Origin: Schmidtea polychroa
Lineage: Eukaryota
DNA: 64,000 bases
NCBI GenBank assembly: GCA_044892525.1
Contig: CM097885.1
Span: forward strand, 930,001-994,000
Direction of reading: 5' to 3'
Part shown: positions 1 to 64,000 of the stretch, one piece after another
Layout: each line of letters opens with the position of its first letter
How positions within the stretch are numbered: the stretch's first letter is position 1
Position numbers and translations under genes: made by a program
The notes under the pieces: generated by a model
What the model was told of the DNA's origin: nothing
Database searches by the model: none
What the model saw: only the letters and a program-made list of their open reading frames with translations

Positions 1-1300
1 ATAACGTCATCGATATCGATATCATATTCTCCAAAATCTTCTCCAACATCTTCAATAAATTCTTCCTCATCTTTTCCAACATTTTCATCAAATTTATCTC
101 CATCAATTTCTCCAATATTTTCTCCAACAATTTCTCCAACATTTTCACCAATATTTAATTCACTTAATCTTACATGCCTATATGCAAGACTAGTATTTTT
201 CCCCACCCAAACCCTTTTGTCATCTTTGTTAGTTAGTGCTATTTTATTATTTTTAATTGTAAAAATTTGATGATTTTTGTTTGTTAATTTTGTTTGAGGA
301 ATCGAAAAAATTTGATTAGTTTTATAACAATCCAGGTATGACTGATGTTTTATGTCACTACCTTTCAATGTTACACCTTTAGCCTTTTTTGTTTCCTCAT
401 CACCCAACAAGCTATAACACTTGGGTCTAAGAAAAACCCATTCCTTATATTTAAGACCTTTATTCTCGTCTTTGAACTTTCCAATGACAGAATCAAGGTT
501 CTTACTATATAAGGAATGACAACTATTGTAATTGTAAGTATGTAATAAATTATTTCGAATCATTGCAGGTAAAAGAACCTCAAGTTTACAGTTAATGACT
601 TCGAGGAAAAAAGAGTCTGTATCACCTGCAACGATATTAATTTTATTAACAAATTGATAAGAATCAATGAATCTTAAGCTTATTTTGTCTAAATGCGCAA
701 TCAAAGAAATAAATTTTTCAGTCGTGATTGGGATGCAACCTAAAGTCCAATTTTTAAATTTGTTTAAACCATATTTAAGAATATGGTGCATATCGTATCT
801 CTTCAAGTTGTGAAATACGATAGGCAAAATTTTATTTATTTTCCTATTTATGTTGCATGTGCTACAAGCTGCACCCAAGTATTTCCTAGTAAAATGATTG
901 TGATCTCTAACAGGATCGACGATACATTTCAAACAAAGGTAACAAACAGATGCACTAACAAATTGACGTTGTTCAATTTTTGTTAATTTCATCATAGGTT
1001 TGCTTCCCATTTTATAATAAAAAGGAAGAACCTTATTTAATGCTATATCCTCTATAGCACTTAAAAAACTCTCGACGCAATCTAAACCTATGAACTGTTG
1101 ATAAGATTTAGATCCATCAAAATTATTTACAAGTAAAAGACCAGAAGATATTGGCATGTGTCGTTTGAAATGAACATTATCGGAAGGTAAAATAGCCTCA
1201 AAATCGGCATCAGCTACAAAAGGAGGAGTTACTGTTTTCGACCAGTCAGTAAACTGTAATAATTTATTTTGCGGGAAGGTGTAAAGAATTGTTCCTAACT
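1..1300 (-). pseudogene. Polinton/Maverick-type pPolB fragment (subfamily 1), internally deleted
   Basis: Reverse complement matches 40585-41225 (AGDTDSFF, GKFKDE, FLRPKCYS, KKAKGV, DDKR, acidic tail), fused at ~650 to the match of ~37830-38490 (DHdHFT, FHNLKxYD, RFIDSYQF). About 2.1 kb is missing between the two blocks. Confidence 0.9.
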
Positions 1301-1302
1301 GA

Positions 1303-1835
1303 TTTTTTATGTGTTTAGTTAATGTTTATATGTTTTGTTATGTGTCTAGTTATTTTTATGTGTTTAGTTAATTTTTATGTGTTGTATAGTATTTGGTTGA
1401 AATAATAATATTATTATTAATCTATAAAAAAAAATTTCATTAAAAAAATTTACTTAAAAAATTAATCCACTAAAATTTTCGTTGAAAATTATCTTAAAAA
1501 ATTTTTATTAAAGATTTTCATTAAAAAATTTCAATTCTTAATTACTGACTATTATTCCAACTTTTTGTTAATAAATTTAAAAATCTTACTTTAATTTACT
1601 TATTACTTTAATTAAAAAATTTGAAACTTAATTTACTTATTTCAGCCCATTGATTACCAAATATATCTATTAATTTACTTTAATTCAAAAATCTTAGCCC
1701 ATAATTTACTATATTTCAATTTTTAGACCCTTAATTTACTGTAATTCAATTTTTGAACCATCATTTACTTTAATTTTAAATTTAAGAACCATAATTTACT
1801 TTAGTTTAAAAATTTGAACCTTAATTAACTAATAA
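1303..1835 (+). repeat. Polinton 3'-flank/TIR-like AT-rich region with ~30-bp subrepeats
   Basis: Starts with the same sequence as 41303 (ttttatgtgt.tagttaatgtttatatgttttg) and carries aaaattt.gacc.taatttact-type subrepeats like 41570-41990. Confidence 0.7.
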
Positions 1836-2599
1836 AAGTTAAATTATCATTTTCAATTAATATTTTACAAACATAAAATTACAATATTTGAAATTCTAAA
1901 TATCTCTATTAACATGTTTGCAATTAATTTTAAAAATACAAAAATTTTACAAAATTTTCAAATTGAATATTAAATATTTTTTTAATTTGCATTTGATAAT
2001 GTTTATTCTTAATAAGATTTTCCCATGAGAAAATTCATATTTGTTTAAATGCAAAACTTTAAATTTAATTCTATAAAAAAATTATTTTTCAAGACGTCTA
2101 AAAGCTCTAGGACAAGAAGAAAATACAGTTTAGAAAGGTAGTGAGTGAATTTCCTAATGAATTACAGAAGGGTATAGGACAAAGTTCCAGTTCTCTATTC
2201 TCAATTTATCATCAATCAGCAGCAACATTGACAAAGTTTATCTTAAACAAGCTGCAAATTTATATATAAAATTACATAAAAATTGTTGATAAATTGTTAA
2301 AGTTTTAATAATATATTTCGAATAATAAAAATTTCCCTTGATAAAATTCTGAATATGAAATAAATATTAAAAATTATATTAAAATTTAAAACTGTAAAAA
2401 TTTTAAATTTTATTTATAAATTTCATTTTTAAATTGTTTTATTAATCAATTTATTAGAAAATAATCTTAATGAAGCATTTTAAGTTTTATTTTAGTTTTA
2501 ACTAATTTTTCTAAATTTTATTTAAATTTATTTTTGTAGTCGTTTGTGATATGGAGGCCTTTAAGCAGTTAGTCTTAGTTAACGTAGCTCTCTTACAAA

Positions 2600-3640
2600 T
2601 TACCTTTTACCTTGACTGCATTGATGGAGGTGCTACTCGTCAAGAACCTACCTCATGCAGTTATCCATTTGTATGCCGAATGTCCTTTACCGTCGAACTT
2701 CCTGTGGCTTCGTCATAATCGTTCTTATTGGTCTAACAATGTACCGCACTACGTCGATCCCTCTTATAAGGTTTCTGAATTTCAACATTTTGATCTTATC
2801 ATAGCCCATTTTTGACTACTTTGGTGACAACATCAGAGTGCCTTCTTTTATTTTTTACCTTTTTAGGATCTGACCTTCACAGTGGATACATAAAGATTTT
2901 CAGCAAAAGCCTCAGCGATATGTAATTTCATTTATTTCCATTTTCAGCGTAGATTAGACTAGTAATGTCATGTAATTCTGAACACTTCTCATGCTTTCTT
3001 TCTTTATTTTCAATTTCTAGTTTAATATTTACATCCATCATTTTTATTTTTATTTTTATTTTTATTCTGATATTGCATTTATTATTTCTATGTAGATAGT
3101 TTAATACCTAAATCGGTATTCCTTACTAAATCGAAAGGTTTAAGCGGTCCTTATACATGCATCATACTGATCCCAGTTGGTGTATAAAATAAACTGCATT
3201 GATGAAGGTTCGAACCGTCATCGTTATCTCTCTTGCAGTCAGTCATTTGTGTGGACCTTTTCTTTGTCTTTTTTGCCAGATCCTCTATCTCAGTGGTAGA
3301 TAGGCCAATAATCCTTAGTATTGTGTATATTTATCCCAATACCCTAAGGTACCTATTACAAGGACATGTAACGTGTGTGGTCGTTTATGGAGGTGTCCGA
3401 TTTCCACTTGTTGTTCCACCGATTGTTCCACTTTACCAACTGTGCTTTAACAGCTTCGTACTCAGCCAGTGTGCTTATCCTTTCATCCCTGCACTCTTCA
3501 ATTTGTCAATTCGCCTATCACGCTTCGCAAGTAGAACTTCTGCTACTTGTTTGAATCCTTTCTGTGCATTCGGACCCCAACGGCAACTACTTACTCTTGC
3601 CGCTAGTATCTTTTTAAGTGTCCTAGTTAATACTGAGCAC
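2600..3640 (-). pseudogene. Degenerate, deleted R2-family fragments
   Basis: Blocks at ~2610-2740, 3155-3225, 3475-3540 and 3550-3637 resemble 6810-7010, 7096-7160 and 14320-14400 of the R2 copies. Confidence 0.7.
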
Positions 3641-3689
3641 GCTCTTCCTCTATTTTTGAAGGCTTTCTTAAATCGGCATCCAAGCTAGT

Positions 3690-4320
3690 TCGCTGGTCAT
3701 GTTTTCGGTTATTGGGAGTCATTTCCTAATATTTTTGATTTCAAGTTTTGGCTGGGTGCTTTGTTTTGCCTGTGTTTTAATAGAATGGGAATAGGTACCT
3801 TTTCTCGGAGAGATGCTTTTTCAGGAATGGTGATGTTGAAGTGATGGACTCCTTCTCCTGGTAGTATTCCTCACTATATCTGCGTATGTTTTTGATGTAG
3901 GTTCTTTTGCATTCATTTTGTTTTCGTCTAAGTACCAAATGATATAGATAAATATTGGAACTGGGGCATAATTTATTCATAATCCGAAGGCTTCAATGGT
4001 TATACGTCAGCTGCCTCCTGGCTTCTCTGATAAAATTCTCTTTTTCTCCTTGGAATTGCCGCCCATTTCTGCGCAGTGCTAGGAATCTTATATTGGAGTG
4101 ATTCTCCGAAGCACTGGTAAACGGCGGGAGTTATAATGTAACGATTGTTTTTGGAATCTTGCATGTAATATTTTTACGGAAAAGAGGTGCTAGGAAGTGA
4201 TTCTCCTAAGCGCTGGGAAACGGCGGGAGTAATCTGGTAATAATTTGAGTTTCTGAATAACATTAAAGAAATATTTTCACAGTAAAAAAGGGGACCTCCA
4301 TCAGGCATTATCTTTTTCAT
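3690..4320 (-). mobile_element. 5' region of a NeSL/R5-like retrotransposon with two 28S-like motifs
   Basis: 3987-4040 is homologous to 28455-28510. AAGC.CTGG.AAACGGCGGGAGT occurs at 4108-4131 and 4208-4232, and is shared with 13397/20149 at the 5' end of the long R5-like copies. Confidence 0.55.
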
Positions 4321-4324
4321 TTTC

Positions 4325-5786
4325 CTAAACTTTTAATTTTTCTATTTCTTTAACCTTTTTATAGAAAACTTTATTATCCTTTTCTATATTTGAAAATTTT
4401 ACATTATTAAAAGCGAAAATATCATTAATACCGCAATTTTGATTATTAATTACCGTTATTTTAGCTTTCGGATAATTTTGAAATAATAAATATGGCATTT
4501 TCATCCTTTTCCTTGTCATCGGGCGAGATTTTTTTCCAATCGGCCAGTGTGATTCCATCAAGTCCTGGAGCAGTGTTTTGGAGTTGTGAGAAGATTTATT
4601 ATTTAGGATCTTCGTTATCTCCTCTTTAGGTTTTGTTTTATATTTGGATCTTTTAATACAAAGCAGTTCATTTTTAGTCCAGGTTTTTTTATGGACAATG
4701 TCTGCTGGTTTTTTAATTTTCTTTTTTTTCCATTTCATTAAGGGCTGTTTCACGGTCCATATTGTCGTTATTTAAATTAGTTATTAAACCTTTAATAAGT
4801 GGGAGGTATTTTTTAATATTATCGTCAGGTATTTTGTAGGTAAAATAGTTTTCCTCAACAGTTCTGATATTTTTTTGCATAATAGTAATTTTAGGAATGG
4901 TTAGTTTAGTATTCTTTATCAGGCATTGGATGAGGTGGCACACAAAAAAGGCAACTGGGATATTCATATTTTGTGAGTGTAATTGGGAGTGGTGAAACGT
5001 TTTTTTGCAGATCAAGAATGGTATTCAGTATGCTATTAGCGAAAGATAAGTGTATGGAGTGGCTAGCGTCAAGTAAAGAATCTATTATAACAGCTAATTG
5101 TCTCCGCTTATCAAGATAAAAGAAAAACCAGTTGTCTTTGCCATTTGACATTGGCATAATAATTTCGTTCCACTCTGCGAAGTCTTTGAAGGGGAAGGAG
5201 GAGAAGAAGGTTTTGTAATTATGCTGGATTAGAAAGTTATCAACATAAGGGTCAACAAACATGGTAGATTTTTTCATGGCGAAAGAGTAAACGAAGCTGA
5301 TTCCTTATCCACGTTATTATAAGCAATCATTTGGTATTTCTCTACTATAGTTAAAATCAAAACCATTTAGACATTCTTCATCTGATGAAGTTTGTTTCCC
5401 TTCCTTTGTGTTTCAAGGTTATCTGCAATCACGTCCTGGGTGTTTTATACATTATTCATAATATTATAGTCATAATACTATTGTTAGTATTTGGTGGTAT
5501 TGGGTGGCGTTGAGCTATATGATTGATAATGCCATCTACTGGGACCCAGCTCCTACATGCACAGTATATATCGGCATTTTTAACAATAATTCCATTTCTA
5601 TGTTTTTTTGACATGTGCTCCCATACATATGCCAATGGAGTGTCCCAATTCCACGTCGTAAAGCATTTTTTGTAGTTCTTATTGTGGCTATTACATGTGA
5701 GGTGATTATTTTTGTCGATTTTAATAAATATCATTTTGAGGGTATCTTTATCATTTTGTATTTCATGCACATATTGTTCGACATAT
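4325..5786 (-). pseudogene. NeSL/R5-like retrotransposon fragment (subfamily B): C2H2 fingers + Ulp1-like domain
   Basis: Frameshifted ORFs 5456-5845, 4906-5277, 4713-5015 and 4325-4753. CxC..H..H finger and EIIMPMSNGKDNWFFFYLD motif. Homologous to 9522-11471 and near-identical to 24140-25310. Confidence 0.75.
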
Positions 5787-6026
5787 GCATTGACAATACA
5801 GATAATGTAAATACAAATAATGTATATAGTAATAATATTTATCAATTAATAACAAAATTACGGTTTATGAAGTAGGGGGACTCGATCTTGTCTGTCTACG
5901 CCAGTTAATCAAGCTTGACACGTAAATCCGGATAGGGGCTTCAAGCGGCTCACAAACACTGTGCGTTTTTCGCCGGAGTTATATTGCCTAACCCTACGGC
6001 GAGGCATCCTAAATAACTACCAGATA

Positions 6027-6219
6027 AAGGGACTTTTATTCCCTACTACAAGGGACTTTTATTCCCTACTACAAGGGACTTTTATTCCCTACTACAAGGG
6101 ACTTTTATTCCCTACTACAAGGGACTTTTATTCCCTACTACAAGGGACTTTTATTCCTTACTACAAGGGACTTTTATTCCCTACTACAAGGGACTTTTAT
6201 TCCCTACTACAAGGGACTT
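6027..6219. repeat. 23-bp tandem repeat (AAGGGACTTTTATTCCCTACTAC) x8.4 in R2 3' UTR
   Basis: Units start at 6027, 6050, 6073, 6096, 6119, 6142, 6165 and 6188, with a partial unit at 6211. No spacers. Confidence 0.95.
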
Positions 6220-6317
6220 GGGATGTAGACCAGTCGTCCACCGTAAACACTACGTTAACCACTGGAACAATCATGTGAGTCATATCAAATGTCTGAAGTG
6301 AATAAGGAAGTTTGGAA

Positions 6318-6809
6318 TTAGAGTCGACACCACGCACTATATAGTCGCGAAGTCCAGCTAAGTGTTTTTAGGGATAAAATCATCACATCATGCTTGCCGA
6401 GATTGATTCTCAACAAGCTCTCAAAGGAGGGCATAGCCATAAGACCTCGCCAGTTTAGAGTGACTGCTCCAAAACCCACCTCATATGCTCCTTTATTTTT
6501 AATCCATTGTGTGACTTCATCCACTTGATACTTACCTGCCTTCTCAGTTTTTCTAGTATAAAGATTCTCGTTGTCGTTGATGATCTGGACGTCCAGAACC
6601 ATCGCTTGGTTGTCTTTAAGAAGAATAAGATCCGGTTTGCGGTAGCTCTCCTTGTAGGGAGTAATCGGTTCTATTAATGCCTCCCACCCTTTGCTCCGTG
6701 CCGCAGACACTATATAATTAACTAACTTATTGTGCCTTTTTACTCTCAGACCATGCAAGTCTGGGCACTTCTGAGCAACCGACTTTACATATAAGAGGTC
6801 CTTTTGCAT
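6318..6809 (-). pseudogene. R2 CCHC zinc knuckle + restriction-like endonuclease (RLE) domain
   Basis: QKCP..HGLRVKRHNKLV, EP....RKPDLILLK...VLDVQI, K..KY, GAVTLNWRG are hallmark RLE motifs. Confidence 0.9.
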
Positions 6810-9521
6810 GCATTCTACTGATCCTAGTGGGTGTATACATTAAACTACCTCTCACTTTTACTGCATTGATGAAAGTTCGACCAGTCATCAATTTCCCTCG
6901 TGCAGTTAACAATTTGTGTGCACACTGCACTTCTTTGGCTTCACAAAGCCCTTTACCATCTAATTTACTATAAAGATTCATAGCAGTGGCTTCGTAGTAT
7001 TGTTTCTTGGTGGCTATTGGCGTCTCTTGTAGGAACAACGGTTTATTCCATTTTGCCAATTGTGACCTGACCGCTTCGTTCTCGGCCAATAAGCTTATCT
7101 TCTCATCCCTGCACTCTTCAATACGTCTAAGCCTATCACGCTTCGCAAATAGTACCTCTGTCAACAGGGCTGGCACACCCAGCCCCCATTTTTAATTTTA
7201 CTATTTATAAATGATGAACAAGTATCGGTTGGCAGGTGTAACCATTTGCGAACCGGGCCTCTAGTCATTTTATCCAATACCCCTAATTCGGTGGTATCGG
7301 TTTCCCCTAGCACAGCCTCATGTAAGATACCTGGTATCAAAAAGTCACTAATGCACCTCTAACTTTTGTTGCGGCTTAATAGGTGCCCTCGTAATATACT
7401 CAAGACGTTTAGTATAAAGATTGGATAGCTTTTTAGTAGTGCGACCAAGGGCTCCAAATTGGATCCCAAAATATTTATAGTAGTCGTCAGCTGACATGGC
7501 AGGGAACTCTTCCCCATCAGCACTTACGTTTTCGCTAGTAACCATCCATTTTTTCTGCTTACCGTCCCCTCGCGCTATAATGGAGGCACCTTAAAAGCAA
7601 TTCGGGATAACCCGCTAATTTCGCCGCTCTCATGATACTATCATGATTAACAGAATCGAAGGTCTTTTTCATATCGACAAAGGCAATTGCTACATTCCTA
7701 AATTTAGTTCGCGCATCAGAAAGGATGCAATCCAGCAAAGTGGTGTTTTCAAGGCACCCATCCACTGGCTAGCTTGAAGAGCGCAGCATGCGGTATAGTT
7801 CTCAAGGCCTTCGCGCTAATGCCGTCAGGACCACTAGCCGTTTTCAATTTCATCTTTTTCACAGCAGCTGCGATCTCCTCCAATGAGATGTGTGCAGCTA
7901 CTGACTTATCCTCAGTTGTCCTCTGGACAGGCCGGGTATCGGGTTCAGACTCTTTTTCGAAAACCTGTTTCCAATAGTCCCCTCTACCCGGCATTGGATC
8001 ATCCTCCAACAGCAGACTATCCAGCTTACCTTCAAGGATAGTGCTAGCGGCCGCACTTCGATCCTTCTGGAATAATCTCTGCAAATCCCCATAAATAGCT
8101 CTCTTCTTAGCTACCTTTATGTGCTTTTTAACCTTTGTACCATCCACGGGGACCTGGTACGTTTGGTTAAACTTGTTTTTCCTCTTTTTGAGTTTTACTT
8201 GAAACTGCTTAGTTACTGATAAGCAATATTCATCAAGCAAAACTCGTTGAGAATTTTCATCTTCAGTAAGGATGATCCTATCCAGTTGGTCCTCATGCCA
8301 AATGCTATGACCCTTGCTTCGAGGGAATTTCCTTAAAATAGTCATGATGTCTGGAGATGGACTCGTGGCTTGTATGTTCTCCATCGCCTCCTCCATGCCC
8401 ATCCCCTTCATCTTGTCTTCTAACTCTTTAAACACTGCTTTATATTTATTACTATCTAAGTGTTTGCGAATGGATTCCTTTGAACGTTTGAAGGCTGAAC
8501 ATCCAAGGTGAAGTATATCAAGAAGGTGAGATTGAGGTCTATAACGATTTTCAAGGTGAAGTTGAGCCATGAGGAGCTCTTCTTCATTACTCCAGTAATA
8601 AGCAGGTTTATTGGAAAGTTTCCTCAAGATGGCCTCTTCACGTAAGGTGCGATGGGATTTAGATATTTTACTTGAAACTGCTTAGTTACTGATAAGCAAT
8701 ATTCATCAAGCAAAACTCGTTGAGAATTTTCATCTTCAGTAAGGATGATCCTATCCAGTTGGTCCTCATGCCAAATGCTATGACCCTTGCTTCGAGGGAA
8801 TTTCCTTAAAATAGTCATGATGTCTGGAGATGGACTCGGGGCTTGTGGGTTCTCCATCGCCTGCTAACTCTTTAAACACTGCTTTATATCAGAACGTGTT
8901 CATTTCGGTTATCATGTCATCAGGAGTAATGATTTTTGGAGAGGCAGTGATGATCGGATTATCATTGTTGTCGAGGTCGGTATTGGAATTGAAGTTGATG
9001 AATTAGCATGGATATTTGATCTAGATGCTCAGTCGTAAGGGGTTCGGATAGGTCTTGATAGTTTGAGTTGATGGAGTTTATGAGTTCCGATATGGAAGTT
9101 GGATGGTCTTCATTAAGTTGATCATTTTCTTGGTTATTTTGGTGGATAAGTCTGGGTATTTGATTCAGATCTTCAGTAGCAAGGCGTTCGGAGAGGTCTG
9201 GATTTTGGTTAGTAGGATCATCAGGAGGCTTTTATAGCTAGTCTCTGAGTATTGGAGGTCAGCCATTTGCAGGGAGGGCATGATCTAAATAAATAAGTTT
9301 CGGGGCAGGAAGGCTCCCATGCAAAGTTTATAGCGAGAAATAAGTACTTATTATAATATATATTATAAGGAGTTAGTGAAGGTTGAGGTAAGTATATTAG
9401 TATTAATAGTTAATAGAGGTGTTGATTATAGTATCAATAGTATAATAATAATGATTATAGTATTAATAAAAACAACTAAAAAGACCACCAAATAGGCAGA
9501 ACCCCTACAAGGATTCCTACA

Positions 9522-12500
9522 TTAACCCATTCGGGTACGAAAGGATTTCCAGCATATTGGTGATCTGGAATTACGAAGGATGTTGTTACATAAGGCAAGG
9601 ATGAGCTCAAAGTTAGGAGATATCTTTCTCCAATCGCTTAGGGAGATTTTATCGGTACCAGGGGCAGTATTGTCGAGTTGGCAGAAGATACTTTTAATGT
9701 CATCAATGTCAAAGGGAATGATGGTTAATGATTCAGAGAGTGCTGGGTACTGATAGTTAAGGTTAAATGTGCAATCGGAGGTTTTGCTAGCAAAAAGTTT
9801 TAAAATATGATCCATATTTGGTGTATGTGTTTTCATTTGATTATTTAAGATTTTTGAAATTTCCTCTTTAGGAGCAAATTTATATTTTTGTCTCTTGGTA
9901 AATACCAGCTCTTTACTAACCTTATAATTTTTGTGAATAATGTCCGATGCTTTCTTTGTGATGTATTTATGAGGATTAATGCTTCCATTAATTCTCTCAA
10001 TCTCACTTAAGGCAGCATCGCATTCAATTAGATTGTTATTTAGATTAATAATTAGACAATTGATAAATGGTCGGAATTTCCGCACATCATCATTTGGCAA
10101 TTTGCAATAATTATAATTATTTATAGTAGTTTTAATATCATTAATCATATTAGTTACATTAGGGCAAGTTAATTTTTTACGTTTAATAAGGCATTCGATA
10201 AAGTGGCATATATAGAAAGCAGAGTCTGTAGGTACGAAGCAACGAGGGTATGCAGGATTTTGAAGTACAATTTGGACAGGGCTTACAATATTTTGGAGAT
10301 CAAGAATGGTTTCGAGGATATTCTGAGCTAATAAGAGGTGAGTAGAGAGGCTATCGTCAAGAAGCGGGTCAATGAGTACAGCAAGTTTACGATGTTTGTC
10401 AAGTAGAAAGAAGAACCAGTTGTCTTTACCATCAGACATGGGCATGATAATCTCATTCCAGTGAGCAAATTCAGAGAAAGGAAAGGTGGCAAAGAAGGTT
10501 ACATAGTTATGCTGAATAAGTGCATTTCCTATGAATGGGTCTACAAAAATAGAAGAGTTTTTCAAGGCATTTGAAAAGATATATGCCTTGATTGCATGTT
10601 GTGACCATCATGTCGACTCCTTCTCAACATTATTACCGAAGATAAGGGTATCAGGAAGGGGACGTTTGACAATTTCGCTTTCAGAGAAAATAGCCTCAAA
10701 TTCTTGCGACTCAAGAATTGGGCGCAAGTTGTTCACATTTTCAAGGGGGCTATCCTGTATCTGGGAGATCACAAGCGGAGTGGGGATATTGCCTGGATAC
10801 ACATAAGGTTCTGGGTGATATTCGAGGATATGTTGTCGAATAAGGTGATTGGAGATCCATGATCCACAGAAGCAGTATATTTCCTCGTCAGGGTAAAAGA
10901 TAAGTTTTTTATGTTTGACCTTTATGTGGTTAATAATGGTCATAAGGGGGGTGTCGATGTCAAAGATGGTTTTACATTTATTGCGATTTTTACTATAGTT
11001 GAAGCATATGAGGTTATTGGAGGGTGAAATCCGGATTTCAGCGCGGCTCATATATTCCAGGTCGCATTGGTCTATGTGTTGAAAGTGGGTGATGTGATTA
11101 TAAATTTGTTTGAAAGTTATTGGATTTGGCGCAAATTTATTCTCACCAGGAGTTCTACATTGAATGCAATCGATAAGAGTATTTTCGTCAATTTTTAATC
11201 TATGAAAGTCCCACGCGTGCTTAAAGATTTTTTTGCGATTATGGACAGAAACAGGACTGCAAAGTGTTGTCCTGCATTTGGACCTGCATTCGATTTTGCC
11301 CCTACCATTAAGTTTGAGAAGTATTTTGTTATCAAGTTCACTCTCATCTGCTGTTTTTGGGACGAAGGTATTGTGTGTGTGTTTGGCCAATGTTATGGGT
11401 GTGAGGTATTTAGGAGATGGGGCAGGGATATTATTTGCAATCACTTGTATTTTTTTATTAAATACTTCCATTTGTGATTGTATTCTTAATGCCTCTTGGA
11501 TTTCGTTGCATTCAGATTCAGAAGGAGTAGGTGCGGTGACTTAAGGTGTACTGCTAAGCTCAGTAGCGTTGGTAGTTTTAGATTGGATAAATTCAGGCGT
11601 ATTATGAAGACAGGCAGTTGTCATAGGGTTGTCAGTGTTGTTGTTGGAAGAGGAAGAGGCTGTGGGCTGGAGAGGTGGTTCTTGGTCGATAGAGGCTACA
11701 CTGCTGCTCGATAGATTCACATCATCTATGTCCGAGTTAAAAAGATCATTATTTGCCTGGGGATTTACAAGAGATTGAGATGGGTTTTGAGGAGTTTGAG
11801 AATTATACTCATCTATTGGAAGGGGGTCAATGGTGTCATCAAAGTCACAGCTGTAGTGTGAAGTGTCAAGAATGTATTCAGAGCAAGAGGAGGACGAGGG
11901 GTTAAGAGAGAGATCAGAGTCATTGTCAATAGTATCATTTAATGGAGAGCGTTTAACATGGGGAAGGGCAATGAGGGAATCATCAGTATTGTTCTCATAA
12001 TTATTAATTTTATTTTTATTTTTATAAATAGAGTAGAGGGTTGTGTATTTACCCTTACGTATGATTTTTTTAACAAAACAAGATTTTATTACTTTACTAT
12101 TGTTATCGTTAAAAATTGGAGGAAGGTTTTTAAGATCCTTGGGCTTATGGATGAAATCATTCCGGATAGGCTCAGAATAATGACGTTTCAAGGAAGTTCC
12201 AAGGTTTTTATTAGAAAGAGTTTGAGGTATAGTGTAAGTATTTCGATTGTCAGGTACATAATTAGCCATATTCACAGGAGAAAGAAAGGTATCAGTTGTT
12301 TGTGAGTTTGGAGTTTGATTATAAACTAAGTTGTTTAAGGTAGGTTCAGAACTAACGAGCTTTTCGCTGAAGGTGACAGTCTTTGAAGAGGCGAGTCGGC
12401 CGCAGGCCGGCGAGCTGCGTGTTTTCTTATGTTCCGAAGGAACACGAGAAAAATTTTTTTGAGAAAGAGTGTGGTTAAATAAGTGATATTTAAACAAAGA

Positions 12501-13456
12501 AAAGTCTTTATTTAAAATAGATAGTTTATTTAAATTAATAAATTTTGATATATTTTGTATTATAATATTAATTAACTCACTAGAAAATCCATTAAAAGGG
12601 ACTTCTGTGAAGTTTGTATTTTTATACTCCATAATTAATTTTTTAATGATATATTTAATTTTATTTTTAAAAAATTTCTCATATTTATAATTAATTTGAT
12701 TATCACAATAATTATTCAAATTCTTATTTATCACTATTTTTAAATTTATCATTACAAGTTAAATTATCATTATCATGAGAGTCATAAGTATAATTATTAG
12801 AAGGTCTAAAATTATTAATACTATAATCTCTATAATAATTTTGATTATGATTACCCTTTTTTAATAAGTGAATCTTTCGAGCTGGGCAAAAAGTTTTCCA
12901 AGAGGTGGCATATATATCGGGAGTTTCATTCACTTTAGCATTCTTCTCAGAATAGTATCTCTTAGGCATACGGTTCACTTCATTGTTACAGGTAAGAGAA
13001 CTTCCATTATTGATCGGCTCCTTGTGATTAATTGTATCCGTTATTTTAGTACGTGCTGTGGCAAATGTGCCATATTGCTTGAGGATCATCCTAGATGGGC
13101 AGTAAGATCTGATTTTCCTCGTTTCATATGTATCAGCAGGTGATTCGTCGGGTGGGTTCTCATCGGTTCTATATATATGTTTAGGATGCAATAAATTTAC
13201 TTTATCGATTGGTTTATCTCTGGAAGAAGAGCCTCTCCCATGTGGATCTGAGGGGCCGAAGGAGATACATGAGGTCGAATATCATCAGCTCTATTAAAAA
13301 GTTTAGATAGTAATAACAATAAGTTGTTCTTAATATTGTCTCCATTATTGGAGCTTCTTCCATCCAGGTAGGTATTATTATTCCTGGAATTCTGCTAAGC
13401 ACTGGTAAACGGCGGGATTCTCGAATATCTTGTCAAAAATTTTCATTGGTATCATA
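9522..13456 (-). mobile_element. NeSL/R5-like RLE retrotransposon (subfamily A), 3'-truncated in early RT, copy 1
   Basis: 11541-12752, 10608-11471 and 9522-10565 lie in one frame separated by single stops. Four C2H2-like fingers, an Ulp1/C48-like domain, then the RT start (TAPGTDKI..SDW...P..WKSFRT). An Ulp1-like domain before RT is typical of the NeSL clade. Confidence 0.8.
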
Positions 13457-15420
13457 TCGTTCTCGGCCAATAAGCAGGTGTAACCATTTGCGAACCGCGC
13501 CTCTAGTCATTTTATCCAATACCCCTAATTCGGTGGTATCGGTTTCCCCTAGCACAGCCTCATGTAAGATACCTGGTATCAAAAAGTCACTAAGCACCTC
13601 TAACTTTTGTTGCGGCTTAATAGGTGCCCTCGTAATATACTCAAGACGTTTAGTATAAAGATTGGATAGCTTTTTAGTAGTGCGACCAAGGGCTCCAAAT
13701 TGGATCCCAAAATACTTATAGTAGTCGTCAGCTGACATGGCAGGGAACTCTTCCCCATCAGCACTTACCTTTTCGCTAGTAACCATCCATTTTTTCTGCT
13801 TACCGTCCCCTCGCGCTATAATGGAGGCACTCTTACTTGGATTAACACTAAGGCCATTAGAAACCAATTCATTTAAAACCGTTGTTAACAGGTGTTCTAA
13901 CACCGCTTTGGTTTCACTAACTATTACTAAGTCGTCGGCATACGCCAAAATGGGATAGGTTATTCCCCTCACCTTATAGCCAATACCAGTTTCATATGCT
14001 TTCTGGATGGCGAGATCGATGACATTGTTGAACAGCGCGGGTGAAAGAGGGTCGCCCTGTTTCGCCCCCCTGTTAAACTTTGCCCCAATGCCATCGACCG
14101 TAGTTGTAGCATTGTTATAGCTCTCTTTAACATACCTTAAAAGCAATTCGGGATAACGCGCTAATTTCGCCGCTCTCATGATACTATCATGATTCACAGA
14201 ATCGAAGGCCTTTTTCGTATCGACAAAGGCAATTGCTACATTCCTAAATTTAGTTCGCGCATCAGAAAGGATGCAATCCAGCAAAGTGGTGTTTTCAAGG
14301 CACCCATCCACTGGCTTAAACCCCTTCTGTGCATTCGAACCCCAGCGACAACTACTTACTCTTGCCGCCAAGATCTTATTAAGTGTCCTAGTTAACACTG
14401 AGTTAACGGAAATAGGCCTATAGTCCCCTGGACTTTTGGGGTTTTCAACTTTTGGGATTAATGAGGTTCGTGCTGTCTTTAATACTGGGGGTAAATGTCC
14501 TAGAGCTAATATAAGATTAAACAACTTGAAGAGCGCAGCATGCGGTATAGTTCTCAAGGCCTTCGCGCTAATGCCGTCAGGACCACTAGCCGTTTTCAAT
14601 TTCATCTTTATCACAGCAGCTGCGATCTCCTCCAATGAGATGTGTGCAGCTACTGACTTATCCTCAGTTGTCCTCTGGACAGGCCGGGTATCGGGTTCAG
14701 ACTCTTTTTCGAAAACCTGTTTCCAATAGTCCCCTCTACCCGGCATTGGATCATCCTCCAACAGCAGACTATCCTGCTTACCTTCAAGGATAGTGCTAGC
14801 GGCCGCACTTCGATCCTTCTGGAATAATCTCTGCAAATCCCCATAAATAGCTCTCTTCCTAGCTACCTTTATGTGCTTTTTAACCTTTGTACCATCCACG
14901 GGGACCTGGTACGTTTGGTTAAACTTGTTTTTCCTCTTTTTGAGTTTTACTTGAAACTGCTTAGTTACTGATAAGCAATATTCATCAAGCAAAACTCGTT
15001 GAGAATTTTCATCTTCAGTAAGGATGATCCTATCCAGTTGGTCCTCATGCCAAATGCTATGACCCTTGCTTCGAGGGAATTTCCTTAAAATAGTCATGAT
15101 GTCTGGAGATGGACTCCGGGCTTGTGGGTTCTCCATCGCCTCCTCCATGCCCATCCCCTTCATCTTGTCTTCTAACTCTTTAAACACTGCTTTATATTTA
15201 TTACTATCTAAGTGTTTGCGAATGGATTCCTTTGAACGTTTGAAGGCTGAACATCCAAGGTGAAGTATATCAAGAAGGTGAGATTGAGGTCTATAACGAT
15301 TTTCAAGGTGAAGTTGAGCCATGAGGAGCTCTTCTTCATTACTCCAGTAATAAGCAGGTTTATTGGAAAGTTTCCTCAAGATGGCCTCATCACGTAAGGT
15401 GCGATGGGATTTAGATATTT
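13433..15420 (-). pseudogene. R2 ORF fragment (Myb + complete RT), truncated at both ends
   Basis: ASGPDGI, LIPK, DYRPISV, QKGF, DTKKAFDSV, GAKQGDPLSPALFN, AYADDL, YKYFG. Ends after RKWLHL through a deletion. Confidence 0.93.
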
Positions 15421-16273
15421 TACTTGAAACTGCTTAGTTACTGATAAGCAATATTCATCAAGCAAAACTCGTTGAGAATTTTCATCTTCAGTAAGGATGA
15501 TCCTATCCAGTTGGTCCTCATGCCAAATGCTATGACCCTTGCTTCGAGGGAATTTCCTTAAAATAGTCATGATGTCTGGAGATGGACTCGGGGCTTGTGG
15601 GTTCTCCATCGCCTGCTAACTCTTTAAACACTGCTTTATATCAGAACGTGTTCATTTCGGTTATCATGTCATCAGGAGTAATGATTTTTGGAGAGGCAGT
15701 GATGATCGGATTATCATTGTTGTCGAGGTCGGTATTGGAATTGAAGTTGATGAATTAGCATGGATATTTGATCTAGATGCTCAGTCGTAAGGGGTTCGGA
15801 TAGGTCTTGATAGTTTGAGTTGATGGAGTTTATGAGTTCCGATATGGAAGTTGGATGGTCTTCATTAAGTTGATCATTTTCTTGGTTATTTTGGTGGATA
15901 AGTCTGGGTATTTGATTCAGATCTTCAGTAGCAAGGCGTTCGGAGAGGTCTGGATTTTGGTTAGTAGGATCATCAGGAGGCTTTTATAGCTAGTCTCTGA
16001 GTATTGGAGGTCAGCCATTTGCAGGGAGGGCATGATCTAAATAAATAAGTTTCGGGGCAGGAAGGCTCCCATGCAAAGTTTATAGCGAGAAATAAGTACT
16101 TATTATAATATATATTATAAGGAGTTAGTGAAGGTTGAGGTAAGTATATTAGTATTAATAGTTAATAGAGGTGTTGATTATAGTATCAATAGTATAATAA
16201 TAATGATTATAGTATTAATAAAAACAACTAAAAAGACCACCAAATAGGCAGAACCCCTACAAGGATTCCTACA

Positions 16274-19200
16274 TTAACCCATTCGGGTACGAAAGGATTT
16301 CCAGCATATTGGTGATCTGGAATTACGAAGGATGTTGTTACATAAGGCAAGGATGAGCTCAAAGTTAGGAGATATCTTTCTCCAATCGCTTAGGGAGATT
16401 TTATCGGTACCAGGGGCAGTATTGTCGAGTTGGCAGAAGATACTTTTAATGTCATCAATGTCAAAGGGAATGATGGTTAATGATTCAGAGAGTGCTGGGT
16501 ACTGATAGTTAAGGTTAAATGTGCAATCGGAGGTTTTGCTAGCAAAAAGTTTTAAAATATGATCCATATTTGGTGTATGTGTTTTCATTTGATTATTTAA
16601 GATTTTTGAAATTTCCTCTTTAGGAGCAAATTTATATTTTTGTCTCTTGGTAAATACCAGCTCTTTACTAACCTTATAATTTTTGTGAATAATGTCCGAT
16701 GCTTTCTTTGTGATGTATTTATGAGGATTAATGCTTCCATTAATTCTCTCAATCTCACTTAAGGCAGCATCGCATTCAATTAGATTGTTATTTAGATTAA
16801 TAATTAGACAATTGATAAATGGTCGGAATTTCCGCACATCATCATTTGGCAATTTGCAATAATTATAATTATTTATAGTAGTTTTAATATCATTAATCAT
16901 ATTAGTTACATTAGGGCAAGTTAATTTTTTACGTTTAATAAGGCATTCGATAAAGTGGCATATATAGAAAGCAGAGTCTGTAGGTACGAAGCAACGAGGG
17001 TATGCAGGATTTTGAAGTACAATTTGGACAGGGCTTACAATATTTTGGAGATCAAGAATGGTTTCGAGGATATTCTGAGCTAATAAGAGGTGAGTAGAGA
17101 GGCTATCGTCAAGAAGCGGGTCAATGAGTACAGCAAGTTTACGATGTTTGTCAAGTAGAAAGAAGAACCAGTTGTCTTTACCATCAGACATGGGCATGAT
17201 AATCTCATTCCAGTGAGCAAATTCAGAGAAAGGAAAGGTGGCAAAGAAGGTTACATAGTTATGCTGAATAAGTGCATTTCCTATGAATGGGTCTACAAAA
17301 ATAGAAGAGTTTTTCAAGGCATTTGAAAAGATATATGCCTTGATTGCATGTTGTGACCATCATGTCGACTCCTTCTCAACATTATTACCGAAGATAAGGG
17401 TATCAGGAAGGGGACGTTTGACAATTTCGCTTTCAGAGAAAATAGCCTCAAATTCTTGCGACTCAAGAATTGGGCGCAAGTTGTTCACATTTTCAAGGGG
17501 GCTATCCTGTATCTGGGAGATCACAAGCGGAGTGGGGATATTGCCTGGATACACATAAGGTTCTGGGTGATATTCGAGGATATGTTGTCGAATAAGGTGA
17601 TTGGAGATCCATGATCCACAGAAGCAGTATATTTCCTCGTCAGGGTAAAAGATAAGTTTTTTATGTTTGACCTTTATGTGGTTAATAATGGTCATAAGGG
17701 GGGTGTCGATGTCAAAGATGGTTTTACATTTATTGCGATTTTTACTATAGTTGAAGCATATGAGGTTATTGGAGGGTGAAATCCGGATTTCAGCGCGGCT
17801 CATATATTCCAGGTCGCATTGGTCTATGTGTTGAAAGTGGGTGATGTGATTATAAATTTGTTTGAAAGTTATTGGATTTGGCGCAAATTTATTCTCACCA
17901 GGAGTTCTACATTGAATGCAATCGATAAGAGTATTTTCGTCAATTTTTAATCTATGAAAGTCCCACGCGTGCTTAAAGATTTTTTTGCGATTATGGACAG
18001 AAACAGGACTGCAAAGTGTTGTCCTGCATTTGGACCTGCATTCGATTTTGCCCCTACCATTAAGTTTGAGAAGTATTTTGTTATCAAGTTCACTCTCATC
18101 TGCTGTTTTTGGGACGAAGGTATTGTGTGTGTGTTTGGCCAATGTTATGGGTGTGAGGTATTTAGGAGATGGGGCAGGGATATTATTTGCAATCACTTGT
18201 ATTTTTTTATTAAATACTTCCATTTGTGATTGTATTCTTAATGCCTCTTGGATTTCGTTGCATTCAGATTCAGAAGGAGTAGGTGCGGTGACTTAAGGTG
18301 TACTGCTAAGCTCAGTAGCGTTGGTAGTTTTAGATTGGATAAATTCAGGCGTATTATGAAGACAGGCAGTTGTCATAGGGTTGTCAGTGTTGTTGTTGGA
18401 AGAGGAAGAGGCTGTGGGCTGGAGAGGTGGTTCTTGGTCGATAGAGGCTACACTGCTGCTCGATAGATTCACATCATCTATGTCCGAGTTAAAAAGATCA
18501 TTATTTGCCTGGGGATTTACAAGAGATTGAGATGGGTTTTGAGGAGTTTGAGAATTATACTCATCTATTGGAAGGGGGTCAATGGTGTCATCAAAGTCAC
18601 AGCTGTAGTGTGAAGTGTCAAGAATGTATTCAGAGCAAGAGGAGGACGAGGGGTTAGGAGAGAGATCAGAGTCATTGTCAATAGTATCATTTAATGGAGA
18701 GCGTTTAACATGGGGAAGGGCAATGAGGGAATCATCAGTATTGTTCTCATAATTATTAATTTTATTTTTATTTTTATAAATAGAGTAGAGGGTTGTGTAT
18801 TTACCCTTACGTATGATTTTTTTAACAAAACAAGATTTTATTACTTTACTATTGTTATCGTTAAAAATTGGAGGAAGGTTTTTAAGATCCTTGGGCTTAT
18901 GGATGAAATCATTCCGGATAGGCTCAGAATAATGACGTTTCAAGGAAGTTCCAAGGTTTTTATTAGAAAGAGTTTGAGGTATAGTGTAAGTATTTCGATT
19001 GTCAGGTACATAATTAGCCATATTCACAGGAGAAAGAAAGGTATCAGTTGTTTGTGAGTTTGGAGTTTGATTATAAACTAAGTTGTTTAAGGTAGGTTCA
19101 GAACTAACGAGCTTTTCGCTGAAGGTGACAGTCTTTGAAGAGGCGAGTCGGCCGCAGGCCGGCGAGCTGCGTGTTTTCTTATGTTCCGAAGGAACACGAG

Positions 19201-20208
19201 AAAAATTTTTTTGAGAAAGAGTGTGGTTAAATAAGTGATATTTAAACAAAGAAAAGTCTTTATTTAAAATAGATAGTTTATTTAAATTAATAAATTTTGA
19301 TATATTTTGTATTATAATATTAATTAACTCACTAGAAAATCCATTAAAAGGGACTTCTGTGAAGTTTGTATTTTTATACTCCATAATTAATTTTTTAATG
19401 ATATATTTAATTTTATTTTTAAAAAATTTCTCATATTTATAATTAATTTGATTATCACAATAATTATTCAAATTCTTATTTATCACTATTTTTAAATTTA
19501 TCATTACAAGTTAAATTATCATTATCATGAGAGTCATAAGTATAATTATTAGAAGGTCTAAAATTATTAATACTATAATCTCTATAATAATTTTGATTAT
19601 GATTACCCTTTTTTAATAAGTGAATCTTTCGAGCTGGGCAAAAAGTTTTCCAAGAGGTGGCATATATATCGGGAGTTTCATTCACTTTAGCATTCTTCTC
19701 AGAATAGTATCTCTTAGGCATACGGTTCACTTCATTGTTACAGGTAAGAGAACTTCCATTATTGATCGGCTCCTTGTGATTAATTGTATCCGTTATTTTA
19801 GTACGTGCTGTGGCAAATGTGCCATATTGCTTGAGGATCATCCTAGATGGGCAGTAAGATCTGATTTTCCTCGTTTCATATGTATCAGCAGGTGATTCGT
19901 CGGGTGGGTTCTCATCGGTTCTATATATATGTTTAGGATGCAATAAATTTACTTTATCGATTGGTTTATCTCTGGAAGAAGAGCCTCTCCCATGTGGATC
20001 TGAGGGGCCGAAGGAGATACATGAGGTCGAATATCATCAGCTCTATTAAAAAGTTTAGATAGTAATAACAATAAGTTGTTCTTAATATTGTCTCCATTAT
20101 TGGAGCTTCTTCCATCCAGGTAGGTATTATTATTCCTGGAATTCTGCTAAGCACTGGTAAACGGCGGGATTCTCGAATATCTTGTCAAAAATTTTCATTG
20201 GTATCATA
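16274..20208 (-). mobile_element. NeSL/R5-like retrotransposon (subfamily A), copy 2
   Basis: Duplicate of 9522-13456 at +6752. Confidence 0.8.
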
Positions 20209-22290
20209 TCGTTCTCGGCCAATAAGCAGGTGTAACCATTTGCGAACCGCGCCTCTAGTCATTTTATCCAATACCCCTAATTCGGTGGTATCGGTTTCCC
20301 CTAGCACAGCCTCATGTAAGATACCTGGTATCAAAAAGTCACTAAGCACCTCTAACTTTTGTTGCGGCTTAATAGGTGCCCTCGTAATATACTCAAGACG
20401 TTTAGTATAAAGATTGGATAGCTTTTTAGTAGTGCGACCAAGGGCTCCAAATTGGATCCCAAAATACTTATAGTAGTCGTCAGCTGACATGGCAGGGAAC
20501 TCTTCCCCATCAGCACTTACCTTTTCGCTAGTAACCATCCATTTTTTCTGCTTACCGTCCCCTCGCGCTATAATGGAGGCACTCTTACTTGGATTAACAC
20601 TAAGGCCATTAGAAACCAATTCATTTAAAACCGTTGTTAACAGGTGTTCTAACACCGCTTTGGTTTCACTAACTATTACTAAGTCGTCGGCATACGCCAA
20701 AATGGGATAGGTTATTCCCCCCACCTTATAGCCAATACCAGTTTCATATGCTTTCTGGATGGCGAGATCGATGACATTGTTGAACAGCGCGGGTGAAAGA
20801 GGGTCGCCCTGTTTCGCCCCCCTGTTAAACTTTGCCCCAATGCCATCGACCGTAGTTGTAGCATTGTTATAGCTCTCTTTAACATACCTTAAAAGCAATT
20901 CGGGATAACCCGCTAATTTCGCCGCTCTCATGATACTATCATGATTCACAGAATCGAAGGCCTTTTTCGTATCGACAAAGGCAATTGCTACATTCCTAAA
21001 TTTAGTTCGCGCATCAGAAAGGATGCAATCCAGCAAAGTGGTGTTTTCAAGGCACCCATCCACTGGCTTAAACCCCTTCTGTGCATTCGAACCCCAGCGA
21101 CAACTACTTACTCTTGCCGCCAAGATCTTATTAAGTGTCCTAGTTAACACTGAGTTAACGGAAATAGGCCTATAGTCCCCTGGACTTTTGGGGTTTTCAA
21201 CTTTTGGGATTAATGAGGTTCGTGCTGTCTTTAATACTGGGGGTAAATGTCCTAGAGCTAATATAAGATTAAACAACTTGAAGAGCGCAGCATGCGGTAT
21301 AGTTCTCAAGGCCTTCGCGCTAATGCCGTCAGGACCACTAGCCGTTTTCAATTTCATCTTTATCACAGCAGCTGCGATCTCCTCCAATGAGATGTGTGCA
21401 GCTACTGACTTATCCTCAGTTGTCCTCTGGACAGGCCGGGTATCGGGTTCAGACTCTTTTTCGAAAACCTGTTTCCAATAGTCCCCTCTACCCGGCATTG
21501 GATCATCCTCCAACAGCAGACTATCCTGCTTACCTTCAAGGATAGTGCTAGCGGCCGCACTTCGATCCTTCTGGAATAATCTCTGCAAATCCCCATAAAT
21601 AGCTCTCTTCCTAGCTACCTTTATGTGCTTTTTAACCTTTGTACCATCCACGGGGACCTGGTACGTTTGGTTAAACTTGTTTTTCCTCTTTTTGAGTTTT
21701 ACTTGAAACTGCTTAGTTACTGATAAGCAATATTCATCAAGCAAAACTCGTTGAGAATTTTCATCTTCAGTAAGGATGATCCTATCCAGTTGGTCCTCAT
21801 GCCAAATGCTATGACCCTTGCTTCGAGGGAATTTCCTTAAAATAGTCATGATGTCTGGAGATGGACTCCGGGCTTGTGGGTTCTCCATCGCCTCCTCCAT
21901 GCCCATCCCCTTCATCTTGTCTTCTAACTCTTTAAACACTGCTTTATATTTATTACTATCTAAGTGTTTGCGAATGGATTCCTTTGAACGTTTGAAGGCT
22001 GAACATCCAAGGTGAAGTATATCAAGAAGGTGAGATTGAGGTCTATAACGATTTTCAAGGTGAAGTTGAGCCATGAGGAGCTCTTCTTCATTACTCCAGT
22101 AATAAGCAGGTTTATTGGAAAGTTTCCTCAAGATGGCCTCATCACGTAAGGTGCGATGGGATTTAGATATATGGACTCCACGTCCCCTCAGCGTTAGGAA
22201 AGGCAAAAATCAATACTCACAGACAAACGACTGTTCCACATCCCTCTCCAGTTTTGTAGCGTTGTTATTTTTATTTGTACTCATTTTCAT
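20185..22290 (-). pseudogene. R2 ORF, N-terminus to RT (single C2H2 finger + Myb + RT), 3'-truncated
   Basis: In-frame ATG at 22290 (MKMSTNKNN...SFVCEY*FLPFLTLRGRGVHISKSH). The TGA at 22210-22212 is TGC (Cys) in the 42.9-kb copy, restoring CxxC-x12-H-x4-H. Full RT motifs follow. Confidence 0.93.
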
Positions 22291-22599
22291 TTTACTGGTT
22301 GTTGTGGGAGTTCTTTCGTCTTAGATATCCTCCCACATGATACCTAACTGACCATAAGAGGCCTCACCAAAGGAAGTGGTGGGGGGAAGAGAAAAGGGTC
22401 CCTATGAAAAAATTCTAAACAAAAATGCCCTCATCACAAACAGTGATGAGGGCTAATACTTCAATTGTTAATATTTATAAAACTTTATTCAAAAGTATAG
22501 TTTGAAAAGCTAATCAAATAATAAAACTTTAATTAAATTAAAAACAAGAGAAAAGAAAATGTTAAAAAAAACTTTAAAAAAAAAAATGAACATCAAAAC

Positions 22600-22710
22600 T
22601 TAAAATAAAATAAAATAAAATAACATAGAATAAAATAGAATAAAACAAAATAAAATAAAATAAAATAGAATAAAATAAAATAAAATAGAATAAAATAAAA
22701 TAAAATAACA
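22600..22710. repeat. (TAAAA/TAGAA)n microsatellite
   Basis: Directly visible. Confidence 0.9.
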
Positions 22711-24139
22711 TATAAAGTTACCTCCCTCAATTAAGTTAAATCCCTAATACTATTAAAAATTCATAAAAAGAAAATATAAAAAATATCAAAAGAAAAACAA
22801 ATATAAAATAAGATTAAAAAATAGAATAAAGTAAAATTCTTAGAAGTCATACCTCCCTCAACTAAAAAAAAAGATTCCCTAATTATATGGTACCTGAATA
22901 AAATTGGTAGGTTAACCACTTTGGCAGACTGATATTAAAAATAATAACTTGTCATAGATACTCAGCCTTTTACCAAAGTATATGGGAATTACTTCTTTAA
23001 AGCACCCCGTCAGCTCATCCAATTTTTAAAGAATATGAATAATATGAATTATTAAAATTAAAATTATAAAGTTATAAAACAACATAAAAAAAATGAAAAA
23101 AAAAGGTCGTAATGGTGGCCCTTACGTGTGCCTAGAATGTTGATCAGATATTCTAGGACTTACTACCCTTAGTGAATCATCTAACAGTTGCGATCTGTCT
23201 TGATAATTCACCAGGATACCCAACTTTCAAATCGGCGTGGGAAACCATCTGCAATGCTCCACCATTTGGCCAATACAGATATCGACGTTTCGTTCATTGA
23301 CCGGCTGTCGACCTTACCTCCTCCCTTTGGACCACAAAAAAGGCTTTTCAGTTCTGAAATCAAAACTTTCTGGTCATTTTTTGTTGGTTGGTCCGGGCCG
23401 CACCCTCCTCCGAGCACTTGTCATTACCTGACCAATGGGCATCCAATTTCGGGAGGTTTGGATGCAACACCTAGTCCCCTTTGTCTTAAGACATCAGGCC
23501 GCCCCCATCTCTGGGCACTTGTCGTAACCTGACCAATGGGCAACATTAAGGCTGTTGACTTTTCCCTTCTAGTCCACAATAAAGGCTTTCCAGTTCTAAA
23601 ATCAAAACTTTCCAGTCACTTTTTGCTTGGTTGTCCTAGGCCGCACTCTTTTAAGAGCACAATTGTCGTTACCCGACCAGCGGTGGACCGTTTTCGGTGC
23701 CCGTAAACAGTTAGAGGGCGTATATCCCCTTTACCAATCACCCAAGGGCAGTTGGTTGTACTTCTTAATTGAAGTCACGTCTTTTCAGACTTAAGTATCA
23801 AAGCCGCTTTGCAGCCAATAGTTCGTAGCAACCATTGTAAGTGTATCCAGCGGGTGAATCCCCCGCAGATCTTCTTACGTCCTATTTAGTTTCTTCCCCA
23901 CGGTAGCGACCCGTCGTTCCAATACTAAGGACTACATACATTCCATGACATAATTTCCACCTCAAAACTCAGGGAAAGATCTCTTAAGCAGGACTTTAAC
24001 CTCGCGAACGATCCTGACCAAGAGTTTCGAACTTAACTTCTGAAGATACCTGTTTAAAGCCCGAAAACGCCCGAACGGTTTGCCTCAGTAAGTCTGTTTC
24101 CATTACTCATGAACCTGCACGTTTATTTGGAGTATGATA

Positions 24140-25585
24140 TTTGAATCTTTTAATACAAAGCAGTTCATTTTTAGTCCTGGTATTTTTATGGACAATGTCT
24201 GCTAGTTTTTTAATTTTCTTTTTTTTCCATTTCATTAAGGGCTGTTTCACGGTCCATATTGTCGTTATTTAAATTAGTTATTAAACCTTTAATAAGTGGG
24301 AGGTATTTTTTAATATTATCGTCAGGTATTTTGTAGGTAAAATAGTTTTCCTCAACAGTTCTGATATTTTTTTGCATAATAGTAATTTTAGGAATGATTA
24401 GTTTAGTATTCTTTATCAGGCATTGGATGAGGTGGCACACAAAAAAGGCAACTGGGATATTCATATTTTGTGAGTGTAATTGCGAGTGGTGAAACGATTT
24501 TTTGCAGATCAAGAATGGTATTCAGTATGCTATTAGCGAAAGATAAGTGTATGGAGTGGCTATCGTCAAGTAAAGGATCTATTATAACAGCTAATTGTCT
24601 CTGCTTATCAAGATAAAAGAAAAACCAGTTGTCTTTGCCATTTGACATTGGCATAATAATTTCGTTCCACTCTGCGAAGTCTTTGAAGGGGAAGGAGGAG
24701 AAGAAGGTTTTGTAATTATGCATGATTAGATCAACATAAGGGTCAACAAAGATGGTAGATTTTTTCATGGCGAAAGAGTAAACGAATGCCTTTATTGTGT
24801 CCTGGGACCATCAAGCTGATTCCTTATCCACGTTATTTGTGAAAAAGCAATCATTTGGTATTTCTCTACTATAGTTAAAATCAAAACCATTTAGACATTC
24901 TTCATCTGATGAAGTTTGTTTCCCTTCCTTTGTGTTTCAAGGTTATCTGCAATCACCTCCTGGGTGTTTAATACATTATTCATAATATTATAGTCATAAT
25001 AATATTGTTAGTATTTGGTGGTATTGGGTGGCGTTGAGCTATATGATTGATAATGCCATCTACTGGGACCCAGCTCCTACATGCACAGTATATATCGGCA
25101 TTTTTATCAATAATTCCATTTCTATGTTTTTTTGACATGTGCTCCCATACATATGCCAATGGAGTGTCCCAATTCCACGTCGTAAAGCATTTTTTGTAGT
25201 TCTTATTGTGGCTATTACATGTGAGGTGATTATTTTTGTCGATTTTAATAAATATCATTTTGAGGGTATCTTTATCATTTTGTATTTCATGCACATATTG
25301 TTCGACATGTCTGTAAATGTTTTTGTGCGTAACCGGATATATTACATAGCGTTCGTTGGCCTTTGCATTGGCCGCAGTCAATGATGGAGTGTTCTGTGAT
25401 AATGATGTTGTGCGTACTGATCCAATTTTTCCCTATTGTAAATGGAAATCGCTCCAAAAAAAGGTGTGCGTAAGTGGTGTCTGCATCTACATTTCGCTCT
25501 GGAGTTGAAGTAGTAGAGGTTAGGATCTTGCCTGTATTGACTGCATTGCCAATACCAATGGGTTCAAATCCCATTTCGGTCAATT
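24140..25585 (-). pseudogene. NeSL/R5-like fragment (subfamily B), second copy
   Basis: ORFs 25287-25583, 24980-25381, 24403-24768 and 24210-24512. Zinc fingers + Ulp1-like domain. Near-identical to 4640-5786. Confidence 0.75.
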
Positions 25586-26332
25586 TTTTTTCAAATTTTT
25601 TTTCAACAAAATATTGATCAGCATACTCGATTTAGTACTTTTACAAATTTTTAAGGTGATTGGTCAACGGCAACTCTTGGAAATTTAAGATCAAAAACGT
25701 TTTAACTTAAGCTACCAATGTACATTAGATAATTTAATTAAATTTACATTACACATTTAACAAATTTGCTAATAACTTTTACAATATTAATTGTTACAAA
25801 GTAATTTATATATCAATAAATAGATAATTAAATTTACAATATAAATTATATCAAATTTGTTAATTAGTGTCAGATTTGAAAATTTACTATGTTGGTTTGA
25901 AATATTTTACCACCAAGTTAACATTTTGACCAACAAATTTTTAGATTTTTAATATTATTTAAATATTGAAGTACCACAAAATAGAGAAAAAAATTTAGAA
26001 TTAGAATCATCTTTGAAAATAAAAATACTATCAAAACTTAATTTTTTATTGGAAATTTTCGAAATCACGTTGCCGAAATTTTACCACCGCGGCGAAGTTT
26101 TCATTAATAACTTTTTAAATAATAATTATTATAAAAATATTTTAGCACCGCTGGAAAGATAATAAAATTTAGATTATAAATCATATCGGAACTTTAAAAT
26201 ACTAGCAAAATTAAAATTATTCTTGGCAAATATTGCAATCCCAATACCATGTGTTGTGTAACTAATTAATTAATTACAAAATTAAACTTTTCAAATTTAA
26301 AATTTTGCCAAAAAGTCATAGTAACTCTAACG

Positions 26333-26510
<178 letters not shown>

Positions 26511-26817
26511 TACGATCACTTCAGATTTTTTTGAAAAATTTTTTTCATTAGCATTTGTACACTAGCCAAAATACTTAGTCGAATTTCTTGGACTATTTCA
26601 GATGGTCGTCTCAATTTTTTAAATAAATAAGCCTATTTACAACAGCAATATACTGTAGTAAATAGGCTTAAAATTTATCTGTGTGATGAACTGGTAAACG
26701 GCGGTCTTTTTTACTCCCGCTGTTGACCATTTGACTACTAAGCAGTTACTGTTAACCAGTTATTATTCAGTTATATAGAAATTTATCAATAGCACTGCTA
26801 CCCAGGAATACAAATAT

Positions 26818-27127
26818 AAGTTACCACAGGGGTAACTGGCTTGTGGTAGTTAAAAAACAGCCAATAGCCAGTTAACTGAATGCAAAAATGCATTGAAAAC
26901 ACTATTACCACTAGGTTAATTGGATTATGGTAGTTAAAAAACATCCAATAGCCAGTTAACCGAATGCATTGAAAACACTATTACCACGGGGTTAATTGGC
27001 TTATGGTGGTTAATAAACATCCAATAGCCAGTTAACCGAATGCATTGAAAACACTATTACCACGGGGTTAATTGGCTTATGGTGGTTAAAAAACATCCAA
27101 TAGCCAGTTAACCGAATGCCTTGAAAA
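26818..27127. repeat. Four ~76-bp tandem hairpin repeats downstream of 28S
   Basis: TTACCAC starts at 26821, 26905, 26981 and 27057. Each unit has GG(T/G)TAA(C/T)TGG(C/A) ... GCCAGTTAAC inverted arms. Confidence 0.93.
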
Positions 27128-27292
27128 TTTTCTTAGCATAAAAGCCCACATAATATAGTTAATAAACTATAATATGCAGGCAATTAGTTAATCTAAATTT
27201 CAATCTAGAAATTTAAAGTTAATTTTAAAAACGACATTAATGAATCATAAAGACTCAATACATATCTACACAATGAATGATTCCTAAAGAAT

Positions 27293-27706
27293 CAAATCAT
27301 CGCGTCAGATGGGGATGAAGTTCAAAATCTCGCAGTTTACACCACTCGAATTCTTACGCTTCCCCGACCGTAAAGTAAGTCGTCTACAAACGATTTAATG
27401 CCAACACGTAAATCATTAAAAATGATTCAAACATCCAAACTATTTTCATAGAATGGTTAGAGTTTAAATATATGGCTAAGCCACATCCACTAACTTGCGT
27501 TAATGAATAATAAAATTGCCTCATTACGAGGATGGCACAAAATATCATGATTTTTAGGCGAGATTCAGACTTAGAGGCGTTCAGTCTTAATCTCTCGGAT
27601 GGTAGCTTCGTGCCACTGACCTTTCGATCAAGCACATTTACCAGTGATCCGAATCTGCGGTTCCTCTCGTACTGAGCAGAATTACTATTATCATGACAAA
27701 TTATAT

Positions 27707-27743
<37 letters not shown>

Positions 27744-27802
27744 TCCAGCTCACGTTCCCTATTAGTGGGTGAACAATCCAACGCTTTGCGAATTCTACTT
27801 CG

Positions 27803-27840
<38 letters not shown>

Positions 27841-27886
27841 GACGTCGCTTTGAACGCTTGGCCGCCACAAGCCAGTTATCCTTGTG
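27293..27886 (-). rRNA. 28S rRNA: 28S (LSU) rRNA gene, 3'-terminal ~590 nt (5'-truncated, probably non-functional)
   Basis: Minus strand reads GGATAACTGGCTTGTGGCGGCCAAGCG...GATCCTTCGATGTCGGCTCTTCC...GACCGTCGTGAGACAGGTTAGTTTTACCCTAC, the sarcin-ricin loop AGTACGAGAGGAAC (~27660-27673), GACTGAACGCCTCTAAGTC, and ends near GATTTG. Confidence 0.97.
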
Positions 27887-29950
27887 AATAGTAGTCAAAA
27901 CCAAAATTTCAGAATAGGTGGTATTAATTTTTGGGTTGGTTTTGGGATTTCGCTTGTGTCCATGGATATTTTTATTCCAACAAGGGATTTAGGTTTATTA
28001 CAACTACAACATTTAGAGTTGGTAGCATTATTTTTATTTTTAGCGTTATCTGCTCCATTATCAGTTGCATTAATTACGGGTAAGTTGTCTATCAGAGCGA
28101 TGGCGTTTTTGGGATCATTAGAGAATAAAGATGAGTTGGACTGAAGGTTTTCGTTAAGGATAAATTTTTCGTTTAAAGGGGAGAGTTTATAAGAAATAGG
28201 GTTTATGAAAGAATACTCAACGTCATCGGTTACAGAGTTTCTTTGTATAGAAGCCTTTATGATATCATGAGAGTCGTTATGGCTTACTGAGTCTATGGAG
28301 ATGTGAGAGTTAGTTGTTTCGACGATAGAAGTATCGTTTAATGGAGAAGGTTTGAAGGATATGGGATTTTTTTCCATTCATTCTGTTTATCTGGTCGAGT
28401 TGCCTAAAATAAAGGTAAATATTGGAGCTATTAAAGATAATTTTATCGTAGTCTGGAGGCTTCAATGGTACCACGTCTTTTGCCTCCTGGCTTTTGTGAT
28501 ATTTTTCTCTTCTTCTCCATTGAGAACCCACCGAAAAAAGAAAAAATCAAATTTTATTTTATGCAATTAACGGGGCACATGGCCAAGAAGGGGAGATGTT
28601 ATCTGTAGCTTTTAGTTCAATAGACTGGATGTTAGAGTGTAATACTCCTACATCAAAACGTGGTTTTTCCTGAAAACTTCAGTCCTATTTGGAGTCTGGG
28701 ATCCATTCTGAAGCTCCTGGCATTGGCTCATTCACATTTACAGGTAAGCATCATTGAGCAGAGTAGGGATAATCATGGCTAATCACAGACTTGATCAGCC
28801 ATGGCTCGTATAGATGCATCTGGCATTCATTCATTCAGGTTAGTTTATTAGGAGAGGTAGACAAGTCCATCCTCTGTCTGGTGAGTATATGTCATTGAAT
28901 TCTCATTGAATTCTGAGGAGGCATTCCAAACAGATCGGGACAGATTTCGCAGTTATAGTAATTGTTAGGAGAAGCAGTTAAGGCTTCTGTCTGATTAGTT
29001 TACATGCCATTATGAGCACTAAAATCTTTCGTTTAAATCTATCCTTAATAGGATAGAGTTTATAATAAATAGGGTTTATGAAAGAATCCTCAACGTCATC
29101 GGTTACCGAGTTTCTTTGTATAGAAGCCTCTATGATATCATGAGATTCGTTATGGCTTACTGAGTCTATGGAGATGTGAGAGTTAGTTGTTTCGACGATA
29201 GAAGTATCGTTTAATGGAGAAGGTTTGAAGGATATGGGATTTTTCATAGAGTCATTATCCATATTAGAGTGTGAAAGGTGGTTAGAGTATTTCTTTGAGA
29301 TGTTGGACTCATCTTTAATGGGAGTTGAAGTAATATTTGGGAGATAGAGATTATCAAGATTAGTATTTGATGAGGCACTGCTCGATAGTTGGACATCATC
29401 GCAGTCTTCATCATCAAGATCACAGGTATTAGTTTTATTGGTATGAGGGTTTAAGTAAAAAGGAGTATGATTATCCGACGAAGATTTAAGGACTGGAGTG
29501 ATAGGAGTTGTAACTGAGATTGAGAGTATTGGCCTTGACAAGGTGTTTGTTGTCAAAAAGTCTCTTGATAATCGAGCAGATGAGATAACAGGTGTTTTTT
29601 TATGAATATTTCTATTATAATTAGATTTTGATAATTTAATATTAGAATTAGTGAATTTAAAAGATTTTAATATTTTATTTAGGCTTGAAGGTTTAATGGT
29701 ATTCATCTTTTTAGGTGAATTGGGGATATCGCGGTTATGGTCTATAAAGGTGGTGATTGGTTTTGAGAAGTGGGATAAAAGATTAAAGGCTTTTTAACAG
29801 TATTAACGTTGACGAAATTGTCAATATTTAGAGGAATGATAGGTTTAGAAGAGTGAGATCTTAAAGGATAGAGAACTAACGGTTTTATTATAACGGGTTT
29901 ATTTGAAGCAGTGGTGTTATAGGGCTTAATAAGGATAGAGTAAAGGCTAA
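27887..29950 (-). pseudogene. Rearranged NeSL/R5-like fragments (subfamily C, N-terminal low-complexity region)
   Basis: ORFs 28978-29706 and 27895-28377 share a ~190-bp duplicated block and resemble 11541-12752 (DDV.LSSS, SPLNDT). 28310-28531 is homologous to 3960-4050. Confidence 0.55.
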
Positions 29951-29964
29951 CTCGTAGGGTATTT

Positions 29965-31100
29965 CAATTTACGTTGTTCAATTTTCGTTAATTTCATCAT
30001 AGGTTTCCTACCCATTTTATAATAAAAAGGAAGAACCCTATTTAATTCTATATCCTCTATAGCACTTAAAAAACTCTCGACGCAATCTAAACCCATGAAC
30101 TGTTGATAAGACTTAGATCCGTCAAAGTTATTTACAAGTAAAAGACCAGCAAGTTAAAAGACCAGTCAGTAAACTGCAATAATTTATTTTGAGGGAAAGT
30201 GTAAAGAGTTGTTCCTAATTGATTACGTTTACATAATATTTCATGTTTTTCCAGTGCGTGTTTGTACCTAAACCCATTCAAACACCGATGGCACCATAAT
30301 GATTGTATGCGTGTAGGACAACTAGTGTTGATACCACAATTCAGTAACCTATTTAAATTACTTATAGCAACGTAATGGAAATTGTTTCCTTTATTAAATA
30401 GTAATAAATTAATTACAGTTCCATTTAAAACTTTGGAACGATGTATAATATCTAAATGTGGATGTTTTAATACATAATTATCAGTTAATTATTTGCTATT
30501 ATTATATGAAAAAACATTAATTATTAAACCCGAATTTTTAGATTCAAATTTTTCTAATGTCTTTTAATTTCATAGGTAATTCTAACGGGTCGTATACTAA
30601 GTCTATACTATACTAAGTACACTAGCATAACTACTAACTTCATCATATTTTAAAATAGCTAAAATGCTATATAAAAACATGAATCATCAGTGTTTTTTAT
30701 ATTAATTAAACGATATTTATTTTTTAGATAAGTAGGTGTTTCAATGAAACTCCTACCACTTAATCTACTTAACATACTTATTTTTGTTATGGTGAAATGT
30801 ATTTCAGTAATATTTTTTATATTCCAACTGCTTCCTAACTCAGTAATATTAGTAATTTTCTCATTTAATTCTTTAATGCCTTCATCAAAAATTGTTGCAG
30901 TTAAAGGCTTTGCATAATTTGAGATATTACTAACCTTTATTTACCCGTCTTTTTCAAATTCGATTGTTATTCCGAATTGAATTTTGACGGAGCCTAATTC
31001 GTTAATAATATCTCGTATTTTATTATTAGTTGTTCAGGAAATATTATTTCTTTTATATTTAAGTCGCTTGTATTTAAGCTTAATATTTGATGTGTAATTT
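29965..31100 (-). pseudogene. Inverted pPolB subfamily-1 N-terminal fragment (empty hAT site)
   Basis: Reverse complement of ~34645-35308 joined directly to 37612-38170, with a single TTATACAT (30441-30448). Confidence 0.9.
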
Positions 31101-31124
31101 TAGCAATAATTTAGCAATGAATCA

Positions 31125-31900
31125 ATTGGATTGACTCATGGTTTCGCGGGCTCACATCTCTCAACTATCCACCTGGTAGTAAAGTTGAAAAGCTGTTATT
31201 AACACACGAAGCGATGCGGATGATCTCATTGCTGTTATACTCAATAAGGAAATTGTGTGCTTAGATAGACCAATGAATATTGGACAAACCGTACTTGATT
31301 TATCTAAACTTCGCATGTACCAGTTTCAATATAAAGAACTGCAGAGTTATAGAGAAGAATTCAATTGTCAAATTAATATCGTAGCCGGTGACACATATTC
31401 CTTCTTTCTAGAGTGTAAAAATGTTGATTTACGCTTACAACTATATCCAAAAATGATTGAAGATGGACTCTTAGATACTTCAAATTATCCAGTGACTGAT
31501 TCATTTTTCTCAGATAAAATTTGTTCTGTAATCGGGAAATTCAAGGATTAGAATAAAGGAAATCAATATAAAGAATGGGTGTTTCTTCGTCCCAAGTGCT
31601 ACTCACTCCAAGGCGATAAAACACTCTAAAAGCCAAAGGAATAAGACTTACAAATTCTAATATCACCCATGAAGCTTATAAAAAAAGTGTATACTGATGG
31701 TGGAACAGTGAGCATCCCATAAAAAAGAATAGGAAGTGTTAATCATCAGTTGTATACTTTCATGACAGAAAAACGAGCTCTCCAATGTTTGGACGATAAA
31801 AGGTATTGGTACAATTGTAATGAAAGCTATGCCTACGGTCACTATAAGATTCGTCACATGCATATTGCAACTTCTATGTCTAGAAATGAATGCAAATCGA
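31125..31900 (+). pseudogene. pPolB subfamily-2 C-terminal fragment
   Basis: KVEKLLLTH, CLDRP.NIGQTVLDLSKLRMY, AGDT.SFF, GKFKD, FLRPKCYS, LDDKRYW, YAYGHYKI. Confidence 0.88.
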
Positions 31901-32571
31901 AACAAGCACTTTAACAATTAAATTTATGTGAATAATAAAATATATATTGTGAATTATTTGACTTCGTTAATTAAAATATGTTTTATCATTTAATAATTCA
32001 TTTGTCCAATTAATTTAGATAATTAGTTTTAAGTAAGAATTATTATTTATCATGAAAAACTTTGCTTTGTTTTGAAAAATTAATGCCCATTTTATTTTAA
32101 ATTAACACAGCTTTATTTTATGATAATTACTAATTAAAATTTTATTCAAATTGAAATATTATTGTTACAATTTACACTCTTGTTAGAATATATTAAATGT
32201 AAATGTAAAATAATAAAAATAAAAAAAAATAATAATAATAAATAAAAAAAATTAAATAAAAAAATTTAAATTAAAAAAAATAATAATAATTAGTTAAATA
32301 ATTAATTAAAAATTAATTAAAAATTAATTAAAAATTAATTAAAAAAATCAGTTAAATAACGTAAGTAATTAAAATAAAATATTAATAATTAATTAATTAA
32401 TTAAATGTAATAAATTGAAAATTAACTAAAGTAATTAATTAAAACAAAAAACATAATAAAATAATTAATTAATAAATTTAAAAAAAAATTAAATAAAATG
32501 ATTCGATTGACCTATATTTGATCTGGACATTGGGATGACTTGAAAGTGTCCTGGAGTCCTCACTATATAGT

Positions 32572-33075
32572 ACAACAGTTTATACGGTAAAACTGTGGAA
32601 AACTTGAAAAAAACGTATAAATTTGAGATTATGCAACAAAAGCAAAAGATTGATAACTTATTGTAGTCATCCTATGTTTCGTCGTAGCATCAAGATTGAG
32701 GATGATCTCATTGCTGTTATACTCAATAAGGAATATGTGTGCTTAGATAGACCAATGTATATTGGACAAACCATACTTGATTCATCTAAACTTCGCATGT
32801 ACCAGTTTCAATATAAAGAACTACAGAGTTATAGAGAAGAATTCAATTGTCAAATTAATATCGTAGCCGGTGACACAGATTCCTTCTTTCTAGAGTGTAA
32901 AAATGTAGATTTACGCTTACAACTGTATCCAAAAATGATTGAAGATGGGCTCTTAGATACTTCAAATTATCCAGTGACCGATCCGTTGTTCTCTGATGAA
33001 ATTTGTTCTGTAATCGGGAAAGTTAAGGATGAGAATAAAGGAAATCAATATAAAGAATGGGTGTTTCTTCGACCC
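32572..33075 (+). pseudogene. pPolB subfamily-2 palm fragment
   Basis: NSLYGKTVEN...RPMYIGQTILD...AGDTDSFF...GKVKDE...FLRP. Confidence 0.88.
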
Positions 33076-35308
33076 ATCAGTTAAATTTTAAATAAAAATT
33101 AATTTTTTTTTAATGACTGTTAGGTTAATAATTAAGTAATTGGTTTAATTTTAGAAGACTTTGAAATGCATTTGACTAAATAATTTTTTTCAATAATTTT
33201 CTAAGAATATTAACACATTGATGAACTTTTTTAAAAAAACATAAGGTAAGAAACCAGTTAACCTTATCAAGAACTTTAAATTTACTTGATAATTTACAGA
33301 AATAATATACAAAATTTAATTAACAGAAATAATTTACAAAATAATAATACAGAAATTTATGATTAAGTTTGCTTTTATGAACAATCAATATATATCATCT
33401 CTAGTTAGGTATTTGATAGGTGAAATATTTGTAGTAAATAATAAGTTTATTATGTCTTTGTTACATAACTCGACTTTAGCGTCAAAATGTGTTTTTAAAA
33501 TAAATTTTAATTTTAAAATACCGCAATGTAATATATTAATTTTTTCCTACCCTTCCTTGATTTTGATTGGTTAGAATTTGTTACTATAAACAATAATAAT
33601 CTATAAACAATAATAATCTATAAACAATAATCAATCATTAGTCACATTTAACAAATAATTAACCTTTAAAAATGAATTCTTTAATAGAAAACGTTATGAA
33701 TGTTCGAGAAAAAATTCAGGAATTTGGTAAAATTTAATTTATTTATTAATTAATTTATTAATTAATTTAGATAATATTAATGAAGACAATTTAAAATCGA
33801 AGATTAAAGGAAATTTGAAAAGAAAAAGTAAACATAATTTTTAATTTATTAATATAATTAATTAATAATTTAGGTAATACGAATAAAGAGAAAAAATATG
33901 TCAATGTGTCAATAAATCGAAATGAAAATTTACAATGTAAGTTTTGATTACATTTTATAATTTAAAGGAAATTTAATATAATTTTTTATTTAAGTAAATG
34001 TTAATATTTTTAATTTAGTAAATTTTTATTTTTTAGTAAATAAAATTTGTAAAATAATAATAATTTGCAAATTTTTGCGTAAACATTTATTAAAATCTTT
34101 CATTTAAATTATATATTTTTAATAAATTTTTATTTTATAGGTATACTTTATCCAAATTATTGTTCATCGAAAAAACATGATAATAATTGCCATTCTATAA
34201 TGGAGAATTACTACACGAAAAAATATTATAATAAAACTTATTTTATATGTCCCGTATGTAAGACTAGTGACCCTGTAACATATAGCGTTTTTTATAATAA
34301 ACATAAAAATCATTTAGATAGGTTTAATTTTAAAAAAGATAGTGTTTTTAAAAGACCCTCAACTATAGAAAAAAATAATACAAATAAAAAAATTAAATTA
34401 GATACTTCTTCTTTTGAATCCCAGGTCGCATTAGAGGTTGAATCCCAGGCTGGATTGTCTTTTGTTGAATCCAATGATGGATTGGTTGTTGAATCCCAGG
34501 ACGGATTGTCTTTTGTTGAATGCCACGTCGGATTGGTTGTTGAATCCAATGATGAATTATTCACTTCCTTTGATTCTTGGGATGGATTTAATATAATACA
34601 AATAGGTGGAAATGTATCGACAGTACAAAGAGATTTAAGAGGTACCCATCAAATATTAAGCTTAAATACAGCGACTTAAATATAAAAGAAGTAATATTTC
34701 CTGAACAACTAATAATAAAATTACGAGATATTATTAACGAATAAGGCTCCGTCAAAATTCAATTCGGAATAATAATCGAATTTGAAAAAGACGGGGAAAT
34801 AAAGGTTAATAATATCTCAAATTATGCAAAGCCTTTAACTGCATCATTTTTTGATCAAGGCATTAAAGAACTAAATGAGAAAATTACTAATATTACTGAG
34901 TTAGGAAGCAGTTGGAATATAAAAAATATTACTGAAATACATTTCACCATAACAAAAATAAGTAGGTTAAGTTGATTAAGTGGTAGGAGTTTCATTGAAA
35001 CACCTACTTATCTAAAAAATAAATATTGTTTAATTAATATAAAAAACACTGATGATTCATGTTTTTTATATAGCATTTTAGCTATTTTAAAATATGATGA
35101 AGTTAGTAGTTATGCTAGAAATAGGACATCGAGTTATAATTTATCTGACTTAGTATATAACCCGTTAGAATTACCTATGAAATTAAAAGACATTAGGAAA
35201 TTTGAATCTAAAAATTCGGGTTTAATAATTAATGTTTTTTCATATGATAATAGCAAACAATTAACTGATAATTATGTATTAAAACATTCACATTTAGATA
35301 TTATACAT

Positions 35309-37603
35309 CAGGGGTGCCCACTAATTTTTCTAGGAGTGCTACATTCACATCCAAAATGTGTATGCGATCTACTTTTTTAATACTTACATAATATTTACCT
35401 ACAATGCAATAAATTCATCATAATAGAACAAATATAAGTCAAAATATGGAAAATTAAACTATGTAACTATTTATTATAAAAAAATGTAACTTAGGAAATC
35501 AAATTTAATGAAAATTATTGTTATATAGAACTTTTCGATGTTGATGCTCTACATTGGGTTGAATCCACTAGATTTTTGTAGTTTGGGATATAAATGCTAA
35601 GACAACTTCTTAGGCTGGATTCCAAATGGTCATCTGTTAATGTTGCTCGGTACTTTGACTTAATAATTTTCATATGTGAAAATGCAGACTCACATAAATA
35701 AGTTGAACCAAAAAAAGATACTAAATTTTCGAAGCATTTTTTCAAGTTTGAATATTTATCCTCTGATAGATATTTCCATACATTTGGTTCGGAAGATCTT
35801 GATTTAATGAAGATATCATTTTGAAGTGTGATTATTTCCATTTCAAGTATAGGGATATCCATTTTAAACAAAGTTGAAATTGAATCTGCAACAATTTCTG
35901 GCTTTATATTTGGATTAAACGGAAAGGACATAAATGCAGCCACAATTTCAAGTTTCTTGAAGTCTTGAAAACGTCTCTCGAACTCTAAAACCAAAATTTC
36001 GATCTGTTCGGCATATCTCGTAATATTAAAGTTGACATTTTCAGATTCTTTTAATTGTGACAAATTATTTGGAAAATAACTTAAATTTTTGTCTTTTAAT
36101 TTTGGTAATAAGTAAATGAAGCTTTTGTATAAATGCAATGATTGAACTTATCATATCGAATATCAATTTATCCTTACGATGTAAGTCGAGATTTAATTCA
36201 TTCAGAATTGCAGTAATATCTACTAAAAATGCCAAATCCAAGAGCCAAACATCATCTTCCAATTGCTTGAACTCATCACCTCTTGGGGCAAGGAACAACT
36301 TAATCTCAGAAAGCAAATCTCTAAATCTTTGTAAGAATTTTCCTCTACTTAGCCACCTTACATCTGAATGCATCAGTAATTCAGCAGGACCTTCGCTATT
36401 ACTTTCTTCAATTTGTAATTTGAAAAGTCGTCTCTGAAGACTTCTTGCACGAATCGAGTTAGCAATTTTGAATGTTATTTCCATAATATCTCTCATATTC
36501 AGAATTTTAGCACACAAGGCTTGTTGATGAATAATACAGTTGTAGGAAAGAAAATCTGGGAATTCACAATCATTCCTACAATATGCTATAAATCCGTTGT
36601 GACGCCCTGTCATAGCTGGTGCGCCATCTGTTGTTATTGATACAAGCTTACAAATTTGGAGCTGAATGCTGTTGGCATAAGCTTTAAAATTCTGAAATAT
36701 ATCTTCACCTCGAGTTTTACTTTTGAGTGGTATAATTGTTAATAATTCTTCCTTCGTAGAAAAATCTTTAAAGACCATTCGAATAAAAATTATAAGCTGC
36801 GAAATATCAGCCGCATTAGTTGATTCGTCTGCTTGCAATGAAAATGCAGTACAATTTCCTATGTCTAACATTAACTGATATTTTAAATTGGTACTTATTT
36901 CTTGGACTCTCCGTGTAACTGTATTACGGGACAATTGCATATCAGTAATAGCAGAAATTATATCTGATTTATTTTTAAAATCACAAAATAATGATTCTGC
37001 CGCTTCTAAAAATGCTTCTTTTACAATTACTCCATCACTAAAAGATTTCTTATTTTTTGCCAGAATGTAGCTTACTCGGAAAGATGCAGCTGTAGCTGAC
37101 TTTGATTTGGATGTTAGCTTCGTAAAAAATGACTGTTGAAAAAAAATGCATGTTTTCAGTTCCATGATTTTAGACTTGCGTAGTTCACTGTCAAGTGGAT
37201 AATCAACTGCAAAATTCTTATGAATTGTCTTGAAATGCCTTTCCAAATTCCCTCTTTTTGGTAATGAAATAGTAGCTTTACAAATTAAGCAACAACATTT
37301 ACCTTTAATCATTACAAAGAAGTACTCCTTCTCCATTTCTTCGCTATAATGATAAGTCTTGGCTTTTCTATTTAGCATTTTTTATTTAACATTTTTTATT
37401 TAGCATTTTTAAACAAAATTAATTTAACAAAAAAGCTTAAGAAAATTTTTCACTTTGTTACACAAAAATTTAAGCATAAAACAGAAATTTTATATAAAAT
37501 CTAAATTTATATAAAAAATATTTAAAAAATATTTATGAAGATCTACTAAAAAATCCTTCGCGATCTACCGGCTAGATCGCGATCGAACTTATGGGCACCC
37601 CTG
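35309..37603 (-). mobile_element. hAT DNA transposon, Buster/SPIN/Charlie-type, 2295 bp
   Basis: 12-bp TIRs CAGGGGTGCCCA (35309-35320) / TGGGCACCCCTG (37592-37603). 8-bp TSD TTATACAT (35301-35308, 37604-37611), fitting NNNTANNN. Confidence 0.97.
35521..37378 (-). pseudogene. hAT transposase (GTF2IRD2/SPIN-like), one frameshift near 36100
   Basis: BED-like CLIC..H..H, LQADEST, ITTDGAPAM, CIIHQQALC, DVRWLSRG, FGSTYLCESAFS. Confidence 0.95.
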
Positions 37604-40600
37604 TTATACATCGTTCCTAAGTTTTAAATGGAACTGTAATTAATTTACCACTATTAAATAAAGGAAACAATTTCCATTACGTTGCTATAAGTAATTTAAA
37701 TAGGTTACTGAATTGTGGTATCAACACTAGTTGTCCTACACGCATACGTTCATAATGGTGCCATCGGTGTTTGAATGGGTTTAGGTATAAACACGCACTG
37801 GAAAAACATGAAATATTATGTAAACGTAATCAATTAGGAACAACTCTTTACACTTTCACTCAAAATAAATTATTGCAGTTTACTGACTGGTCGAAAACAG
37901 TAACTCCTCCTTTTGTAGTTGATGCCGATTTTGAGGCTATTTTACCTTCTGATAATGTTTATTTCCAATGACACATGACAATATCTGCTGGTCTTTTACT
38001 TGTAAATAACTTTGACGGATCTAAATCTTATCAACAGTTCATAGGTTTAGATTGCGTCGAGAGTTTTTTAAGTGCTATAGAGGATATAGCATTAAATAAG
38101 TTTCTTCCTTTTTATTATAAAATGGGTAGGAAACCTATGATTAAATTAACGAAAATTGAACAACGTCAATTTGTTAGTGCATCTGTTTTTTATCTTTGTA
38201 TGAAATCTATCGTTGATCCTGTTAGAGATCACGATCATTTTACGGGGAAATACTTGGGTGCAGCTTGTAGCACATGTAACAAAAATAAGAAAATAAATAA
38301 AATTTTGCCTATCGTATTTCACAACTTGAAGGGATACGATATGCATCATATACTTAAATACGGATTAAATAAATTTAAAAATTGGACTTTAGGTTGCATC
38401 CCAATAACGACTGAAAAATTTATTTCTTTGATTGCGCATTTAGGCAAAAGAATTGATTCTTATCAATTCATTGATTCTTATCAATTTGTTAATGATTCTT
38501 TAGCTAAAGCAGTCAAAACTTTGAATTCTTAGCCTTTTACTAATTCTGTTTTTTCTGGCACTATAGTTTCTGGAAAAGGAATCTTCCCTTATAATTTCGC
38601 TACATCTTTAGATATTCTCCAAACTACTTATGAATTACCACCAATCTGGGAGGGTGTTACTGAGCTTTAGTATGAAAAAGCTCAGGAGATTTGGGTAGAA
38701 ACTATTTGCCTAATTTTATTAGATTATATGATGATCTACTTAAAACTTGATTGTTTTCTTTTGGCTGATTTCTTTCATCAGTTTCGGTTGAAATCTATTG
38801 CTGACAATAGATTGGAACCATTGAATTATTTCGGAATTCCAGGTATGTCTTGGTCTTCTGCATTAATGTCTTTAAATGAACCAATTGAGCTCAATACTGA
38901 AAACGAAATGTTTAGCTTTTATGAGGGTGGAATAAGAGGCGGTATTACTTTTGTGAATTAGCATTACGTAAAAACCGATGAGAACACCGAGTTACTTTAT
39001 ATAGATATTAATAATCTTTATGGTTGGGCTTTAAGTCAATCATTACCTTGTGGTGAATTTAGTTGGGTTCTTGATGGATTTGATTTAATAATGGATGAAA
39101 GTAGGAATTTAAATCTTGATTCTTTGTCTTATGGATACACTCTTGAAGTTGATCTTGTAATTTCTTCTGAGCTAAATGAGAAGTTGGATGATTTCCCTGA
39201 AGCTGCTGAAATATTGGGCATGTAAGATTAAGTGAATTAAATATTGGAGAAAATGTTGGAGAAATTGTTGGAGAAAATGTTGGAGAAATTGTTGGAGATG
39301 AATTTGATGAAAATGTTGGAGAAGATTTTGGAGAAGATGATATCGATATCGATGACGTTATTTTGTCTGATGAGGACTAATTTTATTAAATAAAAGTTTA
39401 TATATATACATTTGTTATTTTTTTGGTAAATATTTATGTTTTTTATGTGTCTAGTTAATGTTTATATGTTTTGTTATGTGTCTAGTTATTTTTATGTGTT
39501 TAGTTAATTTTTTATGTGTTGTATAGTATTTGGTTGATATATTATTATTATTATTTTTATTATTATTTCATAAACATCTCCATTAAAAATTACCATTGAA
39601 AAATATTTCATTAAAATTTCTATTAAAAATTATTCATAAAAAGTTATTTCATAAAAACTTTCATTAAAAAATTTCAATTGTTAATAAATTTAAAAATCTT
39701 ACTTTAATTTACTTATTTAACTTTAATTTTTTACCATTGATTACTTAATTTTAAAATCTGGACCTTAATTAATTTTAATTTAATTTTTTAGAACCTTAAT
39801 TTAGTTATTTGTGCCGATGAGAACACCGAGTTACTTTATATAGATATTAATAATCTTTATGGTTGGGCTTTAAGTCAATCATTACTTTGTGGTGAATTTA
39901 GTTGGGTTCTTGATGGATTTGATTTAATAATGGATGAATGTAGGAATTTAAATCTTGATTCTTTGTCTTATGGATACACTCTTGAAGTTGATCTTGTAAT
40001 TCCTTCTGAGCTTCATGATAAGTTGGATGATTTCCCTGTAGCAGCTGAAAAAATGAAACCTGCTGGGTCTAAGGTTAAAAAATTATTATTAACTCATCTT
40101 CCAAAATCTAATTATGTGATTCATTGGAGATTATTAAAATTATATTTGGAACTTGGTGTTAAAGTAACACGTGTAAATAGGGGTGTAAGATTTAAGCAAT
40201 CTCCAATTTTTAAAAAATATATAGATACAAATACAGAATTAAGGTCAAAAAGCATAAATAATTTAGATAAAAATTATTATAAATTGTTAAATAACAGTTT
40301 ATACGGCAAAACAGTTGAAAATTTAAAGAGAAGAATGAATCTATGTCTTTGTACAACTGCCGGTAAATAAGTAACATATTCTTCAAAGCCGACTTTTAAA
40401 AAACTATTAAAATAGATGATAATTTAATTGCGGCATTAGTGAATTCAGATTCTATATGTTTAGATAGACCAAGTTACATTGGTCAATCTGTACTTGATCT
40501 ATCTAAACTTAGAATGTATGAATTACAATATATTATATTGAATATAAGGATCTAGAATCATTTCGCAATGAGTTTAATAATAAAATTAATATCGTTGCAG

Positions 40601-41419
40601 GTGATACAGATTCTTTTTTCCTCGAAGTCATTAACTGTAAACTTGAGGTTCTTTTACCTGCAATGATTCGAGATAATTTATTAGATACTTCCAATTACAA
40701 TAGTTGTCATTCCTTATATAGTAAGAACTTTGATTCAGTCCTTGGAAAGTTCAAAGACGAGAATAAAGGTCTTAAATATAAGGAATGGGTTTTTCTTAGA
40801 CCTAAATGTTATAGCTTGTTGGGTGATGAGGAAACAAAAAAGGCTAAAGGTGTAACATTGAAAGGTAGTGACATAAAACATCAGTCATACCTGGATTGTT
40901 ATAACACTAACCAGATTTTTTCGGTTCCTCAGACTAAAATAACAAGCAAAAATCATCAAATTTTTACAATTAAAAATACTAAAATAGCACTAACTAACAA
41001 AGATGACAAAAGGGTTTGGGTGGGAAAAAATACTAGTCTTGCATATAGGCATGTAAGATTAAGTGAATTAAATATTAGAGAAAATGTTGGAGAAATTGTT
41101 GGAGAAAATGTTGGAGAAATTGTTGGAGATGAATTTGATGAAAATGTTGGAAAAGATGAGGAAGAATTTATTGAAGATGTTGGAGAAGATTTTGGAGAAG
41201 ATGATATCGATATCGATGACGTTATTTTGTCTGATGAGGACTAATTTTATTAAATAAAAGTTTATATATATACATTTGTTATTTTTTTGGTAAATATTTA
41301 TGTTTTTTATGTGTCTAGTTAATGTTTATATGTTTTGTTATGTGTCTAGTTATTTTTATGTGTTGTATAGTATTTGGTTGATATATTATTATTATTATTT
41401 TTATTATTATTTCATAAAC

Positions 41420-42339
41420 ATTTCCATTAAAAATTAACATTGAAAAATATTTCATTAAAATTTCTATTAAAAATTATTCATAAAAGGTTATTTCATAAAA
41501 ACTTTCATTAAAAAATTTCAATTGTTAATAAATTTAAAAATCTTACTTTAATTTACTTATTTAACTTTAATTTTTTACCATTGATTACTTAATTTTAAAA
41601 TTTGGACCTTAATTAACTTTAATTTAATTTTTTAGAACCTTAATTTAGTTATTTGTGCCCATTCATTACTTTAATTTAAAATTTTGGACCTTGATTTACT
41701 TTATTTTAATTTTTTAGAACCATTATTTACTTTAATTTAAAAATTTGAACCTTACTTTACTTAGTTGAGCCCTTAATTAACTTTAATTTTAAATTTTGAA
41801 CCATTATTTACTTTAATTTAAAAATTTGAACCTTAATTTAGTTATTTGAGCCTATTCATTACTTTAATTCAAAAATCTTAGCCCATAATTTACTTTAATT
41901 CAAAAAAATCTGAACCTTGATTTACTTAAATTTAATTTTTTAGACCCATCATTTACTTTATTTTTAAATTTTAGACCCATAATTTGCTTTATTTTAAAAA
42001 TATACTATGCGTTTTTAATGTAAACCACCTTTTCTATTGAAATTCTCATGACCAAGGAGACCCCCTCACTGTAGTCTGAAAAATCCATGCTTTTTTATTG
42101 AAGACTACCTTTTTCTATTGAAATTCTCAGGACCAAGGAGACCCACCCAAATAATATTTATACTTGGCTTGTTTATTGAAAAAAAAATTTTTTGTATTTA
42201 AAATCCCAGAAAAAATACATTGGAGCGTACGGCAACAATTATGTATTCAAAAAATGTCTACGGCAAAAATTATGCAATCAAAAGTTTGCAACATTTTTAC
42301 CCCCCCCCCCTATTTCTCCCGCGGGCCCCTAACTACCTA
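41420..42339 (+). repeat. Probable right TIR of the subfamily-1 pPolB element (~30-bp subrepeats, GC-rich end)
   Basis: Subrepeat array ends in GCGGGCCCCTAACTACCTA (42321-42339), whose reverse complement matches TAGGTGGTTAGGAGCCCGC (52280-52298) at 17/19. Confidence 0.6.
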
Positions 42340-43150
42340 TTCGCGCATCAGAAAAGATGCAATCCAGCAGAGTATTGTTTTCAAGACAACCATCTACTGG
42401 TTTCAATCCCTTCTGTGCATTCGAATCCCAACGGCAACTACTTACTTTTGCCACACAGATCTTATTAAGTGTCCTAGTTAACACTGAGTTAACGGAAAAA
42501 AAATAAAAATCACCTGAATTTTTAGGGGTTTCTACTTTTAGGATTAATGAGGTTCGTGCTGTCTTTTAAGGTCATGAAATATGTCTGGAAATGGGCGTGG
42601 GGCTTGTGGGTTCTCCATCGCCTGCTCCAGGCCCATCTCCTTCATCCTGTCTTCTAACTCTTTAAAAACTGCTTTATATTTTTTTATTATCTAGGTGCTT
42701 GCGAATAGATTCCTTTGAAAGTTCCAACATCCAAGGTGAAGTATTTCTAGAAGGTGAGAGGAAGACTGTAACGATTTTTAAGGTGAAGTGGAGCCATGAA
42801 GAGCTCTTCTTCATTACTTTAGTAATAAGCAAGATTTTTTGTATAGTTTCCTCAAGATAGTCTCAATACGTAAGGTGCGATGGGCTTTAGATATATGGAC
42901 TCCACGTCCCCTCAGCGTTAAGAAAGGTAAAAAGCAATATTCACAGACAAACTACTGTTCCACATCCCTCTCCAGTTTTGTAGTGTTGTTATTTCCTGTC
43001 ATTTCATATTTATTTTGTTCGTGGAAGTTCATTCGTGTTGGATATCCTCCAACATGATACCCAACTGGCCAACAAGTAAAAATAGTAAAAGGGGACCTCA
43101 CGAATGAAGTGGTGTGGGGAATAAAGAACAAAATGCGACGAGGGCTAATA
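42340..43150 (-). pseudogene. Diverged, deleted R2 5' fragment
   Basis: Matches 21007-21230 and 21845-22460, including VCEYCFLPFLTLRGRGVHISKAH. Confidence 0.88.
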
Positions 43151-43479
43151 TATCAATAGTAAACTTTAGTAGTCAAATAAAAAAAATTTAAATTTAAACT
43201 TTTAGTTCATAAAACTTCATATCTTAAAAAAAAACAAAAACAAAAAATATTTTTTAAAACTTTAAAAATTAAAACTGTACTGTCATTCTTGTCATCGCGG
43301 GATTGATGACATTTTATAAGCATATAATAATAATAGTAATGATAATAATAATAATAATAATTATAATAATATTAGTAATAATAATAATAATATTAGTAAT
43401 AATAGTATTAATAATATTTCAACTAAATACTAGGCAACACACAAAATTTAACTAGAACAAAAGTAAAGATAAAAAATTT

Positions 43480-45210
43480 ATTCAATAATATTCTTCATGA
43501 TCTGTTAATATGACCTCTTCTATAATCATCGGTTTCTACATCAATTTCTATTTGTTCATTTTCTCCATCGGTTTCTCCATAATTAACCTTATATAATCTT
43601 ACATGTCCATATGCAAAACTAGTATTTTTCCCCACCAAAACCGTTTTATCATCTGCATTTGTAAGAGCTATTTTTTTATTTTTTATTGTATATATTTGAT
43701 GATTTTTTGATGTTATCCTTAATTGTGGTATTGAAAAAATTTGTTTTGTATTGTAAAAATGTAGATATCACTGATGTTTTAAGTCATTACCTTTCAATGT
43801 TACTCCTTTTGCTTTTTAATTTCATCTTCACCTAACAAACTATAATATTATGGCATAAGAAAACCACATTCTTTATATTTAAGACCTTTATTCATATCTT
43901 TGAATTTTCAAATGACAGAATCAAGGTTCTTACTGTATAAGGGATGATTTGGGTTATAATTTCAAGTGTCTGGAAGGTTATCCCTAATCATCATACATTA
44001 TTTAATAGTAAATTGTTCCTATAATAATCAAAACTATTCATAAAATTGTTGTTACTAAATCTTATTCAAATTTTACTTATAGGTTTCCTACCCATTTTTA
44101 ATAATAAATGTAAGGTTAAATCCTCTACAGCACCTAACAGTATTACAAAATTACAAACTAAAATTTAATAAAACTTTTTAATAAATTTAATAAATTAAAA
44201 CTTTGATTAGCATGCATCCAATCAAAATTTAATAAATGAAAGTATTTAATTATCTAAATTTAAAAAATGTCTAATAAAAATAGCACTAATATAAATAGAA
44301 AATAGTACATCTGTTATTGGAATGACATGTAAACCTCCTGTTCATTACCTTCAATATAATATGTAATATTCGAAATATGCTATTGCTTATTCTTTTAAGG
44401 TATTTATTTTTAATTATCTCTATTGATTTTTGGTTGGAACAAGTTAATTTAAAAGCCTAATCAAAAGTCTATCAATATTGCAATGTTCAACAATGTCCTT
44501 GAATAAATTTACTGTATAAGGAATGATTTGGGTCATAATTTGAAGTGTCTAGTAGGTTATCTCTAATCATCACAGGTGAAAGAATATCAAGAGAAAAAAT
44601 TTTAATTTCCAAGATTAATTGATATCAATGTCCCCCAGCAACGATATTAATTATATTACAATATATTTTTGTAACTCTTCATGATGCAGCTGATATATTC
44701 TAAGTATCGATAGATCAAGTGCAGATTGTCCAATGTAACTTGGTCTATTTAAACATATAGAATCAGGATTTAACAATGCTGCTATTAAATTATCATCGAT
44801 TTTTATTGATTTTTAAATGTAGGTTTTGATGTACACGAGACTATAAAACTTCTTCCGCTTAACCTACTTATTTAATTATTTCAGTGATAGTGAAATGAAT
44901 TTCTGTTATTTTATTAATTAACAAGCTACTTCCTTGTGATTTTTTAATACTTGTGATTTATACTTGTTATTTGTGAAATTCTTTTTTAGATTTTTTCATT
45001 TTTTCATTTTATTCCCTAATTTCTTCATCGAAAAATGTATCAGTTAAAGGTTTTGCATTATTATACGTAACCTTATTCGTTAATGATATATTAATTTATC
45101 TATTAGTGATTCAGGAAATATTATTTCTTTAATATTTAAGTCACTAGTGTTAATACTTAATATTTGGTGGTAACTCTTAAATCACTTAGAACAATTGGTA
45201 AATTTTCTCA
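43480..45210 (-). pseudogene. pPolB subfamily-3 fragments, degenerate
   Basis: Minus strand encodes NRPSYIGQSALDLSILRIY, NIVAGD, KGVTLKG, ADDKT, FAYGHVR and N-terminal LSINTSDLNIKEIIFP. Interleaved with a duplicated AT-rich block (44000-44460 / 45225-45600). Confidence 0.8.
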
Positions 45211-47118
45211 TATTTGTATATTATTTAATAGTAAATTGTTCCTATAATAATCAAAGTTATTCATCAAATTGTTGTTGCTCAATATTAGTCAAATTTTTAA
45301 AATTTTATAAAAAATTACAATCTAAAATTTAATAAAAACTTTTAGTAAATTTATTAAATTAAAACTTTAATTAGCATGCATCCAATCAAAATGAAAATAT
45401 TTAATTATCTAAATTTAAAAAATGTCTAATATAAATAGAAAATAGTATATCTGTTATTGGTATGACATGTTAACCTCCTGTTCATTACCTTCAATATAAT
45501 ATGTAATATTTGAAATATCCTATTACTTATTATTTTAAGGTATTTATATTTCATTATCTATATTATTGATTTTTGGTAGGAACAAGTTAATTTAAAAGTC
45601 TATCAATTCAGTATTCAAATTGATATTATTTGGGATGAAAATAGAAAATATCTTGGAGAAATTCTTCGATTAATTAATAAAGACAAGTATTTTAACTAAA
45701 AACTTTCATTTATCAACTGCGAAAAAGATTGTAAAATTAAGATAGTTGAAGGTAAAAAATCTAAAATTCAAGGACTCAAGATAAATGGAGTTATAATTAA
45801 ACCAATTTGGAAAATTAAAAAATGTCTATGAATAAATTTATGAATAAAATTTGAGTTTTTTATTGTTATTTAAAATATATTTTAAAGAAATCTATAATTT
45901 GGTTTATAAAATTATTAGTTGTCTGTAAAGTTAATATTTGACTATAAAATTAAGATTTTTAATTTATCTATAAAAGTTTAATGTGGACAATATATAATTA
46001 AAATACTCTAAAATTATCATAATAATTAATAAAATGGAATAAAAAAAGTTTTGCATAGGATATGCTCTTATAAAAAATTTTATCAATTCAAAAATATATG
46101 TAGCATAAGATAAATCATTTAAAAAAATTTAAATAAATTATAATATATAAAAAAATCCAATTAAAATATTTATAATTCAAAAATATATAGCATAAAATAA
46201 ATCATTTAAAAAAAATGAATTAAAATTCAAAAAAATATATACATTTGTTTTCATCTTTTTCTTTCTTGTTTTTCTTGTGTTCATTTTTTTCATGAAAATT
46301 TTCTGTCAAAGTTTCATGAATATTTTAAGCTATATTTATCTAAAAAAAATTTTAAATTTAATTCTTTAACAAAAAGATTATATATTTACCATCGTTATGA
46401 AAGAGCTTTATTTCGCCAAAAATCCAGAACATATGAAAAATTAATGAATAAACAACAATAAAATACAAGGTACATGATATAAATCTTTATTTATAGTAAA
46501 CGACAACGTCTAACTAAATGATCATAAGCAGATAAGCACGGAATACAGTTAAAGTAGTCGAATTCGTGGATTCGATAATGGTTCGAATTGAATTCGAACA
46601 TTACGCCTAGCATGGGTAGTCAACTACCAGCACATTCGAAACGTATAATTTCAAAATACATGCGTCATTGGCACTATAACCAAATTAATTAATGTTTTCA
46701 CTAACACAAATATATATTTACAGAGGCCTCCCACTAGTTGGATTACAACCGCCCATCACGACGATCAGCTTCTAAATATATATTAATTAAGGGATAAAGA
46801 GCACCCACCCAACCCTATTATATTTAATTTACAAAGGGTTTCTCGCTCTTCTGCTGGTAATCTATCTCAAAATTATTATCTCCATCGGGGCATTTGATAT
46901 TGATTTCATGGAATACATCTTGCAAATTGGACGTATTTCATAGTTTCTGATGCTGCGTCAACTTTCATTGCTAACATTTGTATTGCTTTAAAAGCAATTA
47001 ATTTACATTATCTAACATTTTATCGTCACAGGCTTGATAAATTAGGCAACTGTTATTTGTGGTATACTTTATCAATATAATTTCTTATCAATTCCCACCA
47101 TAAAACACAGATACCTAA

Positions 47119-47123
<5 letters not shown>

Positions 47124-47192
<69 letters not shown>
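47124..47192. repeat. (TA)n microsatellite
   Basis: Directly visible. Confidence 0.97.
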
Positions 47193-47197
<5 letters not shown>

Positions 47198-48344
47198 GAA
47201 TTAATTCATGTCTTACATTAATAATAATATTCTTCAGGAATGACGAGTACTTTACTTAATTGCTAAAACGTCGATTTTTCCCATTTTTCTTGACCTTTGT
47301 TGAAAGAAAGTTTACATAATTTAAGTCTGATAAGTAAACATTCATGTTGAAGGACACCCACAATCAGCTAATTTATTTAAAAAATCCAGAACATAACTCC
47401 TTTAGTGTTTCACTATTTTTTTCTGGTTCATCTTCTTCATAATCATATAAATCATTTTCTTCATTACTAAGTAAAATAATTAAAATATTGTAGTAAATTC
47501 TTTATTTACTTACTTTATGGATACTAAAACGAAAGAAATAAAGTTATATCAAAAGTATATTTAAATAATTTAAATTTAAATAATTTAAATTTAGTTATTT
47601 AAATATATTTAAACAATTTAGTTATTTAAGCATATTTAAACATTAATATTATTATATAGTATAATTTTATATAATTTTATATATTCTAAATTTAATAAAT
47701 AAAATTAATTAATTATAATTAATTAATAATTTAATAATAAAAAATTTATAATGAAGATTCTTTGAATTAAAAAATATTCTGTTAGTATTTCCAGTCAGAA
47801 AAAAACGAATTCAATAATTAAAATCTTAATTTTCAAGTTATATATTTAGGGTTGTGGCCAGAGGTTAATCGCCATCTAATCATTTGTTTTCAATTTCGCT
47901 CATTTTTGTTCAAAACATTCAGGTGAGTTGTTATCTGAAAAGTTTCTTTGAGCTCAGTTTTGTTAAAACACTCACGGTATTTTTGAGGGACGTGACACTG
48001 GAAATAAATTAACAATGAGTGGTCATCCATACATGTTGTTGGTCTGAGCTATCGATTTATTTTAGAAATAGGTATATTAAAAACATTTAAGGTATCATTC
48101 AGTAAAATAATATAGTATTTTTTAGTTAATTTATAAATAACAGTATTTTGATATATTAATAAAGACCATATACTCCAAGTTTATCCGACAAAATATTCTG
48201 TCCCCCTATGGGTATTGCTAGCAAGGGTACTGGTCACATTCAACATGTCGCAAGAGTATATTAATCAGTTAGAAATTCTTAGGTAATTTAGTGAGATGAT
48301 CACAAATTCGTGAATATTTTAAATGTAACTTTACACTTATGTCA

Positions 48345-48898
48345 AGCGACTAATTTATTGGTTAACTTTGTAGTCATTTAAAGCAAAACTTAATTTATTC
48401 ATCTAATGTTCGTTACAATAGTTAATAAAATGAGAAAAATATGGTCATTATTCATTGATAATTTTAAATTCTTTATCATTTGTAGTAAATTTGATTGAGG
48501 CAAAAATAATTAAAGGAGTCATAATAGAAATATGGTTAGAAATAGAAATAATTTTAGACCTTAATTTACTTAATTGAAATTTTAGACCTTAATTTACTTA
48601 AGTTTAAAAATATATACCATAATTTACTGTAATTGAAAAATTTGGACCATAATTTACTGTAATTTAATTTTTTAGAACCATAATTTACTGTAATTGAAAA
48701 ATTCGAGCGACTAATTTATTGGTTAACTTTGCAGTCATTTAAAGCAAAACTTAATTTATTCATCTAATGTTCGTTACAATAGTTAATAATATGAGAAAAA
48801 TATGGTCATTATTGATTGATAATTTTAAATTCTTTATCATTTGGAGTAAATTTGTTTGAGGCAAAAATAATTAAAGGAGTCATAATAGAAATATGGTT
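48345..48898. repeat. ~195-bp direct repeat flanking TIR-type subrepeats
   Basis: AGCGACTAATTTATTGG...AGAAATATGGTTA at ~48345-48538 and ~48705-48899. The middle is the reverse complement of ~52540-52710. Confidence 0.8.
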
Positions 48899-50624
48899 AT
48901 CATTTAACCAATTAAGGGGCTTATTAGTTAGAAATATATATATTATAAAGTAACAATTATTTTTGTGTTTAAGGTATTCCTTGGTAATATTTTTTTTAGA
49001 GTTGATGGTTTTTGTGAATTTTTATCATTTTCATGAATTTCATGTGGATAGAATGAATATTTAAAAATTTTAAGTTAGTTCTAAGATAAATTTAATTAAT
49101 TTCTTGATAATTGGATGCATTTTTATTGATTGGTTTTTTAATTTTAAATAAAAATTATTTTTATTGACAGTTAGGTTAATAATCACGTGATAGGATATGA
49201 CTTTGTAATAATATTTTTTTTCATATATTTTCTAAGAATTTCATGTAGATTTATTTAAAAATTTAAAGTTTTAATGACGATTTTATTTGAATTTCTTGAT
49301 AATTTGTTAAATTTTAAATAAAAATTAATTTTTTTTAATGACTGTTAGGTTAATAATTAAGTAATTGGTTTAATTTTAGATGACTTTGTAATGCATTTGA
49401 CTAAATAATTTTTTTCAATAATTTTCTAAGAATATTAACACATTGATGAACTTTTTTAAAAAAAACATAAGCTAAGAAACCAGTTAACCTTATAAAGAAC
49501 TTTAAATTTACTTGATAATTTACAGAAATAATATACAAAATTTAATTTACAGAAATAATTTACAAAATAATAATACAGAAATTTATGATTAAGTTTGATT
49601 TTATGAACAATCAATATATATCATCTCTAGTTAGGTATTTGATAGGTGTAATATTTGTAGAAAATAATAAGTTTATTATGTCTTTGTTACATAACTCGAC
49701 TTTAGCGTCAAAATGTGTTTTTAAAATAAATTTTAATTTTAAAATACCGCAATGTAATATATTAATTTTTTCTAACCTTCCTTGATTTTGATTGGTTAGA
49801 ATTTGTTACTATAAACAATAATAATCTATAAACAATAATAATCTATAAACAATAATCAATCATTAGTCAAATTTAACAAATAATTAACCTTTAAAAATGA
49901 ATTCTTTAATAGAAAACGTTATGAATGTTCGAGAAAAAATTAAGGAATTTGGTAAATTTTAATTTATTTAATAATTAATTTATTAATTAATTTAGATAAT
50001 ATTAATGAAGACAATTTAAAATCTTTATTTTTTCTTAAATTTTACATTTACATTATATTCTAAAAAGAGAGTTAATTATAACAATAATATTTCAATTTGT
50101 ATAAAATTTTAATTAGTAATTATTCAATTTGAATAAAATATTTATTAGAAATTATTTAATTTATTATAAAATAAAACGCTGTGTTAATTTTAAATAAACT
50201 GGATATTAATTTTTTGGAAAAAATAAATAAATAAAATAGTCTAAAAGGTTAAATTATGGTCTAAAATTTAAAATTTAAAAATTGAAAATTGAAAATTGAA
50301 AATTAAAAACTAAACTAATCAAACTAAATCAAACGCTATAACCTTAATTCAAGAATTCACTAAAGTAGATCAGAAGATATTAATTATCAAAATGTAACAA
50401 AGACTCTGAAATTCATCAATTTCATCTAATGACCTGGTGATATTCAATACCATTCTCAAGAATGCTAAAGTCGGGAATTCTTTGAATTTAACAATTTCAT
50501 CTAACTATCCGGCGATATTCGATCCGATTCTATAAAGTATTTATCTTTGTAGTTGAATAAAAGTTTATTGTTGATTATAGTTTATCATTAATTATTTTTT
50601 TGTTAGGGGTGTTAAAGAAAATAC

Positions 50625-51000
50625 TTGACTGATTCATTTTTCTCAGATAAAATTTGTTCTGTAATCGGGAAATTCAAGGATGAGAATAAAGGAAATCAAT
50701 ATAAAGAATGGGTGTTTCTTCGTCCCAAGTGCTCCTCACTCCAAGGCGATAAAACACTCTAAAAGCCAAAGGAATAAGACTTACAAATTCTAATATCACC
50801 CATGAAGCTTATAAAAAAAGTGTATACTGATGGTGGAACAGTGAGCATCCCATTAAAAAAGAATAGGAAGTGTCAATCATCAGTTGTATACTTTCATGAC
50901 AGAAAAACGAGCTCTCCAATGTTTGGACGATAAAAGGTATTGGTACAATTGTAATGAAAGCTATGCCTACGGTCACTATAAGATTCGTCACATGCATATT
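50625..51000 (+). pseudogene. pPolB subfamily-2 C-terminal fragment in the macrosatellite (also ~55017-55392, ~59642-60017)
   Basis: GKFKDENKG...FLRPKC...LDDKRYW...YAYGHYKI, same as 31493-31860. Confidence 0.88.
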
Positions 51001-51594
51001 GCAACTTCTATGTCTAGAAATGAATGCAAATCGAAACAAGCACTTTAACAATTAAATTTATGTGAATAATAAAATATATATTGTGAATTATTTGACTTCG
51101 TTAATTAAAATATGTTTTATCATTTAATAATTCATTTGTCCAATTAATTTAGATAATTAGTTTTAAGTAAGAATTATTATTTATCATGAAAAACTTTGCT
51201 TTGTTTTGAAAAATTAATGCCCATTTTATTTTAAATTAACACAGCTTTATTTTATGATTATTACTAATTAAAATTTTATTCAAATTGAAATATTATTGTT
51301 ACAATTTACACTCTTGTTAGAATATATTAAATGTAAATGTAAAATAATAACAATAAAAAAAAAATAATAATAATAATAAATAAATAAAAATTAAATTAAA
51401 AAAAAAATTAATTAAATAACGTAAGTAATTAAAATAAAATATTAATAAATAATTAATTAATTAAATGTAATAAATTGAAAATTAACTAAAGTAATTAATT
51501 AAAACAAAAAACATAATAAAATAATTAATTAATAAATTTAAAAAAAAAATTAAATAGTAGTAATTAAATAAATTTAAAAAAAAAATAAATAGAA

Positions 51595-51672
51595 ATGATT
51601 CTATTGACCTATATTTGACCTGGACATTGGGATGACCTTGAAAGTGTCCTGGAGTCCTCACTATATACTACT
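51595..51672 (+). mobile_element. Probable Polinton right terminus ...ACTACT-3' (also ending 56064, 60689; truncated copy ~32500-32567)
   Basis: TGACC-rich subterminal motif, then CACTATATACTACT ~0.7 kb after the pPolB end. AGTAGT/ACTACT ends are characteristic of Polintons. An inverted copy of the inner TIR lies at ~50025-50215. Confidence 0.65.
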
Positions 51673-53182
51673 AATTATAATCATAATTTTCTTTAATTTA
51701 ACCCTTTATTTACTTAATTTAGCCCTTGTTTACCGAATATAGAAGTTTAAAATATAGACCATTGATTACATTAATTTAAAAATGTATCCCTTAATTTACA
51801 TAATTTCCATCTAAAATTATTTCAAAAAAATTTTTTTTCTAAAATTGTCATTGAAAAATATTTCATAAAAGTTTTCATTTAAAATTTTCATTGAAAAATA
51901 TTTCATAAAAATTTTTTTTAAAAATTATCTTAAAAATTATTCCATAAAAATTTTCATTAAAAAATTTCAATTCTCAAACACCTTCTATTATTTTGTTAAT
52001 AAATTTAAAATCTTACTTTAATTTGCTTATTACATTACTTATTTAAAAATTATTACTTTAATTTACTTATTTAAAATATTTGACCATTGATTACTTAATT
52101 TAAAAATTTGGACCTTAATTAACTTTAATTTAATTTTTAGAACCTTAATTTACTTTAATTTTAAATTTTGACCCTTAATTAACTTTAATTCAAAATTTGG
52201 ACATTAATTGAAAATTTTAGACCATACTTTTCCATAAAATTGTCATTGAAAAAATTTTTATTTCTCAGGCGCCGTTTAGTAGGTGGTTAGGAGCCCGCTT
52301 CAAATGCAAGCCGTTTTTTTGCTGCAACATTTGATTGCGCAATTGTTGGAACTTGTTTTTTTTTCTATTGAAAATACTAGAAAAAAAAAATAATCGTAGC
52401 TTACTGTACAACAAAAAAAAATGAGTTGCAACAATTGCGTAATCAAAATTTGCAGCAAAAAAAAAGTTGCCGCAGACCCCCTCCCCCCCCTAAAATTTTC
52501 AATTAAGGTCTAAAATTTTCAATTAAGTAATTAAAGTCTAAATTTCTCAATTACAGTAAATTATGGTTCTAAAAAATTAAATTACAGTAAATTATGGTCC
52601 AAATTTTCAAAAACAGTAAATTATGGTATATATTTTAAAACTTAAGTAAATTAAGGTCTAAAATTTAAAAGTAAAGTAAATTTCAATTAAGTAAAGTAAG
52701 GTCTAAAATTTTCAATTAAAGTAAATTAAGGTACAAATTTTGAATTAAAGTTAATTAAGGGTCAAAATTTAAAATTAAAGTAAATTAAGGTTCTAAAAAA
52801 TTAAATTAAAGTTAATTAAGGTCCAAATTTTTAAATTAAGTAATCAATGGTCAAATATTTTAAATAAGTAAATTAAAGTAATAATTTTTAAATAAGTAAT
52901 GTAATAAGCAATTTAAAGTAAGATTTTAAATTTATTAACAAAATAATAGAAGGTGTTTGAGAATTGAAATTTTTTAATGAAAATTTTTATGAAATATTTT
53001 TCAATGACAATTTTAGAAAAAAAAATTTTTTGAAATAATTTTAGATGGAAATTATTTAAATTAAGGGATACATTTTTAAATTAAAGTAATCAATGATCTA
53101 TATTTTAAACTTCTATATTCGGTAAACAAGGACTAAATTAAGTAAATAAAGGGTTAAATTAAAGAAAATTATGATTATAATT
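51673..53182. repeat. Long inverted repeat (~500-bp arms) with GC-richer palindromic core; also 56065-57807 and 60690-62199
   Basis: AATTATAATCATAATTTTCTTTAATTTAACCC... (51673) versus ...GGGTTAAATTAAAGAAAATTATGATTATAATT (53182). Inner IR at ~52314-52353 / ~52424-52463. Confidence 0.9.
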
Positions 53183-56100
53183 ATAATTAGATTTAAAGAA
53201 TAATTACCTTTTCATTTAACACTACAGTGTTAATTCTTACCATTTTAGAATAATATTTTTTATCAAAGTTCTTATCTTGATTTATTTAATTTTAATTGAA
53301 AGTAATGACGAAATAGAACGTGTTGTCTTCAATTTTAATGAATTAATTTGAAATATTATTTAGATAAATATTTGTGTTTAAGTTATTCCTTAGTAATATT
53401 TTTTTTAGAGTTGATGGTTTTTGTGAATTTTTATCATTTTCATGAATTTCATGTGGATAGAATGAATATTTAAAAATTTTAAGTTAGTTCTAAGATAAAT
53501 TTAATTAATTTCTTGATAATTGGATGCATTTTTATTGATTGGTTTTTTAATTTTAAATAAAAATTATTTTTAATGACAGTTAGGTTAATAATCACGTGAT
53601 AGGATATGACTTTGTAATAATATTTTTTTTCATATATTTTCTAAGAATTTCATGTAGATTTATTTAAAAATTTAAAGTTTTAATGACGATTTTATTTGAA
53701 TTTCTTGATAATTTGTTAAATTTTAAATAAAAATTAATTTTTTTTAATGACTGTTAGGTTAATAATTAAGTAATTGGTTTAATTTTAGATGACTTTGTAA
53801 TGCATTTGACTAAATAATTTTTTTCAATAATCTTCTAAGAATATTAACACATTGATGAACTTTTTTAAAAAAAACATAAGCTAAGAAACCAGTTAACCTT
53901 ATAAAGAACTTTAAATTTACTTGATAATTTACAGAAATAATATACAAAATTTAATTTACAGAAATAATTTACAAAATAATAATACAGAAATTTATGATTA
54001 AGTTTGCTTTTATGAACAATCAATATATATCATCTCTAGTTAGGTATTTGATAGGTGAAATATTTGTAGTAAATAATAAGTTTATTATGTCTTTGTTACA
54101 TAACTCGACTTTAGCGTCAAAATGTGTTTTTAAAATAAATTTTAATTTTAAAATACGGCAATGTAATATATTAATTTTTTCCTAACCTTCCTTGATTTTG
54201 ATTGGTTAGAATTTGTTACTATAAACAATAATAATCTATAAACAATAATAATCTATAAACAATAATCAATCATTAGTCACATTTAACAAATAATTAACCT
54301 TTAAAAATGAATTCTTTAATAGAAAACGTTATGAATGTTCGAGAAAAAATTCAGGAATTTGGTAAATTTTAATTTATTTATTAATTAATTTAGATAATAT
54401 TAATGAAGACAATTTAAAATCTTTTATTTTTTCTTAAATTTTACATTTACATTATATTCTAAAAAGAGAGTTAATTATAACAATAATATTTCAATTTGTA
54501 TAAAATTTTAATTAGTAATTATTCAATTTGAATAAAATATTTATTAGAAATTATTTAATTTATTATAAAATAAAACGCTGTGTTAATTTTAAATAAACTG
54601 GATATTAATTTTTTGGAAAAAATAAATAAATAAAATAGTCTAAAAGATTAAATTATGGTCTAAAATTTAAAATTTAAAAATTGAAAATTGAAAATTAAAA
54701 ACTAAACTAATCAAACTAAATCAAACGCTATAACCTTAATTCAAGAATTCACTAAAGTAGATCAGAAGATATTAATTATCAAAATGTAACAAAGACTCTG
54801 AAATTCATCAATTTCATCTAATGACCTGGTGATATTCAATACCATTCTCAAGAATGCTAAAGTCGGGAATTCTTTGAATTTAACAATTTCATCTAACTAT
54901 CCGGCGATATTCGATCCGATTCTATAAAGTATTTATCTTTGTAGTTGAATAAAAGTTTATTGTTGATTATAGTTTATCATTAATTATTTTTTTGTTAGGG
55001 GTGTTAAAGAAAATACTTGACTGATTCATTTTTCTCAGATAAAATTTGTTCTGTAATCGGGAAATTCAAGGATGAGAATAAAGGAAATCAATATAAAGAA
55101 TGGGTGTTTCTTCGTCCCAAGTGCTACTCACTCCAAGGCGATAAAACACTCTAAAAGCCAAAGGAATAAGACTTACAAATTCTAATATCACCCATGAAGC
55201 TTATAAAAAAAGTGTATACTGATGGTGGAACAGTGAGCATCCCATTAAAAAAGAATAGGAAGTGTCAATCATCAGTTGTATACTTTCATGACAGAAAAAC
55301 GAGCTCTCCAATGTTTGGACGATAAAAGGTATTGGTACAATTGTAATGAAAGCTATGCCTACGGTCACTATAAGATTCGTCACATGCATATTGCAACTTC
55401 TATGTCTAGAAATGAATGCAAATCGAAACAAGCACTTTAACAATTAAATTTATGTGAATAATAAAATATATATTGTGAATTATTTGACTTCGTTAATTAA
55501 AATATGTTTTATCATTTAATAATTCATTTGTCCAATTAATTTAGATAATTAGTTTTAAGTAAGAATTATTATTTATCATGAAAAACTTTGCTTTGTTTTG
55601 AAAAATTAATGCCCATTTTATTTTAAATTAACACAGCTTTATTTTATGATTATTACTAATTAAAATTTTATTCAAATTGAAATATTATTGTTACAATTTA
55701 CACTCTTGTTAGAATATATTAAATGTAAATATAAATTAATAACAATAAAAAAAAAATAATAATAATAATAAATAAATAAAAATTAAATTAAAAAAAAAAT
55801 TAATTAAATAACGTAAGTAATTAAAATAAAATATTAATAAATAATTAATTAATTAAATGTAATAAATTGAAAATTAACTAAAGTAATTAATTAAAACAAA
55901 AAACATAATAAAATAATTAATTAATAAATTTTAAAAAAAAATTAAATAGTAGTAATTAAATAAATTTAAAAAAAAAATAAATAGAAATGATTCTATTGAC
56001 CTATATTTGACCTGGACATTGGGATGACCTTGAAAGTGTCCTGGAGTCCTCACTATATACTACTAATTATAATCATAATTTTCTTTAATTTAACCCTTTA

Positions 56101-59100
56101 TTTACTTAATTTAGCCCTTGTTTACCGAATATAGAAGTTTAAAATATAGACCATTGATTACATTAATTTAAAAATGTATCCCTTAATTTACATAATTTCC
56201 ATCTAAAATTATTTCAAAAAAATTTTTTTTCTAAAATTGTCATTGAAAAATATTTCATAAAAGTTTTCATTTAAAATTTTCATTGAAAAATATTTCATAA
56301 AAATTTTTTTTAAAAATTATCTTAAAAATTATTCCATAAAAATTTTCATTAAAAAATTTCAATTCTCAAACACCTTCTATTATTTTGTTAATAAATTTAA
56401 AATCTTACTTTAATTTGCTTATTACATTACTTATTTAAAAATTATTACTTTAATTTACTTATTTAAAATATTTGACCATTGATTACTTAATTTAAAAATT
56501 TGGACCTTAATTAACTTTAATTTAATTTTTAGAACCTTAATTTACTTTAATTTTAAATTTTGACCCTTAATTAACTTTAATTCAAAATTTGGACATTAAT
56601 TGAAAATTTTAGACCATACTTTTCCATAAAATTGTCATTGAAAAAATTTTCATTTCTCAGGCGCCGTTTAGTAGGTGGTTAGGAGCCCGCTTCAAATGCA
56701 AGCCGTTTTTTTGCTGCAACATTTGATTGCGCAATTGTTGGAACTTGTTTTTTTTTCTATTGAAAATACTAGAAAAAAAAAATAATCGTAGCTTACTGTA
56801 CAACAAAAAAAATGAGTTGCAACAATTGCGTAATCAAAATTTGCAGCAAAAAAAAAGTTGCCGCAGACCCCCTCCCCCCACCTAAAATTTTCAATTAAGG
56901 TCTAAAATTTTCAATTAAGTAATTAAAGTCTAAATTTCTCAATTACAGTAAATTATGGTTCTAAAAAATTAAATTACAGTAAATTATGGTCCAAATTTTC
57001 AAAAACAGTAAATTATGGTATATATTTTAAAACTTAAGTAAATTAAGGTCTAAAATTTAAAAGTAAAGTAAATTTCAATTAAGTAAAGTAAGGTCTAAAA
57101 TTTTCAATTAAGGTCTAAAATTTTCAATTAAGTAATTAAAGTCTAAATTTCTCAATTACAGTAAATTATGGTTCTAAAAAATTAAATTACAGTAAATTAT
57201 GGTCCAAATTTTCAAAAACAGTAAATTATGGTATATATTTTAAAACTTAAGTAAATTAAGGTCTAAAATTTAAAAGTAAAGTAAATTTCAATTAAGTAAA
57301 GTAAGGTCTAAAATTTTCAATTAAGGTCTAAAATTTTCAATTAAAGTAAATTAAGGTACAAATTTTGAATTAAAGTTAATTAAGGGTCAAAATTTAAAAT
57401 TAAAGTAAATTAAGGTTCTAAAAAATTAAATTAAAGTTAATTAAGGTCCAAATTTTTAAATTAAGTAATCAATGGTCAAATATTTTAAATAAGTAAATTA
57501 AAGTAATAATTTTTAAATAAGTAATGTAATAAGCAAATTAAAGTAAGATTTTAAATTTATTAACAAAATAATTGAAGGTGTTTGAGAATTGAAATTTTTT
57601 AATGAAAATTTTTATGAAATATTTTTCAATGACAATTTTAGAAAAAAAAATTTTTTGAAATAATTTTAGATGGAAATTATTTAAATTAAGGGATACATTT
57701 TTAAATTAAAGTAATCAATGATCTATATTTTAAACTTCTATATTCGGTAAACAAGGACTAAATTAAGTAAATAAAGGGTTAAATTAAAGAAAATTATGAT
57801 TATAATTATAATTAGATTTAAAGAATAATTACCTTTTCATTTAACACTACAGTGTTAATTCTTACCATTTTAGAATAATATTTTTTATCAAAGTTCTTAT
57901 CTTGATTTATTTAATTTTAATTGAAAGTAATGACGAAATAGAACGTGTTGTCTTCAATTTTAATGAATTAATTTGAAATATTATTTAGATAAATATTTGT
58001 GTTTAAGGTATTCCTTAGTAATATTTCTTTTAGAGTTGATGGTTTTTGTGAATTTTTATCATTTTCATGAATTTCATGTGGATAGAATGAATATTTAAAA
58101 ATTTTAAGTTAGTTCTAAGATAAATTTAATTAATTTCTTGATAATTGGATGCATTTTTATTGATTGGTTTTTTAATTTTAAATAAAAATTATTTTTAATG
58201 ACAGTTAGGTTATTAATCACGTGATAGGATATGACTTTGTAATAATATTTTTTTTCATATATTTTCTAAGAATTTCATGTAGATTTATTTAAAAATTTAA
58301 AGTTTTAATGACGATTTTATTTGAATTTCTTGATAATTTGTTAAATTTTAAATAAAAATTAATTTTTTTTAATGACTGTTAGGTTAATAATTAAGTAATT
58401 GGTTTAATTTTAGATGACTTTGTAATGCATTTGACTAAATAATTTTTTTCAATAATCTTCTAAGAATATTAACACATTGATGAACTTTTTTAAAAAAAAC
58501 ATAAGCTAAGAAACCAGTTAACCTTATAAAGAACTTTAAATTTACTTGATAATTTACAGAAATAATATACAAAATTTAATTTACAGAAATAATTTACAAA
58601 ATAATAATACAGAAATTTATGATTAAGTTTGCTTTTATGAACAATCAATATATATCATCTCTAGTTAGGTATTTGATAGGTGAAATATTTGTAGTAAATA
58701 ATAAGTTTATTATGTCTTTGTTACATAACTCGACTTTAGCGTCAAAATGTGTTTTTAAAATAAATTTTAATTTTAAAATACGGCAATGTAATATATTAAT
58801 TTTTTCCTAACCTTCCTTGATTTTGATTGGTTAGAATTTGTTACTATAAACAATAATAATCTATAAACAATAATAATCTATAAACAATAATCAATCATTA
58901 GTCACATTTAACAAATAATTAACCTTTAAAAATGAATTCTTTAATAGAAAACGTTATGAATGTTCGAGAAAAAATTCAGGAATTTGGTAAATTTTAATTT
59001 ATTTATTAATTAATTTAGATAATATTAATGAAGACAATTTAAAATCTTTTATTTTTTCTTAAATTTTACATTTACATTATATTCTAAAAAGAGAGTTAAT

Positions 59101-62100
59101 TATAACAATAATATTTCAATTTGTATAAAATTTTAATTAGTAATTATTCAATTTGAATAAAATATTTATTAGAAATTATTTAATTTATTATAAAATAAAA
59201 CGCTGTGTTAATTTTAAATAAACTGGATATTAATTTTTTGGAAAAAATAAATAAATAAAATAGTCTAAAAGATTAAATTATGGTCTAAAATTTAAAATTT
59301 AAAAATTGAAAATTGAAAATTAAAAACTAAACTAATCAAACTAAATCAAACGCTATAACCTTAATTCAAGAATTCACTAAAGTAGATCAGAAGATATTAA
59401 TTATCAAAATGTAACAAAGACTCTGAAATTCATCAATTTCATCTAATGACCTGGTGATATTCAATACCATTCTCAAGAATGCTAAAGTCGGGAATTCTTT
59501 GAATTTAACAATTTCATCTAACTATCCGGCGATATTCGATCCGATTCTATAAAGTATTTATCTTTGTAGTTGAATAAAAGTTTATTGTTGATTATAGTTT
59601 ATCATTAATTATTTTTTTGTTAGGGGTGTTAAAGAAAATACTTGACTGATTCATTTTTCTCAGATAAAATTTGTTCTGTAATCGGGAAATTCAAGGATGA
59701 GAATAAAGGAAATCAATATAAAGAATGGGTGTTTCTTCGTCCCAAGTGCTACTCACTCCAAGGCGATAAAACACTCTAAAAGCCAAAGGAATAAGACTTA
59801 CAAATTCTAATATCACCCATGAAGCTTATAAAAAAAGTGTATACTGATGGTGGAACAGTGAGCATCCCATTAAAAAAGAATAGGAAGTGTCAATCATCAG
59901 TTGTATACTTTCATGACAGAAAAACGAGCTCTCCAATGTTTGGACGATAAAAGGTATTGGTACAATTGTAATGAAAGCTATGCCTACGGTCACTATAAGA
60001 TTCGTCACATGCATATTGCAACTTCTATGTCTAGAAATGAATGCAAATCGAAACAAGCACTTTAACAATTAAATTTATGTGAATAATAAAATATATATTG
60101 TGAATTATTTGACTTCGTTAATTAAAATATGTTTTATCATTTAATAATTCATTTGTCCAATTAATTTAGATAATTAGTTTTAAGTAAGAATTATTATTTA
60201 TCATGAAAAACTTTGCTTTGTTTTGAAAAATTAATGCCCATTTTATTTTAAATTAACACAGCTTTATTTTATGATTATTACTAATTAAAATTTTATTCAA
60301 ATTGAAATATTATTGTTACAATTTACACTCTTGTTAGAATATATTAAATGTAAATGTAAAATAATAACAATAAAAAAAAAATAATAATAATAATAAATAA
60401 ATAAAAATTAAATTAAAAAAAAAATTAATTAAATAACGTAAGTAATTAAAATAAAATATTAATAAATAATTAATTAATTAAATGTAATAAATTGAAAATT
60501 AACTAAAGTAATTAATTAAAACAAAAAACATAATAAAATAATTAATTAATAAATTTAAAAAAAAAATTAAATAGTAGTAATTAAATAAATTTAAAAAAAA
60601 AATAAATAGAAATGATTCTATTGACCTATATTTGACCTGGACATTGGGATGACCTTGAAAGTGTCCTGGAGTCCTCACTATATACTACTAATTATAATCA
60701 TAATTTTCTTTAATTTAACCCTTTATTTACTTAATTTAGCCCTTGTTTACCGAATATAGAAGTTTAAAATATAGACCATTGATTACATTAATTTAAAAAT
60801 GTATCCCTTAATTTACATAATTTCCATCTAAAATTATTTCAAAAAAATTTTTTTTCTAAAATTGTCATTGAAAAATATTTCATAAAAGTTTTCATTTAAA
60901 ATTTTCATTGAAAAATATTTCATAAAAATTTTTTTTAAAAATTATCTTAAAAATTATTCCATAAAAATTTTCATTAAAAAATTTCAATTCTCAAACACCT
61001 TCTATTATTTTGTTAATAAATTTAAAATCTTACTTTAATTTGCTTATTACATTACTTATTTAAAAATTATTACTTTAATTTACTTATTTAAAATATTTGA
61101 CCATTGATTACTTAATTTAAAAATTTGGACCTTAATTAACTTTAATTTAATTTTTAGAACCTTAATTTACTTTAATTTTAAATTTTGACCCTTAATTAAC
61201 TTTAATTCAAAATTTGGACATTAATTGAAAATTTTAGACCATACTTTTCCATAAAATTGTCATTGAAAAAATTTTCATTTCTCAGGCGCCGTTTAGTAGG
61301 TGGTTAGGAGCCCGCTTCAAATGCAAGCCGTTTTTTTGCTGCAACATTTGATTGCGCAATTGTTGGAACTTGTTTTTTTTTCTATTGAAAATACTAGAAA
61401 AAAAAAATAATCGTAGCTTACTGTACAACAAAAAAAATGAGTTGCAACAATTGCGTAATCAAAATTTGCAGCAAAAAAAAAGTTGCCGCAGACCCCCTCC
61501 CCCCACCTAAAATTTTCAATTAAGGTCTAAAATTTTCAATTAAGTAATTAAAGTCTAAATTTCTCAATTACAGTAAATTATGGTTCTAAAAAATTAAATT
61601 ACAGTAAATTATGGTCCAAATTTTCAAAAACAGTAAATTATGGTATATATTTTAAAACTTAAGTAAATTAAGGTCTAAAATTTAAAAGTAAAGTAAATTT
61701 CAATTAAGTAAAGTAAGGTCTAAAATTTTCAATTAAAGTAAATTAAGGTACAAATTTTGAATTAAAGTTAATTAAGGGTCAAAATTTAAAATTAAAGTAA
61801 AGTAAGGTTCTAAAAAATTAAATTAAAGTTAATTAAGGTCCAAATTTTTAAATTAAGTAATCAATGGTCAAATATTTTAAATAAGTAAATTAAAGTAATA
61901 ATTTTTAAATAAGTAATGTAATAAGCAATTTAAAGTAAGATTTTAAATTTATTAACAAAATAATAGAAGGTGTTTGAGAATTGAAATTTTTTAATGAAAA
62001 TTTTTATGAAATATTTTTCAATGACAATTTTAGAAAAAAAAATTTTTTGAAATAATTTTAGATGGAAATTATTTAAATTAAGGGATACATTTTTAAATTA

Positions 62101-64000
62101 AAGTAATCAATGATCTATATTTTAAACTTCTATATTCGGTAAACAAGGACTAAATTAAGTAAATAAAGGGTTAAATTAAAGAAAATTATGATTATAATTA
62201 TAATTAGATTTAAAGAATAATTACCTTTTCATTTAACACTACAGTGTTAATTCTTACCATTTTAGAATAATATTTTTTATCAAAGTTCTTATCTTGATTT
62301 ATTTAATTTTAATTGAAAGTAATGACGAAATAGAACGTGTTGTCTTCAATTTTAATGAATTAATTTGAAATATTATTTAGATAAATATTTGTGTTTAAGT
62401 TATTCCTTAGTATTATTTTTTTTAGAGTTGATGGTTTTTGTGAATTTTTATCATTTTCATGAATTTCATGTGGATAGAATGAATATTTAAAAATTTTAAG
62501 TTAGTTCTAAGATAAATTTAATTAATTTCTTGATAATTGGATGCATTTTTATTGATTGGTTTTTTAATTTTAAATAAAAATTATTTTTAATGACAGTTAG
62601 GTTAATAATCACGTGATAGGATATGACTTTGTAATAATATTTTTTTTCATATATTTTCTAAGAATTTCATGTAGATTTATTTAAAAATTTAAAGTTTTAA
62701 TGACGATTTTATTTGAATTTCTTGATAATTTGTTAAATTTTAAATAAAAATTAATTTTTTTTAATGACTCTTAGGTTAATAATTAAGTAATTGGTTTAAT
62801 TTTAGATGACTTTGTAATGCATTTGACTAAATAATTTTTTTCAATAATCTTCTAAGAATATTAACACATTGATGAACTTTTTTAAAAAAAACATAAGCTA
62901 AGAAACCAGTTAACCTTATAAAGAACTTTAAATTTACTTGATAATTTACAGAAATAATATACAAAATTTAATTTACAGAAATAATTTACAAAATAATAAT
63001 ACAGAAATTTATGATTAAGTTTGCTTTTATGAACAATCAATATATATCATCTCTAGTTAGGTATTTGATAGGTGAAATATTTGTAGTAAATAATAAGTTT
63101 ATTATGTCTTTGTTACATAACTCGACTTTAGCGTCAAAATGTGTTTTTAAAATAAATTTTAATTTTAAAATACGGCAATGTAATATATTAATTTTTTCCT
63201 AACCTTCCTTGATTTTGATTGGTTAGAATTTGTTACTATAAACAATAATAATCTATAAACAATAATAATCTATAAACAATAATCAATCATTAGTCACATT
63301 TAACAAATAATTAACCTTTAAAAATGAATTCTTTAATAGAAAACGTTATGAATGTTCGAGAAAAAATTCAGGAATTTGGTAAATTTTAATTTATTTATTA
63401 ATTAATTTAGATAATATTAATGAAGACAATTTAAAATCTTTTATTTTTTCTTAAATTTTACATTTACATTATATTCTAAAAAGAGAGTTAATTATAACAA
63501 TAATATTTCAATTTGTATAAAATTTTAATTAGTAATTATTCAATTTGAATAAAATATTTATTAGAAATTATTTAATTTATTATAAAATAAAACGCTGTGT
63601 TAATTTTAAATAAACTGGATATTAATTTTTTGGAAAAAATAAATAAATAAAATAGTCTAAAAGATTAAATTATGGTCTAAAATTTAAAATTTAAAAATTG
63701 AAAATTGAAAATTAAAAACTAAACTAATCAAACTAAATCAAACGCTATAACCTTAATTCAAGAATTCACTAAAGTAGATCAGAAGATATTAATTATCAAA
63801 ATGTAACAAAGACTCTGAAATTCATCAATTTCATCTAATGACCTGGTGATATTCAATACCATTCTCAAGAATGCTAAAGTCGGGAATTCTTTGAATTTAA
63901 CAATTTCATCTAACTATCCGGCGATATTCGATCCGATTCTATAAAGTATTTATCTTTGTAGTTGAATAAAAGTTTATTGTTGATTATAGTTTATCATTAA

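Follow-up and report, generated by a model that had tools for sequence, protein, structure and literature searches.

Two diverged lineages of a non-LTR retrotransposon carry the same in-frame TGA codon, and purifying selection acts in the frame of this stop on both sides of it. Both lie in the window, which is the whole stretch of 64,000 nucleotides analysed here. Judging from the sequences, readthrough of the UGA with insertion of tryptophan is the best reading of this conserved stop, and we consider it probable. Family A has the minus-strand reading NNVEKEST*WSQHAIKAYIFSNAL, its TGA being at 10608-10610 and again at 17360-17362, and family B has the minus-strand reading NNVDKESA*WSQDTIKAFVYSFAM, its TGA being at 24811-24813; the three positions, the strand and both peptides are as a sequence-only reading of this DNA had given them. 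The copies and their parts are the following:

10608-10610, minus strand: TGA of family A copy 1, in the context ACA TGA TGG, at the column where the Ulp1-like domain has its first Trp
17360-17362, minus strand: TGA of family A copy 2, a tandem duplicate with a period of 6752 nt
24811-24813, minus strand: TGA of family B, in the context GCT TGA TGG
9522-10607, minus strand: ORF2 remnant of A copy 1, 361 aa, with the rest of the putative Ulp1-like pseudo-protease, a linker and the start of the reverse transcriptase (RT), then truncated
10611-12758, minus strand: ORF1 of A copy 1, with Cys/His zinc-finger-like motifs by eye and without a Pfam match
12724-13281, minus strand: upstream open frame of A copy 1, 185 aa, probably the 5' portion of ORF1
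16274-20033, minus strand: A copy 2 as a whole, with the same parts as copy 1
16274-17359, minus strand: ORF2 remnant of A copy 2
17363-19510, minus strand: ORF1 of A copy 2, with a TAA at 18293-18295
19476-20033, minus strand: upstream frame of A copy 2
24137-25518, minus strand: family B, decayed end of ORF1 and start of ORF2, with an in-frame ATG at codon +15
4518-5785, minus strand: second B copy, its TGA gone through a 28-nt deletion between 5296 and 5295

Both A copies lie in a tandem duplication (7773-15418 equals 14525-22170, 99.86% identity, 6752-nt unit) and differ at one position within 9522-12758. Since they stem from a single duplication, the number of independent lineages is two, A and B, which share 63% identity across the 142 amino acids surrounding the stop. 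Both are decayed in the window: family A ends abruptly near 9540, at the start of the RT, and family B is frameshifted. The ORF1 of family A contains a second in-frame stop, a TAA (11541-11543 in copy 1, 18293-18295 in copy 2). The 28-nt deletion in the second B copy is out of frame, shows a TT microhomology and has no GT-AG ends. TGG occurs at the stop codon position in none of the three window copies that retain the codon. The frame of family A comprises seven TGG and this one TGA, and both A and B use TGG for the three other Trp codons of the aligned stretch.

The alignment of A and B is gap-free across the stop. In successive upstream blocks their amino acid identity is 1/10, 1/10 and 3/12, then it rises abruptly to 6/8 at codons -8 to -1; this rise and the gap-free passage through the stop are what would be expected if the residues form one domain. 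The pN/pS ratio between A and B is 0.10 for codons -8 to -1, 0.22 for codons +1 to +14 and 0.26 for codons +15 to +114, and across these blocks pS is 0.77-1.07 against a pN of 0.10-0.21, the synonymous sites being near saturation. Differences are in excess at third positions in all three (Fisher, p = 0.0013, 0.017 and 2e-11, respectively). Of the fourteen codons that follow the stop, eight encode the same amino acid in both families, and differences affect 9/14 third positions versus 7/28 first and second positions. The codon pairs (A/B) are TGG/TGG, TCA/TCC, CAA/CAG, CAT/GAC, GCA/ACA, ATC/ATA and AAG/AAG at +1 to +7, followed at +8 to +14 by GCA/GCA, TAT/TTC, ATC/GTT, TTT/TAC, TCA/TCT, AAT/TTC and GCC/GCC. 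Divided into sub-blocks, this stretch is not significant on either part alone (p = 0.057 for +1 to +6 and 0.15 for +7 to +14). The synonymous-type conservation that the sequence-only reading had noticed around the stop is thus confirmed before and after it, including by the substitution ratio that it had recommended computing for the fourteen codons downstream. Its remark that the ATG overlapping the stop (TGATG) lies in a non-conserved frame also holds: in the 42 nt that follow the stop, pN/pS is 1.75 in the -1 frame, that of the overlapping AUG, and 1.36 in the +1 frame, and the AUG frame closes after ~33 codons in family A and ~22 in family B. The low pN/pS at near-saturated synonymous sites indicates that ORF2 was constrained after the split of A and B while the stop was carried along; a conserved stop with in-frame purifying selection downstream is thus found in 2/2 lineages.

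The TGA is located inside a domain with a predicted Ulp1/SENP fold. In an AlphaFold2 model in which the TGA was read as Trp (16 alignment rows, mean pLDDT 76), a single helix formed by residues 25-44 spans the stop, which is residue 31; the part that precedes the stop has a pLDDT of ~55, and intact relatives dominated the alignment. The model matches yeast Ulp1 (1euv_A, Z 15.9, rmsd 3.6, 175 aligned residues) from 14 residues before the stop onwards, and its top Foldseek match is 2hkp (E 2.2e-6). The profile of the N-terminal domain matches SENP1 (4e-11) and yeast Ulp1 (5e-10); Pfam returned no family for the ORF1 and ORF2 pieces of the window protein. In the repeats of two single-ORF relatives, P0022 and P0039, the residue aligned with the stop is the Trp of WFTDD, in agreement with the by-eye alignment of the sequence-only reading to the Trp of the Ulp1 WLND motif. 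In S5 Fig of PMC4640811, 12/12 NeSL/Utopia rows begin, by eye, with W, Y or C-W at the stop column. In the single-ORF RT elements P0014, P0022, P0039 and P0046, the RT is preceded by two or three Ulp1-like repeats in tandem. Both families have Asn in place of the catalytic His, and A also has Ser in place of the Cys, the Asp being kept; most relatives keep both His and Cys. Neither A nor B has the His-Asp-Cys triad of an active Ulp1/C48 cysteine protease, and, going by these substitutions, their Ulp1-like domain is probably a catalytically dead pseudo-protease. With the His lost in both families and the Cys in A, readthrough cannot be argued from a catalytic role of the Trp, which speaks against it.

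Since the same stop is found in both lineages, in the Trp column and with gap-free constraint on both sides, readthrough would explain all of these observations. In that case, an ancestral single ORF would have changed TGG to TGA in the Trp column of the Ulp1 domain. Most ribosomes would terminate at the UGA, yielding the zinc-finger-like ORF1 protein, and a few would read through it and produce a full-length protein with the RT, so that the leak would set a gag-pol-like ratio. Trp would probably be the residue inserted at the UGA; in yeast, Trp represents 82% of the residues inserted at this codon (PMC4150775, section 18). The sequence-only reading had proposed readthrough, and the conservation, the Trp register and the unconserved AUG frame speak for it, the readthrough itself being what we infer from them. 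The 3' stimulatory structure that it had suggested looking for has no conserved form in A versus B: the 3' folding z-scores are -2.66 for A and -0.29 for B, with a hairpin in A alone, and the A/B consensus structure (-6.15 kcal/mol) has compensatory changes in 0/16 pairs. UGA-UGG-UC is common to A and B, which are two sequences only, and, as a conserved RNA structure was not found, the signal would probably be just a weak context (UGA-U). A comparable arrangement is known from Tca2 of Candida albicans (gag-UGA-pol), in which, according to PMC2194720, an in-frame UGA between the structural and RT ORFs is bypassed on one RNA; the same source reports that the Tca2 UGA junction by itself directed no readthrough in yeast. 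Tca2 is an LTR element whose stop lies between genes and may be followed by a pseudoknot, whereas the present stop lies within a folded domain, at its Trp column.

Several other scenarios may explain a stop in this position. One of them, which we regard as unlikely, is termination at the UGA followed by an in-frame restart at codon +15, ORF2 being then a separate protein. An ATG is present at +15 in both B copies and a near-cognate TTG in A, although the first in-frame ATG of the A copy 1 remnant is only found at +55. Reinitiation has precedents in non-LTR elements, having been proposed for LINE-1 and SART1, and the loss of the first helix might be tolerated in a protease that is apparently dead. 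Yet, restarting at +15 leaves unexplained the coding-type conservation of codons +1 to +14 (p = 0.017) and -8 to -1 (p = 0.0013). According to PMC5972666, from which these precedents are taken, SART1 and LINE-1 translate ORF2 from a bicistronic RNA, restarting either at a UAAUG overlap or downstream of a 63-nt spacer; in the present element, on the contrary, the frame of the overlapping AUG is unconserved and there is no spacer. The predicted proteins of several relatives start at +5 to +10, which would agree with a restart, but the residue at +5 is Val in P0036, and P0017 and P0031, which belong to one cluster, start at different codons, which suggests GTG/TTG starts chosen by the gene caller.

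A separate ORF2 mRNA, made through spliced-leader trans-splicing with an AUG from the leader or from an internal promoter, appears quite improbable. Flatworm leaders do carry an AUG (PMC9851317), the host being probably a flatworm, and A and B have the same in-frame AAG|GCA at +7/+8, but no pyrimidine tract precedes the AG at that position. A minor promoter has been reported in the Tca2 UGA junction (PMC2194720). Neither route to a separate mRNA would account for the conservation of codons -8 to +6.

We give very little credence to A-to-I editing, by which UGA would become UGI and be read as Trp on a fraction of the transcripts. Stop-to-Trp editing is known in hepatitis delta virus, and TGA is one A-to-G step away from the expected TGG. 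Nevertheless, no duplex around the codon is common to A and B and edited RNAs would retrotranspose as TGG copies, of which there are none among the three copies that retain the codon.

Other copies bear on a further scenario, decay, in which the stop would be a chance nonsense codon in two dead copies and active elements would have TGG. Logan contigs from four runs (of 15 runs on the list) were aligned to 16200-25600, X7 and X8 being only guessed to be RNA. At the TAA position of family A, 6/6 contigs from X1 and 5/5 from X5 read AAA, and one X1 contig has five extra letters at 19479 that would bring ORF1 and the upstream frame into register; both the TAA and the upstream frame break of A thus look like copy-specific decay. 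Positions 17360-17362 do not appear among the 40 variant rows listed, beyond which there are another 1669 rows, although the codon is bridged by X5 contigs 8 and 9 and X7 contig 16 (89-92% identity, X7 contig 16 spanning 828 nt with no gaps). This absence among the variant rows listed is indirect evidence that other A copies may have the TGA as well. The codon of family B is not covered by any listed contig piece. A joint at 17365-17607, without intron ends, occurs in contigs from X1 and X5.

Decay could invoke the degraded state of A and B, the other nonsense codon of A and the openness of P0036 at the stop column, as well as the dependence of the contig evidence on the variant rows listed. 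It nevertheless requires the same base to have mutated twice independently, which is unlikely given a single G/A difference in 159 G-bearing sites between the B copies, and a shared dead ancestor is excluded by the downstream pN/pS of 0.26 with near-saturated synonymous sites. Moreover, the TAA is copy-specific in the contigs and the TGA, among the variant rows listed, is not. We judge decay as poorly credible as editing. The remaining ways to bypass the stop seem, even jointly, the least probable: a start at the UGAUG with a frameshift (TGATG is present in A and B) was rejected, the overlapping AUG frame being unconserved and short; a small intron, for which A and B have in common a single GT..AG pair that preserves the frame (42 nt, -18 to +24), was rejected because the donors are poor, excision would take the best-conserved codons and X7 contig 16 is gap-free; selenocysteine was rejected because Rfam gave no match of SECIS type (E up to 1) and the column is Trp rather than Cys; and a host code in which UGA is Trp was rejected because every other Trp codon in the aligned stretch is TGG.

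The distribution of the boundary was studied in more distant proteins. A search of 1.84 billion representatives provided 22 matches, all from residue 316 on, after the stop at residue 311, and a profile search gave 22 matches at E up to 1e-40, many of them with PF02902 and PF00078. Fifteen relatives, each with a single N-terminal Ulp1-like domain and together making up ~11 families, were aligned; multi-repeat single-ORF proteins were left out, as were matches lacking the domain, duplicates from the same cluster and fragments that start later. The predicted RT proteins begin at +5 or later in 14/15 of these relatives (~10/11 families), 6 of the 15 at +5 to +10, these starts being gene-caller choices. 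The exception is P0036, which is open at the stop column, with a Glu, and begins 23 residues earlier; it nests (98/98) among relatives that begin at +5. In the tree, which included no named reference, family A sits on a long branch (1.92) in no starred group, and only the start of its RT survives. The starts of the relatives, known from the proteins alone, suggest an ORF boundary at or near the stop column in the wider lineage. No fused ORF1-ORF2 form was found among relatives of 143-1987 aa, nor did the 361-aa ORF2 find one among longer proteins (0/2474 candidates); the N-terminal alignment, a weak test, retrieved five longer proteins, all already known and none fused. The DNA of the relatives was found in 0/11 viral contigs and 0/3 prokaryote genomes, and the ESM Atlas had no usable match for P0033. 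Two loci out of 104 candidate stretches were retained by a metagenome scan for this DNA, and both were rejected as unrelated RT elements on translation.

Since about 10 of 11 relative families start their RT protein just after the column, the boundary may be old and widely shared, and we tentatively entertain, with more doubt than confidence, that a branch of ancient single-ORF retrotransposons with a restriction-like endonuclease (RLE) evolved a gag-pol-like two-product system by converting the conserved Trp codon of the Ulp1 domain into a leaky UGA, the readthrough of which brings the Trp back. If so, the ORF1/ORF2 layout would have arisen a second time in LINEs, and the two ORFs of R5 would be accounted for. 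A stop that is both conserved and readable within a folded domain would amount to a retrovirus-like ratio control for the RLE class and would give a one-codon, directly testable answer to the question of how R5-type elements produce their RT. ORF callers would then cut the front off such proteins, which matters when elements are mined as gene-insertion tools. RLE non-LTR elements are described as having a single ORF, and the translation of two-ORF non-LTR elements, where the literature covered describes it, relies on reinitiation (PMC5972666). None of the titles and abstract openings listed in the literature covered describes readthrough in an RLE element; the original R5 paper, Fell 2025 and Repbase, which are beyond this scope, may bear on the novelty of the proposal, and the R5 paper and Repbase may mention the stop.

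As for the identity of the element, its Ulp1-like domain is N-terminal to the RT, as in the NeSL clade, according to the match to 1euv_A (Z 15.9), the SENP1 profile match (4e-11) and the PF02902 and PF00078 of the relatives. Both A and B end before the C-terminal CCHC and restriction-like endonuclease motifs, which full-length relatives show by eye. The in-frame TGA of A and B departs from a single-ORF layout. R5 is said to have been described with two ORFs by Burke et al. in 2003 and is presumably an exception to that layout. A single ORF is stated for the R2 group of RLE non-LTR elements in PMC3636483. The flanks of A and B contain 28S-derived sequences, of which the main ones are:

26820-26845, minus strand: 28S-antisense motif corresponding to the 5' boundary of planarian LIN9_SM insertions, with 1 mismatch in 26 nt
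13402-13415, minus strand: 28S-antisense remnant just 5' of A, corresponding to the stretch upstream of the LIN24_SM/LIN26_SM site

The first motif is ~1.3 kb upstream of the recognizable coding part of B and was obtained in 0/100 shuffles; further 28S-antisense remnants are at 20154-20167, 26691-26704, 4114-4127 and 4213-4226. All these motifs are on the 5' side only, within degenerate repeats, the 3' junctions being lost. Similar 28S-derived flanks characterize R5 of Girardia tigrina and LIN9_SM, LIN24_SM and LIN26_SM of Schmidtea mediterranea, from which the present copies differ by the loss of most of the RT, the endonuclease and the 3' ends. PMC4640811 (section 10) assigns LIN and R5 to the same platyhelminth lineage within the NeSL clade, and from this placement together with the 28S-antisense flanks we infer an R5/LIN-like non-LTR retrotransposon of the NeSL clade and a planarian host. 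NeSL-1 of Caenorhabditis and Utopia-1_TSP also have a Ulp1-like domain upstream of the RT, with the same register of the first motif (PMC4640811). No named R5 or LIN protein was among the relatives matched in the protein searches, and the literature covered on R5 and LIN, which did not include the original R5 paper, gave no statement of a Ulp1-like domain, readthrough or a UGA in frame in these elements.

The window holds several other elements. Another non-LTR element with an RT (RVT_1 E 1e-31), R2-like by eye, is found at 13433-15433, 20185-22209 and 6318-8681 (minus strand); it is fragmented, has internal duplications and, within the tandem unit of 6752 nt, alternates with family A, and a short tandem repeat with units of a few dozen nt lies beyond its 3' end (6000-6300, minus strand). 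Around family B, the minus strand has ~4 degenerate tandem copies of a 28S-antisense LIN9-type target at 26820-27120, before the near-perfect 26820-26845 motif, and an isolated 3' piece of 28S rRNA at 27294-27943, in which clear 28S sequence begins, by eye, at the LIN9/28S target near 27880, as if cut by an insertion. Sense and antisense remnants of the 28S target adjoin at 26691-26725 (minus strand) and could form a hairpin near the 5' end of B, whose 5' region also includes a long (AAT)n tract (26330-26500, minus strand). The piece at 25539-25600, at the 5' edge of the coding remnant of B, is tRNA-like or SINE-like; ARAGORN detected no tRNAs, this piece included, and its contig depth is very high (~100,000 in the last X1 bin). 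Further along are remnants of a hAT-like transposase (35521-37381, minus strand), with weak Pfam matches below the cut-off, fragments of a protein-primed DNA polymerase B (37972-40370, plus strand; PF03175, E 4e-11), probably from a Polinton, and, from 48959 to 64000, AT-rich tandem units of ~4.4-4.6 kb with large internal inverted repeats.

Follow-up and report, generated by a model that had tools for sequence, protein, structure and literature searches.

A diverged antisense copy of the 28S target inside planarian LIN-type retrotransposons: a candidate homology arm for 5′ joining

Introduction

LIN24_SM and LIN26_SM of Schmidtea mediterranea, which belong to the R5/LIN lineage of the NeSL clade, are inserted antisense in the 28S gene right after GGCAGAAATC (S6 Fig, PMC4640811). 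The elements described here share with them the antisense 28S position, the T tail and a LIN26_SM-like 3′ end. S6 Fig gives 3′ boundaries alone for these two elements, and the features that we report below, an internal copy of the target (the tract), a short repeat (R) and a doubled 5′ block (U), go unmentioned in the parts of PMC4640811 available to us. For LIN9_SM, at another 28S site, 5′ boundaries are printed: 8 of 12 rows have diverged upstream sequence and an ATG, and 4 are host-type or mixed, both kinds occurring under accession AAWT01008734; the diverged sequence appears in that figure as flank, without comment (PMC4640811). Such a set of host-type, diverged and mixed upstream 28S rows with an ATG is what an internal tract would be expected to produce. 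LIN9_SM, compared here by its published 5′ boundaries, differs in having another target and, it seems, another tract.

In R2 elements with an HDV-like ribozyme that cleaves within upstream 28S, upstream target sequence carried on the cDNA has likewise been proposed to anneal, giving uniform 5′ junctions; it consists of at most 36 nt of true 28S, obtained from the Pol I co-transcript and located at the very end of the RNA (PMC3774820). The putative LIN-type arm, in contrast, is element-encoded, internal, diverged, coding and antisense to the rRNA, and its use would go with element duplication. Diverged target sequence captured inside an element is also found in fish R2 with a 28S-derived 3′ UTR, although this capture is at the 3′ end, in sense orientation, and accompanied by target deletion (PMC5035012). 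Drosophila TART is a non-LTR element with a repeated 5′ block, for which a template jump from one repeat to the other has been put forward as the way in which sequence is gained upstream of the transcript start; the second of its repeats is located in the 3′ UTR, and its additions are made to chromosome ends (PMC1636488). The LIN-type repeats, unlike those of TART, are in tandem at the 5′ end with the target copy between them, and their doubling is tied to the rDNA target. In retroviruses and LTR retrotransposons a short terminal repeat enables reverse transcription to rebuild what lies upstream of the transcript start, and insertion yields two identical repeats. LIN-type elements differ from these in having no tRNA primer or integrase, in being target-primed, and in that the repeat is not at the 3′ end.

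The separate parts (R2 cDNA annealing, 28S capture by fish R2, TART repeats and LTR strand transfer) thus have precedents, and for their combination we found no earlier account. The literature searched, including the accessible parts of PMC2718515, PMC7650587 and PMC5537684, describes no such combined layout; an earlier notice may exist elsewhere, for instance in Repbase reports, in the paper describing R5 or in the TART paper of 2010.

Results

The motif is the core of an antisense 28S tract

We analysed a 64-kb stretch of the Schmidtea polychroa genome (the window), in which an initial annotation had marked a 28S-like motif beside element coding sequence. Indeed, AAACGGCGGGA has four exact matches in the window, all on the + strand (4119, 4218, 13407 and 20159), against a chance expectation of 0.31, and a count of 4 was reached in 0 of 100 shuffles. 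All RT-family fragments of the window lie on the − strand (40 of 40 tblastn matches), so that the motif is antisense in element RNA, as had been suggested. The copies at 13397 and 20149 represent a single event, being the two units of a 6752-bp tandem duplication (99.86% identity over 7646 nt).

The tract had been put at about 20 nt; its real extent is 65–70 nt, the motif being its core. It is a diverged antisense copy of 28S H68–H69, from about TCCCGCC to GCAGAAAT, and occurs in many families (nhmmer, host 28S against the loci examined). Compared with the host's own 28S, 4065–4131 is 83.8% identical over 68 nt (type A), 4194–4232 is 87% identical over 39 nt, and 13388–13417 and 20140–20169 are 90% identical over 30 nt. 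Rfam aligned 4071–4125 (+) to positions 2200–2254 of the eukaryotic LSU at 14.4 bits (E 0.42, below gathering). In the motif stretch the host 28S reads GGTTAAC, not GGTAAAC, and it is close to the S. mediterranea 28S in S6 Fig of PMC4640811. A 21-nt pattern built on the motif has 49 matches in the 781-Mb genome, 40 of them on the + strand of C1:330–1290 kb and 9 dispersed; none of the 49 lies on the rDNA contigs. The parts of the window copies are as follows.

3637–4049, − strand: start of the U block (5′ coding region) after the tract, interrupted by R2-like fragments (68% to U positions 16–433 of locus L035; tblastn).
4062–4131, − strand: full-length tract, antisense H68–H69, equal to the upstream flank of the LIN24/26-type target (83.8% over the 68 nt, Rfam LSU, translation); encodes PAVYQCFGESLQYKIPSTAQK in frame.
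4132–4176, − strand: leader of this tract, with a AAAAATATT box and an in-frame ATG at 4164, 12 codons ahead of the tract's first CCC.
4194–4232, − strand: second, shortened tract (the 39-nt match), giving a tandem leader and tract 99 nt upstream in element sense; this tandem pair recurs throughout the C1 cluster described below.
4233–4293, − strand: leader with an in-frame ATG at 4263 and an R-like 5′ terminus, CCCCTTTTTT ... AAAATATTTCT (4293–4267), homologous to the R repeat of L033 and L036.
9522–12446, − strand: rest of element B, comprising N-terminal region, in-frame TGA, protease-like domain and RT start, 3′-truncated (56% to the protease–RT of L035); Pfam gave no match on this piece.
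12447–13394, − strand: U block of element B, whose last 24 nt (12470–12447, ending AAAATTTTTCT) equal the R repeat present at the 5′ end of B in L019.
13388–13417, − strand: 30-nt tract remnant, at the coordinates given in the initial annotation, fused by deletion to element B.
13418–13459, − strand: leader of this remnant, which has in-frame ATGs (13455 and 13446) and whose upstream side is joined to a 3′-truncated R2-like RT element (13436–15433).
20140–20211, − strand: duplicate of the 13388–13459 remnant and leader (the 6752-bp duplication).
28370–28558, − strand: LIN 3′ end whose T-rich tail (28558–28534) is joined directly to a U start (28533); the same junction is found in L045.

At 13397 and 20149, a deletion of some 180 nt has brought the remnant of one family's tract up against the body of a different family; the undeleted form of this junction is present in L019, L046 and L048. 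The window copies of the motif are decayed relics in a cluster of broken elements. Tandem leader–tract units occur in L032, L021 and the window. We also noted in the window a 650-nt LSU rRNA fragment (27294–27943, − strand, 436 bits), a 23-nt unit repeated 8.4 times in the 3′ untranslated region of an R2-like element (6027–6219), and tandem units of 4.4–4.6 kb at 48500–64000, about 98–100% identical, with internal inverted repeats and related to 31.5–33.8 kb.

Across the whole cluster (C1:325–1292 kb, the window plus L040–L050, near a chromosome end), 177 of 178 RT-family tblastn matches and the LSU fragment are on the − strand. This graveyard may be likened to a single-strand piRNA cluster or to the outcome of self-nesting. 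The junction at 28534 is an insertion at the end of another element's tract, which has thus been used as a target at least once. An exact meeting of T-tailed LIN 3′ end and U start, here and in L045, together with the one-strand arrangement, would suit a tract kept chiefly as a decoy, so that relatives nest in old copies rather than in rDNA or genes. That the tract is kept for this purpose is nevertheless highly improbable: the junction is probably one event spread by duplication, three others in the cluster with the same tail (L020, L047 and L048) are not at a U start, R2-like fragments show the same strand bias, and the doubling of U described below would be left unexplained.

The tract lies in the first codons of NeSL/LIN-type elements

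Dispersed copies have in common 60–65 non-28S nt upstream of the tract, which places it within the element's 5′ end, as the initial annotation had it, and not merely in flanking DNA. Pure flanking DNA was ruled out, as non-28S sequence is shared on both sides and the rDNA copies hold the tract 0.7 kb inside. In 4 of 4 window copies an in-frame ATG lies 10–13 codons upstream, and the rDNA family also has one upstream of the tract; the tract thus encodes the protein start; it had been expected in the 5′ UTR, and instead occupies the first codons of the reading frame. The tract peptide is absent from all homologues collected, and a cross-species search with the N-terminal 104 aa returned two unrelated repeat proteins only.

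We compared 8 divergent types picked out of 13 element rows (alignment A1). Their mean pairwise identity reaches 0.82 within the tract, compared with 0.39 in the 36 columns before it and 0.31 in the 29 columns after it; since the copies were collected via the motif, conservation of the core is partly built in. This agrees with the earlier remark that the motif is conserved while its flanks align poorly. The same 8 types have a mean identity of 0.85 to host 28S type A and 0.71 to type B, and tract identity to host 28S ranges from 70 to 89%.

Pfam identified RVT_1 in L033, L050, L048 and L042. Peptidase_C48 is above the cut-off in L050 and L048, reaches E 0.037 in the tract-bearing L033 and has no match in element B of the window; PF02902 is present in 8 of the top 10 homologues. 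CRQC...H...C and KPD...D motifs, candidates for a C-terminal zinc knuckle and restriction-like endonuclease, can be seen by eye in L035; Pfam gives a weak zf-RVT match alone. Four LIN rows and nine unnamed proteins form a 100/100 clade apart from the R2-like element of the window, with no named reference among the matches. A non-LTR RT preceded by an Ulp1-like protease domain, as in NeSL elements, was thus found. Because L033 has an RT and a weak protease match, its relatives have a clear Ulp1-like protease and RT, and the clade holds protease–RT proteins, the sequences place the tract-bearing elements in the NeSL clade, probably as LIN type (R5/LIN lineage).

An in-frame TGA immediately precedes the protease-like frame in 7 of 7 copies checked (window 10608–10610, 17360–17362 and 24811–24813; L033, L035, L036 and L050). 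L039 and L036 have bodies that are 97.6% identical and leaders that are clearly different, so leaders may be exchanged between families.

Relatives insert antisense at the LIN24/LIN26 site

Related elements in the S. polychroa genome are inserted antisense at 28S ...GGCAGAAATC/AC (the slash marks the insertion point), which is the LIN24/LIN26 site. We counted 18 junctions of a T tail with 28S at this site (15 exact), four of which were read, against 808 intact sites. This antisense, T-tailed insertion was observed for relatives of the window's truncated copies, and the cluster elements have the same 3′ terminus as the elements at the rDNA junctions. Because the end of the tract coincides with the antisense insertion site, the tract is a copy of the elements' own upstream target flank.

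The site lies 87–88 nt upstream of the R2 nick, and in antisense; the initial annotation had assumed an R5 site near that of R2 and sense geometry. R5 of Girardia tigrina is reported to lie in sense orientation, a few bp upstream of R2, and the elements here do not use an R5-type site. A reading of the tract as the R5 or R2 target beside an R2-like element was rejected, as the element in question occupies the wrong strand and has an internal break at the junction.

Antisense insertion also bears on the proposal that element RNA pairs with 28S rRNA, in processing or to recruit ribosomes, or acts as a guide that invades target DNA. The tract in the RNA is indeed complementary to one target strand, and computed duplexes with 28S type A (−72 to −100 kcal/mol) are far stronger than self-folds (−15 to −25 kcal/mol); pairing of RNA and target has also been suggested for the 28S-like 3′ UTRs of fish R2 (PMC5035012). 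However, because the elements insert antisense to 28S, a Pol I co-transcript carries the reverse complement of the element, which excludes pairing with co-transcribed 28S. In addition, the tract has drifted away from the host sequence and become more prone to self-pairing, the majority of tract-bearing copies lie outside rDNA, and AAACGGCGGGA is absent from the tract of a family with young, near-identical rDNA insertions. For the short 11-nt motif, this absence amounts to the refutation that the initial annotation had set out. R2-type 5′ processing, by an HDV-like ribozyme pairing with co-transcribed 28S, was not found: no such Rfam family was detected in the window, nor, at E up to 1, within positions 3900–4400. 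Readings of the tract as an HDV, twister or hammerhead ribozyme, made by eye against consensus sequences, gave no fit, and Rfam returned LSU alone. Taken together, we regard a pairing role for the RNA as very unlikely.

Other events were seen in and around the 28S target. Two neighbouring rDNA units (C218:59153–59352, L060, and C218:73162–73361) carry a 5′-truncated insertion, about 100 nt long, and have lost part of the upstream target. In both rDNA types of the host 28S (L058, L059 and L060) the R2 target has CTCTCTTCAGGTAGCC in place of the canonical TTAAGG, while relics beside R2-like elements (L051 and L055) keep the A and the older GGTAAAC spelling; a possible explanation is that the host has escaped R2 here, at a position of the rRNA that is very conserved. 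Older-type 28S fragments of 50–70 nt lie 5′ of R2-like elements outside intact rDNA in L051–L057, and in L051, L052 and L054 the fragment is trapped between the R2-like 5′ end and an opposite-strand element also present in L034.

The 5′ block is doubled in rDNA insertions

Full-length rDNA insertions have the order 28S, U, leader, tract, U, body in 6 of 6 testable cases, from two families. The 5′ ends were read in C235 and C255, plus the start of C21, the upstream 28S markers having been located first; in C235 and C255, host 28S is followed by U, a leader with an ATG, the diverged tract, and U again. The U of this main family is 704 nt long and identical within a copy, and its tract is the one that lacks the 11-nt core. 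Its 19 U starts comprise five pairs exactly 769 nt apart and 9 single starts; all insertions of this family that join host 28S show the pairing (5 of 5), compared with 0 of 9 other copies (Fisher p 0.0005, the copies not being independent). The second family has U starts paired at 697 nt in C21. Among 100 listed U starts (116 in total), 91 are unpaired, and one pair among those listed lies outside the rDNA contigs. What links the C235/C255 family to the families of the window is the tract, along with the leader, the ending of R and a 3′ terminus that they have in common.

In a BLAST search with the 776-nt block (40 of 913 candidates scored), the first repeat (U1) matched 1–776 and the second (U2) matched 1–704 at 100% in all five paired copies. 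Alleles private to a copy are mirrored in both repeats: at U position 477, C255 has C in its first and second repeat alike, and C396 and C409 each have T in the two repeats; in C235 the first repeat has C and the second scores as identical. Bit-score drops are likewise equal in U1 and U2, −4 and −4 in C396, −9 and −9 in C409. The doubled insertions are partly non-independent through rDNA amplification, with three haplotypes among the five by score. The same pattern is seen in the dispersed L035, where U1 and U2 agree at 83 of 84 positions and each agrees with L036 at 74 of 84. Two repeats that are identical within a copy and share private alleles recall LTRs.

Doubling was seen in three families with different U lengths (697, 769 and 1248, the first two being the spacing of paired U starts), and no three-U array was found among the five doubled copies. 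It also occurs outside rDNA, in L035 and at C2:61463137, where R, leader, tract and U are present twice; target homology is thus not strictly needed for doubling. A seventh host-28S junction (C1:237228321) lies outside the six testable cases. One copy with a 28S 3′ junction, C3:144554491, does not fit the model set out below, as it has just one U start and lacks an upstream 28S marker, its 5′ flank being partly read. The 697-nt family is about 3.3 kb long in rDNA (C21:85701–89071), has about 90 dispersed U starts and is perhaps a non-autonomous derivative. Contigs of three sequencing runs contain U as one 723-nt piece or in parts, without joints or starts, and a run guessed to be RNA covers the 28S part only; neither bears on expression.

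Dispersed copies begin in a short repeat

Copies outside rDNA have one U, and among the candidates scored 27 of 29 have their 5′ ends at query positions 671–697, that is, 7–33 nt before the end of U at 704 (the 29 remain after dropping five U1 matches, two internal leaders, six host-28S matches and one partial match). Two products are thus found: single-U copies that start in R at non-rDNA sites, and copies in rDNA in which 28S is followed by U, leader, tract and U. The sharp genomic 5′ ends suggest that transcripts start in R.

The R repeats were read directly in L033 and L036 (26 nt) and in L019 (24 nt), with L037 marginal, and U ends in AAAATTTT(T) in each of the four. When R twins were searched for in the window and most cluster loci, only L033 and L036 among the tested tract copies were clearly above shuffled controls, L037 being marginal; an apparent match in L045 proved to be the second tract. 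No R twin was found for the four window copies in the DNA searched, the R-like terminus at 4293–4267 included. Element B has the R repeat and no tract of its own in L019, L046 and L048, which counts against the model.

Junctions with host 28S carry marks of the tract

An extra G of the tract is present in 3 of 7 junctions of host 28S with U, whereas four G's occur at one intact site and three G's at 808 (Fisher 1.5e-6; the junction pattern search covered type A 28S). Moreover, one U haplotype has both junction types, four G in C255 and three G in C235 and C428, which indicates that the crossover point varies. These junctions favour the last role offered by the initial annotation, in 5′ integration. 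Its picture of a conserved antisense sequence inside the 5′ end thus stands together with this role, while the R5 site, the sense geometry, the length of about 20 nt and the untranslated position do not.

The doubling could alternatively be inherited passively, from one chance tandem duplication per family, with the RNA template already containing two U's, identity kept by rDNA gene conversion, and the tract a captured flank retained as the protein N-terminus. In its favour, the copies are few, rDNA arrays homogenise, an ATG precedes the tract in frame, R2 lineages propagate duplicated 28S flanks (PMC3774820, in part), and gene conversion could mirror alleles. We consider this origin unlikely, given that copy-specific alleles are mirrored across 769 nt, that doubling recurs in three families of different U lengths, that most listed U starts have no partner and copies outside rDNA have a sharp start in R, that two junction types occur on one U haplotype, and that the five doubled copies contain no three-U arrays. 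Furthermore, the codons beside the tract are not conserved, while the nucleotides of the tract are.

Changes in the tract also strengthen a hairpin in the RNA, which is not predicted by a homology-arm function alone. A U–A pair is formed in 13 of 13 element rows where 3 of 3 rows derived from 28S have a mismatch, 9 of 13 element rows form a G–C, A–U or C–G pair at a second position, and element hairpins reach −14 to −24 kcal/mol, compared with −9.8 and −13.4 kcal/mol for host antisense. The tract might accordingly be kept as a folded RNA, a hairpin borrowed from antisense H68 that is bound by an element protein or pauses the polymerase, with annealing to the target secondary; binding of the element protein to the 5′ RNA of R2 offers a parallel. 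Yet the covariation score was not above shuffles (118 of 500, not significant), LIN9_SM, judging by its published boundaries, seems to have another tract that fits the target of that element, and the extra G at the junctions would be unexplained. As the main reason for the tract we find folding distinctly unlikely, and it is compatible with the homology-arm explanation; both can be true together.

Discussion

Insertion site, orientation, layout, the two products, identity of the repeats within a copy and mixed junctions can all be read directly from the genome. To account for them, we propose that the tract is an element-borne homology arm and that the 5′ block is rebuilt at insertion with the help of R. 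The element RNA would consist of R (about 10–30 nt), a leader with the ATG, the tract, U (0.7–1.2 kb, ending in a second R), the body and a T tail. Antisense insertion rules out R2-style co-transcription with the upstream target, and an arm borne by the element would take its place. Once target-primed reverse transcription has taken place, the tract in its cDNA form would anneal to the upstream target strand and set a seamless 5′ junction. A junction set in this way would remove R, the transcript start and the ATG; strand transfer from terminal R to internal R would then recopy U and restore all three, much as LTRs are regenerated. In this transfer the free 3′ end of the cDNA might switch to the newly made second strand, the second strand might switch to the flap of cDNA, or the first strand might jump. 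Because doubling is strongly tied to the rDNA target, we favour transfer after second-strand synthesis primed by the tract. The tract can also act as an insertion site for relatives.

That the tract works as a homology arm seems to us quite likely, and regeneration of U at insertion likely; the explanation as a whole, homology arm together with R-mediated rebuilding of the 5′ block, we hold to be reasonably probable. The regenerated upstream U would hold the promoter. This is a guess, given a little less than an even chance, and its rationale is that an antisense element cannot use Pol I read-through. On the same model, the window copies would be relics of families that once worked via the homology-arm route.

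The joining of the 5′ end and the keeping of a promoter are the least settled step of target-primed retrotransposition, and one that limits R2-based gene insertion. The junctions described here record 5′ joining, offering a natural internal homology arm with crossover marks and with repeats identical in each copy. The model suggests how rDNA elements in antisense orientation get transcribed, and it bears on the origin of LTR-like ends. More tentatively, and with the odds somewhat against it, the LIN lineage may rebuild its own promoter at each on-target insertion: R transfer would duplicate 0.7–1.2 kb, off-target copies would be promoterless, and each family's tract would match its own target, be it a 28S site or a tRNA gene. 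If so, target fidelity would be tied to survival, the 5′ junction would be programmable, and these planarian elements would represent a living intermediate between non-LTR and LTR replication.

Follow-up and report, generated by a model that had tools for sequence, protein, structure and literature searches.

Copies of 28S retrotransposon target flanks in an rDNA spacer array of the planarian Schmidtea polychroa

The retrotransposons LIN9_SM, LIN24_SM and LIN26_SM are NeSL/R5-related elements of Schmidtea mediterranea (PMC4640811). S6 Fig of that paper gives LIN24_SM and LIN26_SM the site numbered 2463 here, and LIN9_SM the site numbered 3093, all 28S positions being those of a full 28S copy of the genome under study. 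R2 RNA carries up to 36 nt of upstream 28S sequence, which is copied into new DNA at 5′ junctions and then decays (PMC3774820). 28S-like sequence has also been described in R2 3′ UTRs (PMC5035012). The RUM/RASIN target anatomy was defined for Bombyx R2 (PMC10499050), and R2 breaks can drive rDNA expansion in Drosophila (PMC10266012). Among dugesiids, type II rDNA is reported to combine high copy number with low expression (PMC10991399).

The locus described here lies in a window of 64,000 nucleotides, a term used for the whole stretch of DNA that was analysed. It contains an array of hairpin units behind a 28S sequence. The array is confirmed, is fixed in one of two rDNA types and derives from flanks of retrotransposon targets, and it can demonstrably serve as a landing site. 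Like known rDNA spacer subrepeats and terminator boxes, the array is tandem, variable in repeat number, homogenised and placed directly behind the 28S gene; those repeats are not known to be derived from 28S retrotransposon targets. Whereas the 28S copies borne by R2 stay in or beside the element, the planarian spacer copies stand alone and inverted, trace to three element groups and have become fixed in the rDNA unit. The elements concerned resemble LIN9_SM, LIN24_SM and LIN26_SM in using the same 28S points, in antisense orientation, in the poly-T 3′ end at the LIN24/26 site and in worn internal flank copies at LIN9 5′ ends (PMC4640811). The sections of that paper on elements and targets make no mention of spacer copies, of landings in them or of an antisense-28S start codon. 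In the open full-text literature searched, no description of target copies in an rDNA spacer and no study of LIN9-type element targeting was found. The origin of an rDNA spacer repeat, rarely known, becomes visible, and natural variants of three retrotransposon targets are provided, one of them proven in use.

Structure and fold of the array

The sequence-only reading had described four units of about 76 bp roughly 170 bp beyond the 28S gene. Both statements are borne out: the start-to-start spacing is 84, 76 and 76 (TRF period 76), and the array ends 167 nt beyond the 28S 3′ end at 27294. Unit 1 matches 28S positions 3093-3121 of its own genome in 28 of 29 bases, in inverted orientation (blastn E 7e-8). 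The remaining units are indeed more diverged, with 22, 21 and 17 of 28 bases matched without gaps in the reference spacer against 27 of 28 in unit 1; the 17/28 unit carries a 1-nt deletion. The 28S "gene" of the window proved to be a 594-nt 3′ piece, cut at the copied site itself and lying among clustered retrotransposon pieces. More of 28S is copied than first described, with two further segments represented beyond unit 1 (Table 1). In the window, the R2-flank copy lacks 30 nt at its apex, where intact units hold the nick-site motif.

Table 1. Features of the rDNA piece in the window
Feature	Positions	Strand	Remark
Unit 1, long arm: matches 28S 3093-3121 (5′ flank at the LIN9-type insertion point) in 28/29 bases; used for a landing in another copy	26818..26846	+	site as in S6 Fig, PMC4640811
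Unit 1, short arm: folds back onto the long arm and matches its 28S segment in 13/17 bases	26861..26877	.	
Units 2-4 of the 76-bp array: the LIN9-type site again, with greater divergence; rDNA repeats of the census have 3 to 5 units	26887..27127	.	
Worn two-way copy of the LIN24/LIN26 site 5′ flank (28S 2473-2498); weak match, without stable hairpin	26755..26797	.	p 0.007-0.04 against shuffles; z about 0
Inverted copy pair of the R2 site upstream flank (28S 2515-2552)	26691..26729	.	p 0.003
Long A+T-rich hairpin without rRNA match; closes the region before the 105-bp spacer repeats	26628..26670	.	z -7 to -8
29-nt motif directly before the array, common to the 3′ spacer of the second rDNA type	27118..27146	-	p 0.002
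28S 3′ piece (positions 3100-3693) starting at the LIN9-type site; stray, outside arrays	27294..27886	-	
Remaining intergenic-spacer fragment with a shortened 105-bp repeat, an ATT run and a single tRNA-like repeat that is truncated by the boundary	25540..26627	-	

The hairpins claimed for the array hold in part. Every unit folds, with z from -2.0 to -4.1 over both strands, but the stem measures only about 9-12 bp and is followed by short helices split by internal loops. The compensatory changes sought in the stems are absent (none in 18 pairs among the four units). The arms show no sign of conservation in the contig of run X7, with 2 of 144 arm bases changed, compared with 3 of the 180 others (34 rows of differences fall outside this count). 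Gaps in the cover of this region in runs X15 and X13 carry no weight. As judged from G-U pairs, the array units fold slightly better on the + strand, and the R2 and A+T hairpins on the - strand.

Hairpins of this kind could serve as a small-RNA source, in which read-through or antisense transcripts guide the silencing of one 28S type or of the leader common to all LIN9 families; this is considered very improbable. The hairpins are stable, the long arm could pair with 28S rRNA at -50.9 kcal/mol, and on the opposite strand the single mismatch becomes, by inspection, a G-U pair with the LIN9 leader. In two runs that cover 28S very deeply, some parts of the array have low contig depth. Against this stand the short and broken stems (about 12 bp plus short helices), the lack of compensatory pairs and the lack of any Rfam match at the gathering score. 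With 22 weak matches only, an rRNA-modification guide or a known RNA family was rejected.

The position of the array, 170-630 nt behind the 28S gene, would also fit a different role, as terminator and fork-barrier repeats lie there in other eukaryotes. The palindromes may be bound by a host protein that terminates Pol I transcription or arrests replication forks, the 28S pieces being kept for the bound motif; this explanation is regarded as unlikely. It is consistent with a tandem motif of 3-5 units 167 nt behind the 28S gene, and with a 9-letter degenerate arm motif, chosen post hoc, of which the collapsed region holds 5 occurrences where 0.06 would be expected (2000 shuffles gave at most 2). 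Units 2-4 are also fully paired at the stem base, where unit 1 is mismatched, although they match 28S more poorly. A binding site for a terminator protein leaves the 28/29 match, starting at a cut site, unexplained.

Copied target flanks and their origin

The sequence-only reading had interpreted the stems as copies of the 28S peptidyl-transferase site. This interpretation is not supported: the limit of the copy is set by a retrotransposon cut site, and the spacer contains copies of two further element sites. In 1.18 Mb of array-bearing (type X) rDNA, recurrent breaks of 18S-28S occur only at 28S 2463 (6 left ends), 2550/2552 (7 right ends) and 3093/3094 (17 left ends), the remaining 28S breaks being single events or one duplicated junction. 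The break at 2550/2552 is the R2 site, and five of its seven right ends have in common a linked deletion end at 2405. The start of unit 1, where the copied 29 bases begin, is the LIN9-type cut point. The flanks of the LIN24/26 and R2 sites are copied within about 130 bases of the array.

These matches exceed chance. Four further rRNA matches lie in the next 230 bases of spacer, compared with 0.25 expected (maximum 2 in 100 shuffles), and the five best of 374 rRNA windows compared with the spacer all lie beside the three insertion sites. Gapped alignment to the spacer detects the 5′ flanks of the LIN9 site (p 0.003), of the R2 site in both orientations (p 0.003) and of the LIN24 site (p 0.007-0.04), and finds no match for the 3′ flanks of the LIN9 and R2 sites (p above 0.3). 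The 3′ flank of the LIN24 site does match (p 0.003), through the same bases as one R2 arm, and is therefore an exception to a rule of 5′ flanks only.

The R2 copy spans -36 to +1 without an indel and retains, in exact spacing, all 8 positions critical for Bombyx R2 cleavage (chance 0.11). The Bombyx target and the spacer copy are thus alike at the critical positions, but no R2 insertion junction is present at the copy, and a genome-wide search for R2 3′ junctions there found none. Considered as a fossil of a 28S/R2 junction, the copy scores 38 against 36 for uninserted 28S, and the fold-back arm accounts for the same bases. As a separate observation, 28S position 2548, which is position -4 of the R2 site, departs from the usual base in both rDNA types. 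A single fragment in the genome has the usual form of the site, and the spacer copy carries the usual base. R2 insertion in 28S persists despite the changed position.

It is considered somewhat probable, at slightly better than even likelihood, that elements left the array and its two neighbours behind as scars, that these spread through concerted evolution, and that unit 1 acts as a weak spare landing site. Under such a scenario, 40-55 nt of flanking 28S would be attached to the 5′ end of the elements. The leader, or a cut DNA end, would have been written into the spacer beside an old shared motif, the captured piece would have folded back, and the element body would then have been lost. The LIN9 piece may have been multiplied by unequal exchange, and concerted evolution would have spread the copies, a selected function being unnecessary. 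Nine internal copies of 28S flank, of 42-69 nt, are found inside elements. The single substitution of unit 1 also occurs in one LIN9-related internal copy, where it is silent in the ORF1 frame. Together with the second rDNA type's own copy of a flank, these features suggest capture as the likeliest origin. The lack of an element body next to the three copies counts against scars. Drift would also have to explain three separate captures in about 450 bp, each of them fixed in hundreds of units, which is much to ask of it, and the retention of all 8 Bombyx-critical positions with their spacing is likewise counted against the scars.

The same retention fits a selected trap. The host may keep spare LIN9, LIN24/26 and R2 targets, cut short, in dispensable spacer in order to bind, nick or absorb the insertion machinery, so that landed elements spare the 28S gene and lose a start codon borrowed from antisense 28S; spacer nicks might in addition promote harmless unequal exchange. 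This possibility is rated as rather doubtful, but if selection does keep the copies, the target locus itself would encode a host defence. In its favour, the spacer of the high-copy type has copies of all three recurrent sites.

Elements at the 28S site and landings in the spacer

The inserts at 3093/3094 lie antisense to the rDNA, with the insertion point and orientation of LIN9_SM (S6 Fig, PMC4640811). They encode an Ulp1 protease (PF02902) and a reverse transcriptase (PF00078), both above the cut-off, and a CCHC plus PD-D-K (restriction-like endonuclease) pattern can be recognised by eye in a 1089-aa frame. Among the protein matches that bear on a grouping with Repbase LIN9_SM, there is no named reference. 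ORF1 and ORF2 are separated by one in-frame stop. In five different 5′ ends, ORF1 is in frame with an ATG on antisense 28S, 43 nt before the cut. The frame from this ATG stays open for 65 to more than 500 codons in 9 of 13 distinct junction strings (again five different 5′ ends; loci L056:1799-5065 and site-B junctions in C218, C338, C97, C202, C21, C2 and C19), and the other four strings, truncated or rearranged, reach a stop within 22 codons. LIN9_SM as drawn in S6 Fig of PMC4640811 fits the frame by eye. To judge from these reading frames, the antisense-28S ATG probably serves as the start codon of LIN9-type elements. The apparent start codon makes the expression of antisense-oriented rDNA elements testable.

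The idea that the array offers decoy sites holds literally and fails as to amount. At L230 (C3:795740-797576), a 1.84-kb LIN9-type element is inserted exactly at unit 1, in the orientation predicted by the inversion. Its 5′ junction is the same as in 28S, it is 99.7% identical to 28S-borne copies, and the 28S LIN9 site of its own unit is intact. The spacer copy is therefore a secondary target of a site-specific element, used at the equivalent point, in the predicted orientation and with normal junctions, and a unit 1 that is never invaded is ruled out. Twenty-eight bases can suffice as a LIN9-type target. The L230 copy spans only these 28 nt and has an in-frame stop ahead, and the ATG at 43 nt falls outside it, so the landed element loses its apparent start codon and is predicted to be a dead end. 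Two looser landings are a 370-nt 3′ piece of another family in place of an arm (L233) and a LIN9-related 5′ end at a diverged unit (L236). All three come from 19 stretches picked from match lists on large contigs. A genome-wide pattern search at unit 1, blind to two element families, gave 2 matches, both indels, and five odd matches at units 2-5 comprise two point variants, two chance matches and one break at the point equivalent to the cut.

In regular arrays, none of 89 unit-1 copies is interrupted by an element, compared with 20 of 88 28S sites. The 28S inserts include 13 distinct ones among the 16 with both ends, and since none of 13 distinct insertions lies at the copy, its share of landings is below 21%. 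As a sink, the array is weak. The landings and the apparent loss of the start codon fit a trap, but so small a share is difficult to reconcile with it, as spacer insertions should be better tolerated than those in 28S. Lesions overlap the R2 nick motif in five lineages (the window, C21, L221, L227 and L233), which would also fit a trap; the motif lies, however, at the hairpin apex, and palindrome fragility accounts for the lesions equally well. A further point in favour of a trap is that 28S is less often interrupted in units with five repeats (5/56) than in those with four (8/21) or three (6/6, after removal of 3 partial duplicates from 9), a trend confounded by haplotype blocks. In the second, array-free rDNA type, 2 of 23 sites are interrupted, in stretches picked for long spacing, so this type is not more invaded. 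This result, the counts of 0/89 and 20/88, the drift of units 2-5 from 28S and the lack of any compensatory pair argue against a selected role, and in this respect favour scars.

Several other rearrangements were observed. At L235 (G000 C1:1107501-1114000), a 115-nt R2 piece lies at a break inside unit 1 and is followed by an array duplication. An amplified repeat of 11-20 kb joins LIN9 pieces to a 28S 3′ fragment (G000 C19, C23, C37, C82, C88, C1:29.6-29.9 Mb and 271.4-271.6 Mb). It makes up most of those listed among the 181 interrupted-site matches, and some of its copies retain one older array unit cut by a LIN9-like piece. A truncated LIN24-like insert of 115 nt with a poly-T tail recurs at site 2463 (C218, C428), and a 0.9-kb insert with a poly-A tail occupies the R2 site of the second type (C363).

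Two rDNA types

The expectation that the array occurs in most rDNA units of one type is confirmed, and it extends to nearly all of them. The assembly contains 698 exact copies of a 23-letter part of unit 1, and the array is part of the standard rDNA unit of 13-14 kb. A census covered 1.18 Mb of type X rDNA from 19 contigs and scored 89 units: 86 have 3, 4 or 5 repeats, one array carries indels, one is cut by the end of the fetched sequence and one is lost. The 698 copies and the census rule out a one-off fold-back at this locus. The one unit in 89 that has lost the whole region counts against a terminator.

The second rDNA type has 143 copies, compared with 698 of the first, to which its 28S and 18S are 89.7% and 91.5% alike. 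The array is absent from all eight stretches of this type examined. Its spacer holds a 66-nt 28S copy of its own, which starts exactly at the LIN24/26 site (the equivalent of 2463). Two motifs are common to the spacers of both types (16/19 and 25/29 bases, p 0.002), which otherwise barely align. The long conservation of the R2-flank motif that this implies counts against scars and would suit either a trap or a terminator. A Myb consensus was rejected as the shared motif, as it is not kept in the second type. This type, of higher G+C, lies at G000 C3:144.54-144.62 Mb (L108-L112), and its 143-bp spacer repeats contain a 16-nt antisense match across the LIN24/26 site.

Type alleles were compared at three diagnostic places. 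The second type accounts for 99.7-99.9% in one run guessed to be RNA, where foreign rRNA may add to the counts, and for 25% in two runs with DNA-like depth; run X13, from another organism, has first-type alleles. The array-bearing type thus looks rarely transcribed (below 1% in one run that is RNA only by guess). It may correspond to the dugesiid type II rDNA of PMC10991399, one of two types about 10% apart, with high copy number and low RNA. The two types and the shared element sites point to a dugesiid planarian. The near absence of the array-bearing type from the RNA-like run lowers the weight of read-through hairpins, and the copied segment, being identical in both types, could not tell them apart for silencing. 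A terminator, in turn, has to contend with an apparently expressed type that has no array.

The remainder of the window offers some minor observations. The stray rDNA piece ends inside a 243-bp spacer repeat, at a retrotransposon reading frame. Repeats of this class give weak tRNA matches (30-36 bits) directed against rDNA transcription (window 25540-25651; L022, L023, L035, L038); ARAGORN detects no tRNA in the spacer repeats. Positions 7773-22170 are occupied by a 6.75-kb unit in tandem, which contains NeSL-like frames and the frame of an R2-like reverse transcriptase; its R2 part is nearly the same as the R2 inserted in 28S. Positions 48959-64000 form an A+T-rich tandem array with a period of 4.4-4.6 kb.
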